Shown here: positions 1-64,000 of the stretch, piece after piece | How the letters are laid out: every line of letters starts with the position of its first letter | Numbering within the stretch: the stretch's first letter is position 1 | Assembly (NCBI GenBank): GCA_035266345.1 | Contig: DATFNP010000042.1 | Coordinates: 9,660 to 73,659 of the forward strand | DNA from: Candidatus Sulfotelmatobacter sp. | Lineage (GTDB): Bacteria > Acidobacteriota > Terriglobia > Terriglobales > Acidobacteriaceae | DNA length: 64,000 bases | Direction of reading: 5' to 3' | Translations under genes and position numbers: made by a program | The notes under the pieces: generated by a model | Seen by the model: only the letters and a program-made list of their open reading frames with translations | Told to the model about the DNA's origin: nothing | Database searches by the model: none

Positions 1-10
1 AGACACCGCG

Positions 11-187
11 TCAGCTTGGTTGCACGTACACGGGTTCTCGCTTGCAGATTTTTTCCAGGGTATGCTGATTGATTCCGCGACGCATGAATTCTCGTTTGGG
101 AACCTTCGCGATCCGCGCCAGTTGTTCGTCATCTGCAACAGCATTCCCTCTTCGTCTGTACTGGATGGGCGAATGCAAGGCGAACAT
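11..187 (-). CDS. Possible small (58 aa) DNA-binding-like protein
   Basis: ATG at 187 and TGA at 11-13. Translation: MFALHSPIQYRRRGNAVADDEQLARIAKVPKREFMRRGINQHTLEKICKREPVYVQPS. It is below the ORF-track cutoff and no family was recognised. Confidence 0.25.
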   Translation of the reverse strand: MFALHSPIQYRRRGNAVADDEQLARIAKVPKREFMRRGINQHTLEKICKREPVYVQPS

Positions 188-912
188 GATAGGATTACTG
201 TGCTGTGGACGAGGGCTGCAAGCGCGTGCTGTTGATTGCGGCGAGCATCCTAGCCGCTCGCAAACTGGCGCAGTTACAACGGAGGGACGCGCGTCCCGGC
301 GACGCTTGATAACACGATGGCCGCTACAATAACTGGTGTGAGACCTCTGGAGGGGAAGAAGCCCGTAGTCGTCTCCGCAACTGTGACCGTCCCGGCGACC
401 TCCCCGCTTTGGGGCTTATCAATTGCAACCACTGTGACGCCGCCGGGCACTCCGAACTCGACGACAGCGTCCTCGCCTACTCAACGTGCCGTCGCAAGAA
501 CAACGCCAAGTCCGGTGATTCGATACGCAGCGGCAGTGCTGACGGGGCAAGACGACGTGCTTGCGTCCATAGCCCCTTGTTTTGACAGCGACAGCGCGAG
601 AATCAAGAAACAAAGGCTCAAGAAAAAAAGAAGACAGTTGGGTTTTGGAGTCATTGGAATTCGCACTCTGCACGACGGGAAATGAAGTTCTCGCCGTAGC
701 TGACGACATGGTCTCTCGCATTAACCAAATCCTAGCCCTCTACTGCAACTTCACTCGATACTTTCGGTTGATTGCATTAGCTGGATTAACGCGAAGGGCG
801 AAGCACTACGCACTGTTCGGGGTTCCCTCCCACGAACACATTACCCGCCTCAACCCTAACAGGTCAGGCAAAAGCGGCTCCAAGAGATAAACCGAGGCCA
901 GGTTCCCCAATA

Positions 913-1395
913 TCAACTCGCCGACCTGAATCCGGCTAAGGCCCAGAACACTGAGCGCATCAATGCAAACACAAGCACGACGGGTAGAACCGCAAACGCT
1001 GCATACCCTCTAATTTCGTCATCATGCCAACGTTCCCACCGTGAGGGTAGGGCGAACCGGTGTCCATGTGGAACCTCGTATTCATCTCCACCACAATCTC
1101 CTCCAGCTAAAACCCACGGCTCCTTATCCGATACTCGGCTGCCTGTCTTGTCGTAGCAGTCCACTTTCTGACCCCGTGTGTCTATCGTAAAACCGGAGGA
1201 AAGGTGTACTACCGGCCGCCTGTTGTCAAAATCGGGAGCCACACCTAGGTCATGTGCTGGCGCTTTAGGCCACGAACTGGCGTCCATAGTGGCGAGCGCG
1301 ATTACGAAGACCACCCAGCATATCGCCGTGACAACGTACAACCGTGTTATCCCGCGTCTCCACTGAATGCTCTTCATCGTCTCCGGGGCTGTCAT
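913..1395 (-). CDS. Hypothetical membrane protein (two hydrophobic segments)
   Basis: 160-aa ORF. Its start overlaps the stop of the upstream ORF (ATGA at 1392-1395), which suggests translational coupling. TM-like segments: LYVVTAICWVVFVIALA and AFAVLPVVLVFAL. Confidence 0.55.
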   Translation of the reverse strand: MTAPETMKSIQWRRGITRLYVVTAICWVVFVIALATMDASSWPKAPAHDLGVAPDFDNRRPVVHLSSGFTIDTRGQKVDCYDKTGSRVSDKEPWVLAGGDCGGDEYEVPHGHRFALPSRWERWHDDEIRGYAAFAVLPVVLVFALMRSVFWALAGFRSAS

Positions 1396-1877
1396 TTCCG
1401 GGAGCCTATATCTCTTTTCTCATCGGCAGGCATTCCGACAGTGGAAGAGGGTTTCTTCGGCGGCTGCTCTTGCAAAGGTGTCCCGTCGGCCCATTGCAAT
1501 CTAAGTGCGTAGTGTTTGGGTCGTTTCTTCGGAGCAGGTTCAATTCGCGTTCTGAAGACCTCATCGGCTTTCGCTTTGCGGAATTCCTGCATTCCGTTGT
1601 ACTGCGGGTGCAAGATGACAATTGCACGCGCATAATACGGTTCCAGTTTGTCATTCAGCTTGTAGGTGTCCGATGGACCCTTTTCGATGTCCAGTTTCCA
1701 ACGTGCGTATTCCCACAAGGAGCCGCAAGAATAGGCAGTAAATCCGCGCCTGATGCGTGCCTCAATTCCCTCAACCAGGAAGTCCAGCACCTCAGGGTGA
1801 TTGCGGTGAAACTGATGAAACTCTCGCAGTTCCTGGCAGTCCTTAGAATGCGCTACTAGTTCCTCAATCGTGTGCAT
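1392..1877 (-). CDS. Hypothetical protein (possible cargo of the left element)
   Basis: 161-aa ORF, same orientation as and downstream of the left cas1, coupled to 913-1395. No recognisable family. Confidence 0.55.
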   Translation of the reverse strand: MHTIEELVAHSKDCQELREFHQFHRNHPEVLDFLVEGIEARIRRGFTAYSCGSLWEYARWKLDIEKGPSDTYKLNDKLEPYYARAIVILHPQYNGMQEFRKAKADEVFRTRIEPAPKKRPKHYALRLQWADGTPLQEQPPKKPSSTVGMPADEKRDIGSRK

Positions 1878-2104
1878 AATTCACGGCCCGCAGTTTTAAC
1901 AATAGTCATCACAATCACCCACCGCCAGTCACCACGGTAACCTAAGCAAACCGCGGTCTAACTGCGCTCTGTTCGTTGGTTTAAGAACCGTGCCGTTCCG
2001 CGCCGTTCGCACTGCTTCACATCGAAAACACGGTAAAGCGTGCCATCTGCTGCCGTCTAAGTTGTTGTAACTACGTTTTCACGCGGATTCAAGGTCCCTG
2101 GCAC

Positions 2105-3670
2105 CTATGAGCCGAGCGTCCTTTCGATGTATCTTTCTGGACTTGGTGAAACATCTACCAGTTTCGCCAGCGTCTGCCAGTGCCTCGGATGCGGGCGATA
2201 TCCCTCGCGGATGCGGCCACCGTACCAGCGAGACACTGAGATTTGTCGAGCGATAGCACGTGCTGAGGTCGAGGCGAGGAGTGGTTGAATCTTTTCCGAA
2301 AAGAATTTCTCTGTCAGCCACGCTGGCTGGTCGGACGACTTCCATGAGTGTTGCGCTAAAGCGTTCTTACGTTGAGTGATCGCACGCTTCAACTGGGCTT
2401 CAGGACCATTCGCCGTTTGGCGACCAATCCGCGCGGCATCGAGCATGTTCTTGGTGGCATCCCCAAGGGAGCAGCTGACACAGGTGGTACTGCGGTCTTG
2501 AATAGTTTTCCCGCAGCCGGGACAAATATTTTCCCGCCGGGGTGCCTTAATCGCGGATGGTAGTGGCGGTGCACCCTTTGCTTCTCGCTTGAAACGCTGC
2601 GTTAGCCGCGTAGGCGGCGCAGACTCACGAGCGAGCCTGGCTGAACTCGACCAGAGCGCACGAGCAATCCACTCCGCGAATGGCGCGACCGCACGAGCCC
2701 ACATCGGAGCTGTCTGCGAAAGTTGACAAGCGAAGGATGCGGTCAGCCGAGTGTTCCCATTTCCTAGCTCAAGAAACCATTCTCGCTTAAGCGGTTCGCG
2801 TGTGATCCAATCAAGCAAGTAAGCGTCCACGCGTGCGCGACTTGGCTCCATCAGGTCGCACGCCAAACTGTCGCGCGCAGTTGTGTCCACATGCAGAACA
2901 CCCAAGCCTGGGTCTAGTCCCAGACAAGCCGCTGCAAGACGAGCTTCGGATTCCAGCAGGCAATACAGAAAGTTAAGAATTGCGTTTGCGGGATTTGCGG
3001 CAAGCCGGGGTGATCCCGTCAGCGGAGAGACCCGCGCTCCGAAGCTCTGCCAATGAGCGGGAATTCGTCCAACCTCATTCTTCGGGAAGTTGACAGGTAG
3101 TGTGCTCCACGCCGACCAATAGGATCGGGCGGCTTGTGACTCGATCAACCGGATAGTCGTGATGCTCTCGGCGGCTGGCAATTCCGCCATGAATTGAGCA
3201 ATCTTGTCAGCGGCAGAGGTGTCCAAGAGTTTGTAACGCGCAACCTGTGCCTGCCCTGCGAGCTTCTGGCTGATTAGTTCTCGCGCGATTCGCAGCGCGG
3301 CGCCGGATGAAAGCGCAAGGGCTTGGGCTCGCCGGAGTTTGGCATCCGAAGGGCGGACCGGCCCGGTGACGGCGAGCACCTTACCATCACGTTCAAGCAT
3401 CGCAAAACTTGCATCCTGATCGGCGAGCCAGCGCAGCGCGGCCAGTGATATGAACCCGTCTGAGCCAATGCAGACCAAACGCCTCAGCCCGTGTCCGACG
3501 CGGGCGAGCCTGATCTTGCGGCGCTCCGGCCCGATGCCATCTTCGATTTCCAAGTGGCCGGACTGCATCCGCACCTTGATTCCGAAACCAGTGAGCGTGA
3601 GAACGCCACTTCTGCCAATGAGGGATTTACGGGATACGTTGTGTTGCGGTAGGGTGCCTGAAGCTGCCAT
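2105..3670 (-). CDS. cas1: Cas1-family integrase (casposase-like) with C-terminal Zn-ribbon and HTH extension
   Basis: 521 aa. Cas1 signatures: IESQAARSYW (catalytic E), NPANAILNFLY, GLDPGLGVLHVD (H), SLACDLMEPSRARVD (D/E). C-terminus carries CPGC..CVSC and an HTH-like ARQISVSRWYGGRIREG. Confidence 0.9.
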   Translation of the reverse strand: MAASGTLPQHNVSRKSLIGRSGVLTLTGFGIKVRMQSGHLEIEDGIGPERRKIRLARVGHGLRRLVCIGSDGFISLAALRWLADQDASFAMLERDGKVLAVTGPVRPSDAKLRRAQALALSSGAALRIARELISQKLAGQAQVARYKLLDTSAADKIAQFMAELPAAESITTIRLIESQAARSYWSAWSTLPVNFPKNEVGRIPAHWQSFGARVSPLTGSPRLAANPANAILNFLYCLLESEARLAAACLGLDPGLGVLHVDTTARDSLACDLMEPSRARVDAYLLDWITREPLKREWFLELGNGNTRLTASFACQLSQTAPMWARAVAPFAEWIARALWSSSARLARESAPPTRLTQRFKREAKGAPPLPSAIKAPRRENICPGCGKTIQDRSTTCVSCSLGDATKNMLDAARIGRQTANGPEAQLKRAITQRKNALAQHSWKSSDQPAWLTEKFFSEKIQPLLASTSARAIARQISVSRWYGGRIREGYRPHPRHWQTLAKLVDVSPSPERYIERTLGS

Positions 3671-3747
3671 TGGAGCTCATACCTCCGTGGTAGTTAGGGT
3701 CTGTCGGCTGCTTCGAACAGTCCGGCAGGCCCGCTTCCTTCAATGAA

Positions 3748-4542
3748 CTAATTTGGATTCCGCAATTTGTACCTTCGTCTGGTCCGTTGACGTGTGGGCG
3801 TAGCCCTGCGCGACTGCACGAACACCTCTTCGGGTCTAAGAGATCCGACCAGATTGATGGCTGTACGTGCTTTAACCCCGAAGAGCGCGCCCGCGAGGGC
3901 CCGAGACAGAAACCAGAATTGCTTGTACCGAGTCGAGGGGCGTGCTGACACATCGCAGCGCGGGAAACGGGGATCACGCAACGCATCCACATATTGCTCC
4001 GCGAACTCAGACAAATAACCGGGCAGCGTACTGCCTGGAAGCATGGGCCAAGCCGGAAACTGCTCAACATCTTGGAAACCCCCAGGCTCAATCTCGACTG
4101 TTCGACTCATGAAGGCTTCTTTACAAATATCGCGCACTCGCTCGGGAGTCGTTTTGGGGTCTAGCAAAGAGTTGATTACCTCCGGCTCACCGGGGAACCT
4201 CAGTTCCTCCCTAGCTTCTTCTGCTATACAACGTCGTAACCAATCTCGCGTGACCGGAATCTCGGCATCTTCTATTTCTCGGAGCCTGGTTTCCCTCTGA
4301 GCCTGCGCCAACACACCAGCGCGAATCTCATTCCCAATGATCTCCTCGCGGTGCTGTCTCGTTTCTTCCTTTAGTTGAGCATCCGTTTTCCGGTCCAACT
4401 CTGCTTCTAACTGCTTCTGCTTTAGCCTATTGATCCGCCATCGGGGCATTCCCTCGGCAATCCTCCGAAAGTCCCAATAGAACTGATGGGCGAACGTGTA
4501 GAGCGTTTCTGAGTCTACTTTTGTTGGTCTTCCAGCTCCCAT
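3748..4542 (-). CDS. Conserved element protein of unknown function (264 aa), paralogue of 10391-11158
   Basis: Shared blocks with 10391-11158: N-terminal MGAGRPTKVD..FAHQFYWDFRRIAEG and C-terminal LRDPRFPRCDVSARPSTRYKQFWFLSRALAGALFGV..TAINLVGSLRPEE. It lies immediately upstream of cas1. Confidence 0.75.
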   Translation of the reverse strand: MGAGRPTKVDSETLYTFAHQFYWDFRRIAEGMPRWRINRLKQKQLEAELDRKTDAQLKEETRQHREEIIGNEIRAGVLAQAQRETRLREIEDAEIPVTRDWLRRCIAEEAREELRFPGEPEVINSLLDPKTTPERVRDICKEAFMSRTVEIEPGGFQDVEQFPAWPMLPGSTLPGYLSEFAEQYVDALRDPRFPRCDVSARPSTRYKQFWFLSRALAGALFGVKARTAINLVGSLRPEEVFVQSRRATPTRQRTRRRYKLRNPN

Positions 4543-4662
4543 AATTAAAGGGCAAAAGCTATTTTAGATTTCTTGAAGCTCTTAGGTTACATCCTCTATA
4601 ACTGCCTACAGTATGCACGTTGACTGCTTGTTACGCAAGGGGCAATAACAGGAGGCACCAGG
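4543..4662. promoter_or_regulatory. Divergent control region of the left module, with two AAGGG(G)CAA motifs
   Basis: AAAGGGCAAAA at 4547-4557 and CAAGGGGCAATAA at 4636-4648. The same motif pair is conserved in the right-copy intergenic region while the spacer is diverged. AGGAGG precedes the ATG at 4663. Confidence 0.45.
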
Positions 4663-4899
4663 ATGCACCGAGATGAAACCGTAGTAGCCGTTGGGATGTC
4701 CGAAGCGGCCCGGAGGTTGGGCCTGTCCACTCGCACCGTGGCCACGCTTGTCCTGCGGAACGAGCTTCCGAGCCGAAAGGTGGGCCGCCGGAGAATTATT
4801 CCGGTTATGGCATTGGAGGCCTTCGTTAGGAGTGATCACGGGTCTGGCTGCCTCGGGCCAGCTGCAGCTGCTGAAGGAGAAACTGGCAGAACGGCGTAA
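4663..4899 (+). CDS. Excisionase-family helix-turn-helix DNA-binding protein
   Basis: MSEAARRLGLSTRTVATLVLRNELPSRKVGRRRIIPVMALEAFV matches the Xis/MerR-type HTH pattern (..G.S..T...L...G.LP..K.GRR..I....L..F). Paralogue at 10047-10268. Confidence 0.85.
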   Translation: MHRDETVVAVGMSEAARRLGLSTRTVATLVLRNELPSRKVGRRRIIPVMALEAFVRSDHGSGCLGPAAAAEGETGRTA

Positions 4900-4904
4900 A
4901 AACC

Positions 4905-5459
4905 ATGCCGCACAAACGAAAGCGGCAGGCGGAAACCTCGTCCAGGGGCAGCCGCTCAGCCGCTAAGAACAAAAAACGCTTCAACATTAGTGTCTCGCGT
5001 CACGATGCATCGCGCAAGCGCATTACTGCGTTTGAACTCGTGAGACTTCGACGCCAGGGTCTTGCCTGGAGGGATATTGAAAAACAGTCGGGCATCACTC
5101 GCCGAACAGCAAAGCTTCTTCTCCCACGTGCTTTTTTCCATGACGAGCGTGGCCAGCTTCAGGTGCGTGGGTATGACCGGTATACCCGCACACTGAAAAT
5201 CCCCACGGCTAAGCCAGGGGAATTTAGGTGGCTGCGCGCTCGCGGGAGCCGCCAAGCAAGCCTTGTGGGTGCGTGGAACAACGCAGTCAAGGCCGCGGGG
5301 CGGGGCGATTTCTCACTTATAGATGCCTTTCCGCGCAATATCTTCATAGACGGAGTGCGTCTCGCAACCTCCCATTACGAGGTTTCACGTATCGCTGCGG
5401 CTGCTGCGGAGAGCGATCAGCCGTTCGAGGATCTGTACGCCCTGGCAGGTGCGGTGTAA
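4905..5459 (+). CDS. Conserved element protein of unknown function (184 aa, basic N-terminus, internal HTH-like segment)
   Basis: Same position as 9405-10031 in the other copy, with weak similarity by eye. Basic N-terminus: MPHKRKRQ. HTH-like segment: LAWRDIEKQSGITRRTAKLLL. Confidence 0.65.
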   Translation: MPHKRKRQAETSSRGSRSAAKNKKRFNISVSRHDASRKRITAFELVRLRRQGLAWRDIEKQSGITRRTAKLLLPRAFFHDERGQLQVRGYDRYTRTLKIPTAKPGEFRWLRARGSRQASLVGAWNNAVKAAGRGDFSLIDAFPRNIFIDGVRLATSHYEVSRIAAAAAESDQPFEDLYALAGAV

Positions 5460-5461
5460 CT

Positions 5462-5737
5462 GTGCGCAAACGATGCACACTTTGCGACAGGCCAGCCACA
5501 GAATGGCATCACGTCGGCGGCCGAAATCACTGCAGTTGGTTTCGTGTTCCGCTGTGCACTCTCCATCATCAGCTGGTAACCAGAGCCTATTACAATGCCG
5601 ACCCTGACATGATGAAACCGGCGTCGAACCTTGAGCAGCGGATCAAACGCGCTCGTGAAGGATGCCATGTCTTTTTGTGGTTACTGGATCACCCGGAGGT
5701 AATTGATCCGGAGAAGATTTTGGGAGGTAACGTATGA
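5462..5737 (+). CDS. Small HNH-like zinc-finger protein
   Basis: GTG start in frame. CTLCDRPATEWHHVGGRNHCSWFRVPLCTLHH fits CxxC..HH..G.N..LC..H. Its stop overlaps the polB-fragment start (ATGA at 5734-5737). Paralogue at 9115-9408. Confidence 0.7.
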   Translation: MRKRCTLCDRPATEWHHVGGRNHCSWFRVPLCTLHHQLVTRAYYNADPDMMKPASNLEQRIKRAREGCHVFLWLLDHPEVIDPEKILGGNV

Positions 5738-6477
5738 TTCCTGATCGCTTGCCAATCTTTCTTCGGGCGCACACGGTCAAAGTGCAGAGGCAGCCCAAAG
5801 CTCCATCGAAGAAAGATAGCGCGATGCCTCCACGCTGGCCAGAGCGCGCCCTGCTGTTCGACACTGAGACCCGCACTTCCATTGATCAGACGTTGATGTT
5901 CGGAGTCTACCGTATCTGCAATCTGATCGACGGACAGTACCGTTGCAGCGAAGAGGGTCTCGTCTATGATGAACGACTTTCCAAACAGGAACTCAACACC
6001 ATAGGGACTTTCGTGGCAAACAGTTTTCCCGACATCGAGCTGCCTTGCTTCCCGCCCAAGATACGGTTGCGAGTACATCGCTCGTTCCCCGAATTCATGG
6101 AACACGTGTTCTTTCCCGCGCTGCGTAAGGGATGGCTGATCGTGGGCTTCAACTTGCCATTCGATCTAAGCCGTCTCAGCCTCGATTGGCGGACGCACAA
6201 TGGGGGATTCGCCCTCATTTTTTCAAAGACGTGGTGGAGAAAAACTCAATGTTGGGTTGCGAATCCCTATCGGCCGCCGATCATCCTCGAAGCGAAAGAC
6301 GCGCGGACAGTATTCATGTCTCGTGGCTCAACGAAACGTCCGGCGGAATGGCCGAACGAAGCCAGACTCCTCGACATCGGAACATTGTTATTTTCGCTGT
6401 TCGATCAACATTGCAGTCTGCGCGATTGGTGGTGCCGGATATATTCCTCGATCATGTGCCCGTACGTGAGAGGGTGA
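5734..6477 (+). pseudogene. Family B DNA polymerase, N-terminal (exonuclease domain) fragment
   Basis: Aligns with aa ~40-290 of the 901-aa PolB (LLFDTETRTSIDQTLMFGVYR; VGFNLPFDLSRLSLDW; LLDIGTLLFSLFDQHCSLRD). Homology ends at ~6425-6430. The remainder is antisense to the other polB. Confidence 0.8.
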
Positions 6478-9110
6478 AAACCAGGATCGTCCATCCGGTA
6501 ACGTCGATATCGGCCGCGCCGATCCCGATTGTGAATATCGACACCTTCGAGACTGCGCCACTCGTCTTGCTTGCTCGAAAATGGCACAATCACCATGGGT
6601 TTGTGATCGGGTTTGTTATCAAAATCGAAATCGAATGAGTACGCCTCGGAAGTCATCACCATGAACATGAAATTGTGGGGACGTGCACCCTCCCACATCT
6701 CCAGCATCTTGAACACGTTCCAAGTCGATACGGAGAAGCGCATCATCTCCGGAAGTGAAGCCCAATCCGGTCGTGTGCGTTCTAATCCCAGAAATTCGCG
6801 CACGATGTAATCCCACATCTCGTAAACCCACAGTGGCGCGTCTTTTCTCCAATTTCCCGGGTTGTCTTTTGGGGGATAGAGAAAGCCGATTCCGTGCGCT
6901 TTGGGATTGACGATTTTTGTATCTGTTAATTTCCCGCGTCTGTTCAATACCTTTTCAAGTAGCGCGTATCTTTTGGCTGCTATGCCCACACCCCACAACT
7001 GCCGACGCACCTTTTTCTTCGCGTTGCAGTTGCATCCGCGCACCTCACAAACTCCGGCTTCATCATGCTCGGTTTTGAGTTCATGCGAACATTTGCACAC
7101 GTAATTGTCATCTGTGAGATTCAGTAGGTCCTGCACTACGTCCGGGTCGTACGGATTGAGCGCCTGGAACTTGGCAGTAATTCGGTCAACGTCATCCCAG
7201 GTCAAAATACGTTTACCCTGCGCGCCGGGGGTACGCAGCGTGCCGCCATTCTTCGATGCCACAATCGCCAAACTGTCGGTGTCGCAGTATAGATATGTTC
7301 CTCCGGCTCGCGTCACTTCGACCTCTAGCATCGCGAGCAAAAGCCTTCCGGCGGACGTGATGAGAGTTGCCAGGTAGGGCGCGAGCCACTTTCCCCGTTT
7401 TTCGATTACGCAGGAAGAATCAGGGAAACACTCATCACCGGAGAACACCATCACGCGCCTGGGTTGCTTGAAATGCTCTGGAATCAACTCCACAAAGAAC
7501 CCGTAGATCGAATTGGCCAGGATCTTCAACCAGTAGTAGAGATCGGCATCATCCTTGTTGCGTTTGCGTTCCTCGATAATCTTTGTGAAGAGGTCAACCG
7601 AATCATCATTAGGATCAATCAGGACTTTGCCGCGTAGTCTTACGGCTCTCATCCCCGGCTGCTTTCCGGAGGGCACAATGCGGAATGCCTGTTGAATCTT
7701 GGGAATCTTGCCGGGTTGCTGAACCACTGCGGCCACGAGGTCGGGGCCAGCCATGTAGACGGGTTCGGGATGAGCTGGGTTCGGATGCAAGTAGTTGTTG
7801 CCGATGTTATGGGTCACACCATCGTAGACAGTCCGGATGGGCAGGATGTCCCCATCAGGCAATACGCGGGCCACAAAGTTGAGATTGCGCCATGTGTCAC
7901 GCCGGAAGCATCTTTCCATAGTGATAGTCGCAACGAGGCGCTTTACGTTTTCCGTATCATCGACAAAGTCCAAACGCTCAGCCGTCAAGAATTTAAACAG
8001 CCCAAGGTTTGCACAACAGGATGGATACTCGGAGGTGTAATCAACAGGGGCCACGGGCACAACTTCGTGGCGGATTCGGCATTCGGAGCGACCGCCGTAG
8101 TAGCTCTGCATCCAACACCCAAGCTTTTCGTTGGGCACCTTGAACTTGACCTCAGGTCGTTCGATCCCCATTGCCTTCAGGTACGCTTTGGCAATACTCG
8201 CAGGTGAATAGGCATTCCAAGGCTTCAAATCTAGATCGGCATGCCTGTCAAATTCCTGCTTACAGGCGTTCAGCAATGCAATCGTGCAGCGGACATCCTG
8301 ACGGCAGTGTTCAATTTCCTCAGGTGTGACTCCGCCACTCGGATCATGATCATCTTTCTGGGGTAGGTTCTGCCCTTTGAAAGGACCGCCTTTGTTGTCA
8401 CAGGCAGTCCTAAGCGAGTGCGACTTGTTGTAAAGCACCCAGAGCAAGGTCCGAAGGTCGAGAAAGTGGATGTTTCTACCTGCGTCCTTCCACTCGTGTT
8501 GATTCTTCTTCCAAGGTCGCCACAGCTTGATTATCTGTTTCTTGCTGTCTATTGGTGTGATCAGGATGCGGGGATAATTGCAATTTTCGGGGCCGTCGGC
8601 ATATTGCATCAGCACGAGCGACCATTCGCCCTTATTCCCGTCCGTCCAGTCCAGGGTGATCCGCGTGAGATCGTAGCCGAGATTAAAGCCGACCACCATG
8701 GAACCGTCTCGCTTCAGCGCGGGCCAGAGTACCTTCTCCATGAACTGGGTGCGCGAGTAAAGCGGGAAGCGGGGAGGAAATGACGGTACATCGGAGACCG
8801 CCGTCTCCGTGTAAGTTTTGAGAACTTTGAGATCTTTCACGGGCAGGTCGTCAGCATGGAAAATCCCCTCTTCGATGACCTCATATTTCTGTCCGACTAG
8901 CTTGCTGCAGCGCCGCCATACGCCAAAGGTGAGTGACTGATCTACTGTGACCCGGCTTTCGGTATCGAACGCGAGGATGTCCGGCCACTTGGGTTCGCCC
9001 AGGGCATTGTTCTCCCCTTCGGTATTGGCGGTCTTTTTCTTCTTTTTCTTTCTCTCTATCGGTACGGCAAGAGCGCGCAAAAAGAGATCGTGAGTCTCAA
9101 TCATTTCCAA
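6405..9110 (-). CDS. polB: Family B DNA polymerase (3'-5' exonuclease plus polymerase domains)
   Basis: 901 aa. Motifs: Exo I AFDTES; Exo II VGFNLGYDLTRI; motif A VDYTSEYPS; motif B KILANSIYGFF; motif C YCDTDSLAIV; KxY IAAKRYALL. Confidence 0.92.
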   Translation of the reverse strand: MEMIETHDLFLRALAVPIERKKKKKKTANTEGENNALGEPKWPDILAFDTESRVTVDQSLTFGVWRRCSKLVGQKYEVIEEGIFHADDLPVKDLKVLKTYTETAVSDVPSFPPRFPLYSRTQFMEKVLWPALKRDGSMVVGFNLGYDLTRITLDWTDGNKGEWSLVLMQYADGPENCNYPRILITPIDSKKQIIKLWRPWKKNQHEWKDAGRNIHFLDLRTLLWVLYNKSHSLRTACDNKGGPFKGQNLPQKDDHDPSGGVTPEEIEHCRQDVRCTIALLNACKQEFDRHADLDLKPWNAYSPASIAKAYLKAMGIERPEVKFKVPNEKLGCWMQSYYGGRSECRIRHEVVPVAPVDYTSEYPSCCANLGLFKFLTAERLDFVDDTENVKRLVATITMERCFRRDTWRNLNFVARVLPDGDILPIRTVYDGVTHNIGNNYLHPNPAHPEPVYMAGPDLVAAVVQQPGKIPKIQQAFRIVPSGKQPGMRAVRLRGKVLIDPNDDSVDLFTKIIEERKRNKDDADLYYWLKILANSIYGFFVELIPEHFKQPRRVMVFSGDECFPDSSCVIEKRGKWLAPYLATLITSAGRLLLAMLEVEVTRAGGTYLYCDTDSLAIVASKNGGTLRTPGAQGKRILTWDDVDRITAKFQALNPYDPDVVQDLLNLTDDNYVCKCSHELKTEHDEAGVCEVRGCNCNAKKKVRRQLWGVGIAAKRYALLEKVLNRRGKLTDTKIVNPKAHGIGFLYPPKDNPGNWRKDAPLWVYEMWDYIVREFLGLERTRPDWASLPEMMRFSVSTWNVFKMLEMWEGARPHNFMFMVMTSEAYSFDFDFDNKPDHKPMVIVPFSSKQDEWRSLEGVDIHNRDRRGRYRRYRMDDPGFHPLTYGHMIEEYIRHHQSRRLQC

Positions 9111-9114
9111 TCCC

Positions 9115-9408
9115 TCATTTCGAGTTGCCCTCTAGTGCTTTTTCTTTCTCGATGTCTGAAGCAATTTCCTTTTCGAGCATGTCAAGCAGCATCCACATGA
9201 ACAGAACCGTCATCTTCAGGGCACGGATGAGCCTGTGAAAGCGATTCGGAGTGGAGCGTAGATCAATTCCGGCAGCCCGCTGTCTCGCATGGAAAATTAC
9301 TTGACACCTGGCGCAGAGCGACATGGTGAACCATGCAATGAAATTCTGCCCCCCGACGTGATGCTGCGTCACATCACAGGTGCTACCGCAGAGATTGCAC
9401 CGTCTCAT
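9115..9408 (-). CDS. Small HNH-like zinc-finger protein
   Basis: CNLCGSTCDVTQHHVGGQNFIAWFTMSLCARCQVIFH fits CxxC..HH..G.N..LCxxC..H. Its start overlaps the stop of 9405-10031. Confidence 0.8.
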   Translation of the reverse strand: MRRCNLCGSTCDVTQHHVGGQNFIAWFTMSLCARCQVIFHARQRAAGIDLRSTPNRFHRLIRALKMTVLFMWMLLDMLEKEIASDIEKEKALEGNSK

Positions 9409-10031
9409 GCGGCACCCCCGAAGTACGGGATGACCTGTTCACTACCGAAATGTTCGGGGAGATTGTCTTGCTCGCCCAACCTCCGAAGGGTTTTCGGGTC
9501 GGTCAGAAGCTCGTACCCTTGGACCGTTACGCCTCGCCATTTATCAAGCGCAGTAAGATCGCCTCTTTGAAAACGGAAGACATCGTTGCGGAAACGTGCA
9601 ATCTCGTTCCTGGCCTTTGAGCCTTCGATTTTGATTATGATTGGACCACTCGGGCCGGGAACTTCCATCCGGCGGACATAACGATCAGCGATGGCGCGGA
9701 TTCTGCCGTTCCTGTCCTTTTTGAATGCCTTGGGTATGTATTTCCAAAAGTCGCGGGTCGTGACGCCTCGGCCCTCTGCAGCTTGCGAAGCCGTGAGCTT
9801 GTGGTCGCGCAACATATCCGCATGCGCCGCCAGTGCATCCCCACGTTTCCTTAGCTCCGCCGGAGAGAGTAACCATGGGCGAGGCGCGCGATAGTGCTTA
9901 GAAACTGCGGCCGTGGCACGAGCAATTTCACCCGCGCGCGCAGATCGCGCTAAACTTGAGTTGATTGGTTTAGTTTTTCTGGCCCCCGGTAGCCTGGCGC
10001 GGCGAGCCTGGGACCTTCTTTTTGACGGCAT
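9405..10031 (-). CDS. Conserved element protein of unknown function (208 aa, basic N-terminus)
   Basis: Positional counterpart of 4905-5459, translationally coupled to the HNH-like gene. N-terminus: MPSKRRSQARRAR. Confidence 0.7.
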   Translation of the reverse strand: MPSKRRSQARRARLPGARKTKPINSSLARSARAGEIARATAAVSKHYRAPRPWLLSPAELRKRGDALAAHADMLRDHKLTASQAAEGRGVTTRDFWKYIPKAFKKDRNGRIRAIADRYVRRMEVPGPSGPIIIKIEGSKARNEIARFRNDVFRFQRGDLTALDKWRGVTVQGYELLTDPKTLRRLGEQDNLPEHFGSEQVIPYFGGAA

Positions 10032-10046
10032 TGGCTCACCCCGCGC

Positions 10047-10268
10047 TCATGCTGTTTCCCTCAAAGCTGCTGCTCTAGTGCGACCAGGCCCATGGTTGGC
10101 TTGTACGAAAGCCTCCAAAGCCACAACGGGGATAATCCGTCGGCGACCTACCTTGCGGCTTGGTAGCTCCCGCCGCAGAACAAGAGTCGCTACTGTTCGA
10201 GCGGACAGCCCCAACCGCCGGGCTGCCTCAACCATCCCCACCGCAAGCACAGTTTCATCTCGGTGCAT
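10047..10268 (-). CDS. Excisionase-family helix-turn-helix DNA-binding protein
   Basis: MHRDETVLAVGMVEAARRLGLSARTVATLVLRRELPSRKVGRRRIIPVVALEAFV is nearly identical to the 4663-4899 product. Confidence 0.85.
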   Translation of the reverse strand: MHRDETVLAVGMVEAARRLGLSARTVATLVLRRELPSRKVGRRRIIPVVALEAFVQANHGPGRTRAAALRETA

Positions 10269-10390
10269 CTTCGAGCCTCCTATTTATTGCCCTTGCAGTG
10301 GCTAACCAGCAAGGCGCATAATATAGTTGTGTTGTACGGGATGATGACAATCACGGTCAATGATAGAGAAGCAGTTTTTGCCCTTTAATT
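10269..10390. promoter_or_regulatory. Divergent control region of the right module, with two TTGCCCTT motifs
   Basis: TTATTGCCCTTG at 10284-10295 and TTTTGCCCTTT at 10376-10386, the reverse complement of the motifs in 4543-4662. Confidence 0.45.
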
Positions 10391-11158
10391 ATGGGAGCCG
10401 GTAGACCACAAAAAGCCGACCCTGGATCGGTCTACGCGTTCGCGCACCAGTTTTATTGGGATTTCCGGAGGATCGCCGAGGGGAATCTTCGGTGGACACT
10501 GGACAGGGTAAAGCTTCGACAGTCGACCATCGAGCTTGAGAACTTGAACATCCCCGCAGAGGCAGCCAAGAAAGCTGAGGAAGAAATTCAAGCTGGTCTC
10601 TTAGAAGCATCCAAAAAGCAGGAACGGTGCCGGGAGCTGGAGGATCAACTCTCCTCAACACGGCCACTGTGGTCCCGTATCGTAAGAGAGGATGCTATGA
10701 AGGAAGTCAGGATACCGGGTGAACCCGGAGTCCTTAAGGAATTGCTGGACCCGGCAACGACTCCGGAGCGGATACGAGAGGTCTGCAGAGAAGCAGTCAT
10801 GACTAGGAAGGTTGAAGTTGAACCCGGCGTGCAGAAGGAAATAGAAGTAGAGGCCTGGCCCATTCCTCCAGGCAGTCCATTTCCCACATATTTGTCTCAG
10901 TACGCAGAACAGTACGTTGCTGCCTTGCACGACCCGCGTTTCCCTCGCTGTAATGTTTCAATCCGCCCGTCGACCCGACTGAAGCAATTCTGGTTTCTAT
11001 CTCGCGCCCTCGCGGGTGCGCTTTTCGGGGTTACCACACGCACAGCCATCAATCTGGTCGGCTCCCTCCGACCCGAAGAGATTTTCGAAGAATCTCGGGA
11101 TGCAAAACCGGCACGCAAACGGGTGAGGCGAAAATACAAATCGCGGCCCGCAAGCTAA
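10391..11158 (+). CDS. Conserved element protein of unknown function (255 aa), paralogue of 3748-4542
   Basis: MGAGRPQKADPGSVYAFAHQFYWDFRRIAEG ... LHDPRFPRCNVSIRPSTRLKQFWFLSRALAGALFGVTTRTAINLVGSLRPEE. Confidence 0.8.
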   Translation: MGAGRPQKADPGSVYAFAHQFYWDFRRIAEGNLRWTLDRVKLRQSTIELENLNIPAEAAKKAEEEIQAGLLEASKKQERCRELEDQLSSTRPLWSRIVREDAMKEVRIPGEPGVLKELLDPATTPERIREVCREAVMTRKVEVEPGVQKEIEVEAWPIPPGSPFPTYLSQYAEQYVAALHDPRFPRCNVSIRPSTRLKQFWFLSRALAGALFGVTTRTAINLVGSLRPEEIFEESRDAKPARKRVRRKYKSRPAS

Positions 11159-11236
11159 GCTTCTTGAAGTAAAACGGGCCTGCCGACTGTTAGTAGCAGC
11201 CGACAAGCCCTGACCACCACAGGAGGCATTACTCCA

Positions 11237-12763
11237 ATGGCAGCTTCGCCCACGCTACCGCACTCGCACGCCCTCCGCAAATCTGGCGTCCTGGTCTTGA
11301 ATGGCTATGGCATCCGCGTCCAGGTGAACGCCGGTCATTTGCTCTTGCATGATGGGATAGCCGACGACCGCTGCACCATCCGCCTGCCCCGTGTAAACCA
11401 TGGTCTGAAAAGGTTGGTGCTGATCGGGAGCGACGGTTTCATTACGCTAGAAGCCCTGCGCTGGCTGGCTGATCAGGACGCGAGTTTCGTGATGCTTGAC
11501 CGCAGAGGCAAGGTGCTTGCCGTTACTGGTCCTGTTTCTCCATCGGATGCCAAGCTCCGCCGAGCACAGGCGCTCGCAATCGGCAACGGGACGGCGCTCA
11601 AGATTTCCAAGGAACTCATCTCCCAAAAGCTCGCCGGGCAGGAGCTACTCGTGCGGGATATGCTGCATGATTCCGCGGCAGCAGACGCAATTGCTCGATT
11701 CAAGGATGAACTACAAAGCGCGGAAGGTATAGAAGTCGTGCGGCTGATCGAAGCGCAGGCTGCGCGCTGCTATTGGCAATCGTGGGCTAACATACCGATT
11801 CACTGGCCGCGCAAGGACGAGCGCCGTGTGCCGGAACATTGGAAGCGATTTGGTTCCCGCATCTCACCCTTGACCCACAGTCCACGCCTTGCGGCCAACC
11901 CGCCGAATGCCTTGAGCAACCTGATCTATTCGATCCTGGAGGCGGAATCGAGACTAGCTGCATCGGCGATGGGCCTTGATCCCGGCATCGGCTTGCTCCA
12001 CGTGGACACCCCCAACAGGGATTCTCTCGCCTGTGACATCATGGAGCCGATACGCGCGAAGTGTGATGCCTTTGTTCTTGATTGGCTTCAGCGAGAGCCG
12101 CTCCGCCGCTCCGACTTTTGGGAGGACCGTAATGGGAACTGCCGCATTGCGTCACCGTTGGCCATCAAGCTCTGCGAGACTTCGGACACGTGGCGCAAAC
12201 TAGTAGCTCCGGTAGCAGAATATGTCGCGCAAGAGATTTGGTCCTCCGCGTCCAAACCAAGTTCCGTATCCAAGATTGCTCGACAATTGATCGCAACTCG
12301 CCTTACGCAGCGCTACAAACGCGAAGCAAAAGGTGGCGACCTACCAAAAGTTGGCCAGCCTAAACCCGAACATGTTTGCAGCGATTGCGGAGTCAAGATT
12401 CCAGTCGATGGGCAGCGCTGCTGGAAATGCTCAAAGCGGGTTACGGGTGTCAACTTCAAAGCCGGGCGTAAGTGCGCACAGCAACCGGAGCACCTAGCAA
12501 AGCGGGCAGCCACCATGCGGCGGCACAAGCAGGCCATTCGAAATTGGAAACCCTCAGACCTCCCGGCGTGGCTCACCCGCGATGTCTACCTAAAGCGGAT
12601 TCAGCCCGCGCTTGCCAGCGTCGCGAAGGCGCAAATCGGCGCCCTGCTGGGCGTAAGCGAGCCGTACTCATCGGACATTCAGGCGGGCAGGCGTATTCCG
12701 CATCCGAGGCACTGGCAGGCGCTGGCCCAACTGGTCGGTCTTCCGCCTGGCGGTGCTCATTGA
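11237..12763 (+). CDS. cas1: Cas1-family integrase (casposase-like) with C-terminal Zn-ribbon and HTH extension
   Basis: 508 aa. Signatures: IEAQAARCYW, NPPNALSNLIY, GLDPGIGLLHVD, SLACDIMEPIRAKCD. C-terminus carries CSDC..CWKC and the HTH-like IGALLGVSEPYSSDIQAG. Roughly two-thirds identical by eye to 2105-3670. Confidence 0.92.
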   Translation: MAASPTLPHSHALRKSGVLVLNGYGIRVQVNAGHLLLHDGIADDRCTIRLPRVNHGLKRLVLIGSDGFITLEALRWLADQDASFVMLDRRGKVLAVTGPVSPSDAKLRRAQALAIGNGTALKISKELISQKLAGQELLVRDMLHDSAAADAIARFKDELQSAEGIEVVRLIEAQAARCYWQSWANIPIHWPRKDERRVPEHWKRFGSRISPLTHSPRLAANPPNALSNLIYSILEAESRLAASAMGLDPGIGLLHVDTPNRDSLACDIMEPIRAKCDAFVLDWLQREPLRRSDFWEDRNGNCRIASPLAIKLCETSDTWRKLVAPVAEYVAQEIWSSASKPSSVSKIARQLIATRLTQRYKREAKGGDLPKVGQPKPEHVCSDCGVKIPVDGQRCWKCSKRVTGVNFKAGRKCAQQPEHLAKRAATMRRHKQAIRNWKPSDLPAWLTRDVYLKRIQPALASVAKAQIGALLGVSEPYSSDIQAGRRIPHPRHWQALAQLVGLPPGGAH

Positions 12764-12770
12764 CCCCATG

Positions 12771-12792
12771 ATGAGTGTAAACGGGATTTTGC
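12771..12792 (+). repeat. 22-bp direct repeat, copy A (ATGAGTGTAAACGGGATTTTGC)
   Basis: Matches 13487-13508 at 20 of 22 positions. Begins 8 nt after the right cas1 stop codon. Confidence 0.85.
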
Positions 12793-12815
12793 AACATTTG
12801 AGCAAGGCCACTGAC

Positions 12816-13385
12816 TTACGGTGAACGAGGAAGGCCCCTTCCCACTTCAATAATCATGTAGGGTCCTGTTGGAAATTCGCGTCCATCCGCCTCGATCACA
12901 AACCTCACCATCTCGCCTTTTAGCTTACCGCGAGCCGCCGTGGCTTCGGACCCTATCGAGAGAGTCTGACCGGGCCAAAGTCGCTTGTCCACCAGTTTGG
13001 ATTGTGCGATCCCTAGAGGGTATGGGCGACAATAGGTTCCCGCCGTATCAAAGAGCGTTTTCCAACTGTGCGTTCCCGTGTCCAACTGCTCAAGTCTATA
13101 CGGGACGCTCACTCCATGAGCGCCTGCGTCCGAAACAAATTCACATCTCTCGATTGTCGCTGGGAAGAGCCCGAAGTTTGTAAGGTGCGCATCAATGAGT
13201 TGCGTGATGCCCGGTATTCCAGTGTCGCCGTCGGAGACGGTCACATCAGCGTGCAGTCCAAGCGAGACGAAGTGGCCATATTGCGAGTGATGGTGAATTT
13301 GCAGGGCTCCGAGCGCAAGTACGAGAAACGAAAACACGGCAACCAAAGTCAAGGTCACGGGCCGCATTCTAAGAGCACGTTGCAT
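12816..13385 (-). CDS. Hypothetical secreted or membrane-anchored protein (189 aa)
   Basis: N-terminal hydrophobic signal-like segment VTLTLVAVFSFLVLALGAL. Lies entirely between the two 22-bp direct repeats. Confidence 0.55.
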   Translation of the reverse strand: MQRALRMRPVTLTLVAVFSFLVLALGALQIHHHSQYGHFVSLGLHADVTVSDGDTGIPGITQLIDAHLTNFGLFPATIERCEFVSDAGAHGVSVPYRLEQLDTGTHSWKTLFDTAGTYCRPYPLGIAQSKLVDKRLWPGQTLSIGSEATAARGKLKGEMVRFVIEADGREFPTGPYMIIEVGRGLPRSP

Positions 13386-13486
13386 AGCAGATCATGATAG
13401 ACCCGACTCGATGACCCAACCAACGCAGCAGCTTGTGTTTAGCAGGACAATTGACGAAATCAGGCGATTACACGTTTTGACGGTCA

Positions 13487-13508
13487 ATGAGTGATAACGG
13501 GATTTTGC
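13487..13508 (+). repeat. 22-bp direct repeat, copy B (ATGAGTGATAACGGGATTTTGC)
   Basis: Matches 12771-12792 at 20 of 22 positions. Confidence 0.85.
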
Positions 13509-13521
13509 GCCAACCCACGCC

Positions 13522-13944
13522 CTAATTTCCGTCAGGGCATTTGCAGGGAGTCGGAGGCGGTGGTGGCGGCGGTGGCGCTACTAGGAACGTATTCAACTGC
13601 GCAGTTGGAAGCTCGTAGAGGCCGCCGACCCTCAACCAGCAATACAACGCGAGCGCAGCCACCGGAATGCCGATCAGCAACGAGACTGCAAGTTTCCTCG
13701 AAGGTAGATGAAGCGGCTCGATTGCCTTCCGGGCTATGAAGAACCTTCCCATCGGCAGCGCCAATCCCACGACCATGATCAAAAACATCAGGATCGACCT
13801 GACCATCTGTGTGGTCATTCCCGATCCTGAAATCGCGTTGTAAAGAAACTCAGGGAACGTAAGCATGAGTTCCCCACGTGCCAGCGCTCCAACAAGGGGA
13901 CGGATGAAAACTGGAAACGCCCAGAACCACACGATGACAAACAT
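13522..13944 (-). CDS. Hypothetical integral membrane protein with poly-Pro C-terminus
   Basis: Several hydrophobic segments (MFVIVWFWAFPVFI, ILMFLIMVVGLAL, LLIGIPVAALALYCW). The tail has a PPPPPPPP run. The start was chosen at the internal Met because the upstream part of the ORF is a G-rich, Arg/Pro-rich stretch that is unlikely to be coding. Confidence 0.5.
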   Translation of the reverse strand: MFVIVWFWAFPVFIRPLVGALARGELMLTFPEFLYNAISGSGMTTQMVRSILMFLIMVVGLALPMGRFFIARKAIEPLHLPSRKLAVSLLIGIPVAALALYCWLRVGGLYELPTAQLNTFLVAPPPPPPPPTPCKCPDGN

Positions 13945-14257
13945 CACGAACCACGCAAGGAGAGAGCGCTTCGCATAGCCCGCGCTTCTCGCTCTACCAG
14001 CTAGCCCCGCGCCTCGCGCGGGCGGGCGGGCCCGGCGGGCTGGGTGTTCCAGCGGGCGGGTTCGGGGTTCCTGGGAGCGCGCGGGCGGGGGCGGCCAGGT
14101 CAAAATCGGGGGGTATGGCCGTCCATCCGGCGCTGTGGTATTACGGTGCCCCGAGTGACCCCGCTGGGTGGGGGGTGGAGCCGTTTTTCCCGTAGCCACA
14201 TCCTACCCGAACCAGTATTGACGCCATCCCCCTCAGCCCCTAACATTCCTCTAACGC

Positions 14258-16615
14258 ATGATTGGCGAAACCGTATCCCATTACCGCATTCTCGAGCAGC
14301 TGGGCGGCGGTGGAATGGGAGTCGTCTACAAGGCCGAGGACACCGAACTTGGCCGCTTCGTCGCCCTGAAATTCCTGCCCCACGACCTGGCCAAAGATCC
14401 TCAGGCGCTGGAGCGCTTCCGGCGCGAGGCGCGGGCCGCGTCTTCGCTGAACCATCCCAACATCTGCACCATCTACGAAATCGGCAAGAGCGGCGAGCGC
14501 ATGTTCATCGCCATGGAGTTCCTCGACGGTGCAACGCTCAAGCACCGCATCAACGCCCAACCGCTCGACAAGGAAGTGCTCCTGACGCTGGCGGTCGAGA
14601 TTGCCGACGCGCTCGATGCGGCGCACTCCAAAGGCATCATTCATCGCGACATCAAGCCCGCGAACATCTTCGTGACCGAGCGCGGTCACGCCAAAATTCT
14701 GGACTTCGGCCTCGCGAAGGTTGACGTCGGAAACTCCACTTCCACTTCGGGTAACACGCAAACCCTCGACCGCGCGCAGTTGACCAGTCCCGGCTCGACC
14801 CTGGGTACGGTCGCCTATATGTCTCCGGAACAGGCGCGCGCCAAGGAACTGGACGCCCGCAGCGATCTGTTCTCCTTCGGCGTGGCGCTCTACGAGATGG
14901 CGACCGGAATCCTGCCCTTTCGCGGAGAGAGTTCTGCTGTCATCTTCAAAGCGATTCTCGATGCCCAGCCCGCTCCGGCCCTGCGGCTGAACCCGGATTT
15001 GCCTCCGGAGTTGGACCGCATCATCAACAAGGCCCTCGAAAAAGACCGCGATCTGCGCTACCAGAACGCTGCTGACCTGCGCGCCGATTTATCGCGACTG
15101 AAGCGCGATTTGGACTCCGGACGGTCTTCTCCTGCGGAAGTCGTCGAAGCACCGGAAAAGATGTCATCCGCCAAAGTGCCCGCCGCTGGAGGTTCGCGCT
15201 GGCCTCTCTGGGCCGGCCTCGCCGCACTGCTGGTCGTGATTGCCGTCGGAGCTTCCTGGCTGCGGCCAAAGACCGGGGCCAACAACGTTTCTTCCATCGC
15301 GGTTCTGCCTTTCGTAAACGCCACCGCCGACCCGAACAATGAATACCTCAGCGACGGCTTGACGGAGAGCTTGATCAGTACCCTCTCCCAGCTTCCGGGC
15401 ATGAAGGTCATGGCGCGGAGCACGGTGTTCCGCTTCAAGAACAGCCAGGACGATCCGCAGAAGGTCGGGCAAACGCTGCAAGTTGCTGCCGTGCTGACCG
15501 GGCGCATCACGCAGCATGGGGACGAACTCGGCATTCACGCCGAACTCGTCAATTCCGCCGACGGCAGCGAGATTTGGGGCGCGCAGTACACGCGCAAGCA
15601 GGCGGACATCACGCAGGTGCAAAGCGACATCACGCGTGACGTGTCCAAAAGCCTGCACGTGCAACTGAGCGGCGAGGAGCAGCAGAAACTGGGCAAGGCC
15701 GGAACCAGCAACCCGGAAGCCTACCGCCTCTATCTGGAGGGCCGCCAGCAATGGGCCGGACGCACGCAGCAGGGCCTGAAGAAGAGCATCGAGTTGTTCC
15801 AACAGGCGATCGCCGCTGATCCTAACTACGCCCTCGCTTATGCCGGACTGGCCGATACCTATAACGTGGCCCCAAGCTATGACATCGGGATTGGCTCAAA
15901 GCAGGCGATTGCGCTTTCCGATGACGCCTCGCGCAAGGCCGTGCAACTGGACGGTTCTATTTCCGAAACGCACAATTCGCGTGCCGCCGCGTTGGCGTCT
16001 GATTGGCGCTGGAGTGAGGCCGAGACCGAATTCCGGCGCGCCATCGAGATCAATCCCAACAATGCCCATGCGCATTATTTCTATGCCTTCCTGGTGTTAG
16101 TGCCCGAAAACCGTGCGGACGAGGCTCTTGCAGAATTTCGCACGGCGCTTTCGCTGGATCCGCTCTCCCCAATCGTTAACACAAATTACGGCTGGACCCT
16201 GATGGTGGCGCATCGGTATGAAGAATCCTTAGCCCAATTCCAAAAAGTGATAAAGCAGGATCCGAACTTTGGGCCCGCGCATTTCAAATTTTCACACCTG
16301 TTGGCCACTATGGGTCGCTATGCAGAGGCGGTGGGCGAGATGCAGAAGTTGGAGGAGCTCCTCGGGCATGTGTCGGTGACTCCTGACGCCAACGGGTATT
16401 GCACGTTGAATCAGGCAATCACCGGAGCCGACAGAATGCCATCGTCAGCCCTGGCCTGCGCGACCACCAACCGCGAAGTTGCGCTCCGGGCGATGGAGTC
16501 CGGGTCTGAAAACGGAGATCTGGTCGGGGAGTTTATGCGTGGCCCGGAGTTTGACCCGTTGCGTTCCGATCCGCGCTATATCGAAACCATGCGGAAAATC
16601 GGGCTGAACCCATAG
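14258..16615 (+). CDS. Serine/threonine protein kinase with TM segment, periplasmic-like domain and C-terminal TPR repeats
   Basis: [38 protein letters not shown] kinase motifs. TPR-like repeats in the C-terminal third. Confidence 0.95.
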
Positions 16616-16619
16616 AAAG

Positions 16620-16982
16620 AATCGAGTTTCCTACCGCGCCGCCGCCACACTTTGTGAGACGAACCGCAACCCCGCCGCCAGGCAAAGCCCCAATCTCCGC
16701 GGTGTAACGGTAAAACAACTGCAGCCCTTCCAGGCATCCGGCGTCGAGTTGGTAGTAGATATTCTCGGTCAGATAACTGCGGACTTCCGTCTCGCTGAGC
16801 CCAGGCGCGGCGCCCATTCTTGGGCGATCTGATTTAGACTGGCCGACTCCAGTCCATGATCGCGCGATTCGCCAAAAAACGCCGCCAGATCGAGCGAAGG
16901 ATCCGCCTCGCCCAGGGCCTGCTCCCGCACCGCACAATCCCAACTTAATCGCTCGACATTTTCGCCGGGGTGGCCGGATTTC
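16620..16982 (-). pseudogene. Remnant of an MqnA-like (futalosine-pathway chorismate dehydratase family) gene: C-terminal part only, frameshifted
   Basis: One frame gives LDLAAFFGESRDHGLESASLNQIAQEWAPRLG. After a +1 shift, another gives LSETEVRSYLTENIYYQLDAGCLEGLQLFYRYTAEIGAL, which resembles an MqnA C-terminus from memory. No N-terminal two-thirds is present. Confidence 0.4.
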
Positions 16983-17051
16983 TCACCCCTCTATAGCTAT
17001 CCCAGTCAAACGGGCCTATCCTGGCCACAGCGCCGGCCAAGTTCGATTCGC

Positions 17052-17621
17052 CTAGGGAGCGCTATGCCCCTTGCATTGCATCACGCCCAGATAGGCGCTC
17101 CACGGGCCTACTGCGTCACGATACTGGTGAGCCATGACGCGGGCGAGTTGATGCAAATGATTGAGGTCGTGAACGGCCCAGGTTGCGAGAAGTTCCGACA
17201 GCGTCACCACTCCCAACGCTGGATGCCTTCCGCGCCGGGCCAGGTCCCCCGGCTTTAAATTCAGCGCCTCGAGCGCAACCAGATTTTCTTTTCGCAGGCG
17301 GGCGAACTCATCGAGGAGTTGCTCCAGCGACTTGCCTTGGCTCTCTCTGGACTGCGCAAAGCGGTCGAAGGGATCAAAGGGCTTCGCTTCGCCGTTCTCC
17401 AGAATGATCCGCAGGCGCGGCATCCAGTCGGTGCGCTCGCCGACGATCAGGTGGCCGACGATGTCGAACGCGCTCCATGTGTCTGCCCCCAGGCTGCCGC
17501 GTCCTTCGTTGCGGAGCACCCAGGTGTCGGGCAGGCCGCGCAGCAGCGCATTCAGGGTTGCAGGAGTGCGGGAGAGAACGGCGATGGCTTCGGACAGGTC
17601 GAATTCCGCCAAGCTTGGCAT
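17052..17621 (-). CDS. DinB-family (DinB_2-like) protein
   Basis: WSAFDIVGHLIVGERTDW and LATWAVHDLNHLHQ are His-containing helices typical of the DinB/YfiT fold. Confidence 0.8.
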   Translation of the reverse strand: MPSLAEFDLSEAIAVLSRTPATLNALLRGLPDTWVLRNEGRGSLGADTWSAFDIVGHLIVGERTDWMPRLRIILENGEAKPFDPFDRFAQSRESQGKSLEQLLDEFARLRKENLVALEALNLKPGDLARRGRHPALGVVTLSELLATWAVHDLNHLHQLARVMAHQYRDAVGPWSAYLGVMQCKGHSAP

Positions 17622-17693
17622 GCCTACGTAGATGCATGCCTGGCACTTTGGACTCAAGCGACGTGGAGGGATGACGACCTACGCTGAAAGAAC

Positions 17694-19931
17694 TTATTTC
17701 TTCTTGCCCAACTTGCGCGAAATTTCCGCGACGATCTGGGGCCGAAGGTCAGCCAGCACACTGTCCACGATGCTGGCTATCTCGGCCGGGTCGGACTCGG
17801 CTGAGTTGGAATCAGCTTCGACGGGAGCCGTCTCAGGGGCTTTTTCCGCGCCCGCGGCAACAGCCATGGCGGCCTCGTCCTTAGGGGTGTGCGGTTCTTC
17901 AGCTTCTGTCTTTGGCGGCTCCGGCGATGGCTTGGCCTTGGCATCTCCGGACTCGCGGATCTTGCGCCAACTCGCCCACGCGGCCGCTGTGGCCGCCGCT
18001 GTTTCCGATTCATTTTCCGCCGTATCTTTCTTGCCGCCAGCATCAGATTCAACGGGCACCGGGGCCTCGGCGATTTCTGAAACCTGGCTGGCGGAAATCG
18101 GCTGTGCCAGCATTTCATTCACGAAGTCTGGTGCGGGTATTTCGGGCTGCTGCGGAATCCCTTTGGTAGCTTCTTCTCCAGCAGCAGGGGCGGAAGGCGC
18201 GGCTTCTGCCTGCGGCTCTTCCTGAACGGGATCAGCAAAAACCGGTTCAGGCACTACCATCTCTTTGGCCACTTCTTCTTTGGCCACTTCCACCACCGGA
18301 GCAGCGGCTTCGTTGCCGGGCGTCTCTTCCGCCTTTGCCTCGCCGACCGGCGGCACCTCGTTCGATGTCACCTCGGACACGGCTTGAGCGACGGATTCGG
18401 TGGCCTCGGCGACAGCAGGTTCCGGCTCTGGGGCGAACGGCGGATGCACCGGGCTGACTGAGGCCGTCACGGTTTCAAATTGCTTGACCACAGCGCTGAA
18501 TGCTTCCGGCACAACGCTGGCCGCAGCACTCGCCGCAGCACTCATGGATTGCGCCACTTCTGGCAACGGAGTCACCGACTCAGGCGTCAGCGGTTCTGCC
18601 ACCGGCGTTTCGGGAGACGAGAAGGTTTCCACTACAGCAGGCTGATTCCCTGAGAAAGCCGCAACTGGCGCAGCCAGCGCTGCCTCCGCCACGGCAAGAG
18701 TCTTCTGCATCTCCTGTTCGAGGAAAATCCCAGTCTCCTCGGGGAGAAGCGCGACCGGCACAGCGATCCAGCGGGACCGAACTCCCGCGAATTCTCCAGC
18801 GGCGATTGCGGCCATGGTCACGGGCTCGTCCGCGGTGGCGTGGCCCCACGAACCATTGCCCGAAGCTGGTTCTTGTTCCCGCAAACCCGGTTCCCGCGAC
18901 ATGTAGGCAAGCTGTGCGTCAATCGGGGTCACCTCATCCGCGAGGCTCAGCTCAGTCAGACCCGCAGCTTTCGGCAGTTCCTCCGCGCGATCTTCTCCGC
19001 GAGCTTCCGCCGAAGCATCCGCCTCTTTCTTAGGCTCCTCAGCGATAGCCTCGAACGCGGGCGATGCCATGACTTCTGCGGGCAGCTGGGCGGCAGGCTG
19101 CGCTCCCACTTGCTCTTCGACCGTATATTCCCCATCGGTTTTCGGATCGATTTCCGCGGCTGTGGCCTGAGACGCAGGGCTTTCGATCATCGTTCCCTTG
19201 ATCTGGGCAGCCGCGGCCGCCAAGGCAGCGATCTCTTCCGGGGTAACATCCTTGGGCAAGCCCTGATGGGCCAGCGCTCCAAGATCAACGCGCGAGTTCT
19301 CCGGCTTGACTTCCTGGGACACAGGCGACGGCTTGGACTCCACCGTCGTACGCAGATCCTTATTCACCGGGTTGTAGATCGCAGGATCGTCAACATCGGT
19401 CTCCTGCGGGGTGGTTCCCTTCTTCTTCCCAGACGGAAAGGCAATGCGATTTTTCCAGCCTGAGTCCTCTTCCACGGCAACGGCAGGGTCGCGGCGGCCT
19501 TCCTCGACGGCCGCAATGGCACGGGCGAAACGGCCCGGCTTCGAGGCCTCGGCTCGGGGCACAATTTTGTCTTCCAGTTTGCTCAGGGCGCTCAACAGTT
19601 CACTGGCTTCAAAAGGCTTGACGATGTAGCCTTCGGCGCGCACGCGCTTGGCTTCTTCCGGCTTGAACGGTTCCAGCTTCCCCACCGTCAACAGAATTGG
19701 AATCCGCGCCGTCTCGCTGGCTTCCTTGAGGCGTTGGCACACCTCCAGCCCGCTATACCCGGGCATATACACGTCCAGGATAATGAGGTCGGGTTTCCCC
19801 TCGGCGATCTTCTTCAGTGCGGCAGAACCGTTGTTGACAGTGAGAACCTCGTAGCCAGCATCCGCGAGGATCTTCCGCCCCATGTTCTGGGCGGTCACGC
19901 TGTCGTCGGCGAGCAGTATCTTCCTGGCCAA
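17694..19931 (-). CDS. Response-regulator receiver domain protein with very long Ala/Pro/Glu-rich low-complexity tail
   Basis: KILLADDSVTAQNMGRKIL..DLIILDVYMPGYSGLEVC..PILLTVGK..GYIVKPF receiver motifs. Probable TTG start at 19931 (LARKILLADD) preceded by AGGAAA. The ORF track extends to 20030. Confidence 0.85.
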   Translation of the reverse strand: MARKILLADDSVTAQNMGRKILADAGYEVLTVNNGSAALKKIAEGKPDLIILDVYMPGYSGLEVCQRLKEASETARIPILLTVGKLEPFKPEEAKRVRAEGYIVKPFEASELLSALSKLEDKIVPRAEASKPGRFARAIAAVEEGRRDPAVAVEEDSGWKNRIAFPSGKKKGTTPQETDVDDPAIYNPVNKDLRTTVESKPSPVSQEVKPENSRVDLGALAHQGLPKDVTPEEIAALAAAAAQIKGTMIESPASQATAAEIDPKTDGEYTVEEQVGAQPAAQLPAEVMASPAFEAIAEEPKKEADASAEARGEDRAEELPKAAGLTELSLADEVTPIDAQLAYMSREPGLREQEPASGNGSWGHATADEPVTMAAIAAGEFAGVRSRWIAVPVALLPEETGIFLEQEMQKTLAVAEAALAAPVAAFSGNQPAVVETFSSPETPVAEPLTPESVTPLPEVAQSMSAAASAAASVVPEAFSAVVKQFETVTASVSPVHPPFAPEPEPAVAEATESVAQAVSEVTSNEVPPVGEAKAEETPGNEAAAPVVEVAKEEVAKEMVVPEPVFADPVQEEPQAEAAPSAPAAGEEATKGIPQQPEIPAPDFVNEMLAQPISASQVSEIAEAPVPVESDAGGKKDTAENESETAAATAAAWASWRKIRESGDAKAKPSPEPPKTEAEEPHTPKDEAAMAVAAGAEKAPETAPVEADSNSAESDPAEIASIVDSVLADLRPQIVAEISRKLGKKK

Positions 19932-20147
19932 AGGTTTCCTCTGATGCGGGGAGATATCGCGAAGGTAACCCGGCTCACAAGCTAAGTCAATGATGCAGAA
20001 GGGAAGTAACAGGTTACCAGCGGACAACAACTACCGGAAACGACCGAACCCGGGCCAGACTGGGACTGCCCCTGAAATGGTCTTGTTCAGACACACGAAA
20101 CCACCCGATGAGAGATGCGGATGCGGCGGTCCCGCAGTCGTACAGTG

Positions 20148-21608
20148 CTAGAAGGGAACGATCTTTTTCAGCCCCTTCTTCTTCTTTTTCTTGCTGCTGG
20201 AGAGCTCCTGGTCGCTGGCTGGAGCTGAATTGTCGGCGCTGGCCGTGGCCGACGACGACTGTCCCTGCTGGATCTCATTTACCTGCGGCGGAGGAGGAAG
20301 CGACTTATCGCCTCCTGAATCCACCGGTTTCAGTTCATTGGGATCGGCCGGGGAGTTGGGCTTCAATTCGTTGGGATCGGCCGCTGCGGGCGGGGCAGCA
20401 CCCGGTGCGGCCGGCCGCCCGAACGGCGATGCACTGGGTGCGGCCGCCGAACCAGGAGTTGGTTCATTTTCCGCCGGCTGATCGGGCTTCAGGATTACCA
20501 CCGATGCCAAACCCTTGTTGCTCGGCTCCAGGGCCGCGATCGTTTCTCTCCTCTGAACCTCGGTAGCGCTTACCGGCGTTGGATCCACCAGCGTCGGATC
20601 GCCCACCTTGGCCGCCTGGGAAACGTCCGGCCCCCTCTTCACGACCCCCATCAACTTCTGCATGGTTGTGGACTCGCGCCGGCTGGCGTCCTCGGCTTTG
20701 TTCTGCGCCACTGCTGCTTTGGTGGGCCGGGGAATTGGCTGGTTGAGAGCCGCCAGGCGCTTCCTGGCGTCATCGGCGCGATCCATGATGGGGTAACGCG
20801 TGAGAATCTTGTCGTATTGCTCCGCCGCGTGCTTGCTGAGATCATCGATATAGCGTGCTTTATCAGCCTCTCGCGCGCAACCTCGCGGCATGCCATGGGC
20901 ATCGCATGTCGGCAGATTGCGCAGGCGCGCAATCTGTCCTTCGTAGTTCTGCCCGAGCAGATACAAAGCCTCATCGGCGCGGCTGTATAGGGGATATTTT
21001 TCCACCAGCGACTGCAGGCGCGCGATCGAAGCAGGATAGGACTCCCGCAGGTAGTAGAAACGCCCGATTTCGAACTCGCGCTCGGCCAGCACCTCCTGCA
21101 CTTCCAGCAGGCGCTGCTTGGCCTCCGGCACCAGCTTGCTGTCGGGGAACTGCATGATCATTTTGCGGTATTCATCCTCGGCACGCTTGGCGTGGGTGTA
21201 GTCGCGGTCCGCTTTTTCCATCTGCTGGTAATGGATGTTGGCGATCTTCAATTGCGCTTCGGCTGCTTCCGGCATGTTGGGGAAAAATGTGATGAAGTCG
21301 TCGTACTCCTGCTCAGCCTGCGCCAGCGCCGCGGTTCCTCCCTCGGCGTACCACGAATCGCCGACTGCCAGTTTGGCGCGGGCGATGAACTCGGAATCGG
21401 GATAAGTGTTGATCAGCGTCTGCAGCTGCAGGCGGGCCACGTCGAAGCGGTTGTGGCGCATGGCGTCCATGGCCTTGTCGAACAGGACTTTGTCCGGCTG
21501 CTTCGAACCGACGTTGGCCAGGGGATTGACGGACTTCTTATTAGTGCAGGCGGCGGTGAAGATCAGCAAAACGCCCAGCACCGCAAGCCAGGGATTTCGA
21601 CGTGACAT
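20148..21608 (-). CDS. bamD: Outer membrane protein assembly factor BamD (TPR lipoprotein) with extended low-complexity C-terminus
   Basis: Lipobox LIFTAAC. BamD-like FDKAMDAMRHNRFDVARLQLQTLINTYPDSEF..AKLAVGDSWY..EREFEIGRFYY. The tail has DPNELKP repeats and a KKKKKK run. Confidence 0.85.
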   Translation of the reverse strand: MSRRNPWLAVLGVLLIFTAACTNKKSVNPLANVGSKQPDKVLFDKAMDAMRHNRFDVARLQLQTLINTYPDSEFIARAKLAVGDSWYAEGGTAALAQAEQEYDDFITFFPNMPEAAEAQLKIANIHYQQMEKADRDYTHAKRAEDEYRKMIMQFPDSKLVPEAKQRLLEVQEVLAEREFEIGRFYYLRESYPASIARLQSLVEKYPLYSRADEALYLLGQNYEGQIARLRNLPTCDAHGMPRGCAREADKARYIDDLSKHAAEQYDKILTRYPIMDRADDARKRLAALNQPIPRPTKAAVAQNKAEDASRRESTTMQKLMGVVKRGPDVSQAAKVGDPTLVDPTPVSATEVQRRETIAALEPSNKGLASVVILKPDQPAENEPTPGSAAAPSASPFGRPAAPGAAPPAAADPNELKPNSPADPNELKPVDSGGDKSLPPPPQVNEIQQGQSSSATASADNSAPASDQELSSSKKKKKKGLKKIVPF

Positions 21609-21649
21609 AAGACCTCTGGAAAATCTTGCGTGGGACCAGCCCACAAAAC

Positions 21650-22348
21650 CTAAACTCTCTGCAGCGCGGCCTCGGTCGCCGCCTTCAGCAGGGCTTCGGC
21701 ATTCTTCCTTGGATCACCATTGCCGAACACGGCGTTGCCCGCCACCAGAATTTCCGCTCCGGCGCGGACCACATCGGCCACGGTATCAAGCGCCACCCCG
21801 CCATCCACTTCGATGCGGTAGGTCAGCCGGCGTTGTCCACGAATCTCGGCTAAACCCCGCATTTTGTGCAAGGTGGACGGAATGAACTTCTGTGCTCCAA
21901 AGCCTGGATTCACCGACATCACCAGCTCATAATCCACAATGTCAAGCACTTCCGTGAGCGTCTCGACCGGCGTCGCCGGATTGATGACCACGCCGGCCAG
22001 GCAGTCGTGGCTTTTGATCAGATGCAGCGTGCGGTCCAGATGCCGGCAAGCCTCCTGGTGCACCGAGATCCAGTCGGCGCCCGCGTCGGCGAAGGCCTGG
22101 ATGAATTCATCCGGGTTCTCAATCATCAGATGGCAATCGAGCGGCAAATCGGTCACCTTGCGCAGTGACTTCACCACCGGCGGCCCGATCGTCAGGTTGG
22201 GCACGAAGTGACCGTCCATGATATCCACATGGACGAGACTGCCCCCGCCTTCGGCCGCGGCCTGCACTTGTTCGCCCAGCCGGGCAAAATCAGCCGAAAG
22301 AATTGACGGTGCCAGCTCGATCAACCTGGGGCCTCGGAACCTGATCAC
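21650..22348 (-). CDS. rpe: Ribulose-phosphate 3-epimerase
   Basis: APSILSADFARLGE, HVDIMDGHFVPN, DCHLMI, MSVNPGFGAQKF. Confidence 0.95.
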   Translation of the reverse strand: MIRFRGPRLIELAPSILSADFARLGEQVQAAAEGGGSLVHVDIMDGHFVPNLTIGPPVVKSLRKVTDLPLDCHLMIENPDEFIQAFADAGADWISVHQEACRHLDRTLHLIKSHDCLAGVVINPATPVETLTEVLDIVDYELVMSVNPGFGAQKFIPSTLHKMRGLAEIRGQRRLTYRIEVDGGVALDTVADVVRAGAEILVAGNAVFGNGDPRKNAEALLKAATEAALQRV

Positions 22349-22419
22349 TCAGAATCGGTGTTCTCGCAAGGAAGCTACTTGTGGAAATTCTAACACGGTG
22401 AGCAGTATCGAGTACCGAG

Positions 22420-23358
22420 TTGCGAGTACCGAGTGAAGTGCGACCGAGGGGCGCCGACCCAACGACCGGCGGGGGCGTCGTGTTACCCTCATCCGGCGTG
22501 GCATCGCTGACCCAACTCGCGCCCGCTGCGTACGCCGTTACCGCCGTATTTCTCTGGGGCGCGAGCGACTTCGCCGGGGGACTTGGCTCACGCCGGGCCA
22601 ATGCGTTCGTCCTGACCGCGTTCTCGCATATCTGCGCCTTCGCATTGATGTTCGCGGTGGCATTAGGACAGCACGGCGCATTTCCCTCGCGCACAAGCAT
22701 CCTGTGGGCATTGCTGGCGGGCGGGGTCGGGGGATTTTCGCTGGCCATTTTCTATCGTGCGCTGGCCTCAGGGCAGATGGGTCTCACGGCTCCGGTCGCG
22801 GCCCTGATGGGTGCGGCCATCCCGACGCTGGCCGACATCGCCATGGAAGGCGCCCCCAGCCGCTGGACGTTTGCCGGCTTCGCCCTCGCCATTTTCGCCA
22901 TCTGGCTGATCACGCGTCCGGAGCCTTCCGGTGACAACGATGCCTCCGGCCACCCGAAGGGGGTCGCCATGTCTGCCCTCGCCGGGATCGGATTCGCCGG
23001 TTTTTATCTCTGCATTCACCAGGCCAGCGGGTCGCCGGTCTGGATTGCCACCATTTCCCGAGTCGGATCGTTCAGCGCTACGGCCATCGCGGTCGCCTTA
23101 ACCCGCGCTCCGCTGGCGCTGGACCGGTCGGGCGCGGCGCTCGGCATGATGGCAGGTTTTCTCGACATTACGGCCAGTGCCCTGTTCATCTTTGCCAGCC
23201 AGCACGGGCGTCTCGACGAAGCGGTCGTAATCACTTCCCTCTATCCGGCCGTGACGGTGCTTCTGGCGCGCCTAGTGCTGAAAGAACACTTCAGCCGCTG
23301 GAAATTTGTGGGGCTGCTGGCGGCGCTGGCAGCGGTGCCGATGATCGCGGCAGGGTGA
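22420..23358 (+). CDS. EamA/DMT-family transporter
   Basis: About ten hydrophobic segments. FLWGASDFAGG is an EamA-like motif. The exact start is uncertain (the ORF-track start is TTG). Confidence 0.75.
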   Translation: MRVPSEVRPRGADPTTGGGVVLPSSGVASLTQLAPAAYAVTAVFLWGASDFAGGLGSRRANAFVLTAFSHICAFALMFAVALGQHGAFPSRTSILWALLAGGVGGFSLAIFYRALASGQMGLTAPVAALMGAAIPTLADIAMEGAPSRWTFAGFALAIFAIWLITRPEPSGDNDASGHPKGVAMSALAGIGFAGFYLCIHQASGSPVWIATISRVGSFSATAIAVALTRAPLALDRSGAALGMMAGFLDITASALFIFASQHGRLDEAVVITSLYPAVTVLLARLVLKEHFSRWKFVGLLAALAAVPMIAAG

Positions 23359-23405
23359 TTGCCATCATTCCATATTCCAGAATATAGAATGTTGAAGGAT
23401 AGCCG

Positions 23406-24236
23406 ATGGCGCTGCTTGAGATCCGCAACCTGACAAAGATTTTCCACCAGAGCGATTCGCCGTTTGGGGGAAAGTCTGCCGGCGGCCTGAAGTCTGGCGG
23501 CGGTTTGACCAGAGAAGTCCGCGCCGTGGATGACGTTTCGCTCGACATTCAGGCGGGCGAGACACTTGGACTGGTGGGGGAATCCGGCTCGGGCAAGAGC
23601 ACGCTGGGACGCCTCATTCTACGCCTGATCGAGCCCACTTCCGGCTCCATCTCCTTCCAGGGCCGCGACCTGCGCTCGGCCAGCGGTGCCGAGATGCGCC
23701 GCGTGCGCCGAGACCTGCAGATTATCTTTCAGGATCCGTTCGCCTCGCTCGATCCCCGCTTCCGCGTAGAAGACATCGTCGCCGAGCCGCTGATCATTCA
23801 TGGCGACTCGCAGGGAGACTCCAGGGAGGACATCGGCCGCCGCGTCGTCGAACTTCTGCGCGCCGTAGGCCTGGATGAATCTGCCCTGCGCCGCTACCCG
23901 CACGAGTTTTCTGGCGGACAGCGCCAGCGCGTCGGCATCGCCCGCGCCCTAGCGTTACGCCCGAAATTTATCGTTTGCGACGAACCGGTCTCCGCCCTGG
24001 ACGTAAGCGTGGGCGCGCAGATCGTCAACCTGCTGGCGCAATTGCAGCGCGACTTCGGACTGACGTATCTATTCATTTCGCACTCGATGCCGGTGGTGCG
24101 CTACCTTTCGACCAGGATTGCGGTGATGTATCGGGGCAAGATCGTCGAGGTCGGGGACACTGAACAGATCACGGGGCGTCCCGCGCACGCCTACACCCGC
24201 AGCCTGCTAGAAGCCACACCAGAATTGCTGGCGTAA
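23406..24236 (+). CDS. ABC transporter ATP-binding protein (oligopeptide/dipeptide OppF/DppF-like)
   Basis: Walker [10 protein letters not shown], signature FSGGQRQR, Walker [13 protein letters not shown]. Confidence 0.9.
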
Positions 24237-24351
24237 CGAACCGTGGCGACAGCCGTCCTTCGACTGCGCGCAAAGCTTGCCCTGAGCCTGCCGAAAGGGC
24301 TCTCGGCTGTCCGACGAGCGCAGCGGGAAAGCGCCGTGCCATACTCTCTGG

Positions 24352-25002
24352 ATGTCCCGCCCCGAACCCGGCTCCGCCCGCGATCTGGCTGAGCTGATCC
24401 TTGGCTACGGGCTGATCGTGTTTGTCATCTGGATGCCGGAGTTCCCGCAGCGCATCCTTTCTCCGCTGGCACTGCTGGCAACGCTTGCGGTAGTGCTGGC
24501 CCGCCGCCCCGGACTCGACGAACTCGGTCTCGGCCGGCGTGGGCTGGTGCCGTCATTGTGGATCCTTCCTGCGGTGGTTGTCTTCGCCATCGCAAGCCTG
24601 TTCGTCGCGAAGCAACTCGGCACATTGCATCCGTTGTATAAGGGCGACTTCGAGCACGTCGCAGGTTACACACTGTGGACGCTTTACCAGCAGTTTCTGC
24701 TGAACGACTACTTCATGCCGCGGCTCACGCGCATGATCGGGAAGAAAGCGATCACGACGGGCATAACCGCGCTGCTGTTCGCTGCGGCGCACCTGCCGAA
24801 TCTTCCGCTGGCGGCGGCGACGCTGGTATGGGGAGCCGTGTCGTGCATGCTGTTCCGGCGCTATCGCAATCTCTACGCGCTGGGCCTGGCCCAGGGACTG
24901 CTGGGACTCTGCTTCGCCGTTTGCATCCCGGATGCGCTGCATCATCACCTGCGGGTGGGGCTCGGGTATCTGCGCTACCGCGGAACACAGCCGACTCGTT
25001 GA
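24352..25002 (+). CDS. CPBP-family intramembrane metalloprotease (CAAX protease/Abi-like)
   Basis: Multi-TM protein. LLFAAAHLPN is a motif typical of the CPBP family. Confidence 0.75.
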   Translation: MSRPEPGSARDLAELILGYGLIVFVIWMPEFPQRILSPLALLATLAVVLARRPGLDELGLGRRGLVPSLWILPAVVVFAIASLFVAKQLGTLHPLYKGDFEHVAGYTLWTLYQQFLLNDYFMPRLTRMIGKKAITTGITALLFAAAHLPNLPLAAATLVWGAVSCMLFRRYRNLYALGLAQGLLGLCFAVCIPDALHHHLRVGLGYLRYRGTQPTR

Positions 25003-25164
25003 CCCGGCAGTTCAGCCTCCTATAAAAGAACCTTTGCGCGGTGGTAGCATCTCAATTGGAAGACATTCAGCAGCTTCTTCCGGAAATTCCGCCTGTCAGT
25101 TCACGCAGCCTGCAGCGAAATTAGCAGTACCGGTAAGCGTAGGACGACCGGGCAAGAGGAACAC

Positions 25165-26256
25165 ATGCGAATGATCAGCTCCCTCCGCAATTTGTTTTTC
25201 ACACTCGTTGTGCTGGCCATATCAACGTCGGCGTTATCGCAAATCAGAATTTCGGTCGCCTTCGGTCCGCCCGCGCTCCCCGTATACGAGCAGCCGATCT
25301 GCCCCGGCGACGGCTATCTCTGGACGCCCGGCTACTGGGCTTGGGACGGCGATGATTACTACTGGGTGCCGGGCACCTGGGTCCTGGCCCCGGAAGTCGG
25401 CTACCTCTGGACTCCACCGTGGTGGGGTTGGAGCGGCGGCGTGTTTCTTTTCCATGAAGGCTGGTGGGGGCCGCACATCGGCTTCTACGGTGGAATTAAT
25501 TATGGCTTCGGCTATTTCGGTTCCGGCTTCGCCGGCGGACGCTGGGACCACGATCACTTTTTCTACAACCGTTCGGTGACCAACATTAACGTCGTCAACA
25601 TTCATAACGTCTACAACGAAACCGTGATCAACAACAATGTCACGGTGAATCACATCAGCTACAATGGCGGCGCCGGTGGCATTGAAATGCGTCCCCGGCC
25701 GGAAGAGGAAATGGCGGAGCATGAGCGGCACGTAGGGCCGGTCTCCGCGCAGATGCAACACATGGAAGTTGCGCGTGGCAACCAGGAACTGCACGCTTCG
25801 GCCAATCACGGCCGGCCGCCCATCGCGGCGACTGCCCGGCCAGGAGAGTTCCGCGGCGGCTCGGTCATGCCTGCGCGCGAAGCTGGAGGTGTCTACAACC
25901 CTCCCAATCGCGGCGGCAATCCGTCGCGGGGCGGAAACGACTTCTCTCACGCCGTCCATCCCAAAGAACTTCCGGCATTTGAACGTCCCGCTGCGCCCAA
26001 TACCGGGGACCCCAACCGCGACCGGAAGTACAAGCAGCAGCAGGATAAGATGTTCGCCAAACAGGAACAGGAACGGCGGAACCTGCAGCAGAAGCAGGAG
26101 CAGGAACACCAAAGGATGGACCAGCAGAAGGCCAGCGAAGCCCAAAGGCAGCAGACCGAGCAGCGGCACCAGCAGCAGACTCAGCAATTACAGCAAAAGC
26201 ACGTGCAGCAGCAGCAGCAGATACAGGAAAAGCAGCAACCGTCCCGGCGGAAGTAG
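25165..26256 (+). CDS. YXWGXW repeat-containing secreted protein with Gln-rich C-terminal region
   Basis: Signal peptide. GYLWTPGYWAWDGDDYYWVPGTWV..GYLWTPPWWGW repeats. C-terminal QQ-rich low-complexity segment. Confidence 0.8.
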   Translation: MRMISSLRNLFFTLVVLAISTSALSQIRISVAFGPPALPVYEQPICPGDGYLWTPGYWAWDGDDYYWVPGTWVLAPEVGYLWTPPWWGWSGGVFLFHEGWWGPHIGFYGGINYGFGYFGSGFAGGRWDHDHFFYNRSVTNINVVNIHNVYNETVINNNVTVNHISYNGGAGGIEMRPRPEEEMAEHERHVGPVSAQMQHMEVARGNQELHASANHGRPPIAATARPGEFRGGSVMPAREAGGVYNPPNRGGNPSRGGNDFSHAVHPKELPAFERPAAPNTGDPNRDRKYKQQQDKMFAKQEQERRNLQQKQEQEHQRMDQQKASEAQRQQTEQRHQQQTQQLQQKHVQQQQQIQEKQQPSRRK

Positions 26257-26268
26257 CCATCGCGGGAC

Positions 26269-26346
26269 CAGTGGTCAGTGGCTAGTGATCAGTGATTCTC
26301 CAGGGAACTCGTACGCTGAACACTGGTCACTGCCCACTGACCACTG
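26269..26346. repeat. Imperfect hairpin built from heptamer-periodic CAGTGGT-type units
   Basis: Arms are CAGTGGTCAGTGGCTAGTGATCAGTG (26269-26294) and CACTGGTCACTGCCCACTGACCACTG (26321-26346): 26-nt arms with 3 mismatches. It lies between convergent genes. Confidence 0.75.
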
Positions 26347-27228
26347 CTAGAACCACCACGACCAGATCCAATCCACGCAGGTGTGCGTGATGGCTGAAGC
26401 CGGAACACGGCGCCCCTCGCGCCACGCCCGGCCGTAGAAGACTCCCGCGATCGTGGCCAGCAACACGTAGCGCCAGTTGAAGTGAGCGGAACGCTTGTTG
26501 AAGTGAGACAAGCCGAATAGGACGGACGCGATCACCAGCGCCGCCCGCCTCCCAACGCGCCGTTCCAGCAGGTTCTGCACCCAGGAGCGGAAGAAAAGCT
26601 CTTCCGGCACGGCGACGAAAAGAAAAATTGCGGTCCAGCGCAGGGCCGCGTCGCTCACCGACGGCAGGTTGGAATGGGGATGAATGAAGCCCAAGGCAAG
26701 CCCCAACAACAGCACCACCGGAGTGAAGAAGGCCAACTCGCGCAGGCCGGTCTTCCAATCGTTCCAGTGCGGGTGGAAGTCGAATCCGGTTCCATCGAGG
26801 CGGCGAATGGCCAGAAAACCGTACAAGCCCGCATCCACCAGCAGGAGTTTGCCCAGCGGTTCGAGCCCACGGGGCCAGGCGGAATCGAGCCGGCGCAAAT
26901 CCACAGCCAGGCCCAGCATGAGGAGAATCAGCGCATCGCGCCAGTTTCCGCGCTGCTCGGGATCGGCGGCTGCCGCTTGCTCCAGAAGCCAGGCCGCCCC
27001 AATCGGCAGCGCGGCATAGAGCGCGCACCAGTTCCACCGGAATGTCTGGTGTGCCGCCGCGACCACGACATACGGCAGAACTCCTAGCGATGGCAGTAGA
27101 AGAATTCGCACTGGCTCCCGCCAGCTTCGCACGGCCCTCGCGATGCGGTCAGGCGCGAAGCCGAACCCCGCCGCCACCGACAGTTCCGCCACCAGGACCG
27201 TAATCGCGGTTGAAGTCAGGCCTTGCAT
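26347..27228 (-). CDS. CPBP-family intramembrane metalloprotease
   Basis: VPEELFFRSW and LFGLSHFN motifs (EExxxR and H motifs of CAAX proteases). Multi-TM. Confidence 0.85.
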   Translation of the reverse strand: MQGLTSTAITVLVAELSVAAGFGFAPDRIARAVRSWREPVRILLLPSLGVLPYVVVAAAHQTFRWNWCALYAALPIGAAWLLEQAAAADPEQRGNWRDALILLMLGLAVDLRRLDSAWPRGLEPLGKLLLVDAGLYGFLAIRRLDGTGFDFHPHWNDWKTGLRELAFFTPVVLLLGLALGFIHPHSNLPSVSDAALRWTAIFLFVAVPEELFFRSWVQNLLERRVGRRAALVIASVLFGLSHFNKRSAHFNWRYVLLATIAGVFYGRAWREGRRVPASAITHTCVDWIWSWWF

Positions 27229-27307
27229 GCGAAGATCTTACCTGCCGGCGCTTGTTTTCGGCGTGGCAAGGCGACTAGAATTTCGTCGTTCGTCTCAGGA
27301 GGCATTG

Positions 27308-28069
27308 ATGGCCGCCGCTCCGGTCTTGCCCGCTTCTGCTGGTCCCACGCCCGAACCCGCGCCTCTCTCGGAAGGCGCGCGCATCGTCAACACTTTTATT
27401 GCGCCGTCGAAGACGTTCACCGACCTGCGCCGGAATGCCAACTGGTGGGGTCCCTGGATCCTGATCTCCATATTTTCGTTGGTGTTCGTCTATGCCATGA
27501 ACAGGCAGGTTGGTTTCGAGCAGATCAGCAAGAACCAGATCGCGCACTCCTCGCGCGCGGACCAATTCGACAAGCTCCCAGCCGATCAGCAAGCAAAGCA
27601 GTTGCAGCTTTCCAGCAAGATCATCGGCTTCTTCGCGTATGGCAGCCCGTTGATGATTCTTTTCTACTTCCTGATTGAGACCGTGGTCTTGTGGGCCACC
27701 CTCAAGGTTGGGGCTGGAGGGGAAACTTCGTTCAAGGCGGCATACGCCACCGTCATGTATGCCGGCCTCCCCGGTATTGTGGGCGCGATTCTGGGCATCG
27801 TGTCCTTGTTTGCAGGGGTCAACCCCGAAGGTTTTGATATCAACAACCCCGTGGGCACAAACCTCGCCTACTATCTCGATCCGGAGACCACGGGCAAGTT
27901 CGTACGGGGGATGGCGTCGTCGCTCGATTTGATCAGCATCTGGACGATTGTGCTTCTCGGCATCGGCTTTGCCTGCACCGGCAAAGTGAAGCGCTCCACT
28001 GCTATCACCATCGTCGCGGTCTGGTACCTGATATTCAAGCTAGCGACGTCGGCGCTCGGTGCGATGTAG
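27308..28069 (+). CDS. Yip1-family membrane protein
   Basis: N-terminal FIAPSKTFTDLRRNANWWGPW followed by five hydrophobic segments. Start taken at the internal ATG (MAAAPVLP). Confidence 0.65.
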   Translation: MAAAPVLPASAGPTPEPAPLSEGARIVNTFIAPSKTFTDLRRNANWWGPWILISIFSLVFVYAMNRQVGFEQISKNQIAHSSRADQFDKLPADQQAKQLQLSSKIIGFFAYGSPLMILFYFLIETVVLWATLKVGAGGETSFKAAYATVMYAGLPGIVGAILGIVSLFAGVNPEGFDINNPVGTNLAYYLDPETTGKFVRGMASSLDLISIWTIVLLGIGFACTGKVKRSTAITIVAVWYLIFKLATSALGAM

Positions 28070-28169
28070 CTCGGAGGTTTGCAATCAGGGAATTTCGCAC
28101 TGCTGGCCGTGACAGAAGTCACAGCCAGCGGCGCCACGACGGATAATGATTGGTTTGCAGGAGGTGTTT

Positions 28170-29477
28170 ATGCGAACGACCTTCTCCTGGGCCCTGCGAA
28201 TTCTAGTTGGTCTGAGCCTTATTCCTTTCCTTCTGACTTCCCGCTCGCTCTCCGCGCAGACTGCTACTCCTGGCCAGTGCGTGGAATGCCACAGCAAGGT
28301 CACTCCCAACATCGTTTCCGATTGGAAGCTGAGCAAGCACAGCCAGGCCGAGGTGACTTGCGTCTCCTGCCACGGGGACCAGCACACTTCCGCGAGCGAT
28401 GTGGCCAAGGTGAAGATTCCAACGCCGGAAACCTGCGCCCAGTGCCACGAGACCCAGGTCACGCAGTTCAAGAAGGGCAAGCACGCCATGGCCTGGGCAG
28501 CCATGAAGGCGATGCCGACCATCCACTGGCAGCCCATGGCCATGACCGGAGGTGAGAAGGGTTGCGGCGGCTGCCACAAGATTGGCGACAAAACTCTGAC
28601 CGAAGTCGTCGAGTTGCGGCAGAACGGCTCCGGCACCGAGTTTGGCGCGGCGCAATGCGACGCCTGCCACACCCGCCATACGTTCTCGGCTGAAGAGGCT
28701 CGCCAGCCCCAGGCTTGCGAAACCTGCCACATGGGCTTCGACCATCCCCAGTGGGAAATGTATTCCGCCTCGAAGCACGGGGTACGAAATGAACTGAAGC
28801 AGATGCACGTGCTTCCCGCCAGCGCTTCGGCTCCCACCTGCCAGACCTGCCACATGCAGGAGGGCAATCACGAAGTGCGCACGGCCTGGGGATTCCTCGC
28901 CGTTCGCCTTCCCCTGCCCGAAGACAAGCAGTGGGCCGCGGACCGGGCGACCATTCTCCAGGCGCTAGGTGTGCTCGATCCGCAAGGGCAGCCCACGGCG
29001 CTGGTCGCCACGGTGAAAGCCGCCGACCTGGCCCGCCTGACCCAGGAAGACTGGCAGCGCGAGCGCGACAAGATGATCAAGACCTGCAACCAGTGCCATT
29101 CGGTGAACTTCGCCAAGCAGCAACTGGCGCAGGGCGACGACATGATCAAGAATGCCGATCACCTGATGGCCGAAGCGATTCGCATTGTGGCCGGGCTCTA
29201 CAAAGACGGCATTGTGCCCCAGCCGGCGAACTACGCCTACCCGTTCCCCAACCTGCTGACGTTTCATGACGCGCCCACGGTGGTCGAGCAGAAACTGTTC
29301 GTCATGTATCTCGAACATCGCATGCGGACATTCCAGGGCACATTCCACGCCAGCCCGGATTACGCGCTCTGGTACGGCTGGAGCGAAATGCAGCGCGATC
29401 TGACGGAGATCAGGGAACTGGCCGCGCAGATGCGCCGGGAAAGGCAGGGAGCCACGCTGAAGCCGGCGGTGAAGTAG
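28170..29477 (+). CDS. Octaheme c-type cytochrome (hydroxylamine oxidoreductase-like multiheme family)
   Basis: Signal peptide plus eight CxxCH motifs (CVECH, CVSCH, CAQCH, CGGCH, CDACH, CETCH, CQTCH, CNQCH). AGGAGG lies 5 nt upstream of the ATG at 28170. Confidence 0.8.
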   Translation: MRTTFSWALRILVGLSLIPFLLTSRSLSAQTATPGQCVECHSKVTPNIVSDWKLSKHSQAEVTCVSCHGDQHTSASDVAKVKIPTPETCAQCHETQVTQFKKGKHAMAWAAMKAMPTIHWQPMAMTGGEKGCGGCHKIGDKTLTEVVELRQNGSGTEFGAAQCDACHTRHTFSAEEARQPQACETCHMGFDHPQWEMYSASKHGVRNELKQMHVLPASASAPTCQTCHMQEGNHEVRTAWGFLAVRLPLPEDKQWAADRATILQALGVLDPQGQPTALVATVKAADLARLTQEDWQRERDKMIKTCNQCHSVNFAKQQLAQGDDMIKNADHLMAEAIRIVAGLYKDGIVPQPANYAYPFPNLLTFHDAPTVVEQKLFVMYLEHRMRTFQGTFHASPDYALWYGWSEMQRDLTEIRELAAQMRRERQGATLKPAVK

Positions 29478-29485
29478 AGCGGCAG

Positions 29486-30319
29486 TCAGCCAGCCATAGA
29501 TTCGATCGCTTGCACCACGTCTGGCGGGAGCGTCAGATCGAGGCTGTCGAGATCCTGCTTCATGTGCGCAGCGCTGGATGCGCCGGTTAGCAGCAGCATC
29601 CCCAGTGCGCGGGCAAAGCTGAACACGACCTGCGCCGGCGTCGCGTCCAGTTGCGCCGCGAGAGCGATGAGCGGAGGATGTTGCAGCACCTCCGGATTCG
29701 CGGTCAGCAGTGAAAATCCCTGATAGGTGATCTTGCGCTCGCTGCATAACGATCGAATCTCGCGATCCCAGCCGAGGCGGGCGAAGCAGCGGTTCTGCAC
29801 GAAGGCAGGAAGTTCGTCATGAGCAGCCTCCATTTGTTCCAGGTGTTGCAGTGAGACGTTGCTGACGCCGAGCAGGCGCGTGCGTCCCCCATCGCGTTCC
29901 CTCCGCATCGCCTCCCAGACTTCGGCGTCGGAGTCAGTCCAGCCGTAGCCGGAAGAAGGCCCGTGCAGCACGTAACTATCTACGTGGTCGGTCCCCAGAT
30001 GTTCGAGCGAACTGGCCAGAGACTGGGCGACCTGCACGGCAAGACTGGCAAATGGATCGTAGGGAAGGCGGTGGTCCTGTCCCCGCTGGTAGGTGAATTT
30101 CGTTTGCAGAAAAAGATCACCCCGCGTTGCCACGCCCGCGCGATAGGCCGCGGACAGACCCTCGCCGACTCCGCTTTCGAGGTAGTGGCGGCGCTGGTTG
30201 GCCGTGTCAATGCCGCGAAACCCAGCGCGCAGAGCAAGTTCAACCAGGGCGGCCGTGCGATCTTCCTTCCAGGCAGTGCCGTAGAGAAAACTGGGGAGGG
30301 GTAAGGGCTCGGCAGGCAT
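29486..30319 (-). CDS. Aldo/keto reductase
   Basis: FLYGTAWKEDRTAALVELALRAGFRGIDTA and VDSYVLHGP resemble AKR motifs. Confidence 0.9.
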   Translation of the reverse strand: MPAEPLPLPSFLYGTAWKEDRTAALVELALRAGFRGIDTANQRRHYLESGVGEGLSAAYRAGVATRGDLFLQTKFTYQRGQDHRLPYDPFASLAVQVAQSLASSLEHLGTDHVDSYVLHGPSSGYGWTDSDAEVWEAMRRERDGGRTRLLGVSNVSLQHLEQMEAAHDELPAFVQNRCFARLGWDREIRSLCSERKITYQGFSLLTANPEVLQHPPLIALAAQLDATPAQVVFSFARALGMLLLTGASSAAHMKQDLDSLDLTLPPDVVQAIESMAG

Positions 30320-30346
30320 CTGTCATTGTGCCATGAGGATGGTTCC

Positions 30347-30412
30347 TAACCACAGAGGACACAGAGATTCACAGGGGCAATCTGGATGTCCCTGAATTCC
30401 TCTGCAGTTGAA
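30347..30412. repeat. CACAGAGG-type periodic repeat (imperfect hairpin)
   Basis: TAACCACAGAGGACACAGAGATTCACAGGGG ... TTCCTCTGCAGTTG. Same family as 48099-48167 and 48601-48630. Confidence 0.6.
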
Positions 30413-30509
30413 GTTCCCGCTGAGCGCTCCACTCGCGCTGCATGCGGGGGCTGAGTAGAATAGGGGCGGAAGCGTTCCTTCATATCACGGCACGACTGCG
30501 GGGAACATC

Positions 30510-31034
30510 ATGAAACATACAATCTGTCTTCTTCTGCTTATGGCGGCAACTGCAGTTCTTGCGCAGGACAAGAACCCGGTCACGACGGTGGCCCGAGAAA
30601 TGCTGCCGCGCCAGCAGAAAAACCTGGTGGCGGCGGTCGAGGAAATGCCCGCCGACAAGTTCGACTTTCATCCGACGGAAAAGCAGATGACTTTCGGCCA
30701 TCTGGTCCTGCACATCGCCGAATCGAACAACTATCTGTGCTCAAAGATCGCAGACTTGACCGAGGTGAAGGCTGCGGTGCAGCTGAAAGAGTCTGACGGC
30801 AAAGACAAGCTGGTGGCGGCGTTGAAAGCGAGCTTTGACTTCTGCTCGACCGCGCTCGCGAAAGTGGACGACTCAAAACTCGGCGATGAAGTCGAGTTGT
30901 TCGGCGGGCGCAAGGGAACGCGCGCCTTCGCCCTGATCGCCCTGACCAACGACTGGGCCGACCACTACAGCTCGGCGGCCATGTATCTTCGCCTCAACGG
31001 CCTGCTGCCACCGACGGCGCAGCCGAAAAAGTAG
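30510..31034 (+). CDS. DinB-family protein with signal peptide
   Basis: MPADKFDFHPTEKQMTFGHLVLHIAESN and TNDWADHYS are DinB-like His helices. Confidence 0.8.
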   Translation: MKHTICLLLLMAATAVLAQDKNPVTTVAREMLPRQQKNLVAAVEEMPADKFDFHPTEKQMTFGHLVLHIAESNNYLCSKIADLTEVKAAVQLKESDGKDKLVAALKASFDFCSTALAKVDDSKLGDEVELFGGRKGTRAFALIALTNDWADHYSSAAMYLRLNGLLPPTAQPKK

Positions 31035-31070
31035 CTTTCAGCCCTCGGCCACGAGCACCCAGCAGTTCGC

Positions 31071-34000
31071 CTAAAATTCATAGCGCAGCGCGAACTGCAT
31101 GACCCGCGGGTAGGTCAGAAGGCTCGAATAGGTGCCAAACTGAGTCGGGGCCTGCTCGATCGAGGTGACCGCCGATCCCACGCCCTGGGCGTTGAACCGG
31201 ACCAGATTCAGGACGTTGAAGACCTGCCAGGTGAACTGCACGCTCTGGGTTTCACGAAATCTCCAGCGCTTGCTCAGGCCCAAGTCGAGGCCTGCGTAGC
31301 CTTGTCCGCGGAGCACGTTGCGGGAAGCGCCGCTGCCCGGGAACGGAATCACGAACTCCGCCTGAGAGGCCGAGGGGTTCGAAAATATGGTGACTGAGCC
31401 ATTGGACTGGCGATAGACACCGGTGTGGGGCTTCGATCCGACCAGTTGCGCCAGGCCCGTGTACTGCCAGTCGGTGGGCCAGTTCTGGCCCACGTCCACG
31501 CTGAAGGGCAGGCCCGAGGTCCATCGCGCCACGCCTGTGAGTTGCCAGCCGCCGATCAGCGCCTCTGCGGCCGGGCCGGCGCTCGAGGCGAAACGCTTTC
31601 CTTTGCCGAAGGGCAGTTCAGCCAGCCAGTTGGCGTTAATCTGATGGGTCATGTCGAAATCCGACACCGCGTACTGGGAATCAGGCGAGAACGCATTCTC
31701 CAGCCGGCTGCCCACGAGACCGATGTTCTGGTAGCCGACCAGGGCGAAGCCGACACGCGCCGCGGTTGAAGTGTCGTCCAGCGACTTCGAGTAGGTGTAG
31801 TTCAGGTCGAACTGCAGTCCGTTGGAGAACTGTTTGCGCAGCGAGGCCTGCAGAGCGTTGTAGTTGGAATGGCCCACTGTGCTCCAGGCAAAGGCGGAGA
31901 TGGCCTGGTTGTTCAGGTATTTGCCTTGCCCCGTACCCTGAAAGTTCAAAGGTCCGTTGAAGAACAGCGGGTTGGTATAAGGAGTGTGAATGCCGTTGTC
32001 GCCGAGGTATCCGTAGAGATCAATATCGGCCAGGCCGACGATTTCGTTGCCGACGTAGGCACAGTTCGGGTTGTAGTAGACGTCGTAGACCCCCTGCATC
32101 AGGCCGGCGCTGCCAGGAGTGGGAACGTTGCCTCCCGAGCAATAGGTTGCGTAGCTGCTGGCGCCGTTCGTCAAGCCGGGCAGCACGTCGTGCCAGTAAG
32201 CGGCAGTCGGACCGATTGCGGCGTCAGTTACGGTGGCAAGAAATGCCTGATATGTGCTGGAGTTGGCAAACTGGCCCGGATTGGAGCGGGCGAGCTGAGA
32301 CAAGGCAGTAGCCGCCTTGTAGTAGTCAATCCCGGTCTTGGGATCCACGATATCGAGCGGCTGGTTGAGGTCGCGCTGCGTCAGCAGTTTCCCGCCAAAG
32401 CGGCCGATGTAAGAAATCTGCAGCGCGTAATGACCGGGCAGTTCGCGGGCAATGGAGAAATCAACGGCATAGGAACGCGGCGTCTTCAGCGTGTCATCTA
32501 CGGCCCATAGATTGGCTTCTGAATTGAACGGGATATCCTTCTGGCTGAACGAAGGGGCGGGCGTGAGAAATGGAGGCTGGCCCATTAGGTTCAGCTGCAA
32601 ATTTGGCGGAATGACGTTGAGGTTTGAAATCCGCGGCAGATCCCCGACATCGTCAACACCCACCTGACAGCAGGTGTTCTGCAGCGTGTAGCCGAAGCCA
32701 CCAGGAGAATACTGATCGAACGAATTCAGGAGTTGGAATCCGGGGCGGTCGTAGACCAGGCCAAAGCCGCCGCGGATGGAAGTCTTGTCGCTGTCGCCGA
32801 ACATCTTCCTTCCCAGGTCGGTCGTGGGGCGCGGCGAGAATGCGATGGAGATGCGGGGCGCAAAGTTGGTTTTCGACAGATGGTAGAACTCGGGACCGTG
32901 GTTGACCGGCCCGCCGGGAACGAAAGCGATCGAAGGCTCGGAGGTGTATCCCATGCCCTGCTTCATGTTGGCCACGTTAGTGTCGAACTGCTTGCCCAAA
33001 CTGAAGGACGACGCGGACTGCAGGCCGTTGGTTTCCCACGGCGGCGGAAACAGGGACCAACGCACACCATAGGTGACGGTGAGGTTCTGTTTCGCCCGCC
33101 AGGAATCCTGGGCATACATCTCATACCAGTTCAGAGCGTAGCGCCGGTCCACGGGGCTTCCCTGCCCTAGCAAGTTCCCCGATTTGTCAAAGTTGTACTG
33201 TCCGACAAAATCGGAAACAATACCCATCAAGCCAATGAGGGGCCGATCGTAGCCGGACTTGAACGAGAGATCAACTTCGGGAGCGGTCAGGCCACCGGGG
33301 AGTTTCAGATTGGTCGGGTCCATGGGGCTGGCACTGTCGGCGATGCCGGTCGGTGACATCCAACTCGAAGTGCCGAGCGTGAAATTGCTGGAATGCAGAT
33401 AACTGACGCGCGGATTGCGCGTCAGGCCGATGTTTCCGCCGAACTGGAACGAGTGCGTGCCCTTGGTCCAGGAGAAATCGTCTACGAAGTTGTTCACTGG
33501 AAGCTGCAGATTGTGGCTGAAGGCCAGGCCCTGGTCGAGACCGATGAAGGTATTCCACTGAGCATTCGTATCCCCCACCACGCCGAAACTCTGGCGGGTA
33601 AAACCCCAGCGAAGATTGTTCACCATGGACGAACTGAGCACGGCCGTGTAGCCAAGGACTAACCCCTTGCTGTGGTCGGCTATGGTCTGTTCGGGGACGG
33701 TTCCCGGCAGGAACGGTTCCTGGGGGTTGCTAAGGTTCTGCAGGGCTCCGCGCCAGAACAACGTGTGCTTGCCGGCAGCGTCCAGATGGAAGTCGAGCTT
33801 GGCAATGAAGACGTTGTTGTCCGCCTTGACCGGGGCGCGGAAACGGTAGCCGGAGTAGTTCAAACCATCGCCCACGGAAAAATCATTGGTGACCAGGTTG
33901 CTGAAGTTCTGGTTGAAATAATTCAGCATGACGCTGCTGGGACCGATGCCCAGTGGGTCCAGGGTTTGGAGATTGTTCGGGCCCTGGCCGGTGTAGGGGC

Positions 34001-35183
34001 TGATTCCCCAATAGCCGGAAGCAACGGGATACATGGCGCCGCTCATCCCCTGAACATTTCCGCCGGTGCAGGGCGCGGCGGTTGGCAATTGAATTGAGTT
34101 ACAGAGGTAGCGGATCACGCCATCGCGCATGGCCACCGTTGGGATGGAGCGGACGACGCTGTGCTCTTCCCGTTGCCGGGTGCCTTCGTAATTGAGAAAG
34201 AAGAACGAGCGGTCCTTCTTCATCGGGCCGCCCACGGAGGCGCCAAAGATGTTGCGGTTCAGCTTGAGGGGCTTGTTGGGCTGGCCGTCGAGCAGTTCCG
34301 CGGTCTTGACCAGATAGTCGTTGGCGCTGGTGAAGGTGTTGCGCAGGTATTCGTAGGCCGTGCCATGAAACTGGTTGGTTCCGCTCTTGGTGACGAGAGC
34401 GACCTGCGCTCCCGAACCCTGGCCTTGGTCGGCGCCATAGTTCGTGGTCGTGACGCGGAATTCCTGCACGGAGTCGAGCGTGACCGGCAAGACCGAGGTA
34501 AAGGCGTAGCCGTTGGCTTGGTCGTTGACGTCCACGCCGTCGAGGGTGATGTTGGACTGGTCGCTGCGGGCTCCGTTGACGGCGCCGTTGCGCGTGTCCT
34601 GATCCTTATCGAGGTCGGTGCGATTGCCGGTGTAGGCGACGCCGGCCTGCAGGCTGAGCAGGTCAGGGACGTTGCGCCCTTCGAGCGGAATCTGGCGTAC
34701 CTGGGTTTCGTCGAAGGAGTTGCCGATGGAAGCGTCCACCAGGTTGAGGGCGGGTTGCTCGGAGGTCACGTCCACCGTTTCAGTGGCGCCGCCAACCTTG
34801 AGTTGCGCGTTGATGGTGGCGGGCGTATTCACCAGAAGCTGTATGCCGGCGATCTGGTAGCGCTGGAAGCCGGTGGCGGTCGCCGTGAGCGTATAGGTGC
34901 CGGGAGGAACAAACAGGAATTGGTATTCTCCCTGGTCGCCGGTGGTGGCGGCTCTCTCCGTTTTTGACTCCGGGCTGGCCAGCACGACCCGAGCGCCCGC
35001 CACGGTGCTGCCGCTGGGGTCGGTGATGGTCCCGCGGAGGGAAGTGCTTGCCTGCCCCCAGGCCGCGTTGCTGAATAAAGCAATACCTGTCAGGAGAAGG
35101 GGCGCGAGGAGGATGCGCCGGAAGCGGGGGCGCGAAATTGAAACACCGCACCGGGTAGAGGACAGCGAGTGCCTTCCAACCAT
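31071..35183 (-). CDS. TonB-dependent receptor with N-terminal carboxypeptidase-regulatory-like domain
   Basis: 1370 aa. Signal peptide. GTITDPSGSTVAGARVVL..GEYQFLFVPPGTYTL (CarboxypepD_reg). Terminal aromatic residue (..ALRYEF) typical of OM beta-barrels. Confidence 0.9.
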   Translation of the reverse strand: MVGRHSLSSTRCGVSISRPRFRRILLAPLLLTGIALFSNAAWGQASTSLRGTITDPSGSTVAGARVVLASPESKTERAATTGDQGEYQFLFVPPGTYTLTATATGFQRYQIAGIQLLVNTPATINAQLKVGGATETVDVTSEQPALNLVDASIGNSFDETQVRQIPLEGRNVPDLLSLQAGVAYTGNRTDLDKDQDTRNGAVNGARSDQSNITLDGVDVNDQANGYAFTSVLPVTLDSVQEFRVTTTNYGADQGQGSGAQVALVTKSGTNQFHGTAYEYLRNTFTSANDYLVKTAELLDGQPNKPLKLNRNIFGASVGGPMKKDRSFFFLNYEGTRQREEHSVVRSIPTVAMRDGVIRYLCNSIQLPTAAPCTGGNVQGMSGAMYPVASGYWGISPYTGQGPNNLQTLDPLGIGPSSVMLNYFNQNFSNLVTNDFSVGDGLNYSGYRFRAPVKADNNVFIAKLDFHLDAAGKHTLFWRGALQNLSNPQEPFLPGTVPEQTIADHSKGLVLGYTAVLSSSMVNNLRWGFTRQSFGVVGDTNAQWNTFIGLDQGLAFSHNLQLPVNNFVDDFSWTKGTHSFQFGGNIGLTRNPRVSYLHSSNFTLGTSSWMSPTGIADSASPMDPTNLKLPGGLTAPEVDLSFKSGYDRPLIGLMGIVSDFVGQYNFDKSGNLLGQGSPVDRRYALNWYEMYAQDSWRAKQNLTVTYGVRWSLFPPPWETNGLQSASSFSLGKQFDTNVANMKQGMGYTSEPSIAFVPGGPVNHGPEFYHLSKTNFAPRISIAFSPRPTTDLGRKMFGDSDKTSIRGGFGLVYDRPGFQLLNSFDQYSPGGFGYTLQNTCCQVGVDDVGDLPRISNLNVIPPNLQLNLMGQPPFLTPAPSFSQKDIPFNSEANLWAVDDTLKTPRSYAVDFSIARELPGHYALQISYIGRFGGKLLTQRDLNQPLDIVDPKTGIDYYKAATALSQLARSNPGQFANSSTYQAFLATVTDAAIGPTAAYWHDVLPGLTNGASSYATYCSGGNVPTPGSAGLMQGVYDVYYNPNCAYVGNEIVGLADIDLYGYLGDNGIHTPYTNPLFFNGPLNFQGTGQGKYLNNQAISAFAWSTVGHSNYNALQASLRKQFSNGLQFDLNYTYSKSLDDTSTAARVGFALVGYQNIGLVGSRLENAFSPDSQYAVSDFDMTHQINANWLAELPFGKGKRFASSAGPAAEALIGGWQLTGVARWTSGLPFSVDVGQNWPTDWQYTGLAQLVGSKPHTGVYRQSNGSVTIFSNPSASQAEFVIPFPGSGASRNVLRGQGYAGLDLGLSKRWRFRETQSVQFTWQVFNVLNLVRFNAQGVGSAVTSIEQAPTQFGTYSSLLTYPRVMQFALRYEF

Positions 35184-35340
35184 GGCGTCACCTGTTCGTT
35201 TGTGATCTAAGAAGCCCGAGCAACATTACTAGAATTGCGGAAGGTTACGACCGGCAGAACAGGACTGTCAAGAGGGAAATTCTTATGGGCTGGATCACTC
35301 AGTGAGCATTGGCTGAGAGTTCATTGCCGGGAGTCGGCTG

Positions 35341-36369
35341 CTACTTGATCTGAACCAGTTCGGCCGCTGGGGCCGCTGCGGGAACCGCTGCAGCCGCATG
35401 CTGCGGGGCGCGCCAGGAATCGAAGATCGAAACCTGGTGTACGCACGACACAGTGCAGTGCGGCGCGCAGGATTTCTCGGTGCGGTATTCGCGGCGGAGG
35501 TCGTCGCGAGTGTAGGTGGCGAGGGGAACTCCGGGGTATCCGCGCTGCTGCGAGCAGTAGTGAACCAGCCCATCTTCGCAGATGTAGAGATAGCGCGCGC
35601 CGGCGCGGCAGCGCCAGTCATTGGGCAGGCCCTTGGCGATATTGTCCTGAAAAGCATTGACCCGGGTAAAGCTGCCTTTCTCGAGCGCCTGCATTTCATG
35701 GTAGATGCGGCGTTCTTCCTCGCCCAGCGGCTGCAACTGGCCGCTGCCGTCGTGGATGATGCCGATGGTCGAAGTGAAGCCGAGTTCAATCGCGCGCTTA
35801 CCGATCACAAGCGCATCCTGCGGATGTGTGATGCCGCCGCCGACTACGGAATTGATGTTCACGTGAAAATCGGCATGCTCGGCCAGCAATTGCAGTTTCT
35901 TGTCGAGGACCTTTAGGCTCTTCTTCGAAACTTCGTCGGGATTGACGTTGTCAATGGAGATCTGCAGCCACTCCAGCCCGGCGCGATTCAGGCGCTGGAT
36001 GCGCTCGGCGACCAGCAGGTAGCCGTTGGTGATCAGTCCGGCAATCATGCCGTTGGCACGGATGCGGCGGATGACGTCGTCGAGTTCGGGATGCATTAGC
36101 GGCTCGCCGCCGGAAATCGTGATGACTGCGGTGCCGAGCGCGCCCAGCTTGTCAATGCGCCGGTGCATTTCCTCGATCGGCACGGGCTTCGAGAAATCAT
36201 CGAACTCGTTGCAGTAGGTGCAGGCCAGGTTGCAGCGGCGCATGGGAATGATGTGCGCCAGCAGCGGATGGTCGGTCGAAGCAAACGCGCGGATGGCCAT
36301 GTCGGCCCCGCGCAGGTTGCGGTGCAGAGCTTTGGCGCGGCGGCGCAGGGTGGTCAGGACAGATGGCAT
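35341..36369 (-). CDS. Radical SAM domain protein
   Basis: CNLACTYCN CxxxCxxC cluster motif, followed by the [13 protein letters not shown] glycine-rich SAM motif. Confidence 0.85.
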
Positions 36370-36505
36370 TGGTTAGTGGCTAATTGACTATTACAGCACA
36401 AGGTATGACCAAGCGCACGCGCGGCCGCAGCGTTCGGGGAAATTCGCGAGCCGAACGGTGAAAGATTTCAGCGATCCGATATTGAAATCTCTGGGGCGGC
36501 AAAAC

Positions 36506-36925
36506 TCAGGATTCATCGTTTGGCCCGAGTTCGTGTCCTGCCTGCTGCAGAGTGCTGATTGCAGCTTTAGCATTCTCTTCCTGAATCAGCACGTAATCCG
36601 TGTCGTAGGTCGAGATGGCGAAGATGGGGACACCATTCGCCGAAAGTGGCTCGATGAACGAGAGCAGCACTCCGGTCTGCGAGAAGGGGAACGGGCCTTC
36701 GAGTTTCAGGCAGGTCCAGCGGTGCGGCGAATGTGCGTCGGCCGGAAGGTTATCGGCGGGGCAGACGATGGAAAGTTCGTCAGCGGTTCGGGTGATGGAG
36801 GTGAACTCGCCTTTCGTGGCCCACTCGGGGATAGGCAAGGCGGGGGCGAGGCGTACGATCGCGTAATAACCGGGAAGCCGGCGGAATTTGAGTTGTTGGC
36901 GAGCTTCTCGGTTTGCGGCAGTCAT
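36506..36925 (-). CDS. ACT-domain protein (CASTOR/ACT_7-like)
   Basis: YAIVRL...FTSITRTADELSIVC...WTCLKLEGPFPFSQTGVLLSFIEPLSANGVPIFAISTYDTDYVLI. Start taken at the internal Met (MTAANRE). Confidence 0.7.
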   Translation of the reverse strand: MTAANREARQQLKFRRLPGYYAIVRLAPALPIPEWATKGEFTSITRTADELSIVCPADNLPADAHSPHRWTCLKLEGPFPFSQTGVLLSFIEPLSANGVPIFAISTYDTDYVLIQEENAKAAISTLQQAGHELGPNDES

Positions 36926-37048
36926 AAGCTGGCGAACGCCAAACAGCAGGTTTCTCGAGTCGCCGTCGCATCCGCTCCGGCTCGCTCGAAATGACAAGCC
37001 TTTAGGGCAATTCGAACTCCTATCACCCAAGACCTACCGCCGCTTGGT

Positions 37049-37606
37049 TCAGCTCCTGATTGCAGCCGGTGGGGCCGCGTACGGGCTGGAGTCGCGGTAG
37101 CGTTTTTCAAATTCTTCCCGGGTGCAGATCGTTTTGATATCCGTAACGCGGTCAATGGCGAGGATGCCGTCGAGATGATCCATCTCGTGCTGCAGAAGTT
37201 CGGCTAAATTACGGTCGTCACCGGCTTCGAATTCGAGAGTCTCGCCGCGAAGATTCTGATAGCGGACGTTGATGTGGCGGTAGCGTTCCACTTGCATAAA
37301 AATCGAGAGAAAACTCAGACAGGCATCCCACACCACGACTTTTTCCGGGCTGTATTCAATGATTTCCGGGTTGACCAGCGGCCAGGGCTCGACCCCCGGG
37401 AGCTTGAGGAAGATGACGCGCTGCAGCACGCCGAGTTGAGGAGCCGCGAGGCCGCGTCCGTAGCCCGTGGTTGCCCGCCAGTGCGCCAGCGTGTCGGTCA
37501 TGTCCCGGACCAGGTCGTGGATTTCCGGAGCCGTGGGGTCCTTGACCAGCAAGGACTTTTTCCGCAGCAGCGGGTCGCCGAGTTGGAGGATGGGGCGGAT
37601 GGGCAC
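37049..37606 (-). CDS. def: Peptide deformylase
   Basis: GLAAPQLGV, ACLS (EGCLS position) and QHEMDHLDG motifs. Confidence 0.9.
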   Translation of the reverse strand: MPIRPILQLGDPLLRKKSLLVKDPTAPEIHDLVRDMTDTLAHWRATTGYGRGLAAPQLGVLQRVIFLKLPGVEPWPLVNPEIIEYSPEKVVVWDACLSFLSIFMQVERYRHINVRYQNLRGETLEFEAGDDRNLAELLQHEMDHLDGILAIDRVTDIKTICTREEFEKRYRDSSPYAAPPAAIRS

Positions 37607-37632
37607 GTCAGCTCTCAGTTATCAGTTCTTGC

Positions 37633-37806
37633 TCACGAACCTCGCTTATCCTCCGGCCACGTGAATTGAAGCACGATACAGATCACCAGGGCCAGCAGGA
37701 AATCCGCGAACCGAGGATGGGCCGGCCATATTTTCTGCGCAAAACCGAGCCACCACGCCAGCATGGCTGCGATCGTCGCCACGGCGGAAATCTTCAGGGT
37801 CTTCAT
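37633..37806 (-). CDS. Possible small membrane protein (57 aa)
   Basis: MKTLKISAVATIAAMLAWWLGFAQKIW..FLLALVICIVLQF has two hydrophobic segments. Below the ORF-track cutoff. No homology evidence. Confidence 0.3.
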   Translation of the reverse strand: MKTLKISAVATIAAMLAWWLGFAQKIWPAHPRFADFLLALVICIVLQFTWPEDKRGS

Positions 37807-37908
37807 GCCGGATAACAGCTGAGCCGCAGGGCGCCTGTGATTTTACAACATCCCGAGTAGCCGCATGCCGGGGGCGCTCCGACTGGACGGCGGTCTCTAC
37901 GTAAGCTG

Positions 37909-38922
37909 CTACCGCGCAGCAGCGGCGTCGAACAGGCTCAGGAATTCGACCTTCTTCTCTGCCGGAAGGAAAGACGCTTCGAAGGAATTGCGGGCGAGTT
38001 CACGCAGGTGCTCGTCGGTAAAGCCAAAGGTGTCCTGAGCCAACTGGTATTCGCGCGAGAGCGTGGTGCCGAACAGCGCCGGGTCGTCCGTGTTGAGCGT
38101 GATCATCACGCCCTGATCGAAATAGTTGTTCGTGGGATGATCGGTGACCGACTTGCACACTCCCGTGCGCAGGTTGCTGGTGATACACAGTTCAAGGGGA
38201 ATCTGCCGCTGGGCCAATTCTTCCATCAGGTCGGCGTCCTGCGCAGCGGTGAATCCATGGCCAATCCGCTCGGCGCGCAGATTAAGCGCTCCCCAGACGG
38301 ATTCGGGTGGCCCGGTTTCTCCGGCATGGGCAGTCAGGTGCAGGCCGTTGTCGGCGGCGTATTCGTAGACACCGCGGAAGAGTTCCGGTGGGGCCTTCTG
38401 TTCGTCGCCGCCAATGCCGATGCCGATGACGTTGCGGTCCTTGTAACGCACGGCCAGTTCGAAGACTTTTTGAGCTTCCTCAACGCCGAAGTGGCGGGTG
38501 GCGTCGAAAATCCAGAGCAGAGATACGCCGAAATCGCGCGCGCCGCGGGCACGGCCGCGCTCAAGCCCTTCGAAGATAGCGGCGAAATCATGCTTGCGGA
38601 TCAGGCAGACTCCGACCGCTACGTAAACCTCGGCGTGCAGCACGTTTTCTTCTTTCAGGCGCTGCATGAGACGGAAGGTCGCGAACTCATAGTCGTCCGG
38701 GCCGCGCAGGTGCGCACTCACTTCCTTGAACGCCATGAGGAAACTGGGGAAATCAGAGTAGCGGTAAAGAGCCTCAGTCTCGGCCAGGGAGGTGTGGTCA
38801 CCGTGGCGCTGGCGAAGTTCGAGGAGCGTCGCGGGCTCGACCGCGCCCTCCAAATGCAGGTGCAGTTCCGCCTTGGGGAGCTGACGGATGAATGCATTGG
38901 GCGGGCGGTCTGCGGCGGTCAT
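37909..38922 (-). CDS. add: Adenosine deaminase
   Basis: LPKAELHLHLEG, HAGE, SLNTDDP-like ITLNTDDP motifs. Start at the internal Met (MTAADRPP). The upstream part of the ORF overlaps the neighbouring gene. Confidence 0.9.
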   Translation of the reverse strand: MTAADRPPNAFIRQLPKAELHLHLEGAVEPATLLELRQRHGDHTSLAETEALYRYSDFPSFLMAFKEVSAHLRGPDDYEFATFRLMQRLKEENVLHAEVYVAVGVCLIRKHDFAAIFEGLERGRARGARDFGVSLLWIFDATRHFGVEEAQKVFELAVRYKDRNVIGIGIGGDEQKAPPELFRGVYEYAADNGLHLTAHAGETGPPESVWGALNLRAERIGHGFTAAQDADLMEELAQRQIPLELCITSNLRTGVCKSVTDHPTNNYFDQGVMITLNTDDPALFGTTLSREYQLAQDTFGFTDEHLRELARNSFEASFLPAEKKVEFLSLFDAAAAR

Positions 38923-38965
38923 GCATTTGATTGTAGATTCTTGCGGCGGGATTTGCGAGGCGACG

Positions 38966-40760
38966 TTACGGACTGGCTGGACTTTTTGATGCGTCGGGAA
39001 CCTTCGGCAAGTCATCACGAATTCCCAAGTCAACAATATCGCCCGCGTAGCTTGCGTCCGACGGAGGACGGTAACGGATGACCGTCCGCATGCCCTCCAA
39101 GTGATGGCAAAGGCTAAAGTGGTCCTCGCCATACCAGATCGTGTCGGAGAAACCGGCGACATACGCGCCCTTCCGGTGAAAAGTGAGCGACTGACCGTTG
39201 TGGTTAAGGACAAACGCCCACCCCTGATCGGCACAATTGACAGACTTCACCGTGCCCTCGACGGTTTGCGTGTCTTTCGGCACCATTTCCAGAATCGATT
39301 CTCCGGCGGGACGCTCCTCTGCCGGCACGCCATTCCAAAGCTCAACCGCCTCGTCGTGGTCCGGGCCAACCCAGCGGTCGGCAACGAACTTAGCGGCAAC
39401 GGCGGCATCAGCGCCCTTTCCCATGCGGCGCAGAATCTGGCCGGTCAAAAGGTGATACCCAGCGCGCGAAGGCTCCAGTTCTTCCGCTTTGCGGGCCGCC
39501 GTAAGGGCGGAAGAGAAGTCGTTCTCCCGCAACGCAAGCCGCGCCAGTTGAACGTATGCTGGTGCAAAATCGGGATTCAACTGCAACACCTTCCCCAGAG
39601 CGGCTCCGAATGCGTTCATGTCATCGACGTTACCTGAAGTCGCCAGTGGCGAAAGCATGGTCTTGTCGAACAGGGAGAGATAAAGAGTGCCGTCCAACGC
39701 ATAAGCCTGCGCAAATTCCTCTGCGGCTTCGGCGTCTTTTCCGTCCGCGAAATCGAGGAACCCCATATTCTCGTGGGCGAGACCAAGTTTGGGATCGCTC
39801 TTGAGCGCCTGCTCGACCAGAGAGCGCGCGACAGGAAAGTTGTGAATCCAAAGGTGGTAACCGCCAAGCTCGGCCTCCGTTTCTGCGACACTCATGGTCC
39901 GGGACACGAAAGCCTTCTCATCGATTTGCGGGTCGCTCTTCAGCACGGTTGTGGTGAATGTGGGCTGTAACATGTAGGAAGCCAATGCCTTGTCCAGTCT
40001 TCGAAAGTCGCCAAAGACCTGCTGAAACGCCTTCTTCTGCTCGATTCCCTTCCCAAGCAGGTCAAGGAACTGGTCGAGCTTCTTCCCTCCATCCATGCCC
40101 GGCCCGTAGATCAGGAGGTGGACCAAAGCCCACGACTCCGCGTAGAAAAACTCGCCGTTATAAGATGGAGAAAGATCGCTCATGGTAATCATCTTCTCGA
40201 TCGGATCTGGCGTTCTGCTACGCAGCTCCAAGAAACGCACAGTCGGGGCACCGAGGTAAATCTTGTGTCCCTCAAAACGGGTGTAGCCGTAAAACTCCGC
40301 CGTTCCCTCGTCTAACCACAGCAGGATCCAACGCAAGTTCAAGTGCTCAATGGTGTGCGCGTATTCGTGATACACGACTTCCTTAGCTCCGTTGCCCGCC
40401 GAAAGCATCGAGGCGGATAAGAGCGTGCTGTTTCTCCCAACCATGATGGAACTCGCCCGCCAGGTCGTTCCCCATTCTCTTCCAAACAAACGGCTCCAGT
40501 TTCTTGGCGGTTTCCTCATCGCGGGTGGCGAAGATCAGCAAGGGCGCGCCCGACTCCAAGCGGGCATCCCCAAAGCGATTAGAAAAAACGTAGCGCAGTT
40601 GCTCAAACTCGTAGAGAACCTTGCGCCCGTCGGCTGCGCTGCCGTTGGTGAGCACCCGGAAATGAGGACTGCGCAATTCCGTCCATGGTTTTTCGCCAGC
40701 GGAGGCCGAGGTTGTCCAAAGGGTCAGCAGAAGAATGACGATAGCGAGGCGGGGATTCAT
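38966..40760 (-). pseudogene. Secreted HExxH (peptidase MA-like) protein with C-terminal TPR repeats, interrupted by a frameshift near 40385-40410
   Basis: ORF 40383-40790 (signal peptide MNPRLAIVILLLTLWTTSASA) and ORF 38966-40519 (VVYHEYAHTIE, TPR-like C-terminus) overlap in different frames and read as one protein across ..IRLDAFG / GNGAKEVVYHEYAH. Confidence 0.65.
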
Positions 40761-40773
40761 CTCATTAGACCAT

Positions 40774-42342
40774 CTACACTCTCTTCGCAAACTCGCTGCG
40801 GTGGCGGCTATAGAAGAGGTAGATCAGCAGGCCGAGGCCGAGCCAGATCACGAAGCGCAGCCACGTAATCAGGGTAAGCCCGAACATGAGGCCGCCACAG
40901 AGCAGCACTGAAATCAGCGGGAACCAAGGCACAAACGGGACCCGGAATGCACGCTTGCGATCGGGCTGCCTGCGGCGGAGCAAGATCACTCCCAGCGAAA
41001 CGAGAACAAAGGCAAACAGCGTCCCGATGTTGGCGAGGTCGGCGGCATCTCCAATGTCCACGAGGCCGGCGGGAATTCCTACGGCGAAACAGGCGATCCA
41101 GGTGGACCAGTACGGCGTCTTGAATTTCGGGTGTACCGCGGAGAACAGCTTGGGCAACAAGCCGTCGCGGGACATGGCGTACCAAATGCGTGCCTGCCCG
41201 TACTGAAACACGAGCAACGAAGAGATCATGCCCGTCAGCGCTCCGATCACGATGACCGAGCGGAAGAACGGGTGCACGCCCAGATACTTCATCGCGTAGG
41301 CCACGGGCGCTTCCGCGGCTGCACCGGAGACGAAGGTCGTGTACTTCATCATGCCGAGCAGTACGACGGCAACGCCGACATAGAGCAGCGTGCAGACCAC
41401 CAGCGACATGATGATGCCGAAGGGTAAATCTTTTTGCGGATTGCGCGATTCCTCGGCCGCGGTGGAGACCGAATCGAATCCGATGTAGGTAAAGAAAACG
41501 ATGGCCCCTCCGGTGACGATCCCGGCAAAGCCAGAGGGAGCGAAGGGCACCCAGTTGGCGGGCTTCACCAGCATTCCACCGACGACCAGGAAGGTCAGGA
41601 TGGCGCCGATCTTGACCGTCACCATGATGTTATTGGTCTCCGCCGACTCCTTCACTCCGCGCACCAGCAGCAGCGTGAGAATGAAAACGATGAGGAAGCC
41701 GGGAAGATTGAAATAGGCGCCCGTCCATTGCCCGCCGGCCCAGACCGGACTGGCAAATTTTTCCGGCAAGTTGATGCCGAACACCGCCAGTTGCGCTTTT
41801 GTATAACCGGCAAAACCAACCGCGACCGCGACGTTCGAGACAACGTATTCGAGGATGAGGTCCCAGCCGATGATCCAGGCAAAAATTTCGCCGAGCGTAG
41901 CGTACGAGTATGTGTAGGCGCTGCCAGCGATGGGGATCATCGAGGCCAGTTCGGCGTAGCACAATCCGGCGAAACTGCAGGCGATCGCTACCAGGAAAAA
42001 CGAAATCGCAATGGATGGCCCGGCGGGCGGGCGTCCGTGCATGAGCGCTCCCGCAGTGCTGCCGGTGCGCAGGAAATTCACGATCACGTCGAGCGCCTGC
42101 GCATGCAGAAGGGATGGGACCGGGAAATTTTCGCCAGCGGCAGCGGTACCGGTAAGGATGAAGATTCCCGAGCCGATGATGGCGCCGATACCCAGCGCGG
42201 TCAGCGACCAGGGGCCCAGTGATTTGCTGAGCCGGTGTTCCGGGTGCTCGGAGTCGGAGATCAGCTTGTCAATGGACTTGCAGCAGAACAGCTGGTTGCC
42301 GGAAGTGCGGATAACGGCAGCGGGTTCCGTGGGTTGTGACAA
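40774..42342 (-). CDS. Amino acid permease (APC superfamily, cationic amino acid transporter-like)
   Basis: GIGAIIGSGIFILTG and 12-14 TM segments. Confidence 0.92.
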   Translation of the reverse strand: MSQPTEPAAVIRTSGNQLFCCKSIDKLISDSEHPEHRLSKSLGPWSLTALGIGAIIGSGIFILTGTAAAGENFPVPSLLHAQALDVIVNFLRTGSTAGALMHGRPPAGPSIAISFFLVAIACSFAGLCYAELASMIPIAGSAYTYSYATLGEIFAWIIGWDLILEYVVSNVAVAVGFAGYTKAQLAVFGINLPEKFASPVWAGGQWTGAYFNLPGFLIVFILTLLLVRGVKESAETNNIMVTVKIGAILTFLVVGGMLVKPANWVPFAPSGFAGIVTGGAIVFFTYIGFDSVSTAAEESRNPQKDLPFGIIMSLVVCTLLYVGVAVVLLGMMKYTTFVSGAAAEAPVAYAMKYLGVHPFFRSVIVIGALTGMISSLLVFQYGQARIWYAMSRDGLLPKLFSAVHPKFKTPYWSTWIACFAVGIPAGLVDIGDAADLANIGTLFAFVLVSLGVILLRRRQPDRKRAFRVPFVPWFPLISVLLCGGLMFGLTLITWLRFVIWLGLGLLIYLFYSRHRSEFAKRV

Positions 42343-42375
42343 ACGGTTGTGGTCTCCTGAACTCAGCTCTCACCT

Positions 42376-42534
42376 ATCAGCACTCAGCATTCAGCCAGTT
42401 ACCGTTCCTGCAGGTCCAAAGAAAAAGCTATCTTCTGGCCTTAACCCTGGCCATTAGCACTTAGCATTTAGCTCTTCTGCGTTCCAGTAATCTACCGGGA
42501 ACATATCGGGGCTGAATGCCAAGTGCTGAATGCC
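42376..42534. repeat. CAGCAYT-type heptamer-periodic repeats in inverted orientation
   Basis: ATCAGCACTCAGCATTCAGCC (42376-42396), ATTAGCACTTAGCATTTAGC (42453-42472) and the inverted GGCTGAATGCCAAGTGCTGAATGCC (42510-42534). Confidence 0.65.
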
Positions 42535-42538
42535 GCCG

Positions 42539-42700
42539 CTACCGTTTCGCCTGGCCGCGAGCCAGTTTCTTGACCTTGGGCTTTTTCGATCCGCGAGGAT
42601 AATCGCGGGGCTTAAGCGGCTTTTCCGCCTTGCGTTTCTTGCGCGAGGCGCGTTTGGCTTTCTTGCGTTCTTCCTTGGTTAACTTTGTTGTGTTTGCCAT
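42539..42700 (-). CDS. Possible small highly basic protein (53 aa)
   Basis: MANTTKLTKEERKKAKRASRKKRKAEKPLKPRDYPRGSKKPKVKKLARGQAKR. Below the ORF-track cutoff. It sits between two repeat hairpins. Confidence 0.4.
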   Translation of the reverse strand: MANTTKLTKEERKKAKRASRKKRKAEKPLKPRDYPRGSKKPKVKKLARGQAKR

Positions 42701-42710
42701 GAATCCTTTT

Positions 42711-42812
42711 GAATTGGGTAATTTGCTAATTGAGAAATTGAGTAATTTGAGAACCCGCCAGGCATCTCCCCGGAAAATTTCCTAATTACTCAATTCCCCA
42801 ATTAGTCAATCG
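42711..42812. repeat. AATTGAGT-type octamer-periodic repeats forming an imperfect hairpin
   Basis: GAATTGGGTAATTTGCTAATTGAGAAATTGAGTAATTTGAG (42711-42751) versus the inverted CCTAATTACTCAATTCCCCAATTAGTCAATCG (42781-42812). Confidence 0.65.
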
Positions 42813-42814
42813 CT

Positions 42815-45517
42815 TCAAGCTCTCTCCAGCTGGGCATACTTCTCCACCAGCTTCTTTAATCCGAAGCGAGGGAATTGTACCGTAATCTTGGCTTCTTCGC
42901 CTTCTCCTTCGCGCTGGTAGACCGTGCCTTCGCCATATTTGGGGTGGCGGACTTTCTGTCCGGGGCGGAAACCGCGCTTGCCGGTCGGTTCTTCGACCGG
43001 GGCTTTGGGGACGTTGAACTTCTTGCCGCGGCTGGCGAAGAACTCGGCGATGTTCTCGATGGAGTTGTAGGGACGGGCCGCGGGCGTGGGTTTTGGGCGG
43101 CTTGGCGTTGCGGGCGTTCCGTGACCATGCCATGTGGCGCTTTGGTCTTCGTCTTCGTAGGAGTAGTGGGTGCTCCCGGCGTCATCGTACGCCGCGGGGC
43201 TTCCCCCCGCCGGACGGGCAGGAGTGCCCGTCCCCACATGGGCTGTCCCCACACGAGAAGTGCTGCTACGCCGCGTTCCCAGTTCTTCGATCAGCGCTCC
43301 GGGGACCTCTTCCAGGAAGCGCGACGGAACGCTGGCTTCGGGCAGATCGGTGCCGTAGCGGCGCCGGTAGACCGCGCGGGTGAGGATTAACTGGTCCATG
43401 GCGCGCGTCATACCGACGTAGCAGAGGCGGCGCTCTTCTTCAATGTCTTCGGGGACGAGCATGGTGCGGGAGTGCGGGAACAGGCCCTCTTCGAGGCCGC
43501 TGAGAAAGACGAGGGGGAACTCCAGACCCTTGGCGGCGTGCAGGCTCATGAGCGTGATCTGGGCACGCTCGTCGTAATCGTCGGTGTCGGCGACGAGGGC
43601 AGCGTGGTCGAGGAACTGGTCGAGGGTTTCGGCGCGGTCGCGCGAGTCCATGGCGGCGTTGACCAGTTCGCGCAGGTTCTCGATGCGGGAGAAGGACTCG
43701 GGCGTGTCTTCGTCTTCGAGCAGCTTGATGTAGCCGGTGCGGTCAATGAGGAATTTGAGCAGGTCGGCGGTGCTCACCATAGGATTGGGAAAGGAGCCGG
43801 CGGAAGATGGTTGGTCCGCCACATTCGGTTCCTCTGGGACTTTTGCCTCAGTGGCGCCGAAGTCGAACGAGAAGTTGCCGAATTCGGTGGGATCAAAAGC
43901 CGTGCCGTCTTCGGGTTGTGAGTCGTGGCCGGATGCTTGGTCTCCGGCCTCCGCGACTGGCTCCGGTCTTTCCTCTCCTGATTCTGTAACTGCGCCAACA
44001 TTCGAGGGCGAGGGAGCCCGCGCCACACTTTGGTCCAGTTGCTCTTCGAAGGTTCCTGCCTGCATGGCTCTCGCGTCTTCGATCAACTGCTGAAAAGTCT
44101 TTAGCGACGCCAGCGCTCGCGGTGGTAAAAGCTGGCGGCGGATGGCTTCTCCGATTGCTCCCCACAAACTCAGGCCGGTTTCGAGCGCCAGGCGTTCCAG
44201 GGTGTCAATCGTGCCTTTGCCGATGCCGCGGGTTGGCGTGTTGATCACACGCAGCAGGGAAATCGAATCGTCCGGATTCAGAATGACTTTGAGATACGAG
44301 ATCATGTCCTTGATCTCAGCGCGCTCGTAGAAAGAGAATCCGCCGACCACGTGATACTTCAGGCCGTAGCGGCGCATGGCTTCTTCAAACAGACGCGACT
44401 GCGAATTGGTGCGGTAGAGCACCGCCGCCCGCGGGTTTTCGCCGCGCTCGACCGCCTCGCGAGCGTACCGCGCAATCCAGTCGGCGGCAAACAGAGCTTC
44501 GTTTTCTCCGTCGGGCGCTTCGTAGTAGCCGATCCTGGTGCCGCCCTGGCGTGAGGTCCACAGGTTCTTGCCTTTGCGGCGGATGTTGTTCGCGACCACA
44601 GCCGACGCGGCCTGCAGAATGTTTTGCGTCGAACGATAGTTCTGCTCAAGGCGGATGATTTTCGCTTCCGGGAAATCCTGCTCAAACTCAAGAATGTTGC
44701 GGATGTCGGCGCCGCGCCAGGAGTAAATGGACTGGTCTTCATCGCCGACGGCGCAAACATTGTGGCGCTCGCCGGCCAGCATGCGCATGAGTTCGTACTG
44801 CGGGCGGTTCGTGTCCTGGTATTCGTCAATGAGCAAATATTGGAAGCGGCGGTTGTAATACTCGCGCACCGGCGCGGCGGACTTCAGCAGGCGCACGGCT
44901 TCGAGCAGCAGGTCGTCGAAGTCGAGTGCGTTGGCCTTGCGCAACTCTTTGCGGTATTCCTCGTATAGGTGGGCGATTCTTTCTGTCTTGGGATCAGCCG
45001 ATTGCAGGTAAAGTTCCTGCGGATCGAGCATGTGATTTTTCGCCCATGAGATTCGCGAGAGCACGGTGCGCGGCGTGAGTTGCTTGTCGTCAAGGCCGAG
45101 CCGCTTCATCACCGACTTGACCACGGATTGCTGGTCGCTTTCGTCATAGATGACGAAGTTCTTCGTATGGCCGATGGGCGGCTGACCGGGCGTAGTGGAC
45201 GGAATTCGCAGGGCTTCAATATCGCGCCGCAGCACGCGCACGCAAAAAGAATGAAACGTCGAGATGACAGGCTTGGCGATGCACAGCCCGCCGACCAGCT
45301 TTTCCACCCGCTCACCCATCTCGGCGGCGGCTTTGTTCGTGAACGTCATCGCCAGAATGGATTCCGGCATCACGCCCTTGTGCTCGATCAGATAGGCGAT
45401 GCGGTAGGTGATGACCCGCGTCTTACCGCTGCCCGCTCCGGCAAGGATCAGCACCGGGCCTTCGGTGGTTTCGACGGCCTCGCGCTGCTGCGGGTTCAGT
45501 TGGTCGAGAAAAGACAA
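42815..45517 (-). CDS. pcrA: ATP-dependent DNA helicase, UvrD/PcrA family
   Basis: LNPQQREAV, AGAGSGKTRV (Walker A), LLIDEYQDTN, VGDEDQSIYSWRGA, C-terminal helicase motifs. Confidence 0.95.
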   Translation of the reverse strand: MSFLDQLNPQQREAVETTEGPVLILAGAGSGKTRVITYRIAYLIEHKGVMPESILAMTFTNKAAAEMGERVEKLVGGLCIAKPVISTFHSFCVRVLRRDIEALRIPSTTPGQPPIGHTKNFVIYDESDQQSVVKSVMKRLGLDDKQLTPRTVLSRISWAKNHMLDPQELYLQSADPKTERIAHLYEEYRKELRKANALDFDDLLLEAVRLLKSAAPVREYYNRRFQYLLIDEYQDTNRPQYELMRMLAGERHNVCAVGDEDQSIYSWRGADIRNILEFEQDFPEAKIIRLEQNYRSTQNILQAASAVVANNIRRKGKNLWTSRQGGTRIGYYEAPDGENEALFAADWIARYAREAVERGENPRAAVLYRTNSQSRLFEEAMRRYGLKYHVVGGFSFYERAEIKDMISYLKVILNPDDSISLLRVINTPTRGIGKGTIDTLERLALETGLSLWGAIGEAIRRQLLPPRALASLKTFQQLIEDARAMQAGTFEEQLDQSVARAPSPSNVGAVTESGEERPEPVAEAGDQASGHDSQPEDGTAFDPTEFGNFSFDFGATEAKVPEEPNVADQPSSAGSFPNPMVSTADLLKFLIDRTGYIKLLEDEDTPESFSRIENLRELVNAAMDSRDRAETLDQFLDHAALVADTDDYDERAQITLMSLHAAKGLEFPLVFLSGLEEGLFPHSRTMLVPEDIEEERRLCYVGMTRAMDQLILTRAVYRRRYGTDLPEASVPSRFLEEVPGALIEELGTRRSSTSRVGTAHVGTGTPARPAGGSPAAYDDAGSTHYSYEDEDQSATWHGHGTPATPSRPKPTPAARPYNSIENIAEFFASRGKKFNVPKAPVEEPTGKRGFRPGQKVRHPKYGEGTVYQREGEGEEAKITVQFPRFGLKKLVEKYAQLERA

Positions 45518-45657
45518 TGCGGAAGTGGCTCCAGAGCTGATGATTGGATTTTACAGTGGATGCGCGTCGTCCGGGAGAATGACGATCTCCCGATGCGCCA
45601 CTTTCAGCATCGAAAAAGCAAAATAGGTCATCCAGGGCGGGGCGTCGCTCACATGCT

Positions 45658-46152
45658 TCACGAAGACTCGGATGACCCGAGTGGTCTGTCCTTCTGGAAA
45701 CCATCCTTGAACGTCGTGCTAAATCGTTGCCGTTTGAAATCGTAGTCGTTTACAGACGTGTACGTTTTTCCGGAAATGTCTCGGTAACCACACCGGTCTG
45801 CTACTTTTCCCGTGGCGCTCTGCGCCGCGCCATCCGTAAGAGTTCTGTGCCCAAAAACCCCGATTAGCTCTTCGGAATCTTTATCCACCTCGATGCAGGT
45901 AATCTTACCGGTTTCGTTAACACCCGTGACGACCCACTCAATATCGAAAGCCGGCCCCTTACCAACATTCCTGAGGTGGGGAAATGCCTCGGCGCCGTTT
46001 CCGTTAACTGCAATTATGGCTGGTTTGAAAGTTGCCTCGGCAATTCGCTTCGTGTAGATGACATAAATAATTAGGGAGACCAGCCCGGCCATACCCACAG
46101 CTAGCTGAATCCAATCCGTGAGAGAGTTAGACAATGTCATGACACCTACCAT
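45658..46152 (-). CDS. Hypothetical protein with N-terminal TM anchor
   Basis: 164-aa ORF. IQLAVGMAGLVSLIIYVIY is a hydrophobic segment. No family recognised. Confidence 0.5.
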   Translation of the reverse strand: MVGVMTLSNSLTDWIQLAVGMAGLVSLIIYVIYTKRIAEATFKPAIIAVNGNGAEAFPHLRNVGKGPAFDIEWVVTGVNETGKITCIEVDKDSEELIGVFGHRTLTDGAAQSATGKVADRCGYRDISGKTYTSVNDYDFKRQRFSTTFKDGFQKDRPLGSSESS

Positions 46153-46320
46153 GCGCCGCAGTGGGGTGGAGTGGCAAGGGCTTAAGCAAAGCTATCGAGT
46201 GCTACCCAACAGCCGCTCGCCGAGCCCATCCGCTTCGCTTCCCGTTTTGGATTATCATAAGTTCGTTTGCGACCTGCGACTGTGATTTATTTCTCCTGAT
46301 CGCGGCTACACTCGTAGGCA

Positions 46321-46392
46321 GGGCCCGTGGTGTAACGGCAACACAGCACCCTGCGACGGTCGCAGATGCGGGTTCGAATCCCGCCGGGTCCA
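46321..46392 (+). tRNA. tRNA, probable Arg (anticodon GCG), with an irregular anticodon stem (1-nt bulge)
   Basis: Acceptor GGGCCCG/CGGGTCC. D arm GTGT-AACGGCA-ACAC. T arm GCGGG-TTCGAAT-CCCGC. Anticodon loop CTGCGAC with U33 and A37. Stem GCACC/GGT(C)GC needs a bulged C. Confidence 0.65.
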
Positions 46393-46547
46393 CGCTCCCA
46401 CTTTCGGGGCGCGGGTTCTGTGGGGAGCAAAGCAGGGATAGCTTCCCTACAAAAGTAACTTGACTGCAGATTTGGGTGACCTATACTAAGAGTGTCGCAG
46501 GGTGCTGTAGATGCCCAGATTTGATTGGCCCCGAGGAATCGGGGCCT

Positions 46548-46943
46548 TTACACTTTTGGACCCACTCTCGCCGCCTTGCACTCCTCACACGAGCAGACTT
46601 CCCGCAGGAACCGCCAGGAGTAGATCCCCAAATCGTGGTTGTCGTTCCAGGAGAACTTGATGGCGTACTTGCCGACGGCTTCGGCCGAAAGCGGCCTGGC
46701 CGCGGGCTTGAACATGGGGAGCACTCCGGGCGCGGGTTTGGGCGGTTCGCCGGCCCGCCGGCCGGCTTTGGCCCGCTCTTCTTCGCACATGGCGCAGGGA
46801 CACGCATCGCGCAGATAAACGAAGTCGTAGTGCGAAACGTGGCCGTCATTCCATTCGATGTCAACGCCCGTGCCGGTGGTGAGATTCACCTTGACGGACT
46901 TGGGATCGGTGGCTGCGGTGGGCGACTGGAGCGGGGACTGCAT
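46548..46943 (-). CDS. DUF971-family protein (gamma-butyrobetaine hydroxylase-like N-terminal domain)
   Basis: VDIEWNDGHVSHYDFVYLRDACPCAMC ... YAIKFSWNDNHDLGIYSWRFLR. Confidence 0.8.
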   Translation of the reverse strand: MQSPLQSPTAATDPKSVKVNLTTGTGVDIEWNDGHVSHYDFVYLRDACPCAMCEEERAKAGRRAGEPPKPAPGVLPMFKPAARPLSAEAVGKYAIKFSWNDNHDLGIYSWRFLREVCSCEECKAARVGPKV

Positions 46944-47032
46944 GATCTCAGTATCGCATAGGGACGAGGCCGCCCTTATGCGGTCGTGGTGTTCCTGGGG
47001 GTCCGATCCATGCGGGGACGGAATGCCGGCGG

Positions 47033-47173
47033 TTAGCGGCTTGTACTTGAAGACGTGCTAGACGAACTGCTGCGGCCTGTGATGACTCCTACCGCCAAGC
47101 CGCCGAGCACTCCGGCCAGGATGCCAATTACCGCCAGCATCGCCACATTATCCAAGATTGAGTTCTTGTTCAT
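47033..47173 (-). CDS. Possible small membrane protein (46 aa)
   Basis: MNKNSILDNVAMLAVIGILAGVLGGLAVGVITGRSSSSSTSSSTSR. Below the ORF-track cutoff. No homology evidence. Confidence 0.3.
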   Translation of the reverse strand: MNKNSILDNVAMLAVIGILAGVLGGLAVGVITGRSSSSSTSSSTSR

Positions 47174-47335
47174 CGTAGGTCTTGTCCTGAGATCTTGCAG
47201 ATTGCAGTGTAGATGCAGGCCACGCAGATCGGCAAACCCGCTACATTCAATCGAAGCACCGGGATTGGCGGAACGAATGCCTCTCCTGTAGAATAGTGGT
47301 TTGCGATAAAGCCTTCAAGAGGATCTGGAACAGTC

Positions 47336-47524
47336 ATGGCACAACAATGTGATATCTGCGGCAAGAAGCCGCAAGCGGGAAACCGCATCAGCCACGCCCA
47401 CAACGTGACCAAACGGCGCTGGAACATCAACCTGCGTCCGGTGCATGCCAGGGTCAAGGGACAGGGCAAGCGCATCCGCGTGTGCACGTCCTGCCTGCGC
47501 AGCGGCAAAGTCGTTAAAGCGTAA
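47336..47524 (+). CDS. rpmB: 50S ribosomal protein L28
   Basis: CDICGKKPQAGNRISHAHNVTKRRWNINL matches the L28 pattern. Confidence 0.95.
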   Translation: MAQQCDICGKKPQAGNRISHAHNVTKRRWNINLRPVHARVKGQGKRIRVCTSCLRSGKVVKA

Positions 47525-47596
47525 GCACTTAACAGCAAACGGCGAGTTTCACAGCGGCTCTCGCGGTCGCTGCTCTCCGTCTTTGTTTCCCTGCGG

Positions 47597-48076
47597 TTAT
47601 GGTTTGTCTTCCTGCACGGCGAGCAACTGCACGTCGAAGATCAGTGTGGCGTTAGGCGGGATGATCGTCTTGTAGCCGGCCTCGCCGTAGGCCAACTCTG
47701 GCGGGATGCGCAGCTGCCGCTTGCCGCCCACTTTCATGCCGGTCACGCCTTCGTCCCATCCTTTGATGACTTCGCCTTTGCCCAGCGTGAAATCGTAGGG
47801 CTGGTGCGCGTCCACGGAACTATCGAATTTCTTGCCCGTCGTGAACCAGCCGGTGTAGTGGACTTTGACGTGGTCGCCGTCTTTCGCAATCTCGCCGGTG
47901 CCGACCTTGATGTCCCAGTACTGCAGGCCGGAGTCGGTTTTCACTCCGTCGCCCGTGACTTTGGTCGGGGCGTTGGTGTTCAGAACAACCTGCACGCGTT
48001 TGTGCGCGGGCGTTTGCGCGTAGAGGATTGCGCATGTAAGAACCAGAACTGCAGCTACGGTCAGACTCTTTGTCAT
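47597..48076 (-). CDS. FKBP-type peptidyl-prolyl cis-trans isomerase (secreted)
   Basis: VHYTGWFTTGKKFDSS, FTLGKGEVIKGWDEG, IPPNATLIFDVQLL. Confidence 0.92.
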   Translation of the reverse strand: MTKSLTVAAVLVLTCAILYAQTPAHKRVQVVLNTNAPTKVTGDGVKTDSGLQYWDIKVGTGEIAKDGDHVKVHYTGWFTTGKKFDSSVDAHQPYDFTLGKGEVIKGWDEGVTGMKVGGKRQLRIPPELAYGEAGYKTIIPPNATLIFDVQLLAVQEDKP

Positions 48077-48098
48077 GTAGCTTCCCTGAACAAGTCTT

Positions 48099-48167
48099 AA
48101 CCACAGAGGGCACAGAGGAACACAGAGACTTCAGGTTCCTCTGTGCTTCCCTGTGTCCTCTGTGGTT
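48099..48167. repeat. CACAGAGG-type periodic repeat forming a ~30-nt-arm imperfect hairpin
   Basis: AACCACAGAGGGCACAGAGGAACACAGAG (48099-48127) versus the inverted GTTCCTCTGTGCTTCCCTGTGTCCTCTGTGGTT (48135-48167). Confidence 0.75.
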
Positions 48168-48178
48168 GAGGTTCTTGC

Positions 48179-48556
48179 TTACGCCAGCGCGATGACGTCA
48201 ATTTCCACGAGCACATCTTTCGGAAGGCGGGCTACTTCGACCGTGGAACGCGCCGGGGGCGTCGTGCTGAAGTACTTGCCATAGACTGCGTTCATGGCAG
48301 CGAAGTCGTTCATGTTCTTGAGAAATACGCTCGAACGTACGACTTTGCCCAGGCCGCTTCCGGCCGCTTCAAGAATCGCTGACAGATTGCGCAGAACGCG
48401 GTCGGTCTGCGCGGCCACGTCGCCCGCGATCACCTGTTGGGTTGCGGGATCGATTGCTATTTGTCCCGAAGTGAAAATGAATCCGTTGGCTTTGATAGCC
48501 TGCGAGTAGGGGCCGATAGCCTGGGGGGCGTCTTTGGTGGAGATGACTTCGCGCAT
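48179..48556 (-). CDS. ridA: RidA-family reactive intermediate deaminase
   Basis: [28 protein letters not shown]. Start at the internal Met (MREVIST). The upstream ORF extension runs through a repeat. Confidence 0.92.
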
Positions 48557-48664
48557 GAGAGCAGTGGTCAGTTGCCAGTGGTCAGTGGCCAGCAAAACAT
48601 AACCACAGAGGGCACAGAGTAACACAGAGGTACGACCAATTCACAGGCGCTCATTCGGATTTTA

Positions 48665-48801
48665 CTAGAGCGTGTTTCAAAAATGCCTTTCAGTTCGGAC
48701 AGCTCATCCCTCAGGGGCTAAAAGCCCGCACTTTTGTTGGCCCATGGCGGCACGGCTGAAGCCGTGCCCTACCCAAAACCTATTTTTGAAACACGCTCTA
48801 G
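48665..48801. repeat. MITE-like 137-bp element with perfect 20-bp terminal inverted repeats
   Basis: CTAGAGCGTGTTTCAAAAAT (48665-48684) is the exact reverse complement of 48782-48801. Internal hairpin GGCACGGC-TGAA-GCCGTGCC at 48749-48768. Confidence 0.55.
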
Positions 48802-48832
48802 CCACTGACCACTGATCACTGGCCACTGCTCT

Positions 48833-51052
48833 TCAGATTCTCTGCAGTCTCTGCACTTCGTGCACGCCGGGGATTTTTCGCAGGCCGGCGATGATCTGTT
48901 CCATGTGCTTCAGATCGGCGATGTCGAGCACTACTTCAACGCTGGCCTGGCTGTTGGAGGTGTGCGCGGTGATATTGCGGATATTGCTCTTGGCGTCGCC
49001 GATCACTCCCGTAATGCTCTTCAGCATGCCGAAGCGGTCGTCGCAGAAAACAGTCAGTTTTACTGGGTAGGCGGTCGGAGTGCTCTCGTCGCGGGCCCAC
49101 TCCACATCAATGCGGCGCTCGGGTTCATAGAGAAGATTGGTTACGTTGGGGCAGTTGACTGAGTGCACGGCCACACCCTTGCCCCGGGTGATGTAGCCGA
49201 CGACGCCTTCGCCGCGGATGGGATTGCAGCATCGCGCGCGGTAGACCAGCATGTCGTCCTGGCCCCGGACGGTGATGGCGTTGTGATCGCCGAACACCCG
49301 CCGCACCACGCTGGCGATGCCGCCGGGCTGCGAGGTCAGGCCCTCGGCCTCGATGTCGCCCGAGATCGAGGGCGTCGCTCCGGCGGGCAGCAAGCGGGCT
49401 AGCACCTGCCGCGCCGAATATTTTCCGTAGCCGATCCCGGACATGAGATCGTCGGCCCTGCCCAGGCCGTAACCGGAGGCCACCTTCTGCAGTTCTTCGT
49501 CTTTGATTTCTTTGAGCGCGATGCGGTATTTGCGCGCTTCTTTCTCGATCAGTTTGCGGCCGATTTCAATGGCGCGCTCGCGCTGGTGCACATTGAGCCA
49601 GTGCTTGATTTTGTTGCGCGAACGTGAAGACTTGACCACGCCGAGCCAGTCGCGGCTGGGCTTATGACCGGGCTGGGTGAGAATTTCGACAATATCCCCG
49701 GAATGCAGCTTATGGCGCAGCGGCACCATGCGTCCGTTGACCTTGGCGCCGACGCAGGTGTGGCCGACTTCGGTGTGAATGGTGTAGGCGAAGTCTATGG
49801 GCGTGGCCTCGCGCGGCAGCACGACGACTTTGCCTTTCGGCGTGAAGGTGTAAACCTCTTCGGGATAGAGATCCACCTTCAGAGTGGAGAGAAATTCGTT
49901 CGGATCGCTGACGTCACGCTGCCACTCGACCACCTGGCGCAACCAGGCCAGGCGCTGCTCGTCTTGGGCCGACACCGGGCCGTCTTTGTATTTCCAGTGG
50001 GCGGCGATGCCCTCTTCCGCCATTTTGTGCATGTCCTCGGTGCGGATCTGGATTTCAAAGGGCGTGCCATCGTCGGTGATCACCGAGGTGTGCAGCGACT
50101 GGTAGAAGTTGGGTCGCGGCATGGCGATGAAATCCTTGATGCGTCCCGGCACCGGCCGCCACAGGTTGTGGATGATGCCAAGAACCGCGTAGCAGTCCGG
50201 CAGCGAGCGCGTGATGACGCGCATGGCGCAAAGGTCGTAAACCTGATCCGCGGCGATGTGCTGGCGTTGCAGCTTTTTATGGATGCTGAAGAGGCGTTTA
50301 ATGCGGCTTTCGACGCGCGCCTGGATTCCAGCCTCCTTCAGCTTGTCCGTGATCGTCTGCTGCATTTTGGCGAGGAAGACCTCGCCCTGCTTGCGGCGGG
50401 CATTGACGGATTTTTCCACCTGCTCGTAGCCGAGGGGATCGAGGAAGCGGAAGCCCAGGTCTTCCAGTTCCCCGCGAATCTTGCCCATGCCGAGGCGGTG
50501 GGCGATGGGGGCGTAAATTTCCAGCGTTTCTTCGGCGATCTTGTGCTGGCGGTCGGGCGGCAGATGCTCCAGCGTGCGCATGTTGTGCAGGCGGTCGGCG
50601 AGTTTGATGAGGACCACGCGGATGTCGTCCACCATGGCCAGCATCATCTTGCGCAGGTTTTCGGCCTGCTGCTCTTCGCGGGTGGCAAAGTCTATCTTGC
50701 TGATCTTGGTGACGCCTTCGACGATGTGGGCGACCTGCTCGCCAAACTCCTTGCGGATGTCAACGATGGTGACCGAGGTGTCTTCGACGGAATCGTGCAG
50801 CAACCCGGCGGCAATGGCGACCGGGTCCATCTTCATTTCGGCCAGCACCAGCGCAACTTCCAGCGGGTGAACGAGATAGGGCTCGCCGGACGCCCGCGTC
50901 TGACCTTCGTGGTATTTCAGGGAAAAATCGTAGGCCTTCTTGACGATGGTCAGGTCGTCCTGGGGACGGTTCGCCTGCAACCGCTTCATCAGGTCGCGGA
51001 ACTTGGTCAGGGTGAGAGCGGTGGTAGCGATCTGTTGGCGCAAGCTCGCCAT
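48833..51052 (-). CDS. relA: Bifunctional (p)ppGpp synthetase/hydrolase RelA/SpoT family
   Basis: HD-domain HPLEVA..LHDSVED, synthetase RIKDFIAMPRPNFYQSLHT, TGS and ACT regions. Confidence 0.95.
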   Translation of the reverse strand: MASLRQQIATTALTLTKFRDLMKRLQANRPQDDLTIVKKAYDFSLKYHEGQTRASGEPYLVHPLEVALVLAEMKMDPVAIAAGLLHDSVEDTSVTIVDIRKEFGEQVAHIVEGVTKISKIDFATREEQQAENLRKMMLAMVDDIRVVLIKLADRLHNMRTLEHLPPDRQHKIAEETLEIYAPIAHRLGMGKIRGELEDLGFRFLDPLGYEQVEKSVNARRKQGEVFLAKMQQTITDKLKEAGIQARVESRIKRLFSIHKKLQRQHIAADQVYDLCAMRVITRSLPDCYAVLGIIHNLWRPVPGRIKDFIAMPRPNFYQSLHTSVITDDGTPFEIQIRTEDMHKMAEEGIAAHWKYKDGPVSAQDEQRLAWLRQVVEWQRDVSDPNEFLSTLKVDLYPEEVYTFTPKGKVVVLPREATPIDFAYTIHTEVGHTCVGAKVNGRMVPLRHKLHSGDIVEILTQPGHKPSRDWLGVVKSSRSRNKIKHWLNVHQRERAIEIGRKLIEKEARKYRIALKEIKDEELQKVASGYGLGRADDLMSGIGYGKYSARQVLARLLPAGATPSISGDIEAEGLTSQPGGIASVVRRVFGDHNAITVRGQDDMLVYRARCCNPIRGEGVVGYITRGKGVAVHSVNCPNVTNLLYEPERRIDVEWARDESTPTAYPVKLTVFCDDRFGMLKSITGVIGDAKSNIRNITAHTSNSQASVEVVLDIADLKHMEQIIAGLRKIPGVHEVQRLQRI

Positions 51053-51335
51053 GCAGGATTATAGCCCGCGAACAGCCCGGGAACGCGTGGGGAAACAAGC
51101 GTGGGCACGGGGCTCCTGCCTTGATTATAGCGTCGGACAGCACGACACAGGGAGCACTGCGCCCCGAAAAATAGGGACAGGCCGCTCTTGTGCGATGAGC
51201 AGGCCGGTGGACCCGCGCGGGAATAGTTGCCGGTTTCAAAAATTCCGCAACGAATTTTCAGGATGGGAAATTCGCTGCGGTTGCAGCCGTGAACAAAGTA
51301 TTCGCCTCCAGTTGCGATCTGGTAGAGTGAGCACG

Positions 51336-52256
51336 ATGACGGACCTTCGCATGGCGCGTGTGCTGGTCAGTGGGGTTTCCGGGCCGATCGGAGCGGCGCT
51401 GCTTCCCTCGCTAAAATCGAGTGGGGCGCTGGTTGCGCGACTGGTGCGGGCTGGTTCGACACTTGGGCCCGCCGGAGGCGACGAACGGATTCCGTGGGAT
51501 CCGGCGCAGCCAATCTCTCCCGACGCGGTTTCCGGGTTCGATGCCGTGATTCACCTCGCTGGGGAAAGCATCGTCGGGCGGTGGAGTCCGGCGAAGAAAA
51601 CGAAGATTCGCGACAGCCGGGTCGTGGGCACTCGCAACCTGGCGCACGCTTTGGCGCAGGCAAAAGATAAACCGCGGGTGTTCGTCTGCAGTTCGGCGAT
51701 CGGGTATTACGGCGACCGTGGCGACGAGGTTTTGCGCGAAGAAAGCGCAGCGGGTACAGGATTCCTTCCCGAAGTCTGCCGCGAGTGGGAGGCGGCGACG
51801 CGGCCGGCAGCCGATGCCGGCATCCGCACCGTGCAACTCCGCACCGGGGTTGTTCTCAGCCCCAAGGGCGGCGCGCTCGGAAAGATGCTCATGCCGTTCA
51901 AACTGGGGGTCGGCGGCAGGATCGGAAACGGGCGGCAGTGGATGAGCTGGATTGATGTGCAGGACATGGTGGGCGCGATTCATCACATCCTGAAAACCGA
52001 TCTGCTGCAAGGCCCCGTGAATATGGTCGCGCCCAAGCCTGTGACCAACTCCGATTTCACGAACACGCTGGCCGGCGTGCTCTCGCGTCCGGCCATCTTT
52101 CCCGTGCCCGCCTTCGCCGTGAAACTGGCTTTCGGCGAAATGGGAGAGACGGTATTGTTGGGCAGCCAGCGCGTCGAACCGGCACAATTGGTCGGTTCCG
52201 GTTACCCCTTCTGTTTCCGCGATTTGCGAGCCTCGCTCGATAACCTTCTGAAGTAA
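51336..52256 (+). CDS. TIGR01777/YfcH-type NAD-dependent epimerase family protein (DUF1731 C-terminus)
   Basis: VLVSGVSGPIGAAL Rossmann motif. RVVGTRNLA. C-terminal LGSQRVEPAQL..GYPFCF. Confidence 0.85.
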   Translation: MTDLRMARVLVSGVSGPIGAALLPSLKSSGALVARLVRAGSTLGPAGGDERIPWDPAQPISPDAVSGFDAVIHLAGESIVGRWSPAKKTKIRDSRVVGTRNLAHALAQAKDKPRVFVCSSAIGYYGDRGDEVLREESAAGTGFLPEVCREWEAATRPAADAGIRTVQLRTGVVLSPKGGALGKMLMPFKLGVGGRIGNGRQWMSWIDVQDMVGAIHHILKTDLLQGPVNMVAPKPVTNSDFTNTLAGVLSRPAIFPVPAFAVKLAFGEMGETVLLGSQRVEPAQLVGSGYPFCFRDLRASLDNLLK

Positions 52257-52361
52257 AGCGCCGAGGTACAGAGCAAGCGTTACAGAGCAATGTGACGGAG
52301 ATCACATACTTCCACCGCTAACTCTTGTCAACATGCATCGTCTACAGTTGTGGGACTGAGA

Positions 52362-52775
52362 ATGAGAAACAGACTCATCGCCGCCATTGTACTGGCCTCG
52401 CTGGCATGCGGGAACCTCCCGCTGGCCCTGGCGGTTTCCCATCGGTCTCCATCGCAGGAACTCGCTTCGCACTCTCATTCCCGCACGCAAGATCATTCCT
52501 GCTGTCCCAGAGTTCAGCCTCAGTTTGTGCCTTCAGGTTTTGCGAGAGTTATTCCCGGCATGCCATGCGGCGACGAGCATGCGTGCTGCACAAAGCAATT
52601 GCCCGGCAATACGCCCTCCCTGCCCGCATCCACTCGGATTCAACGGCCCGGCTCACAAGGTTTGACCGTGACCGCTCACGCCCAGGGTAGAAACAGCCTT
52701 GGGTCGATTTCGAGAACTGCGGGCGGCGATCCCATCCAATTTCACTCCGTGCGAAGTACGGTTCTCCGTATCTGA
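52362..52775 (+). CDS. Hypothetical secreted Cys/His-containing protein
   Basis: Signal peptide MRNRLIAAIVLASLACGNLPLALA. HSCCP and HACCT motifs. Lies upstream of the Cys-rich gene in the same orientation. Confidence 0.45.
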   Translation: MRNRLIAAIVLASLACGNLPLALAVSHRSPSQELASHSHSRTQDHSCCPRVQPQFVPSGFARVIPGMPCGDEHACCTKQLPGNTPSLPASTRIQRPGSQGLTVTAHAQGRNSLGSISRTAGGDPIQFHSVRSTVLRI

Positions 52776-52911
52776 GTTCTGCGCTCGCGCCCGAGGCGCA
52801 TTCCCTACCACAAAGCAGGCTGTTCTTGCTGGATTCGATGCCAGCCTGCTTTCGCGGCGTGCGCAAGCCCGCGAGATGAATTCAACCAAAAATTACGGAG
52901 ACTTGAAAATT

Positions 52912-53398
52912 ATGAAACACAAGATGATCGCCCTTATCCTGGCCCTGACCGTCATGTCCTGGGCCCAAACTACAACTCAAACCTCCCCAACCACGCCACA
53001 ACAGAGCACCACGCCTGCGGAAAAAGGTAAGTGTCCATGCTGTGACAAGATGTCCACAGCCGACGCCAAAGAAGGTCCTGCCTGCTGTGCGCATCACGCC
53101 GACAACGGCGCAGCCGGCAAGGAAGTAGCCTCATGCTGCACGGGTGAAGGTGCGAAGTCCTGCTGCGGCGGCAAAGACGCGAAATCCTGCATGCGGAACG
53201 GCAAGGACAAGGCCGCGTGCTGCTCGGATTGCAAGGATAAAACTGCAGCCGCCTGCTGCGCGGGCCTGCGGCAAAGAATGCGGCAAGAGTTGCTGCTCTT
53301 CGGCGAAAAACCACGAAAAGTCCGCGTCGAAATGCTGCGCTCACGAACTGCGAGCCGCCAACGAACTGCCCCATGGCTTCTCAGCATTCGGAAGGTAG
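52912..53398 (+). CDS. Secreted Cys-rich (CC-repeat) putative metal-binding protein. A continuous reading requires skipping 1 nt near 53261-53267.
   Basis: GGAG precedes the ATG at 52912. Signal peptide MKHKMIALILALTVMSWA. Cys motifs CPCC, ACC, SCC, SCCGG, ACCSDC, ACC in frame 0, then CGKECGKSCCSSAKNHEKSASKCC in frame +1, which ends at 53398 just before a strong terminator. Confidence 0.6.
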
Positions 53399-53413
53399 CA
53401 TGCGAAGTGCATA

Positions 53414-53441
53414 GGCCCCAGCTTTTGCTGGGGCCTTTTTT
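53414..53441 (+). terminator. Rho-independent terminator
   Basis: GGCCCCAGC-TTTT-GCTGGGGCC followed by TTTTTT. Confidence 0.8.
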
Positions 53442-53467
53442 CGATTCGGCGAATCACAGGAGTCCGA

Positions 53468-54067
53468 TTACTGGCTTAGCATCCCGTCCGGAGCACGCAC
53501 CGGCAGCGCGCAGACTGCTCCCTCGCTGAAATTTTCTCCCTCAATTCCGAAAGCATGATCGAACCGGGCGCGGTAATTTTCCCACGCGATCGCGGAGGTG
53601 AGTTCCACGAGTTCAGGCTCGGTGAATTGCTCGCGCAGGCGCGTGAACAACGCGTCCGGGATCTCCACCGGAGTCCGGGTCATGGCGTCGGCATACTCAA
53701 GGACCAGCCTATCCAGTTCGGAAAAGCTGAAATCGGAGCGGTAATGATTCAGATTGGCGATCTGCTCGGCCGAGATGCCGCTTGCCCTGCCCACGGCAGA
53801 GCCGATGTCAATTCAAAACGGGCACCCCACCAGGGTTGCAACGCGAAGCTGCGCCAACTCCTTCAGCTTGGAAGCGACCAGCTTGCTGCCCATCTGCGAT
53901 TGCTCCATCTGGCCATATCCCCACAAGACTCGGGGATGATGCGCGGTCACCTGGATGGGCATGATGACGTGGCCCAGCCGGCGCCGGGTCAAAGCGTAGA
54001 CCATCCCCACAAACAAGCGGCGGAGCAGACCACCCTGATTGCGGGGTGCGCCCGGGATGCGTGCCAT
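53468..54067 (-). CDS. Carboxymuconolactone decarboxylase/AhpD-family protein with in-frame TGA at the CxxC position (candidate selenoprotein, otherwise a nonsense pseudogene)
   Basis: ORFs 53813-54067 and 53468-53794 are in the same frame, separated by a single TGA (53813-53815). The joined sequence reads ..LRVATLVGCPF[TGA]IDIGSAVG.., matching the family pattern C-x-x-C-I-D-x-G-S. The total of 199 codons fits the family length. Confidence 0.7.
53784..53802 (-). promoter_or_regulatory. SECIS-like hairpin downstream of the in-frame UGA
   Basis: mRNA: UGA AUUGACAUCG GCUCUGCC-GUG-GGCAGGGC. An 8-bp stem (one G-U pair) starts 11 nt after the UGA, and the apical loop contains GU. Confidence 0.45.
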
Positions 54068-54092
54068 GGCGGACTCCTTATCAGAACTTGAT

Positions 54093-56327
54093 TCACTGCG
54101 GGTTGGGACGGTTCATTTCTTGCTGCAGTTTTTCGAGCAGCTGCGCCCGCTGCTCTGTGGTCAACTCCCGCTGCAGCTCTTCCAGGGCCAGGGCCACGAT
54201 GTGATAGTGGTGCGTACCTGCGAATCTGGGATCGGTGGTGATGTCGAGCCAGAGTTTGTGCATCAGTTCGACGTCCTGCGGGCGCATGCGCGGAGTGTGA
54301 GGTCCAAGGGCGTACTCGCGGGTGGTGCCGTCGGGGGCGCACACTTCCAGGACCAGGCGCGGACGGGGCTCCGGCAGGCGCTCCCACGCGTCGCCGGTCA
54401 GCTTGGCCTGCTCATCGGAGGTGAGCTTGTTGGAAAGCCCGCAGACCACGCGGCTGGAATCCAGGCGCTGCGCCGTGACCACAATAGCCTCGAATACATC
54501 CGTCGCGGGCACAACCAGCAACGAGATGGGCTTGCCTTCCTTCTCGGCCACGGCGACGGCGGCAGTGAAGAGTTCCTGTTCGTAATGGTCGAACACCTGG
54601 CTGGCATCCAGGACCGCACTGCCACTGAAACTATGTTCGCGATGGTACAGGCGGGCGCTCATGACCACAACGTCCTGCTTGCCCGTGTGGGTGTGGCCCA
54701 GCACATGCCGCAGGTAGTAAAGATTGCGGGGATCGCGCACCGCCACCAGGACGTTGCCGGGCCGCACTCCCATGGCGCCGCTGCCCAATTCCTGGTTGCT
54801 GTAAACTCTGAACTCGTCGAGCTGCTCGGGCTTGCCGTGACGCTCCCGGGTGACGTGGCGCTCGGAAAGCGTAAAGATCGTGAAGAACACACCGCTGAAA
54901 ATCAGCCCCGCGATAGTCGCTTCATACTTGGTAAACAGGTTGACCACCGCCGTGATCAGCAGCACCGCGGAGATGAGGACCAGTCCCACCGGGATCTCGG
55001 TCTTGCCGATGTGCAGGTTGCCCGGCACCTTCCACTCCCGGTTCCCCGGTTCGGTGAAACGCAGAACGAGCACCGCCAGCGATTTCATGGCGAAGCTCCA
55101 AATCACTCCGAAGGCGTAGAGCGCTGCCAGCACGTACACGTTGCCCAGGCTGAGGAAAATAGTCAGCAACTGCATGCAGACGATCAAGTTGATGATGCGG
55201 AAGCTGGTGCCGTAACGATGGTGCGGCTTCTGGAACCAACTGGTCAGCACACCGTCTTCGGCCACGCGATTCAAGACGCCATTCGCGCCCACGATGGATG
55301 TGTTCTGGGCGCCCGCCAGAATCAGCACCCCCACCAGCACCACGAACCCGTGAAACAGCAGTTTCAGGCTGGTCGGCCCCACCAGGTACATGGCAATGCC
55401 GCCGATGAGGTTGGCGAAGTAATCGGGGCGGACGTTGTCCGGAATGATCATCACCGCGAAGAACGAAACCAGCGAGGTGAACAGCAGGCTGTAAATGAAA
55501 ATCACCAGCCCGGTTTTCTCCAGGTTCTTCAACTTGGGATGTTCGATTTCGCGGTTGACCTGGGCCAGGGTCTCTTCGCCGCTCATGGCCAGCACGGAGT
55601 GCCCGAAACCGACGAACAAAATGATCCACGTGATGTGGCCGAACCAGGTTCCGTTGAGCCAGCCGAGCGACTCTTTATTGAGCGGAATTACGCCTGCATG
55701 CAGCGGGTTCGGGGGCAACTGAACCGGCGCCCGCAAAACCGTGATCGTGCACCAGATGATCAGAATCACCACCATTACGGTGGTGATCGCCATGATCTGT
55801 AACGCCTTCTGGCTGGATTCGTGGATGCCCTGCGTGTTCTTCCACCAGAAATAGATCACGATGATGACGGCCAGTCCCGCGGCGAAGTGGTCGTCAGAGA
55901 AATTCAGCGGGCGGTGGAGGACTACCCCAATGTCCTTGATGAACCCCGCCAGGTATTGTCCGGCGGAGACCGCGCTTATGGGACCCGTCAGAACGTAGTC
56001 GAAGAGCAGGGCGGAGACCGAGAACTTGGCCAGCGTTCCGCCCATGGCTTCTTTGACCACACGGTAAACGCCACCGCGGACGAACATGCTGCTGGACTCG
56101 ATGTAGAGCGCCCGCACGGCATAGCTGAACAGCATGACCGCGAGGATGAACCAGGGCGCGCTCTTCCCGATCACCTTCTCGGCATCGCCGCCGGCGTAGT
56201 AGGCCGAGGAAGCCAGGTCCGACAGAACGATGGCGGAAGCACGCCAAAACGAGATAAAGGTCAGCATCACCGTGGTGGCGACGAAGACCTTTACTGCCGG
56301 TTTTGTACTTCCAGGGAATGTAGCCAT
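54093..56327 (-). CDS. APC-superfamily permease fused to a C-terminal cytoplasmic universal-stress-protein-like domain
   Basis: 744 aa. About 12 TM segments in the N-terminal ~480 aa. C-terminal NVLVAVRDPRNLYYLRHVL ... SLLVVPATDVFEAIVVTAQRL is USP-like. Confidence 0.85.
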   Translation of the reverse strand: MATFPGSTKPAVKVFVATTVMLTFISFWRASAIVLSDLASSAYYAGGDAEKVIGKSAPWFILAVMLFSYAVRALYIESSSMFVRGGVYRVVKEAMGGTLAKFSVSALLFDYVLTGPISAVSAGQYLAGFIKDIGVVLHRPLNFSDDHFAAGLAVIIVIYFWWKNTQGIHESSQKALQIMAITTVMVVILIIWCTITVLRAPVQLPPNPLHAGVIPLNKESLGWLNGTWFGHITWIILFVGFGHSVLAMSGEETLAQVNREIEHPKLKNLEKTGLVIFIYSLLFTSLVSFFAVMIIPDNVRPDYFANLIGGIAMYLVGPTSLKLLFHGFVVLVGVLILAGAQNTSIVGANGVLNRVAEDGVLTSWFQKPHHRYGTSFRIINLIVCMQLLTIFLSLGNVYVLAALYAFGVIWSFAMKSLAVLVLRFTEPGNREWKVPGNLHIGKTEIPVGLVLISAVLLITAVVNLFTKYEATIAGLIFSGVFFTIFTLSERHVTRERHGKPEQLDEFRVYSNQELGSGAMGVRPGNVLVAVRDPRNLYYLRHVLGHTHTGKQDVVVMSARLYHREHSFSGSAVLDASQVFDHYEQELFTAAVAVAEKEGKPISLLVVPATDVFEAIVVTAQRLDSSRVVCGLSNKLTSDEQAKLTGDAWERLPEPRPRLVLEVCAPDGTTREYALGPHTPRMRPQDVELMHKLWLDITTDPRFAGTHHYHIVALALEELQRELTTEQRAQLLEKLQQEMNRPNPQ

Positions 56328-56421
56328 GCTTCCTATGAATGGCGGAAACCGCGATTAGGGCTAAACCTATTGAAGATAGCACAGGGAGCGGGGAGGAGAC
56401 CTCTCCCGATGCATGAAGATC

Positions 56422-57717
56422 TTAGGCGGAAGTTTTCGAGTGGCCAGATGTCTGGCCCTTCGGCGCAAGATAGGTGTGGGTGATGCGGTCGTGCCAGCAC
56501 AAGCCGTCTTCGTCCAGAAAGACCCAGAGATATCCCATCCCGAGGGAAGCCGCTGACAGATACGAAGCAAGCACGCGCCAGCGGCGCAAAGAGCGGCTGG
56601 GCCGGATGCCATCAAAACGGGCCAGTTCGAGGCCGGCGGCCCGGAGGCCCGGCGTGCTGGTCGCGTAGACGATGAGCAGGTACTGGTACGCCCCCCAGCA
56701 CAGGCAGGGGATTGCCGCGGCCAGGCCCAGAATCTGAATCAGTGGCGGACGAATCCCCGTGCCCTTCCAGAAAATGCCGCCGAACAAGCCTGCGGCCGCG
56801 GCGATAATCAACCCATCAGCTGCGCCAGCGAGCACACGCCGCGCCAGCGATGCACCTTGCAGAGGAAAGTCAATGCCGGGCCGCTTTTCAGCTTTCTGGC
56901 GCTCGGCCGCTTCGATCATGATCCCGCCCAGCGCTGGCGGCGGAGGTGCGGCCTCCGGGACTTCCAGGATTCGGGGACGATCCATAACCGGCTCCGCCAG
57001 TTGATCGTCTGGGGGCGGCGGGGGGCCCCAGGCCAACCGCGGAAATTCCAGAATCTTTGCCCCGGAACGTTCAACCGGGGTGGTCTCGGCCTGCGGTACA
57101 GTCGGCGAAGCTTCCGGCCTCGGCTGGGCATCGCTGCTTGCGGCGGCGGGCATCTCTCTCATCCCATCGAGCGCCAGCGCCTGGTCTGAGAGTGGCTCGA
57201 ATTTAGGGAAAGACGAAACCGTGGAGGACGCCGAACCTCCGGAAGATTCAACCGCGTCGAACTGCAGCAGTAGGGACGGGTATCGGGGCGGACGGATCTT
57301 GCGGCGGGCGCGGTAACGGCTGAGCCGCTCCGAGAGTTCATTGCGCCAGGCATAGGTATCCGGTTCGCTGGCAGAGCCCGGTGTGGGCGCCGCGGCGGGT
57401 GCCAATTCCTCCTGCGAAGCAGCGGCCGTCGCCAAAGTGGTGGTGGGCATACCCTCGACCGCTTCAATCGCTTCAGGATCAGGCTCGGGTTCAAGTTCTG
57501 CCAGGGCATCCAGGCTGGCCGTAAAGCGCTCTTCGCTCAGGTCGGGAGCCTCGGGATCAACCAACTCCGCCCCTGCCGTTACCTGCCGGTTCGAGAGAAA
57601 CGACGGCTCAGGCGCAGGGGCGTTCCCTGCGTCAGGCCTCCACCTCGGCGAAGGGGGAGGGGGCTCCGAATGGCAAAGGCAAACCTCACCGCACCGCGGA
57701 CAAATCATCACACCCAT
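56422..57717 (-). CDS. RDD-family membrane protein with N-terminal zinc-ribbon and Pro/Ala/Glu-rich linker
   Basis: MICPRCGEVCLC at the N-terminus. The C-terminal RDD-like region is RRVLAGAADGLII..YLWVFLDEDGLCWHDRITHTYL. Confidence 0.8.
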   Translation of the reverse strand: MGVMICPRCGEVCLCHSEPPPPSPRWRPDAGNAPAPEPSFLSNRQVTAGAELVDPEAPDLSEERFTASLDALAELEPEPDPEAIEAVEGMPTTTLATAAASQEELAPAAAPTPGSASEPDTYAWRNELSERLSRYRARRKIRPPRYPSLLLQFDAVESSGGSASSTVSSFPKFEPLSDQALALDGMREMPAAASSDAQPRPEASPTVPQAETTPVERSGAKILEFPRLAWGPPPPPDDQLAEPVMDRPRILEVPEAAPPPPALGGIMIEAAERQKAEKRPGIDFPLQGASLARRVLAGAADGLIIAAAAGLFGGIFWKGTGIRPPLIQILGLAAAIPCLCWGAYQYLLIVYATSTPGLRAAGLELARFDGIRPSRSLRRWRVLASYLSAASLGMGYLWVFLDEDGLCWHDRITHTYLAPKGQTSGHSKTSA

Positions 57718-57916
57718 TCTTGTGAAATCATGACAGTCACTACGCAACGGGCAACCGGAGGCGGCCCAACGGGAATCCTAGCCTGGTTCGCCACTTTGCC
57801 TTGCAGGCAGCGCCGTGCTAAGTTCACGATGCCGCGGCAGAAGCGCCGAAAGGGACAGGTTCGCTTTCCATGAGCGATCGTCTTCCGTTGATTTTCTTCC
57901 GATGGTCTTCTTTCCG

Positions 57917-60502
57917 ATGACCCTTCGCACTAGATTCCTTATCACGGCGCTCTTTCTTTGTCATCAGCTTCTCACTCCTGCGCTAGTAACCAGCCAGTTG
58001 CTTGCGGGAGTTTCCGCTCCATCTGGCCCACAGGGTCAGCAGAAAACGGTGGGCCCCCCGTCGAGTACGCCTTGTGCCAGTCAGGCGACCGCTCCGAACT
58101 CAGACGCGACCATCATCTGCGCCATCCAGCAGGAAAAGGACGGGGGCATCTACAAACTGCACGGAGAGGCGGAGATTCACTACCGCAGCTACGTCCTCCG
58201 TGCCGATGAAGCCACCTATGACTCGGACAGCGGCCTGGCCACTGCCTCCGGACATTTCACGCTCGACGGCGGCCCCAACGACGACCACATCAAAGCCAGC
58301 CACGGGACTTACAATCTGACCGCCGAGACCGGCCGCTTCTACGACGTAACCGGGACCACCGGCATTCGCTTTGAGGGCAACACGGGAGTGCTGACCTCAA
58401 CGGCCCCCTTTGCCTTCACTGGCAAGGTTGTCGAGAAAACTAGCCCCGACCACTACCTGGTTTACGACGGCACGATCACCACGTGCGAACTCCCCCATCC
58501 AAAGTGGCAGTTCCGGACTCATGAAGCAGTTGTGGATGTGGGCGGCAATGCCCAGATTTATCACAGCACGTTCTGGCTGCACGGTTTCCCGGTTTTCTAC
58601 TTTCCCTATGCCACTCATCCCGTGGAGCGGGAGGCCAGGCAGACGGGATTTCTGATCCCGACGGCTGGCCAGTCCTCGATCAAGGGCACCATCGTCGGCG
58701 ACGCCTTCTATTGGGCCATCAACCGCAGCATGGATGGAACTGTGGGCGCCGAATATTTTTCCAAGCGCGGTTGGTCGCAAAGAGGAGAGTTCCGGGCGCG
58801 CCCCACCGAAACGTCTTATGTTGACCTGAACTACTTCGGCGTCACCGATCGCGGCACCGTGATTAACGTTCCCTGCGTCGGCGCTCCCACCACTACCTGC
58901 CCGCAACTGCTGCGGGAAGGCGGCCAAGATGCACGGCTGGCCGCGGAAGGCAACTATCACGGCTTCCGGGCTGTCTCCAATATTGATTACCTGAGTTCCT
59001 TCCTGTTTCGGCTGGCCTTCAACGAGATTTTCACCCAGGCAGTGAACTCGGAGGTAAAGTCACAGGTATTCCTCGCGAAATCCTGGAACGGTTTCTACTT
59101 GAGCGGCATGGTCGAGCGCTACCAGAACTTCTTTCAAACCACCAACACCGATGGCACGCTCACCAATCCGCCGGTTTTCGACGCCATCAAGATTTTGCAC
59201 ACTCCCAGCTTCGACGCCTCTAGCGTGGAGCGGGCCGTGGGCCGGACGCCATTCTTCTGGTCATTTGACGCGTCGCTCGGCGGTCTGGGCCGCGGCGAAC
59301 CCGGTTTCCGCACCGGAAGTCTGGGGCGCTTTGAGGTCAACCCGGAAATTTCCCTCCCTTTGCAGTTTCATGGATGGTCCCTCCGTCCGGCTGTAGGTCT
59401 GCGGGAAACCTACTACACGCAACGCCTGGTGAACGGACTCGCGGTGGAGGACGGAACCAACCGCCAGGCCCTGGAAGCCTCGGTGGAACTGCGGCCTCCG
59501 GTACTGGAGAAAGTATTCGACAAGGAATTTCTGGGACGAAAATGGAAGCACGTGATCGAACCGCGCGCTGTTTATCGCCTGGTCACAGGCGTGAACGATT
59601 TCGCCCAGGTCCTCGAATTCGACGATCGCGATATTTTGAGCAACACGCACGAGATCGAGTACGGCTTTGTGACCCGTCTCTATGCGAAGCGCACGTCGGC
59701 GCAGACCCAGTCGTTACAAACTCAGGGGTGCGAGACCTCCATGACCGGCCTTGCAGTCGGCGCCGCGGCTCCGGAACAGATCGTGCCCTGGCGGCGCTCC
59801 ACCCTCTTGGAAAATCAGCCCTGCGTTCCAGGCCCCGAAGTGAAGGAAATCGCCACCTGGGAGCTGGCGCAAAAATATTTCCTCGATCCGACCTTCGGCG
59901 GAGCACTGGTTTCCGGCCAGCGCAACGTCTTTACCACCACGGAGGATCTGACCGGCATCGCTTTCCTCATCGAACCGCGGCATCTTTCGCCGGTCGTGTC
60001 CCGCCTGCGCGTCGCCACCAGCAGCCGCACCGATACCGAATGGGATCTCGATTACGACTTCCAGCTCAGCCGCATCAACTCCAGTACGCTGCTGGTCAAT
60101 TACAACCTAGGGCCATTTACCTTTGGCGGCGGAGACGCTTTTCTTCAGATTCCCCAAGCCCAGACGTCAGGCTCTGTGCCAAGCGAAGGCACCTGCAGCC
60201 CGGTTGCCACCACCACCCAGGTGACCTGTAAATTCCAGCAATTTCGCGTGGCGCTGGGATACGGCGGCTTGAACCGGCGTGGATTCAGCGTGGCCAGCAG
60301 CTTCGGCTTTGATGCCGAAGTCCGGCAATTGCAGTTCGCCACCGCACAGACCACCTACAACTGGGACTGCTGCGGCGTCACCCTCGAATACCGCCGCTAC
60401 GCCATCGCCAACGTGCGGAATGAGAATCTGTTCCGCTTTACCTTCACGCTGGCCAATATCGGTTCGTTCGGGAACCTGCGGCGGCAGGAGCGGCTGTACT
60501 AG
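57917..60502 (+). CDS. lptD: LPS-assembly protein LptD
   Basis: OstA-like N-terminal domain (IYKLHGEAEIHYRSYVLRADEATYDSDSG..GHFTLDGG) followed by a large beta-barrel. Start at the internal Met with a signal peptide (MTLRTRFLITALFL). Confidence 0.88.
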   Translation: MTLRTRFLITALFLCHQLLTPALVTSQLLAGVSAPSGPQGQQKTVGPPSSTPCASQATAPNSDATIICAIQQEKDGGIYKLHGEAEIHYRSYVLRADEATYDSDSGLATASGHFTLDGGPNDDHIKASHGTYNLTAETGRFYDVTGTTGIRFEGNTGVLTSTAPFAFTGKVVEKTSPDHYLVYDGTITTCELPHPKWQFRTHEAVVDVGGNAQIYHSTFWLHGFPVFYFPYATHPVEREARQTGFLIPTAGQSSIKGTIVGDAFYWAINRSMDGTVGAEYFSKRGWSQRGEFRARPTETSYVDLNYFGVTDRGTVINVPCVGAPTTTCPQLLREGGQDARLAAEGNYHGFRAVSNIDYLSSFLFRLAFNEIFTQAVNSEVKSQVFLAKSWNGFYLSGMVERYQNFFQTTNTDGTLTNPPVFDAIKILHTPSFDASSVERAVGRTPFFWSFDASLGGLGRGEPGFRTGSLGRFEVNPEISLPLQFHGWSLRPAVGLRETYYTQRLVNGLAVEDGTNRQALEASVELRPPVLEKVFDKEFLGRKWKHVIEPRAVYRLVTGVNDFAQVLEFDDRDILSNTHEIEYGFVTRLYAKRTSAQTQSLQTQGCETSMTGLAVGAAAPEQIVPWRRSTLLENQPCVPGPEVKEIATWELAQKYFLDPTFGGALVSGQRNVFTTTEDLTGIAFLIEPRHLSPVVSRLRVATSSRTDTEWDLDYDFQLSRINSSTLLVNYNLGPFTFGGGDAFLQIPQAQTSGSVPSEGTCSPVATTTQVTCKFQQFRVALGYGGLNRRGFSVASSFGFDAEVRQLQFATAQTTYNWDCCGVTLEYRRYAIANVRNENLFRFTFTLANIGSFGNLRRQERLY

Positions 60503-60525
60503 CCGCCCCTGTTACCATACTCGGA

Positions 60526-61371
60526 ATGCCTTTCCCCGAAGCCAATCTCAGCGCGAAAGAATCGCAACTACGGGTGGAACTGCGCCGGATGGGCCGCCTG
60601 CTCGTCGCCTACTCCGGCGGAGTGGACTCGGCCTATCTGGCCTGGACCGCTCACCGCGTGCTGGGCAACGATATGCTGGCGCTGATTGCCGACTCCCCCA
60701 GCCTGGCCCGCACCCATCTGGCCGATGCCATTGCCTTTGCCGGCGAACAGGGAATTCCGATCGAGGTCATCGCGACCTCCGAACTCGACCGTCCCGAGTA
60801 CGCCCGCAATGACAGCCAGCGCTGCTTTCACTGCAAAGACGAACTGTTCGCGGTGATGGAGCAAGTCCGCGCCGCGCGCGGGTTTGACGCGATTGCCTAT
60901 GGCGTGAATGTGGACGACCAGGGCGATTTCCGTCCCGGGCAGGAGGCGGCTCGGCAGCATCACGTCACCACCCCGCTGCTGACGGCAGTACTCACCAAGC
61001 GGGAGATTCGTGAACTGGCGCGCCAAGCCAGACTGCGCGTCTGGGACAAACCGGCGTCCGCCTGCCTTTCCTCCCGCATCGAGTATGGGCGCCCGGTGAC
61101 GCGCGAGGCGATCGAGGTCGTTGAACGTGGCGAGGACGCCCTGCGCGCCCTTGGTTTCCGCCAGTTCCGCGTCCGCCACCACGGGGAGATCGTGCGCATC
61201 GAGATTGCACCGGAGGAACTGTCGCGCGCCCTGAGCCCCGCCATGGCCGCGGAGTTTACTGCGATCTTCAAGGCGCTAGGTTTTCAGTTTGTCACGCTCG
61301 ATCTGGAGGGCTTCCGCTCCGGTTCCATGAACTCACTGCTGCCTGCCGAGCAACTCCGCCGTACTGGCTAG
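60526..61371 (+). CDS. larE: ATP-dependent sacrificial sulfur transferase LarE (PP-loop ATPase)
   Basis: LLVAYSGGVDSAYL PP-loop, CFHCKDELF, DKPASACLSSRIEYG, FRQFRVRHHGEIVRIE. Confidence 0.9.
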   Translation: MPFPEANLSAKESQLRVELRRMGRLLVAYSGGVDSAYLAWTAHRVLGNDMLALIADSPSLARTHLADAIAFAGEQGIPIEVIATSELDRPEYARNDSQRCFHCKDELFAVMEQVRAARGFDAIAYGVNVDDQGDFRPGQEAARQHHVTTPLLTAVLTKREIRELARQARLRVWDKPASACLSSRIEYGRPVTREAIEVVERGEDALRALGFRQFRVRHHGEIVRIEIAPEELSRALSPAMAAEFTAIFKALGFQFVTLDLEGFRSGSMNSLLPAEQLRRTG

Positions 61372-61443
61372 AGAGGCTTGTCCGCGCCTGCCGGTTCCGG
61401 CCCGGCCCGCATCCGCTGTGAGATAATCAGACGGTAATTCCTG

Positions 61444-62388
61444 ATGCTGAGGCGGTTCCTGGTGGCCACAATCCGACGTTCCCTGGTGATCCTGCTTGTG
61501 ATTTGCCTGGGCTGCAGCGCCCAGTCTGTGCCTCCCGACACAGCGCGAAAAATCGAGCACCAGGTGCGGTCGTTTTACAACGTCCCGCCAGAAGTAAGAG
61601 TTCTGATCGGAGCCATCTCTCCCAGCACCGACTGGCCCGGTTATGACTCGGTCGCCGTAACGATAGACAACGGTGACGGCAAAAAGGACTACGTATTCTT
61701 GCTCTCCCGGGACCGCAACACCATGCTGCGCGTAACGAAATTCGATCTGACCAAGGATCCTTTTGCCGATCTGATGAGCAAGATTGACGTCGCTGGCCGG
61801 CCTTCGCGCGGTGCCAAGTCCGCCAAGGTCGTGGTGGTCAATTTCGACGACTTTGAGTGTCCCTTTTGCTCCCGCATGCACCAGACGCTGTTTCCGGAAA
61901 TCATGAAGGAATATGGCGACCGAGTCACGTTCGTGTACAAAGACTACCCGCTCTACGAGATTCATCCCTGGGCGATCCATGCGGCCGTGGACGCAAACTG
62001 TCTGGCACAGCAGAATCCCGATGCCTACTGGGACTTCGCCGACTACATCCACGCCAACAAACAGGAAGTAGACAGCGAGAAGACGCCCGGAGCGCGCCTG
62101 GAAGCCATTGACAAAATGGCCATACTGCAAGGGCAGAAGCACAACCTTGAGGTGACGAAGCTGCAGGCGTGCGTAAAGGCGCAGAAGGAAGATGCGGTAC
62201 GAGCTTCGATGAAGGAAGCGGACGGTCTGGGCGTCAGCGCGACGCCGACCCTCTTCGTCAATGGCCAGAGGGTTGAGGGAGCGGTGCCGATCAGCCAGCT
62301 CCGCGCCACCCTGGACAGCGCGCTGAAAGACGCCGGCGTGCCGGTCCCCCAGCATTTGCCGTCGGCTCCCCCGACAGCATCTAAGTAA
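61444..62388 (+). CDS. DsbA-family thiol:disulfide oxidoreductase (thioredoxin fold, secreted)
   Basis: VVNFDDFECPFCSRMH CxxC motif. GVSATPTLFVNG. Confidence 0.85.
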   Translation: MLRRFLVATIRRSLVILLVICLGCSAQSVPPDTARKIEHQVRSFYNVPPEVRVLIGAISPSTDWPGYDSVAVTIDNGDGKKDYVFLLSRDRNTMLRVTKFDLTKDPFADLMSKIDVAGRPSRGAKSAKVVVVNFDDFECPFCSRMHQTLFPEIMKEYGDRVTFVYKDYPLYEIHPWAIHAAVDANCLAQQNPDAYWDFADYIHANKQEVDSEKTPGARLEAIDKMAILQGQKHNLEVTKLQACVKAQKEDAVRASMKEADGLGVSATPTLFVNGQRVEGAVPISQLRATLDSALKDAGVPVPQHLPSAPPTASK

Positions 62389-62459
62389 TCGGCCTTGGGA
62401 GACGCCCGCGGAGCCGCTCCAGGGCTGGACTTTTTTCGCGTTCGTATGCGCTGTTACAG

Positions 62460-63539
62460 ATGGGAGACATGCTCTTGAGAAAAAACTTGCTTGGTGGCCG
62501 GGTCGCGCCAGCGCTCTCTGCCACTCTTCTGCTGGCGGCTTTGTGTGCCTGCGGTTCGCAGCCGGGTGGCGATGTGATGGCCACCGTGGATGGCCGCAAA
62601 ATTTTCCGGTCCGACGTGGACAAGTACTACGACAACCAGGTCGCCTCGGCCCAGCAGTCGCCTACCGGCGAGCAGGCCACCGCGCTGCGCCTGAACATCC
62701 TCCACCAGATGATTGACGACGAAATCCTCATGCGCCGGGCCGAGAAACTCGGGCTGCTGGCTACCGACGAAGAAGTGGACCGCAAGTACAACGAAATCAA
62801 GTCCCCGTTCACGCAGGAGGAATTCGACAAGCGCCTGCAGGAGAAAAAGATTACGCTGGCCGACTTCAAACGCGATATCCGGCGCTCCATCACGGTGGAC
62901 AAGGTGATGAACAAGGAAGTGTCGTCCAAGATCAACGTGACCGATCAGGACATTACCGATTACTACAACGCGCACAAAGCGGAATTCAACCTGATCGAGC
63001 CGCAGTATCACCTCGCCCAGATCATGGTGACTCCTATGCCCAACCCTCAGGCCCATAACCAGAACGAAAAGGCGCAGAACGAGGCCGAAGCGCACAAGAA
63101 GATTCAGATGATCGCGAACCGCCTCGACAGCGGCGACGATTTCGCCACCCTGGCCATGAAGTACTCCGAAGACCCGGAAACCTCCGGCAACGGCGGCGAT
63201 CTTGGCACCGTACCCGAGTCTTCGCTCCGCAGCACCGACCCGTTTACCCGCGAGGCGGTCATGAAGCTGAAGCCCGGCCAGTACAGTGGAATCATCGGAG
63301 TGGTGAATCCCGCCACCAAGCAGGCCCTGGGATTCCGCATCGTCAAGCTGGTGTCAAAGGAACCGGCGGGACAGCGCGAGTTGTCCGATCCGCGAGTGCA
63401 GCAGGCCATTCGCTCGCAGCTTCACGACCGCCGCGAGCAGTTGCTGAAGGCCGCCTATTATGAGGTTTTGCGGGATACCGCAAAGGTCGAGAACTACTAC
63501 GCCAAGAAGGTTCTGGACAGCAACGGGCTGGAGAAATAG
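62460..63539 (+). CDS. SurA-like peptidyl-prolyl isomerase lipoprotein (SurA N-terminal domain plus parvulin domain)
   Basis: Lipobox LLAALCAC. The parvulin-like region is FATLAMKYSEDPETSGNGGDLG. Confidence 0.85.
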   Translation: MGDMLLRKNLLGGRVAPALSATLLLAALCACGSQPGGDVMATVDGRKIFRSDVDKYYDNQVASAQQSPTGEQATALRLNILHQMIDDEILMRRAEKLGLLATDEEVDRKYNEIKSPFTQEEFDKRLQEKKITLADFKRDIRRSITVDKVMNKEVSSKINVTDQDITDYYNAHKAEFNLIEPQYHLAQIMVTPMPNPQAHNQNEKAQNEAEAHKKIQMIANRLDSGDDFATLAMKYSEDPETSGNGGDLGTVPESSLRSTDPFTREAVMKLKPGQYSGIIGVVNPATKQALGFRIVKLVSKEPAGQRELSDPRVQQAIRSQLHDRREQLLKAAYYEVLRDTAKVENYYAKKVLDSNGLEK

Positions 63540-63552
63540 TTACTCGAAGTAA

Positions 63553-64000
63553 TTATTCGACAATCGCCAGTACGTCTCCGGCGTTCACGGCGGCTCCTTC
63601 GCGGACAAGAATCTTCTGGATGGTTCCTTTTTTCGGCGACTTGAGTTCATTCTGCATCTTCATCGCCTCAACTACGAGGATGCCGGCGCCAGCCTCGACC
63701 TCGGCTCCCTGATTCGCCAGCAATCGCACCACTTTGCCGGGCATGGGAGCGGTCAGTTTCCTGGGGCCGTGATCGTCCACCGCGCGGGCGCGCCCGCGCA
63801 GCGAACGCGGATCACGCACTTCCGCCGCAAAGCGGACGCTGCCAACCCAAAGGTGCATCTCGTTGGCCACGCGCTCACATTTCACCTCAAAAGCCTGGTT
63901 GCCGAGGCGCAGCGAGAGTACGTCCGGGCGCGCGAGGACGGCGTCCACTGCCACGTCGCGTCCATCAATCTGGCAGGCCCAGCGGCCGTCCACCCGCCTG
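63553..64000 (-). CDS. Biotin/lipoyl-attachment domain protein (biotin carboxyl carrier-like). The 5' end probably runs off the window.
   Basis: APMPGKVV..GAGILVVEAMKMQNEL..GDVLAIVE contains the EAMKM biotinylation motif. The frame is still open at 64000. Confidence 0.85.
   Translation of the reverse strand, partial: RRVDGRWACQIDGRDVAVDAVLARPDVLSLRLGNQAFEVKCERVANEMHLWVGSVRFAAEVRDPRSLRGRARAVDDHGPRKLTAPMPGKVVRLLANQGAEVEAGAGILVVEAMKMQNELKSPKKGTIQKILVREGAAVNAGDVLAIVE

Follow-up and report, generated by a model that had tools for sequence, protein, structure and literature searches.

What is the origin of two cas1 genes that face each other, each with a family B DNA polymerase sequence, in a stretch of bacterial DNA without CRISPR-like arrays? 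The window considered here, the whole stretch of 64 kb that was analysed, belongs to Candidatus Sulfotelmatobacter, a member of the Acidobacteriota. No CRISPR-like array was found in it by Tandem Repeats Finder, and no cas2 match among the genes adjoining Cas1. A preliminary description of this DNA had correctly reported the missing array and the Acidobacteriota-like surroundings, and had read the region as a mirror-image pair of casposon-like modules, i.e., as an undescribed casposon family or a related Cas1-dependent system; it also proposed profile searches, a Cas1 phylogeny, and a leftward extension of the contig combined with comparison to empty sites, whose outcomes are given below.

Casposons are self-synthesizing DNA transposons inserted by a Cas1-family integrase, the casposase. 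The region very probably represents the inner portions of a pair of defective casposons, here termed elements A and B, that belong to casposon family 3 or lie next to it.

Cas1 Proteins and Their Family

Both cas1 genes are full-length and match the Pfam Cas_Cas1 profile, namely Cas1_A (2105–3670, minus strand, 521 aa, E 3.4e-41) and Cas1_B (11237–12763, plus strand, 508 aa, E 1.3e-38), and both keep the catalytic E, H, and D..E residues when aligned with reference Cas1 proteins and casposases, as first described. Cas1_B continues after its Cas1 core with a zinc ribbon and ends in an HTH (Pfam HTH_31, 2e-4); among PDB entries, the casposase of M. mazei (6OPM) is its best match. Cas1_A consists of the core, a C-terminal CxxC..CxxC zinc ribbon, with weak Zn-ribbon matches at residues 380–400, and a C-terminal region homologous to the HTH region of Cas1_B; no HTH match was obtained in Cas1_A itself, and the end-to-end alignment of the two proteins suggests that it probably ends in an HTH as well. 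Their identity is 53%, lower than the two-thirds estimated by eye.

In blastp searches with the published Cas1 alignment, Cas1_A and Cas1_B are 43% (E 2.5e-67) and 44% (E 2.2e-73) identical to the casposase of AceAut-C1, the closest described casposon, whose Cas1 shares the C-terminal ZBD and HTH architecture with the window proteins. Family 3 tops the ranking (AceAut 1e-67 to 1e-73, SacSpi 1e-60, StrAlb 1e-46 to 1e-51, NitAL212 1e-43 to 1e-47), with the exception of HenMar (1e-30), which is weaker than the best family 2 match; the best values elsewhere are 1e-37 for family 2, 1e-17 for family 1, and 1e-13 to 1e-15 for CRISPR Cas1. An NJ tree of 20 sequences, based on a reference set of 2014, likewise places both proteins within family 3, as sisters to AceAut. 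Judged by Cas1 similarity, the C-terminal zinc ribbon and HTH, and the pattern of the TIRs, the length of the TSDs, and the order of the core genes discussed below, the two Cas1 proteins are thus most probably casposases in or next to family 3, a placement that forms part of the favored overall explanation.

Accessory Genes, Cargo, and Truncated Polymerases

The order of the genes, Cas1, a protein of 255–264 aa, an excisionase-type HTH, an HTH protein, an HNH-like protein, and PolB, is identical in both modules, as the preliminary description had noted; its view of this set as one six-gene module holds for the order, and fails for PolB in module A, where only an N-terminal fragment is present, and for the 255–264 aa protein as a core gene, since unrelated proteins occupy this slot in other elements. 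The latter proteins, U264 (3748–4542, minus strand) and U255 (10391–11158, plus strand), are homologues with 57% identity; U264 has no family match, and U255 has 539 homologues, every one unnamed. The AF2 model of U255 (pLDDT 80) gave no match with E <1 in the PDB or BFVD, so that the predicted fold is unmatched in these collections.

The excisionase-type HTH proteins are confirmed by Pfam HTH_17 in module A (4663–4899, plus strand, 78 aa, 5e-10) and in module B (10047–10268, minus strand, 73 aa, 2.9e-10), with an additional match of the latter to the excisionase domain TIGR01764 (1.3e-7). They are followed by U184 (4905–5459, plus strand) and U208 (9405–10031, minus strand), which align with 25 homologues of other elements around the common segment LSLSxAARxxGVxxxTxxKY; HTH matches are scattered among these homologues, weak and all sub-threshold, and the position is where casposons of families 2/3 have their conserved “HTH” gene, to which this 184–208 aa protein is assigned on the basis of its sequence and slot. 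Hence, of the two unnamed families that had been taken as a sign of novelty, the 255-aa protein alone is left without an assignment. The small HNH-like nucleases of module A (5462–5737, plus strand) and module B (9115–9408, minus strand) share 35% identity and the pattern CxxC..HH..N..CxxC; the former matches Pfam RecA_dep_nuc, an HNH-type family, below the cutoff (4.6e-5), the latter has no significant Pfam match, and their homologues give weak HNH, DUF968, and HNHc_6 matches. Element A also carries two cargo ORFs on the minus strand between Cas1_A and the McrBC genes (913–1395, 160 aa, and 1392–1877, 161 aa), which have no match in Pfam, NCBIfam, or PADLOC, and which lie inside the element because its outer TIR is found beyond McrC.

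A family B polymerase had been described in each module. That of module B, PolB_B (6405–9110, minus strand, 901 aa), indeed contains Exo I–III, motifs A, B, and C, and KxY; it is, however, devoid of the ~125 C-terminal residues found in all relatives (960–1050 aa; the 11 in the alignment have 965–1053 aa), and its homology stops in tblastn at 6414, residue ~895 of ~1023. PolB_A (5734–6423, plus strand) is a stump of ~230 aa with exonuclease motifs I–II only, sharing 34% identity with the N-terminal part of PolB_B; its homology to intact relatives stops at 6420–6423 (tblastn), and the ORF continues to 6477 through unrelated sequence. In the Pfam search, PolB_B falls just under the DNA_pol_B_2 cutoff (1.5e-5), and the intact P0007 (1023 aa, 81% identical to it) passes. 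A profile search against PDB sequences gave only E of about 0.04, and the weak AF2 model of PolB_B (pLDDT 45) matched DEDD-exonuclease and Pol zeta, alpha, and Pol II structures; Pfam did not detect the C-terminal HTH that is predicted for intact PolBs. The two cut genes meet tail to tail at 6414–6423, and this junction is identical in four independent assemblies and is therefore not an assembly artefact.

Intact Relatives in Acidobacteriota

The casposon lineage to which both window copies belong is abundant in Acidobacteriota: relatives occur in 359 GTDB species genomes, nearly all of this phylum. About 30 of them are 10–18 kb elements with TIRs of 35–140 bp of the classic casposon pattern and 14-bp TSDs, perfect (14/14) in 30 of 31 elements and 13/14 in the remaining one. 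One 15.8-kb segment is 99.95% identical in two MAGs, where it occupies different sites in different orientations, with ~49-bp TIRs and 14-bp TSDs. The relatives have the usual single-element layout, together with many further decayed copies; of 79 related loci, about 70 keep Cas1 and PolB linked, and the TIR profile built for nhmmer from 31 elements matches 62 of 85 loci. The TIR pattern is the same as in published family 2/3 casposons, direct repeats of 14 bp are also present in NitAL212-C1 and MetMaz-C1, and the core order equals the published one, Cas1-HTH / HTH / HNH / PolB-HTH. The casposon status of the window copies, neither of which has both ends or the second TSD, rests on these relatives, which, along with the grouping of Cas1 with casposases, bear out the original casposon call.

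Intact members are 10–18 kb long and bounded by TIRs of ~37 bp or longer, of the form GGGGTAGTGTAT.GCGACGGCAAAAGTGCTACACCCC and variants. Their core comprises the casposase (Cas1, zinc ribbon, and HTH) and a variable accessory gene, and, in a divergent half, the HTH protein, the HNH-like nuclease, and the family B polymerase, with the small excisionase-type HTH first in many members, both window copies included; the cargo varies.

Element Ends and Flanks

The coordinates first given for the pair are not the limits of the elements. The outer TIR of element B is located at 14169–14208 (minus strand, GGGTAGGATGTGGCTACGGGAAAAACGGCTCCACCCC; nhmmer with the TIR profile, E 8e-4); L007, L009, and L035, whose PolB proteins are 80–81% identical to PolB_B, carry near-identical TIRs. 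Leftward extension placed the outer TIR of element A about 4.25 kb beyond the left edge of the window, adjoining valS. The two TIRs are of different types, and the flanking 14-mers are unlike: the left one is GTCAAACACCCCCC and the right one GAACCAGTATTGAC, of which the window, L086 (the contig of the window), L088, and L089 showed no second copy. Each element retains its outer end only, the inner end and second TSD copy being absent in both. The different flanks point to two independent insertions that were fused afterwards, so that the mirror-image layout, initially seen as a distinctive design, would reflect these insertions and one illegitimate junction.

The target site of element B (14209–14246, plus strand) begins with the 14-bp copy GAACCAGTATTGAC at 14209–14222, the final 5 bases of which form the start of the −35 box in a predicted kinase promoter, TTGACG-17-TAACAT (14218–14246), with the ATG of the kinase at 14258. 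L090 provides the orthologous empty site for this promoter: the promoter is the same, and the DNA upstream is unrelated.

Probable Promoter Targeting

The insertion site was the unexpected result. At 13 of 15 independent sites, a count obtained after merging orthologous sites, the element lies upstream of a TTGAC −35 box, at a distance of 9 bp, and a −10 hexamer comes after the box. The combination TTGAC-N16-18-TAnnnT occurs at 13/15 targets, whereas 4.1% of the TTGAC sites in the loci overall have it (binomial P about 1e-16); a co-oriented ORF begins downstream of the −10-like hexamer at 13 of the 15, and both targets on the contig of the window were called by an independent promoter scanner. 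Insertions recur at the valS promoter, a hotspot that also bears tandem arrays: a casposon is directly upstream of valS in at least 11 fetched loci, in addition to L086. Back-to-back TIRs 14 nt apart are present in L026, L027, and L081. As part of the same overall explanation, the target of this lineage is very likely the DNA just upstream of sigma-70-type promoters, and a mechanism of promoter recognition is presumably at work.

By analogy with the casposases studied so far, the enzyme would join the 3′ ends of the element at positions staggered by 14 bp in the target, and repair of the gaps would yield the 14-bp duplication. Because the final bases of the duplicated 14-mer are the TTGAC of the −35 box, the promoter would stay intact, and the promoter-proximal target copy could be hit again, giving tandem arrays.

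Proposed History and Alternative Explanations

Element A, with its McrBC cargo, would have inserted at the valS promoter left of the window, and element B at that of the Ser/Thr kinase gene that starts at 14258; because these promoters point apart, the elements are turned towards each other. Subsequently, an illegitimate deletion or rearrangement would have removed both inner ends and fused codon ~230 of PolB_A to codon ~895 of PolB_B at 6414–6423, the order of events being the one we infer. This joining would be more than a small local deletion, since, in the closest genomes found, valS does not adjoin the kinase gene. Neither copy should be able to move on its own, each having one end, with a complete polymerase absent; both Cas1 ORFs are still open.

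That the Cas1 genes are instead remnants of CRISPR-Cas adaptation, merely beside an unrelated polymerase-carrying mobile element and with an array and cas2 that were lost or lie beyond the window, is scarcely credible: the Pfam, TIGRFAM, and PADLOC models for CRISPR Cas1 do match, yet they match all casposases too, and the E-values (1e-73 against at best 1e-13 to 1e-15), the tree, the array-free 64 kb, the Cas1-PolB linkage among relatives, and the enclosure of both genes by TIRs argue against it. A casposon family separate from families 1–4, the reading preferred in the preliminary description, is unlikely. In its favor are the modest identity to the nearest described Cas1, a PolB far diverged from solved and Pfam polymerases, additional genes that are conserved (an excisionase-type HTH, and U255, whose fold is unmatched), and the fact that the searchable casposon literature mentions neither Acidobacteriota as host nor promoter targeting; published family 3, however, is about as diverse internally, the window proteins nest there beside AceAut with the same C-terminal ZBD and HTH, the TIR pattern and 14-bp TSD recur in NitAL212-C1, and the core gene order is the published one.

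Two further alternatives concern the pair and its target rather than the family. The pair might be a functional composite or a domesticated unit in which the two Cas1 genes and the remaining polymerase serve the host together, e.g., in defence or repair beside McrBC, or the block between the two TIRs might move as one composite transposon, as the intact Cas1 ORFs with their catalytic residues, the two outward-facing casposon ends that bound the block, the McrBC genes inside it, and an arrangement stable in four samples could suggest. We consider this most improbable: the unlike 14-mers mean that the block did not insert as a unit, its TIRs differ in type, both PolBs are cut, one of them down to a 230-aa stump, PADLOC recognises Cas1 alone, and the relatives show single elements with many other decayed copies. 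The promoter pattern, in turn, could reflect survivorship, with a casposase that recognises only GTCAA(A)C and insertions that persist just in harmless places; the TSD motif is itself short, many sites are orthologous valS promoters, and the promoters are predicted here from sequence. This explanation is possible, albeit doubtful, because the −10-like hexamer at 16–18 nt still accompanies 13/15 sites after orthologues are collapsed, and an intergenic TTGAC that lacks a −10 should do no more harm as an insertion site, yet such targets are not seen. The favored reading remains two independent, promoter-proximal insertions of family 3 or neighboring casposons.

Additional Candidate Ends

Two direct TIR-like repeats, W1 (12765–12800) and W2 (13482–13515), both on the plus strand, are each preceded by TTGAC and resemble GGGGATTTTGC-type TIRs; they flank an ORF on the minus strand (12816–13385, 189 aa) for which Pfam gave no match, and are possibly remnants of further copies. 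Beyond element B, a candidate end at 16966–17003 (plus strand), ...CTCTATAGCTATCCC followed by AGTCAAACGGGCCT, was not recovered by nhmmer. It adjoins a truncated mqnA-like gene fragment (16616–16936), homology to L090 stops near 16914, and its terminal 12 nt are those of the TIR terminus of L043, so that it may tentatively be regarded as the solo end of a third casposon.

Casposase affiliation of the two Cas1 proteins

The Cas1 proteins of the two modules keep the catalytic E, H, and D..E positions, and are recognized by the Pfam family Cas_Cas1 with E values of 3.4e-41 for Cas1_A (2105-3670, minus strand) and 1.3e-38 for Cas1_B (11237-12763, plus strand). Both were compared with the published 2014 Cas1 alignment (PMC4046053) by blastp and in a neighbor-joining tree, i.e., with a small reference set and a simple method. 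The closest casposase found is AceAut-C1 of family 3, with 43-44% identity and E values of 2.5e-67 and 2.2e-73. Other family 3 proteins are those of Saccharopolyspora (about 1e-60), StrAlb (1e-46 to 1e-51), NitAL212 (1e-43 to 1e-47), and HenMar (about 1e-30), and the remaining groups gave 1e-37 at best (family 2), 1e-17 (family 1), and 1e-13 to 1e-15 at best (CRISPR Cas1). In the tree, the Cas1 proteins of the window and two other acidobacterial casposases are sister to AceAut within the family 3 clade, outside the CRISPR clades. Among solved structures, the Methanosarcina mazei casposase 6OPM is the best match to Cas1_B.

Four casposon families are said to have been defined in a 2017 review. 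The preliminary description had called the modules casposon-like, which is borne out both by this grouping and by the terminal inverted repeats (TIRs) and 14-bp target-site duplications (TSDs) of the lineage. It had also raised the possibility of a new family or a new system, and for this we find no support, given the position of Cas1 beside AceAut and a TIR pattern, a TSD, and a core gene order that are all as published. Both window proteins contain a CxxC..CxxC segment and Cas1_B has a C-terminal HTH match; in AceAut-C1, the C-terminus of Cas1 is extended by a zinc-binding domain and an HTH (PMC4046053). The core order here, with putative HNH and HTH genes, is that of families 2 and 3, namely Cas1-HTH, (wHTH-HEAT), HTH, HNH, and PolB-HTH (PMC4046053).

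A CRISPR-Cas adaptation module would have in common with this lineage a homologous integrase, a target made of a recognized upstream sequence and a duplicated unit, and repeated insertion at the proximal copy, which here yields arrays with a common 14-mer. This alternative was rejected because the array is absent, no Cas2 was matched among the genes adjoining both Cas1 genes, and Cas1 is far closer to casposases. As the preliminary description stated, the 64 kb hold no CRISPR array, since Tandem Repeats Finder detected neither CRISPR-like repeats nor, with them, spacers; the only Rfam match in the same 64 kb is one tRNA. What integrates in this lineage, unlike in CRISPR-Cas adaptation, is an element of 10-18 kb that brings along a polymerase gene.

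Gene content of the modules

The ORF listing and translation of the window confirmed the genes described for the two modules. In module A, Cas1 lies beside an accessory protein of 264 aa (U264, 3748-4542), also on the minus strand, and the plus strand carries the genes for an excisionase-type HTH (4663-4899, Pfam HTH_17), an HTH protein of 184 aa (U184, 4905-5459), a CxxC..HH..N protein (~5462-5737), and a PolB ORF (5734-6477). Module B has the mirror order, with PolB (6405-9110), the CxxC..HH..N protein (9115-9408), the HTH protein of 208 aa (U208, 9405-10031), and the excisionase-type HTH (10047-10268, HTH_17) on the minus strand, and the accessory protein of 255 aa (U255, 10391-11158) on the plus strand together with Cas1. 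Identity between the modules is 53% for Cas1, 57% for the 255/264-aa protein, 85% for the small HTH, 26% for the HTH protein, 35% for the HNH-like protein, and 34% for the PolB N-termini.

Profile searches sustained the assignments of Cas1 and the excisionase-type HTH, which are also the only genes of the modules matched by NCBIfam and PADLOC; PolB_B and the HNH-like proteins stayed below threshold, the latter against the HNH-type Pfam families. Among the PADLOC defense-system models, those of Cas1 matched and mad1 matched the small HTH weakly, with zero matches for PolB, HNH, U208, and U255. The putative HNH and HTH genes lie between Cas1 and PolB, the position they would have in family 3, and their profile matches are sub-threshold. 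When the 184-208 aa protein is aligned across 26 elements (alignment A2), its N-terminus is basic and a helix-turn-helix-like segment is conserved, and several members of this protein family have sub-threshold HTH matches; it is read as the putative conserved casposon "HTH" protein. As for the 255-aa protein, the family has 539 unnamed homologues (clusters), and its AlphaFold model is confident (pLDDT 80), with no structural match found in PDB or BFVD. According to this model, it is predicted to be an orphan fold tied to casposons, and it is a variable accessory gene rather than a core one because unrelated proteins fill its slot in other elements.

Truncated polymerases and their junction

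All PolB motifs are present in PolB_B, whose match to Pfam DNA_pol_B_2 is sub-threshold (1.5e-5); its intact relative P0007 passes the cutoff of this family. More than 1100 homologues were found in the protein-collection search, including an identical protein in a Candidatus Sulfotelmatobacter MAG. Full-length relatives mostly measure 960-1050 aa versus 901 aa for PolB_B, which in the alignment ends ~125 residues short of them, and the left "PolB" can be aligned over its first ~230 residues only. At the C-termini of intact relatives, a segment looks HTH-like by eye, and no Pfam match to an HTH was found there. Structural data on this polymerase are consistent with the assignment but not decisive: the AF2 model of PolB_B, made from a 13-sequence alignment, is poor (pLDDT 45), Foldseek retrieved with it weak matches to DEDD-exonuclease and to Pol zeta, Pol alpha, and Pol II, and the PolB profile reached an E value of about 0.04 at best against PDB sequences.

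With intact relatives as tblastn queries, homology to PolB_B stops at 6414 and homology to PolB_A at 6420-6423, and no further polymerase fragments were found in the window. Since these ends coincide at 6414-6423, the two genes are fused tail-to-tail at a single junction. A chimera of the assembly is ruled out, as the identical junction occurs in four independent assemblies, of which two are JGI metagenomes and two are Logan assemblies of separate sequencing runs. As non-homologous positions are joined in opposite orientation, we infer an illegitimate join rather than homologous recombination. The mirror layout, regarded in the preliminary description as unusual for casposons, comes down to two insertions fused at this one junction.

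Ends, duplications, and spread of the lineage

When one genome was scanned for each GTDB species, 359 polymerase relatives were found, nearly all from Acidobacteriota (Terriglobia), with a few in bins labeled Binatia, Dormiibacterota, Gemmatimonadota, and Thermomicrobia. Cas1 is located on the opposite strand, 2-4 kb upstream of PolB, in ~70 of the 79 loci that were fetched. A further acidobacterial-type casposon, with a PolB 80% identical to that of the window, occurs on contig CAVXKJ010000003.1 (L012) in a MAG labeled Candidatus Micrarchaeota archaeon; this label is probably a binning error rather than a sign of an archaeal host.

Inverted repeats directly beside the six-gene modules were searched for in the window, in L005 and L006, and in close relatives, and only the homologous 3′ coding ends of Cas1 were found; likewise, no conserved sequence was found downstream of the Cas1 stop across loci. 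Comparison of near-identical copies places the true element ends 1.4-5 kb beyond the core genes. The loci L048 and L049, from different MAGs, have in common a 15.8-kb segment of 99.95% identity at different sites and in different orientations. It is bounded by ~49-bp TIRs and flanked by 14-bp direct repeats, TAGAGCAGTTTGAC in one case and GTCAAACGGGCGAA in the other. A systematic scan found TIR pairs enclosing 10-18 kb in ~40 loci, and 31 curated elements have TIRs of 35-140 bp and a 14-bp TSD, perfect in 30 of them and matching at 13 of 14 positions in one. The consensus of the TIRs, GGGGTAGTGTAT.GCGACGGCAAAAGTGCTACACCCC, has variants that contain GGGGATTTTGC, and its pattern is also that of the published TIRs of NitAL212-C1, MetMaz-C1, and MetFor-C1; for NitAL212-C1, the TIR is GGGGTATGTTAACTTCTCCCAAACGCCGTACACTT with a 14-bp repeat (PMC4046053 supplement).

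The TIR profile matches 62 of 85 loci, with at least three matches in 11 of them. Back-to-back ends lie exactly 14 nt apart in L026 (4041/4056), L027 (16480/16495), and L081 (19685/19700), and therefore represent tandem arrays with one common target duplication. Such arrays resemble leader-proximal spacer insertion. The cultured Tunturiibacter gelidiferens X5P2 (L058) has the module, and because no match to the TIR profile was found in this locus it cannot be proposed as carrier of an intact element.

Similarity of Cas1 and PolB is discordant in related loci (L045/L046 versus L008-L010/L035): Cas1_B, for example, reaches 74% identity with the Cas1 of certain elements, yet the PolB of these elements reaches only ~42% with PolB_B. 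In addition, near-identical elements diverge abruptly at the Cas1 stop codon (L008 versus L009, about 6955), and together these observations point to modular recombination between co-resident casposons. PolB is split by 1.4-2.6 kb in L044, L062, and L081, extra PolB fragments occur in L026, L043, L051, L064, and L071, and there are further polymerase-to-polymerase junctions among other decayed copies. With so many copies interrupted or fragmentary, decay of the kind seen in the window is common in the lineage.

Outer ends of the window copies and history of the locus

One clear end in the window, that of element B, is detected by the TIR profile with an E value of 8e-4; it lies on the minus strand at 14208-14169 and reads GGGTAGGATGTGGCTACGGGAAAAACGGCTCCACCCC, directly followed by GAACCAGTATTGAC. 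This TIR is almost identical to those of L007, L009, and L035, loci whose polymerases are 80-81% identical to PolB_B. The contig was extended leftward by look-up of a 160-aa cargo protein, as had been suggested, and the outer TIR of element A was reached beyond McrB and McrC, at about window position -4251 and ~160 bp from valS on its upstream side; in the orientation of the window it reads GAAAAGAAGGGTCAAACACCCCCC then GGGGTTAGCTACATATGCGGGAAAAAGTGTCCCAC.

These ends bear on how the locus arose. The two modules could have arrived as one block, a reading that is ruled out by the differing types of their TIRs and the differing 14-mers that flank them, and there were therefore two insertions. 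Neither could both copies be complete casposons, as there is no TIR pair, no matching TSD, and no full polymerase: each copy has one TIR, both PolB genes are truncated, and a second copy of the right-hand 14-mer was not found in the window, L086 (this contig, reaching left of the window), L088, or L089. The gene content of the preliminary description was thus largely right and its impression of completeness overstated, and the window copies are casposon remnants, not functional casposons. The locus belongs to a known kind, as a new member that is defective. Two insertions would have been followed by a single joining event, in which the inner ends and parts of both polymerases were lost. The Cas1 side of each element is beside "its" promoter, and because valS points left and the kinase gene right, the two polymerase genes are turned toward one another.

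In the closest genomes found, rarA lies upstream of the kinase gene and mqnA, dprA, and topA lie downstream, and neither valS nor DinB was seen beside it. An empty valS-kinase site was sought among the closest kinase orthologues, and only an empty site on the kinase side was found, namely in L090. The kinase of this locus is 92% identical at the protein level, and its promoter is the same and is accompanied by the homologous 14-mer. The DNA upstream of these is unrelated, which makes the locus an empty site. The mqnA-like gene (VitK2_biosynth), intact in L090, is in the window a ~300-bp fragment in the 16616-17003 region. It abuts a sequence at 16966-17003 (...TATAGCTATCCC then AGTCAAACGGGCCT) that is probably a third, solo casposon end, and this arrangement suggests that a casposon was also involved in a rearrangement on the downstream side of the kinase.

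Two TIR-like direct repeats, W1 (12765-12800) and W2 (13482-13515), both of the form ATGAGTG..AACGGGATTTTGC with TTGAC before, bracket a 189-aa ORF (12816-13385, minus strand). W1 begins 2 nt beyond the stop codon of Cas1_B, and the 14 nt ahead of W2 match the Cas1 3′ end in L009 and L034 exactly. These repeats (at 12771/13487) were dismissed as element ends, as their orientation and flanks fit no pair. Together with the mqnA-like fragment and its solo end, they indicate that the locus was hit and rearranged repeatedly. On its own, it is an ordinary decayed mobile-element site, to be annotated as two casposon remnants.

Promoter-like target sites

On one flank of nearly every element, the oriented target reads nine bases, TTGAC(N), 17-18 bases, and TAnnnT. 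After orthologous sites were collapsed (n=15), this promoter-like pattern was present in 13 of the 15 independent targets against 4.1% of 3067 TTGAC sites in the fetched loci (binomial P about 1e-16). An independent promoter scanner calls exactly both target sites of the window contig, i.e., TTGACG-17-TAACAT (14218-14246), which lies 11 nt ahead of the start codon of the kinase gene at 14258, and TTGACC-18-TAAGAT upstream of valS. Co-oriented ORFs start downstream of 13 of the 15 sites, a supportive count taken with no formal control.

An element lies directly upstream of valS in at least 11 fetched loci (L030, L033, L038, L039, L046, L048, L051, and L057; also L021, L056, and L077) and in this contig (L086 15648-15686). 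The valS promoter is a hotspot where integration recurs in many species of Terriglobia. The target is GAAAAGAAGGGTCAAAC plus 7 nt, and the sites have a conserved "leader," GATCTTACAGGCG..GAAAAGAAGG, ahead of the duplicated GTCAAAC+7. On contig CAWBGI010000002.1, the elements L039 and L049 stand in tandem upstream of valS with the 14-mer GTCAAACGGGCGAA present three times, the pattern expected with re-use of the promoter-proximal copy.

We regard it as an even question whether the acidobacterial family 3 casposons use sigma-70-type promoters as a "leader," with insertion at exactly 9 bp upstream of the TTGAC in the -35 box and a requirement for a correctly spaced -10. Recognition of the -35 box, by an HTH domain in the casposase or by an accessory protein, could account for such a reading of the promoter, or promoter-bound RNA polymerase could. 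The promoter would be left intact and re-usable, so that arrays could accumulate at hotspots, of which the valS promoter is one. Promoters as casposon targets are not mentioned in the core casposon papers, and no link of casposons with Acidobacteria or Terriglobia was found in the literature searched, with reports elsewhere possible in both cases.

Relation to known systems

Family 3 agrees with the lineage in its bacterial hosts, its intergenic integration, and the order of its HNH, HTH, and PolB core, the HNH and HTH genes being putative in the lineage; AceAut-C1 also resembles it in its C-terminally extended Cas1, and NitAL212-C1 in its GGGGTA...A-tract...TACAC TIR pattern and 14-bp TSD. 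However, the lineage occurs in hundreds of genomes of Acidobacteriota versus a handful of single elements in family 3, whose sites are given only as "intergenic" (PMC4046053), whereas here there are a defined -35-box target, a valS hotspot, and tandem arrays. It also has extra genes, namely the excisionase-type HTH and the U255 family, and both window copies differ from family 3 elements in being truncated.

Family 2, represented by AciBoo-C1 of Aciduliprofundum boonei and MetMaz-C1 of M. mazei, belongs to the same superfamily and has the core order Cas1-HTH, HTH, HNH, and PolB, TSDs of 14-15 bp, and GGG-initiated TIRs with an A-tract, and 6OPM is the best solved match. Its site-specific integration beside a "leader-like" sequence, with tandem arrays at one site (PMC9939771), is likewise shared. 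In contrast, its hosts are archaeal, its targets are the 3′ ends of tRNA genes rather than promoters, its Cas1 is only 24-32% identical, and its wHTH-HEAT protein was not recognized here, where the fold of U255 is unmatched. A looser parallel is the "safe harbor" of Tn7. This transposon inserts at attTn7, downstream of glmS, and, like the lineage at valS, it uses a conserved site next to an essential housekeeping gene and leaves that gene undisrupted. The transposase family and chemistry differ, the target here lies upstream of a promoter instead of downstream of a gene, and several unrelated promoters are used.

The lineage matters more than the locus, because the same kind of element, with crisp ends, evidence of recent movement, common tandem arrays, and a sequence-defined, promoter-like target, is present in hundreds of Acidobacteriota genomes. 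It offers a large natural data set and a testable rule for site choice by a Cas1-family integrase, the question that stands behind the origin of the CRISPR leader-repeat arrangement. If site choice truly reads promoter architecture, this would be a new mode of target selection for these integrases and a bacterial parallel to leader-dependent spacer integration.

Cargo and neighboring sequence

Casposons of this kind carry defense (McrBC) and signaling cargo and cause local rearrangements in soil bacteria. Between Cas1_A and the outer TIR, element A holds genes for an McrB-like AAA protein of 896 aa and an McrC of 414 aa (L086 11571-15489, about window -175 to -4093), which are ordinary cargo, i.e., a casposon ferrying a defense system. 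In L048, an apparently recently mobile casposon with its casposase gene at 6728-8305, the cargo (1777-3513, 4109-5647, 13389-14336, and 14523-17018) includes two large serine recombinases, a GGDEF response regulator, and a PAS/GAF hybrid histidine kinase. Unrelated to casposons, the window has a strong A-over-T skew (0.395) at 26001-27000, which coincides with a 33-nt A-rich tandem repeat (26172-26234) in a 363-aa ORF (25165-26256).

Follow-up and report, generated by a model that had tools for sequence, protein, structure and literature searches.

Two conserved, unannotated accessory protein families of an acidobacterial casposon: a putative switch regulator and a putative replication subunit

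Two casposon cores joined tail to tail

The window (the whole 64,000-nt stretch of DNA that was analysed) carries two diverged casposon cores joined tail to tail. Each core consists of an operon encoding a Xis-like HTH_17 protein, a protein here called Fam2, an HNH-like protein and a family B DNA polymerase (PolB), divergent from an operon encoding a second protein, here called Fam1, and Cas1. An earlier note on this DNA had singled out Fam1 and Fam2, and both genes were confirmed where it had placed them. The Xis-like gene, found upstream of fam2 in both cores (85% identity between copies), had been overlooked.

In copy A, the xis-like gene (4663-4899, plus strand, 78 aa; PF12728, 5e-10) heads its operon and is followed on the same strand by fam2A (4905-5459, 184 aa, C-terminal end ...PFEDLYALAGAV, an open reading frame similar to fam2B), the GTG-initiated HNH-like gene A (5463-5737, with 35% identity to HNH-B and a weak RecA_dep_nuc match) and a polB-A remnant (5734-6426) comprising only the first ~230 codons, the exonuclease part, with 34% identity to the N-terminus of polB-B. 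On the minus strand, fam1A (3748-4542, 264 aa) heads the operon that continues with cas1A (2105-3670, 521 aa; PF01867, 3.4e-41; TIGR00287), which encodes a casposase with a C-terminal zinc ribbon and an HTH-like tail. Copy B has its replication genes leftward on the minus strand, namely xis (10047-10268, 73 aa; PF12728, 2.9e-10), fam2B (9405-10031, 208 aa, C-terminal tail ...EQVIPYFGGAA), HNH-B (9115-9408) and polB-B (6405-9110, 901 aa), whereas fam1B (10391-11158, 255 aa) and the casposase gene cas1B (11237-12763, 508 aa; PF01867, 1.3e-38; HTH_31, 2e-4) run rightward on the plus strand. Genes of the replication operons are tightly packed: the fam2B stop overlaps the HNH-B start in ATGA, the fam2A stop lies 3 nt before the GTG of HNH-A (5463), the polB-A start lies within HNH-A, and 4-10 nt separate the end of HNH-B from the polB-B start.

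The tail-to-tail fusion is the product of a deletion that truncated both polB genes, polB-A spanning positions 6-229 of the 978 of the family HMM and polB-B positions 3-861, with ~117 C-terminal profile positions missing. As neither polymerase gene is complete, the locus is probably not replication-competent. An assembly artefact at the polB/polB junction was excluded because contigs from three independent runs on different samples span it identically. Among metatranscriptomes from the same peat sample there was a single 194-nt contig, and fam1 and fam2 were covered by none.

Element ends and casposon affiliation

The locus has a Cas1-family integrase (both copies match PF01867, at 3e-41 and 1e-38 when rounded, as well as TIGR00287) with neither a CRISPR array nor cas2, and no Rfam or CRISPR matches were found in positions 1-17500. 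The closest PDB match of cas1B is chain 6OPM_A (1e-21), from an entry named simply Cas1, which we take to be the Methanosarcina mazei casposase. A family B DNA polymerase is encoded within the element, though both copies are truncated here. In polB-B the recognisable motifs are FDTES (ExoI), SEYPS, KILANSIYG, YCDTDS and KRY, along with weak PF03175 and PHROG polymerase matches. Its motif C (LYCDTDSLAIV; consensus MCDTDS in nine relatives) is that of PolB_CDTDS, a cluster, defined by Kazlauskas et al. 2020 (PMC7544198), that shows kinship with the main as well as the protein-primed PolB groups and contains no characterised member. No relatives of this polymerase were found in IMG/VR.

Six relatives are bounded by perfect or near-perfect terminal inverted repeats (TIRs) of 37-126 bp that open with G3-4, and by perfect 14-bp target duplications with GTCAA at their start or TTGAC at their end. 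In the window, a right-hand TIR (GGGATAGCTATAGAGGGG..., with TTTGACT just before it) at 16950-17003 on the minus strand has a 17/17 match (E 2e-4) to the TIR of one relative (L019). It is unique in the genome, is the sole TIR found in the window, and forms the outer boundary of the copy-B casposon, which makes 12764-16949 cargo. A left outer TIR was found neither in the window nor in the 9.6 kb upstream of it, and the inner casposon ends are deleted.

Two protein families without named relatives

Fam1A and Fam1B share 57% identity across 261 aa (E 3e-103), Fam2A and Fam2B 26% across 102 aa (E 7e-8). Metagenomic relatives form 422 clusters at 90% identity for Fam1 and more than 204 for Fam2; conservation over hundreds of clusters excludes the possibility that these genes are decaying open reading frames. 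Searches with the single proteins and with sets of 50 and 38 family members returned no naming match in Pfam, NCBIfam, PHROGs or PADLOC, and PDB sequences were not matched by sequence or by profile. Neither family was named by Foldseek searches with the predicted models against the PDB (both) and BFVD (Fam1). The description of both families in the earlier note as conserved and element-specific is borne out, and these searches gave no confident match to a well-known family. Isolated matches of Fam1A to Csm3/Cas7, of a minor head protein in PHROGs and of Fam2 to histone H2B, each obtained with a single member and/or below the cut-off, were set aside as chance.

The AF2 model of Fam1A (pLDDT 85.6, pTM 0.71) has no fold match, and its fold is predicted to be new. 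The C-terminal 75 residues are conserved to an extreme degree. Most of the invariant residues are Arg, Lys, Gln, Asn or Thr, and the protein ends in a basic, disordered tail. The order of elements in the centre of the protein is winged-helix-like when the secondary-structure string is read by eye (helix 80-109, strand 111-117, helices 120-126 and 133-141, strands 144-152 and 155-163); a winged helix was not reported by Foldseek, and no homology to DNA-binding proteins is detectable. A resemblance of the N-terminal GRPxK motif to the arm of small terminase or HTH proteins, proposed earlier by eye, found no echo in Pfam, NCBIfam or PHROGs, and all that the superfamily conserves of such an arm is a G-R-P or G-P-K motif.

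The Fam2B model (pLDDT 70.9) comprises a basic, disordered N-terminus (residues 1-45), an HTH at about 57-100, a body rich in beta structure and a flexible tail at the C-terminus. Foldseek returned only local matches to TetR-type three-helix HTHs, and no GerE or Sigma70_r4 match was obtained. Every one of 44 distinct sequences, whose median identity is 28%, has a Tyr 4-10 residues before its end, and this Tyr forms one of only seven columns conserved at 85% identity or more.

Comparison with published casposon cores

The earlier note could name neither family as a casposon core gene. It had missed that family 2 casposons have a published core of five genes (Cas1-HTH, wHTH+HEAT, HTH, HNH and PolB-HTH; Krupovic et al. 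2014, BMC Biol 12:36), in which the positions of the two HTH genes are those occupied here by fam2 and fam1. AceAut-C1, which like NitAL212-C1 belongs to family 3 (Krupovic et al. 2014), encodes PolB-HTH, HNH and HTH (same paper, supplement). We conclude that both cores belong to an acidobacterial casposon with a PolB_CDTDS polymerase that is near family 3. The HTH-HNH-PolB order is the same as in families 2 and 3, as are the CDTDS motif C and the 14-bp target duplications of the relatives; the C-terminal zinc ribbon and HTH of Cas1 are shared with AceAut-C1, and TIRs beginning with GGGG with NitAL212-C1. In contrast to family 2/3 casposons, the window cores have an extra Xis-like HTH_17 gene and divergent operons with a conserved control region between them. 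No wHTH/HEAT signature is detectable in Fam1, the product of the cas1-adjacent gene, and members of its family are found in elements lacking Cas1 as well; Fam2 has a basic N-tail and an invariant C-terminal Tyr, two features that descriptions of the casposon HTH protein do not mention. In the casposon literature that we searched, Acidobacteriota are not mentioned as a host phylum.

These likenesses raise the possibility that Fam2 and Fam1 are highly diverged orthologues of the published 'HTH' (1l3l/1x3u-like) and 'wHTH + HEAT' core proteins. The gene positions are identical to the published Cas1 / wHTH-HEAT / HTH / HNH / PolB order and agree with the PolB-HNH-HTH arrangement of AceAut-C1, Fam2 lying directly upstream of HNH-PolB on the same strand and Fam1 sharing the cas1-adjacent position. 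Fam2 does contain an HTH, and the winged-helix-like stretch of Fam1 is followed by an all-helical C-terminal part. The published HTH proteins (Mbur_0562, Mmah_1315, HGMM_F11C09C12; Krupovic et al. 2014) are, however, of the LuxR/FixJ type (1l3l/1x3u), and the HTH of Fam2 resembles the TetR type in Foldseek. For Fam1, no library yielded a HEAT or wHTH match, whether Pfam with 38 members or the PDB with the predicted fold, and the additional xis gene and the divergent orientation are undescribed for family 2. Orthology of these proteins seems somewhat unlikely to us.

Genomic company of Fam1

That fam1 lies directly upstream of cas1 in both copies holds, with a gap of 77-78 nt in each. In metagenome loci with enough downstream sequence, the gene after fam1 encodes Cas1 in 60 of 67, and the divergent genes upstream are xis (52/64), fam2 (35/43), HNH (28/36) and polB (24/31). 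GTDB contributed 19 loci, all from Acidobacteriota, of which 16 have a full-length fam1; 13 of these 16 show the same gene order. Co-occurrence with Cas1 and PolB beyond this locus, put forward earlier as a check, is overwhelming in the metagenome and GTDB loci.

Fam1 is also found in other company. In the loci L008, L013, L066 and L091 a 4-nt overlap couples its translation to that of a tyrosine recombinase (PF00589, 1e-31 and 2e-24), with xis still divergent; in L067, L070 and L072 it adjoins type IV secretion genes, its neighbours there including VirB11, a type IV coupling protein and a divergent XRE-type HTH gene. Remote relatives of ~200 aa face wHTH-x-Rep_1-integrase, Rep_1 or HTH_17 operons. 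A wider profile search through 1.84 billion proteins yielded only 180 clusters, none with known domains. In a third casposon of the same genome, a 347-aa protein with the motifs AGRPT, LANAMAGL and TAVDLV takes the position of Fam1; hhalign aligned the two through AGRPT only, the likeness at LANAMAGL and TAVDLV being seen by eye.

Divergence of Fam1 does not significantly follow that of Cas1 (Mantel rho 0.11, p 0.14, n 42), and no correlation is seen between Fam1 and Fam2 or between Cas1 and PolB (rho -0.02 each), whereas Fam1 and Xis are correlated (rho 0.32, p 0.001); mirror-tree correlations are weak evidence, erasable by recombination. The suggestion in the earlier note that Fam1 is a functional partner of Cas1 does not survive in that form, given its tyrosine recombinase, type IV and Rep_1 contexts and the low correlation, and we read Fam1 as a component of integrative elements in general rather than a Cas1-specific subunit.

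Fam1 could still be a physical accessory subunit of the integrase, that is a target selector or architectural factor comparable to TnsD/TniQ of Tn7 or to IHF/Cas2 for Cas1, which in this lineage might direct integration to a TTGAC (-35-like) target. Its position directly upstream of an integrase gene, whether cas1 or that of a tyrosine recombinase, and the frequent 4-nt overlap with this gene would suit such a role, as would the extremely conserved C-terminal 75 residues, the 14-bp duplications starting with GTCAA or ending with TTGAC, and the fact that the cas1-adjacent gene of family 2 casposons also encodes a DNA-binding protein (wHTH+HEAT). Against this stand the lack of co-evolution with the adjacent Cas1, the service of one family to two unrelated integrase types, the occurrence of Fam1 beside type IV secretion genes or alone, with no integrase adjacent, and the whole divergent operon that separates its remote relatives from the integrase. 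The 4-nt overlaps fit a stoichiometric complex as well as an operon of the cI>int type. We consider an accessory subunit unlikely.

The divergent control region

Between the divergent operons of copy B lies a control region (10269-10390, plus strand) conserved in 77-79 distinct loci. It contains a first motif, TTATTGCCCTTGCA (10284-10297), and, 18 nt beyond it, CATAAT (10317-10322); a half-site in inverted orientation, GCAAGG, lies at 10309-10314, and a second motif, TTTTGCCCTTTAATT (10376-10390), abuts the ATG of fam1B. The control region of copy A (4543-4662, minus strand) has the same two motifs, as AATTAAAGGGCAAAA (4543-4557) for the second and AAGGGGCAATAA (~4637-4648, plus strand) for the first. 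Per-position conservation of the second motif is mostly above 90% (0.73-0.97) over 79 distinct loci, compared with 0.3-0.5 in its flanks. The first motif was found in 65 of 77 control regions; a -10-like hexamer follows it after 18-19 nt in 50 of these 65 (7% in shuffles), and an inverted GGCAA half-site accompanies it in 44 (11% in shuffles). TTTTTGCC or a TTTTTG core recurs upstream of the remote Fam1 relatives that have no HTH_17 neighbour. A simple sigma-70 scanner did not call the putative promoters of the control region. A role of the second motif as an RNA element was rejected (no Rfam match and no stable fold, z ~0), and, since the TIR sequences lack TTGCCC by eye, so was one of the TTGCCC motif as an end-binding site.

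In the switches of temperate elements, cI>int is opposed to apl(Xis/Cro)>replication genes in P2/186, and korSA to a pra/rep-xis-int operon in pSAM2. The arrangement here is similar: fam1 heads the integrase-side operon and faces an excisionase-type HTH operon that includes replication genes, the conserved motifs overlap the predicted promoter, and remote Fam1 relatives face Rep_1-integrase operons. Unlike the classical operator set, the window motifs are direct repeats with one inverted half-site, and Fam1, as a putative repressor, shows no likeness to CI, to KorSA or to any family of repressors.

On this comparative evidence, Fam1 is most likely a switch regulator of the element rather than a Cas1-specific partner. 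Each core would be a two-operon switch, with xis>fam2>HNH>polB serving excision and replication and fam1>cas1 serving maintenance and integration. Fam1, as a putative DNA-binding protein, would regulate the divergent promoter region in a manner analogous to CI or KorSA through the two near-invariant copies of TTGCCC, the first located at the -35 position of the fam1 promoter and the second directly against the fam1 start codon, and would thereby control how the integrated state is balanced against excision/replication. The binder of TTGCCC could alternatively be the strongly conserved Xis, the C-terminal HTH of Cas1 or a host factor.

Fam2 and the replication module

Divergence of Fam2 is strongly correlated with that of HNH (Mantel rho 0.74) and of PolB (rho 0.66; p 0.001), and this co-evolution places Fam2 in the replication module. 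The earlier suggestion that it is an accessory or priming factor of replication agrees with both these correlations and the tight packing of the genes, and Fam2 may help to start DNA copying. Comparison by hhalign with the wHTH proteins that take its place in the tyrosine-recombinase or Rep_1 elements detected no relationship.

Fam2 would be the DNA-binding subunit of this module, co-produced with the HNH nuclease and PolB. It may recognise the casposon ends or an origin and recruit HNH, for nicking or processing of the ends, and PolB, presumably with the [DE]-x-[LIM]-Y peptide at its C-terminus as docking site. Taken together, Fam1 as a regulator of the divergent promoter and Fam2 as a DNA-binding replication subunit form our main reading of the locus, to which we assign a probability of roughly 0.45.

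Fam2 could instead be a terminal (priming) protein, to whose C-terminal Tyr PolB_CDTDS would link the first nucleotide, the TIR-bounded linear casposon being copied by strand displacement. Terminal proteins of protein-primed PolB replicons, such as phi29 p3, PRD1 P8 and Bam35 B4, are typically encoded just 5' of polB, and Fam2 resembles them in being small and fast-evolving, with a basic N-terminus, a conserved hydroxyl residue near the C-terminus and a gene upstream of polB, in its case in a tightly packed, co-evolving operon. Priming would also be compatible with the conservation of the Tyr as one of seven such columns (median identity 28%), with the TIRs, whose initial G3-4 provides the terminal reiteration needed for sliding-back initiation, with the relationship of the PolB_CDTDS cluster to protein-primed as well as main PolB groups, and with the position of ExoI (FDTES) ~50 residues from the polymerase N-terminus, which leaves no room for a long N-terminal domain. 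Conversely, Fam2 resembles no terminal protein in sequence or fold, not even that of phi29, which is present in the PDB; the HNH gene intervenes between fam2 and polB; the Tyr sits in a low-confidence, unstructured tail outside any folded priming domain; the polymerase belongs to another cluster (CDTDS) than those of phi29, PRD1 and Bam35; and the discoverers of family 2/3 casposons classed their polymerases as RNA-primed. An acidic-hydrophobic-aromatic peptide at the C-terminus is also typical of docking motifs, and the invariant Tyr is explained equally well by priming and by docking. We regard protein priming by Fam2 as improbable, and give similarly little credence to a scheme in which Fam2 is the primer at the GGG(G) ends and the co-translated HNH nuclease frees or processes them.

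Significance

Casposons, transposons that depend on a Cas1 integrase and encode their own DNA polymerase, are presumed to have given rise to the CRISPR adaptation machinery and, to our knowledge, the casposase is the only casposon component studied so far. Fam1 and Fam2 are real, widespread and unannotated accessory genes of a soil-bacterial casposon, whose lineage is abundantly represented in metagenomes from peat and soil and supplies two defined, testable candidates. One is a polymerase-linked HTH protein that may prime synthesis, bind an origin or serve in docking; the other is common to casposons, tyrosine-recombinase elements and rolling-circle elements, and is associated with a strongly conserved divergent control region. 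If Fam2 were a priming protein, the replication mode would be settled for the whole PolB_CDTDS cluster, and Cas1-bearing transposons outside family 1 would also use protein priming. If Fam1 is a switch regulator, it would represent a new regulator family of acidobacterial mobile elements.

Two casposon cores in mirror image

The ORF listing and pairwise comparison reveal a mirror-image pair of gene sets in the window, copies A and B. These comprise cas1 (A, 2105-3670, minus strand; B, 11237-12763, plus strand; 53% identity between copies), family 1 (3748-4542, minus; 10391-11158, plus; 57%), a small xis-like gene (4663-4899, plus, 78 aa; 10047-10268, minus, 73 aa; 85%), family 2 (4905-5459, plus; 9405-10031, minus; 26%), an HNH-like gene (5463-5737, plus; 9115-9408, minus; 35%) and the family B DNA polymerase gene polB (a remnant at 5734 to about 6426, plus; 6405-9110, minus; 34%). 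The identification of both cas1 products is solid, judging from profile matches (PF01867 at 3e-41 and 1e-38, plus TIGR00287), and the top PDB match is chain 6OPM_A (1e-21), which we take to be the M. mazei casposase. The xis-like gene, of the excisionase-type HTH_17 family (PF12728, about 1e-10), lies upstream of family 2 and heads the family 2-HNH-polB operon in both copies, and its product shows the highest conservation of any protein in the module; the earlier note included it in neither copy. Downstream of cas1A, two coupled ORFs of 161 and 160 aa (913-1877, minus), one encoding a predicted membrane protein, match no family in Pfam or PADLOC and are possibly cargo of copy A.

PolB-B has its ExoI motif, FDTES, some 50 residues in from the N-terminus, and YCDTDS as motif C, the hallmark of the PolB_CDTDS cluster. 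This cluster is home to the Aciduliprofundum casposon polymerase and has been described as akin to both the main and the protein-primed PolB groups (PMC7544198). When aligned to a 978-position profile made from nine full-length relatives, polB-B extends from 3 to 861, lacking about 117 C-terminal positions, and the polB-A remnant covers 6-229, retaining about 230 codons; two truncated genes are therefore joined tail to tail at about 6424-6429, in a fusion region of about 6405-6430. An assembly artefact is ruled out, as contigs of three runs from different peat samples span this junction identically. Both elements in the window are probably replication-defective.

Relatives, ends and cargo

Relatives of the window's casposon in GTDB genomes are all from Acidobacteriota and share the same core, with perfect or near-perfect terminal inverted repeats of 37-126 bp starting GGG(G)(T)AT. 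Six of these loci (L009, L011, L014, L015, L018 and L019) are complete elements, 10.9-15.5 kb long, whose 14-bp target duplications are perfect and have GTCAA at the start or TTGAC at the end. The window's element belongs to a bona fide casposon lineage. In both L014 and L015, another GGGGATAGG... repeat starts right behind the duplication, a sign of tandem insertion.

In the window, the right terminal inverted repeat lies at 16950-17003 on the minus strand (GGGATAGCTATAGAGGGG..., preceded by TTTGACT). The copy-B element therefore reaches well past cas1B and carries cargo, which would be the genes at 12816-16615, including one for a 785-aa Ser/Thr kinase-TPR protein; a left outer end with a matching repeat was sought in the contig and not found. 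Just outside cas1B, a 22-nt direct repeat (20/22; 12771-12792 and 13487-13508) includes CGGGATTTTGC, similar to an inner part of the L009 terminal repeat, and a single 194-nt metatranscriptome contig spans 12698-12891. In three unrelated genomes (L005, 1-4647; L010, 13256-18109; L015, 12656-17989), giant RHS/YD-repeat toxin-like genes adjoin the casposon core; these may be cargo, or the neighbourhood may be a favoured one.

The same genome holds a third casposon core (contig C107, locus L110, 4618-11560), with polB (991 aa), HNH, family 2 and cas1 (516 aa) and no xis. A distant 347-aa family 1-like protein, starting near 8853, has the same position and the same three motifs as family 1.

Two new protein families

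The observation that the two families are conserved holds well beyond the 57% and 26% identity between copies: at 90% identity, family 1 comprises 422 clusters and family 2 more than 204, almost all labelled 'hypothetical protein'. Neither was matched in Pfam, NCBIfam, PHROGs or PADLOC, with single sequences or with 38-50 members, and sequence and profile searches of the PDB gave no match either. As judged by these searches, both are new protein families. A family 1 profile of 38 diverse sequences retrieved just 180 clusters from 1.84 billion representatives, and a sample of 400 further Acidobacteriota species genomes contained no family 1, a patchy spread expected of a mobile element.

Family 2 and the replication module

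The family 2, HNH and PolB genes are tightly packed, and the pairwise divergence of family 2 correlates with that of HNH (rho 0.74) and PolB (rho 0.66; Mantel p 0.001), with no correlation to xis, family 1 or cas1. By gene order and divergence, family 2 thus belongs to the replication module, which strengthens the earlier suggestion of a replication accessory. The accompanying claim that neither family is a casposon core gene misses that the published core of family 2 casposons, annotated Cas1-HTH / wHTH+HEAT / HTH / HNH / PolB-HTH, has a gene at the position of each; AceAut-C1 is annotated PolB-HTH, HNH, HTH (Krupovic et al. 2014). Our family 2 occupies the place of the 'HTH' gene of family 2/3 casposons, a positional match.

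In the AF2 model (pLDDT 70.9), residues 1-45 form a basic, disordered N-terminus and three helices span about 57-98; the body is rich in beta structure and includes a long helix, and the C-terminal tail is of low confidence. Foldseek matched the helices locally to TetR-type HTHs (45-52 residues, rmsd 2.5-3 Å) and nothing outside them. In a set of 44 distinct sequences with a median identity of 28% and a minimum of 17%, just seven columns are at least 85% conserved, one being a Tyr located 4-10 residues from the C-terminus in 44/44, in the context [FL]-[DE]-x-[LIM]-Y. This Tyr, the basic N-terminus, the G-reiterated element ends and a polymerase cluster with no assigned priming mode would all suit a terminal protein, which we consider improbable. 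The preferred mechanism is that family 2 would be an origin- or end-binding subunit whose tail recruits HNH and PolB.

Family 1 and the control region

The family 1 model is confident (pLDDT 85.6, pTM 0.71) and has no match in PDB or BFVD (best E 0.9-2.2, TM <0.2), suggesting a new fold; family 1 has no detectable homologue of known function. Its most conserved block (residues 165-238, WP..GS..P.YL...A.....AL.D.RFP......RPS...KQ.WF..R.LAGA..G...RT..N..G...P.), in which Arg, Lys, Gln, Asn and Thr make up most of the invariant positions, is followed by a basic disordered tail. Remote relatives of about 200 aa retain three blocks: an N-terminal G-R-P or G-P-K plus Trp-rich helix, a 'VR.IC' helix and 'RYP.S.RPSS..KR..FLARAMAG...TA(V/I)(N/D)LL'.

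Cas1 is encoded by the next gene in 60/67 metagenome loci with enough downstream sequence. In four loci (L008, L013, L066, L091) family 1 instead overlaps the start of a tyrosine recombinase gene (PF00589) by 4 nt, xis still being divergent and upstream; in three (L067, L070, L072) family 1 adjoins genes for VirB11 and a type IV coupling protein, and a gene of the XRE-type HTH class is divergent. The operons facing remote relatives are wHTH-x-Rep_1-integrase, Rep_1 or HTH_17. Divergence of family 1 correlates with that of xis (rho 0.32, p 0.001, n 59) and not with that of the adjacent cas1 (rho 0.11, p 0.14, n 42). The proposal of the earlier note that family 1 is a Cas1 partner is thereby weakened in favour of a regulator common to integrative elements, and an integrase accessory or target selector, the second reading, seems rather unlikely. 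The spacers between family 1 and cas1 (3687-3743 and 11164-11220; 74% identical) form the same imperfect hairpin directly 5' of the cas1 GGAGG (z -2.3 and -1.4), which was rejected as an intrinsic terminator since it has no U-tract.

Conservation of the 95-135 nt between xis and family 1 exceeds that of the proteins. Motif 2, TTTTGCCCTTTAATT, lies directly against the family 1 ATG, where no Shine-Dalgarno sequence is found; its per-position conservation is 0.73-0.97, mostly >90%, over 79 distinct sequences that include loci without xis or cas1. Neither an RNA fold nor an Rfam family accounts for it. One orphan family 1 gene (L058, 7062-7940, minus), with no cas1, xis or polB nearby, has motif 2 intact and is divergent from a gene for a TIR-domain protein (PF13676, 2e-18). 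Motif 1, TTGCCCTTGCA, adjoins the xis ribosome-binding site and is accompanied by a CATAAT-like hexamer 18-19 nt past it in 50/65 (shuffles 7%) and by an inverted GGCAA half-site in 44/65 (shuffles 11%). A GTCAA element (TTGAC on the other strand), seen by eye in the right half, fits a leftward promoter. A simple sigma-70 scanner did not pick up these putative promoters, so they are inferences from conservation. The TTGCCC motif was not seen in the terminal repeats of relatives or in the window's right one. Remote family 1 relatives with no HTH_17 neighbour keep an upstream TTTTTGCC or TTTTTG core, which weakly suggests family 1 itself as a candidate binder of the motif.

P2 and 186 carry cI>int / apl>replication switches, and pSAM2 carries korSA. 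Here, similarly, an integrase-side operon headed by family 1 faces a xis-headed operon holding replication genes. From this parallel, family 1 may tentatively be read as the element's regulator, at a probability of roughly 0.45. Families 1 and 2 fill positions that are already recognised, though uncharacterised, in an element of a known type.

Follow-up and report, generated by a model that had tools for sequence, protein, structure and literature searches.

Two casposons of different lineages lie tail to tail, joined through truncated polB genes, in a peat acidobacterium

The window analysed here, a 64,000-nt stretch of DNA, contains at positions 2047–12810 two casposons of different lineages arranged tail to tail in the chromosome of a peat acidobacterium, with their polB ends facing each other. 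Casposons are self-synthesizing transposons that carry a Cas1 integrase and a family-B polymerase. The lineages are named here after the elements, L for the left one and R for the right one. Both elements have the same module order (cas1, a gene for a protein of 255–264 aa, an HTH_17 gene, a gene for a protein of 184–208 aa, an HNH-like gene and polB), and the six-gene Cas1 plus PolB modules on either side of the junction are mirrored collinearly, gene by gene, which supports the original prediction, where the elements had not been named as casposons. The features are as follows.

1–190, minus strand: remnant, with a frameshift, of the HTH-like C-terminal tail of a casposon PolB (REFMRRGINQHTLEKICKREPV...); weak profile match, E = 0.095
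2047–2194, minus strand: Cas1-side terminal region of the left casposon; inverted repeat with 12698–12747
2105–3670, minus strand: cas1-L, left casposase, 521 aa, with a Zn-ribbon and HTH tail; Pfam Cas_Cas1 E = 3.4e-41, TIGR00287 E = 5.5e-31
3748–4542, minus strand: 264-aa conserved element protein of unassigned function, left; 57% identical to the 255-aa ORF at 10391–11158
4663–4899, plus strand: HTH_17 (excisionase-like) small protein, left; Pfam HTH_17 E = 5e-10
4905–5459, plus strand: 184-aa element protein, left; 26% identity with the right 208-aa ORF (E = 1.5e-6)
5228–5737, plus strand: candidate HNH-like nuclease of 169 aa, left; 35% identity with the right 97-aa ORF
5734–6431, plus strand: polB-L stump, residues 1–232; similarity to polB-R and full-length relatives
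6424–6438, no strand: junction; nucleotides compared with those of 11 L-lineage and 2 R-lineage relatives
6405–9110, minus strand: polB-R, 901 aa; Pfam DNA_pol_B_2 E = 1.5e-5, PHROG DNA polymerase matches
9115–9408, minus strand: 97-aa HNH-like protein, right; 35% identical to the left 169-aa ORF
9405–10031, minus strand: 208-aa element protein, right; 26% identical to the left 184-aa ORF
10047–10268, minus strand: HTH_17 small protein, right; Pfam HTH_17 E = 2.9e-10
10391–11158, plus strand: 255-aa conserved element protein, right; 57% identical to the left 264-aa protein
11237–12763, plus strand: cas1-R, right casposase, 508 aa, with a Zn-ribbon and HTH tail; Pfam Cas_Cas1 E = 1.3e-38, TIGR00287 E = 6.6e-31
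12698–12810, plus strand: Cas1-side terminal region of the right casposon; 94% nucleotide identity to positions 228–328 of relative L018, ending at 12800
13474–13520, plus strand: second, solitary terminal motif (ATGAGTGATAACGGGATTTTGC); sequence match, 0 expected by chance

Protein identity between the two elements is 53% for Cas1, 57% for the 264/255-aa pair, 26% for the 184/208-aa pair, 35% for the HNH-like pair and 34% for the PolB N-terminus. Both Cas1 proteins score over the TIGR00287 cut-off, and Cas1-R has an HTH_31 match at residues 464–504 (E = 2e-4) together with weak Zn-ribbon matches at residues 378–413. The 264-aa protein keeps its position in the module among relatives, the left 184-aa protein is 74–76% identical to its counterparts in left-lineage relatives, and the left 169-aa candidate shows a weak match to Pfam RecA_dep_nuc (E = 1e-4, under the cut-off). 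No Cas2 was found in the genome, in a search whose positive controls worked, and no CRISPR-like array was found within positions 1–20000 of the window; an Rfam scan of 1–16000 gave no match. Of the features by which casposons are recognized, we thus found a Cas1-family integrase without a CRISPR array or Cas2 and a family-B polymerase in the same element; terminal inverted repeats at both ends were found in neither element.

The left polymerase gene is a stump. The ORF at 5734–6477 (plus strand, 247 aa) aligns with residues 9–234 of the 901-aa PolB with 34% identity over 237 aa (E = 4e-33), and the blocks from which this homology had originally been read are all present. The homology ends at W232, of approximately 1000 residues, after which the ORF continues through polB-R antisense to a stop at 6475–6477; full-length L-lineage relatives (985–1019 aa) read ...SLRDWCRYFREERNL where the window has ...SLRDW/WCRIYSS (the slash marks the break). 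The left polymerase had been thought to be cut after its exonuclease domain, but the cut falls inside that domain, between Exo II (GFNLPFDL) and Exo III (YCRxD, near residue 265 of full-length relatives). The stump therefore keeps Exo I and Exo II, and Exo III and the entire polymerase domain are gone. The polB-L stump is presumably dead, because Exo III and all of the polymerase motifs are missing. A set of relatives from metagenomes, several of which are full length, share 57–79% identity with it. In an exhaustive search with the 247-aa ORF, which returned many short matches, the nearest relatives with enough downstream sequence continued into longer or full-length PolBs, and we rejected a stand-alone exonuclease family, the stump itself being without Exo III. 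One short record from a soil catalogue, P0124 (235 aa, 72% identical), ends at the exact breakpoint residue; it is probably a partial gene.

The right polymerase gene is also truncated, as comparison of its C-terminus with intact homologues revealed. Its stop codon lies at 6405–6407, where it had been placed from the outset. PolB-R is 72–84% identical to its closest full-length relatives and is homologous to them up to H893 (6432–6434) only; the last eight codons (HQSRRLQC, 6408–6431) and the stop are read from the opposite strand of the polB-L stump. The suspicion that the last nine or so codons derive from the junction was therefore right as to their origin and wrong as to their number, since H893 is still homologous. 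R-lineage relatives at approximately 80% identity extend 120–150 residues further (mostly 1013–1053 aa, among the matches listed), and PolB-R is without this conserved C-terminal domain of about 120–150 aa. Exo I–III, motifs A–C and KxY are retained (motif B KILANSIYG, motif C YCDTDS, KxY AAKRYA, identified by eye in the translation), and the only Pfam match is to DNA_pol_B_2, a protein-primed-type model, just under the cut-off. PolB-R is probably impaired, because a C-terminal domain conserved across the family has been lost.

The two remnants meet at position 6431, give or take one base, in the sequence GATTGGT/GGTGCCGG. L-lineage sequence can be traced to 6431 and R-lineage sequence from 6431, with a shared overlap of 0–1 nt, and an intact R-lineage relative, on a contig of run X9, departs from the window immediately before 6431 and reads on as PEAKSLGPDG. 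The overlap of approximately 25 nt claimed originally does not hold in either sense, as the ORFs overlap by 73 nt (6405–6477), each ending in a short tail from the antisense of the other stump, whereas the segments defined by homology abut at 6431 and share at most 1 nt. Both the 901-aa ‘PolB’ and the 247-aa ORF should accordingly be annotated as products of truncated pseudogenes whose tails come from antisense sequence, and neither as a new short polymerase nor as a stand-alone exonuclease. The heptamer GGTGCCG, as judged from relatives 70–84% identical rather than from the actual parental sequences, stands at the breakpoint in both lineages and forms a direct repeat on the plus strand. The join retains three extra bases (GGT) and is thus not a clean one-copy heptamer product. 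The fused-gene sequence was absent from the metatranscriptomes searched.

The join is real in the population and is not an assembly artefact. Four independent assemblies (two JGI and two Logan) carry window 1–19104 or 2295–11225 at 99.99–100% identity with the same join, and contigs of runs X1, X2, X4 and X5 (peat, two studies) and X8 (a bioreactor, third study) span it without differences, with a word depth of 9 and 12.7 in the X1 and X2 contigs that span the whole compared stretch; all of this spanning evidence consists of short-read assemblies of apparently one clonal population. A fold-back chimera of the metagenome-assembled genome, the artefact that had to be feared from the start, could draw on the source being a 113-contig metagenome bin and on the short reads behind the spanning contigs. 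However, the repeat scan of 1–16000 gave no junction repeat able to mislead a de Bruijn graph, the two arms are approximately 75% identical at most, even in their best stretches, and recovery of the join in four assemblies and in five runs from three studies excludes such a chimera in practice, leaving it a very small probability. A fold-back duplication of one element in situ was likewise rejected, as each arm resembles the relatives of its lineage outside this genome far more than it resembles the other arm.

The outer ends of both elements are present. The left terminal region consists of the cas1 3′ end (the PHPRHWQ-coding core, 2145–2194) and ~58 nt past the stop, with an approximate outer limit at ~2047; the right one includes the motif ATGAGTGTAAACGGGATTTTGC (12771–12792) and has its outer limit at ~12800–12810. 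Positions 2145–2194 and 12698–12747 form an inverted repeat that is 84% complementary, with a 38-nt core 92% identical, and a post-stop motif, CAACA.T..AG.C.GGCA (identified by eye), is shared. An inverted copy of the cas1-3′ sequence follows the PolB stop in intact relatives (L012/L013 and L030), and in L059, the closest R-lineage relative, the right terminal motif recurs outward ~340 nt past the PolB stop. The post-polB inverted copies in these relatives indicate that the family has terminal inverted repeats and that the two copies studied here have lost one end each. These repeats in the relatives were detected by translated similarity; repeat finding gave no clean terminal inverted repeats there, because the repeats are imperfect (roughly 66–84%). 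In the present genome the repeat core occurs only at the three cas1 3′ ends, in agreement with the earlier statement that no terminal repeat lies between the two polB genes. Thus each element keeps its Cas1-side end only and both polymerase-side terminal repeats are absent. Having one end each, neither element should be able to transpose alone. No flanking direct repeat of at least 9 nt (or of 14 nt with two mismatches) was found around the composite, whose outer limits are approximate; for the single elements no target-site duplication is expected, because one end is lost.

How did two polB genes come to be joined in this way? The most probable account, in our view, is that two separate insertions, tail to tail, preceded a single deletion of at least 3.2 kb guided by microhomology, which left a non-autonomous relic. 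The two elements would have inserted independently with their polymerase-side ends adjacent, and a single RecA-independent deletion would then have removed approximately 770 codons of polB-L with the left terminus, any spacer, and the right terminus with a small post-polB ORF and approximately 140 codons of polB-R. In bacterial chromosomes deletions occur between short direct repeats or at quasi-palindromes. The heptamer, as a direct repeat at both inferred breakpoints, may have guided the deletion imperfectly, and the facing, mutually inverted terminal repeats, both within the segment deleted, would have formed a quasi-palindrome favouring it. The three extra bases differ from the one-copy outcome of a textbook short-repeat deletion, and an end-joining event is equally possible for this step. 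The fusion would then be a real and fairly ordinary scar of mobile-element decay. Several points count against the deletion model: two intact elements in tail-to-tail arrangement, as they would have stood before the deletion, were seen nowhere, no target-site duplication could be assigned to either element, and a tail-to-tail start requires targets in opposite orientations or inversion of one copy, an extra assumption because published casposon arrays are head to tail (PMC4779613).

The original prediction had offered two routes: either one element entered the polB of the other and a deletion followed, or two oppositely oriented copies recombined. The latter survives as illegitimate recombination or deletion but not as homologous exchange, the proteins being 34–57% identical. 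For the former, the R casposon would have entered L polB at about codon 232, and later deletions would have taken the 3′ part of polB-L so displaced, as well as the end of R on its polymerase side. Although casposons of this family accumulate at individual loci, and an extra terminal motif and a PolB-tail relic lie here, the join is not at the R terminus; R is cut 140 codons inside polB, and the casposase therefore did not make the junction. In addition, this route is less economical, needing at least two deletions against one for adjacent insertions, and no remainder of polB-L was found past the outer end of R (12810 onward) or elsewhere. We consider nested insertion unlikely. The expectation that the missing 3′ part of polB-L might be found elsewhere was disappointed in this genome, a 113-contig bin that is 78% complete: searches with an R-lineage PolB profile and with full-length L-lineage PolB matched four loci only, none with the missing parts.

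The same searches bear on an inversion, in which an illegitimate exchange between two elements in opposite or in direct orientation would have turned round the intervening DNA and left a reciprocal junction with both 3′ parts elsewhere. Published work considers casposon inversion through terminal-repeat recombination (PMC4779613), and the incompleteness of the genome could hide such a product. None was found among the four loci, however, and the genes flanking the island on either side keep the order they have in relative G014, which makes this origin highly improbable. A large chromosomal inversion was considered because ValRS and the kinase do not adjoin each other in three relatives; yet G014 and G006 keep ValRS beside the genes from 19194 onward (from ValRS to window 19194+ the order is collinear with G014), and the region is therefore a 23.6-kb variable island rather than an inversion breakpoint. 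An empty site was sought in vain in G014, the closest relative, which differs over the whole island, so that no exact insertion points could be read.

The matching Cas1-side repeats that bound the composite (84% over 50 nt, 92% in the 38-nt core) bring in another reading. The match is poorer between the two ends of L030, an intact relative (~66% where they align), both cas1 genes of the window are undamaged, and the heptamer is common to both breakpoints, as would be expected if a two-headed chimera had formed off the chromosome, while co-resident casposons replicated or transposed, by a strand or template switch at GGTGCCG or by end joining of two broken molecules, and had then integrated as a unit with either casposase; such an element, with a Cas1-side repeat at each end, may still move. 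Against it, the flanking direct repeat is lacking at the thresholds given above, the composite occurs in one genomic context only, with identical flanks in all assemblies, and cas1-L carries a stop codon in one sample. We regard this chimera as quite improbable, and find it very doubtful that a composite casposon arose specifically by the casposon polymerase or repair switching between co-resident elements at the shared heptamer and became mobilisable as a unit. If true, it would offer a route for recombination and module exchange between casposon lineages. The mosaic relative L018, with an L-lineage cas1 core and, at 94% nucleotide identity, the R-lineage cas1 3′ end and terminus, hints that module exchange occurs in the family. 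The exact breakpoint and the shared heptamer make both the deletion mechanism and the two-headed idea testable.

Decay is common in this family, which fits the deletion model: other L-lineage polB genes are truncated at approximately residues 70, 169, 203, 226 and 392, one has an internal deletion, and the stop codon of cas1-L in one sample is a further instance. In Methanosarcina, tandem and degraded casposons and solo terminal repeats have been described (Krupovic et al. 2016, PMC4779613), and MetBur-C3 and a M. psychrophilus remnant are further degraded casposons (PMC4046053). As in Methanosarcina, several casposons lie at one locus, a copy is commonly inactivated in polB, and remnants without recognisable terminal repeats accompany solitary terminal repeats; both orientations relative to the target are known there. 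The Methanosarcina arrays, however, are head to tail with a common target-site duplication and are inactivated by stop codons, whereas here elements of different lineages lie tail to tail and one deletion would have fused their polB genes antisense. The locus thus offers a base-level record of casposon death, in our reading by illegitimate deletion across two facing ends and not by point mutation, with two diverged casposon lineages at one locus of a single genome.

By published description, the nearest known counterparts are the family 3 casposons, above all AceAut-C1 of Candidatus ‘Acetothermum autotrophicum’ (Krupovic et al. 2014, PMC4046053), and we call the present elements family-3-like on that basis. 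The shared features are a bacterial host, a solo Cas1 with a C-terminal zinc-binding domain and HTH, a family-B polymerase with a C-terminal HTH-like tail, HNH-like and small HTH genes in the core (the HNH-like gene here being weakly supported), imperfect terminal inverted repeats, and no CRISPR array or Cas2. Unlike AceAut-C1, the two copies here sit in an acidobacterial peat host, are both defective and fused, and encode a PolB matching the protein-primed-type Pfam model alone, under its cut-off. A search of full texts yielded no description of casposons in Acidobacteria, and at least 1100 PolB relatives were detected at E ≤ 1e-10; the locus adds evidence that soil and peat Acidobacteria are a large, little-described reservoir of family-3-like casposons.

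Two smaller features flank the composite. The relic at 1–190, whose E-value refers to a PolB-family C-terminal profile against the whole six-frame genome, extends, in a different frame, into contig sequence that precedes the window and is 91% identical in amino acids and 77% in nucleotides to L018 6976–7077, downstream of an intact PolB. We rejected, as the main account, that it is the lost C-terminus of polB-R, left behind by insertion of L into polB-R, since it is frameshifted and resembles the R-lineage tail, which hardly varies otherwise, at only ~45%, unrelated ORFs fill the ~1.9 kb between it and the L terminus, and the same relic follows the intact PolB of L018; it probably represents the remains of an older element and not the lost end of either fused gene. 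The solitary motif at 13474–13520 may be a solo terminal repeat left by a further element.

The polB/polB fusion at 6431 was confirmed and explained. It joins, tail to tail, elements of a left (L) and a right (R) lineage, with the following polymerase ORFs.

5734-6477, + strand: polB-L stump, 247 aa
6405-9110, - strand: polB-R, 901 aa

BLASTP aligned residues 8-230 of the 247-aa protein with residues 9-234 of the 901-aa PolB (34% identity, E = 4e-33), and no further significant segment was detected between the two. The 901-aa protein matched Pfam DNA_pol_B_2 slightly below the cut-off, together with several PHROG DNA-polymerase matches, and reading the translation by eye revealed the family-B motifs Exo I-III, KILANSIYG, YCDTDS and AAKRYA. 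The homology of the short ORF to PolB, put forward in the original prediction, was thus borne out. An all-against-all comparison of the ORFs on both sides revealed a collinear mirror image.

Protein identity between mirrored L and R products
521 aa, 2105-3670 (-) and 508 aa, 11237-12763 (+): 53%
264 aa and 255 aa: 57%
184 aa and 208 aa: 26%
169 aa and 97 aa: 35%
PolB stump and PolB: 34%

Cas1 was recognised in the 521-aa and 508-aa products (Pfam E = 3.4e-41 and 1.3e-38; TIGR00287 above the cut-off), both having a C-terminal extension with hints of a Zn-ribbon and HTH, and an HTH_17 gene is present on each side. Cas2 was not found in the host genome, a metagenome bin of 113 contigs that is 78% complete, nor was a CRISPR-like array found in the region. 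Judged from these sequences, the gene set of both sides is that of casposons. For family 3 casposons, notably AceAut-C1, a bacterial host has been reported together with a Cas1 bearing a C-terminal zinc-binding domain and HTH, an HNH gene and an HTH gene (PMC4046053), and the present elements, with a candidate HNH-like gene, resemble them in these respects.

An exhaustive profile-free search with the left protein returned many fragments and some full-length proteins, and a metagenome scan identified 26 loci with polB-L relatives (57-79% identical); at five of these the open frame was long or full-length, measuring 936-1019 aa. The long relatives read ...LFALFDQHRSLRDWCRYFREERNLGWVHEKLDHEPSGR...YCRRDV..., whereas polB-L in the window reads ...LFSLFDQHCSLRDW followed by WCRIYSSIMCPYVRG and a stop; since the two differ after SLRDW, polB-L homology ends at W232 (6427-6429). 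Exo III (YCRxD, about residue 265) and everything downstream are absent, and the gene is therefore cut inside the exonuclease domain, not after it as originally proposed. A soil-catalogue record (P0124, SRR5215469_5514178; 235 aa, 72% identical to the left stump) ends exactly at the breakpoint residue (…SLRDW), and is probably an incomplete gene cut off where its contig stops.

Comparison with intact homologues, which the original prediction had suggested, showed that the right PolB is likewise truncated. At least 1100 polB-R relatives scored E <= 1e-10; among the matches listed, the closest full-length ones (the window's own 899-aa protein excluded) were 72-84% identical and mostly 1013-1053 aa long. 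In a 15-sequence alignment, polB-R was homologous as far as the invariant H893 (6432-6434), after which every aligned relative goes on PEAKSLGPDGKPC... for 120-150 residues more; many of these positions are invariant, and the tail is HTH-like. polB-R continues with HQSRRLQC and then stops; these eight codons are antisense of the left stump, and a junction origin had been suspected for the last ~9 codons. In a contig of run X9, an intact relative matches the window from 6431 rightwards and has the reverse complement of PEAKSLGPDG codons to the left. The ORFs overlap by 73 nt, rather than by ~25 nt as first thought, because each reads through the join into antisense sequence of its partner, for 16 codons in the left ORF and 8 in the right.

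The exact 899-aa protein was recorded from five contigs. Four of these five places were compared (two JGI metagenomes and two Logan run assemblies), and they match window 1-19104, 1-11224 or 2295-11225 at 99.99-100%. Position 6431 is also spanned, with zero differences, by contigs of five sequencing runs, of which X1, X2, X4 and X5 are from peat (two studies) and X8 is from a bioreactor (a third study). Word depth was 9 for X1 and 12.7 for X2, and a repeat scan reported no repeat at the junction. The join is not an artefact; the spanning evidence is short-read data throughout, seemingly from one clonal population. The runs containing the host genome are peat metagenomes, and the names of its homologues indicate Acidobacteriota/Terriglobales. 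Logan contigs from two different samples both stop at 11224-11225, in the intergenic region before cas1-R, which suggests a graph branch caused by a variant haplotype or by a k-mer common to another community casposon.

At the breakpoint, L-lineage relatives read CTGCGCGAyTGGTGCCGnTAC, the R-lineage relative L012 reads CCTCGGGGTGCCGGATATATTCC in plus orientation, and the window reads CTGCGCGATTGGTGGTGCCGGATATATTCC. Nucleotide comparison with relatives traced L sequence to 6431 and R sequence from 6431. GGTGCCG is present there in relatives of both lineages and, given the tail-to-tail arrangement, its copies are plus-strand direct repeats, a classic substrate for RecA-independent deletion. Because the join retains three extra bases (GGT), it would have arisen by imprecise slipped mispairing or a microhomology-mediated join at GGTGCCG, or by end-joining inside the repeat. 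By a rough estimate, not a computed one, chance alone would put a shared 7-mer so near the two breakpoints, only a few bases away from each, in about 1% of cases.

At the polymerase-side end of intact relatives, the cas1 3' end and the terminal motif recur as an imperfect copy in inverted orientation. This copy lies immediately after the PolB stop in L012/L013, about 450 nt beyond it in L030, and, in the closest R-copy relative (L059), after a small conserved ORF (MPYKDPE...) with the motif GATGAGTGTAATCGG directed outward. The small ORF, which begins MPY(K/R)DPE...W.RE, follows polB in relatives of both lineages (L059 4272-4600; L018 6633-6955; L030 downstream of the PolB stop); the window lacks it as a result of the deletion. 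In the host genome the cas1-3' core occurs only at three cas1 ends; thus both polymerase-side termini were lost. At a minimum, the L side lost its terminus and about 2.3 kb of polB-L, while the R side lost about 0.4 kb of polB-R and a further 0.35 kb or so comprising the downstream ORF and the terminus. Together this makes at least 3.2 kb, not counting any spacer. The 3' part of polB-L that is missing here was not found elsewhere in the assembly of the 78%-complete bin. A ~30-nt motif family with a consensus near GGTCAATGAGTGTAATCGGGATTTTTCACCAATT is scattered across the genome.

Copies of the ~30-nt motif
Window: 12771-12792, 13487-13508
Contig C4: 3826, 4571
Contig C87: 776
Contig C107: 64702
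Contig C112: 394, 24620

Several of these are close to the end of a contig, and one, 1.9 kb downstream of the C107 PolB, points outward. The copies are candidates for casposon termini or for solo terminal repeats, and may instead be a host regulatory site.

Other routes to the fusion were considered. In-situ fold-back duplication was excluded, as the two arms belong to separate lineages, each of them widely distributed. That the R casposon inserted into polB-L is unlikely, requiring at least two deletions and leaving no trace beyond R. In the closest relative genome compared (G014), only 1.9 kb separates ValRS from the genes that start at window 19194, so that the region is a 23.6-kb variable island; gene order on both sides of it is collinear with G014 and no reciprocal product was found in the assembly, which makes a reciprocal inversion highly improbable. 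The Cas1-side repeats match (84% over 50 nt, core 92%), as expected if a chimera bounded by them had integrated as one unit; no flanking target-site duplication was found, however, and the chimera is known from one context only, so we regard this origin as slightly less probable than nested insertion. A deletion between two neighbouring casposons at GGTGCCG is the likelier origin of the join.

The surroundings are decayed as well. To the left of the L element are two unrelated ORFs and then a PolB-tail relic, with McrBC genes and ValRS beyond it, on the contig upstream of the window.

Window 1-190 (- strand) and contig C42 9560-9850: relic, with a frameshift, of the HTH-like tail at the C-terminus of a PolB
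Contig C42 5566-9484 (L007), between ValRS and the casposon pair: McrB-like AAA_5 ATPase (896 aa) and McrC (414 aa)

The relic is 91% identical in amino acids to a piece of an unrelated metagenome contig (L018 6976-7150), downstream of an intact PolB, and may stem from a casposon of earlier date or from a sub-terminal module that is conserved. The McrB-like/McrC defence genes belong to the same variable island and are absent from G014. To the right of the R element are a one-gene segment and a second, solitary terminal-motif copy, recalling the solo terminal repeats of Methanosarcina (PMC4779613). In other metagenome loci, L-lineage polB is cut at about residues 70, 169, 203, 226 and 392, and one copy has an internal deletion of residues 170-902. 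One metagenome contig (L032) holds two further deletion derivatives (958-1278 and 10001-10679): in one, polB residues 3-169 run directly into 903-961, and in the other, the N-terminal region of cas1 abuts a C-terminal piece of polB. JGI sample 3300010379 differs at just two positions in 19 kb; one of them, C>A at 2947, terminates cas1-L at codon 242, which signals that selection on the left casposase is relaxed. Overall, the locus is a casposon graveyard, and decay by deletion is the norm in the family. L018 is also a mosaic (228-523 compared with window 12505-12801): the core of its cas1 belongs to the L lineage (72% in amino acids), but the final 100 nt of that gene and the terminus match the R element at 94% nucleotide identity, which indicates recombination between casposon lineages.

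For archaeal casposons, published cases include tandem arrays in which one polB is inactivated, neighbouring remnants that lack terminal repeats, solo terminal repeats, and either orientation at a target (PMC4046053, PMC4779613). The present pair differs in that different lineages lie tail to tail and are fused inside both polB genes; it is a variant of published casposon decay, not a new kind of system. A full-text literature search found no paper on casposons in Acidobacteria.

The host genome holds two more PolB copies. That on contig C67 (31533-34178; L006 7642-10182) is a 5'-truncated 846-aa ORF lacking the first 150-180 residues, Exo I included; no Cas1 was found within 7.6 kb upstream, and it is another truncated casposon polymerase. 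A third casposon, on contig C107 (66620-73538; L005), encodes an apparently full-length PolB of 991 aa and a Cas1 64% identical to cas1-L, and could provide polymerase in trans.
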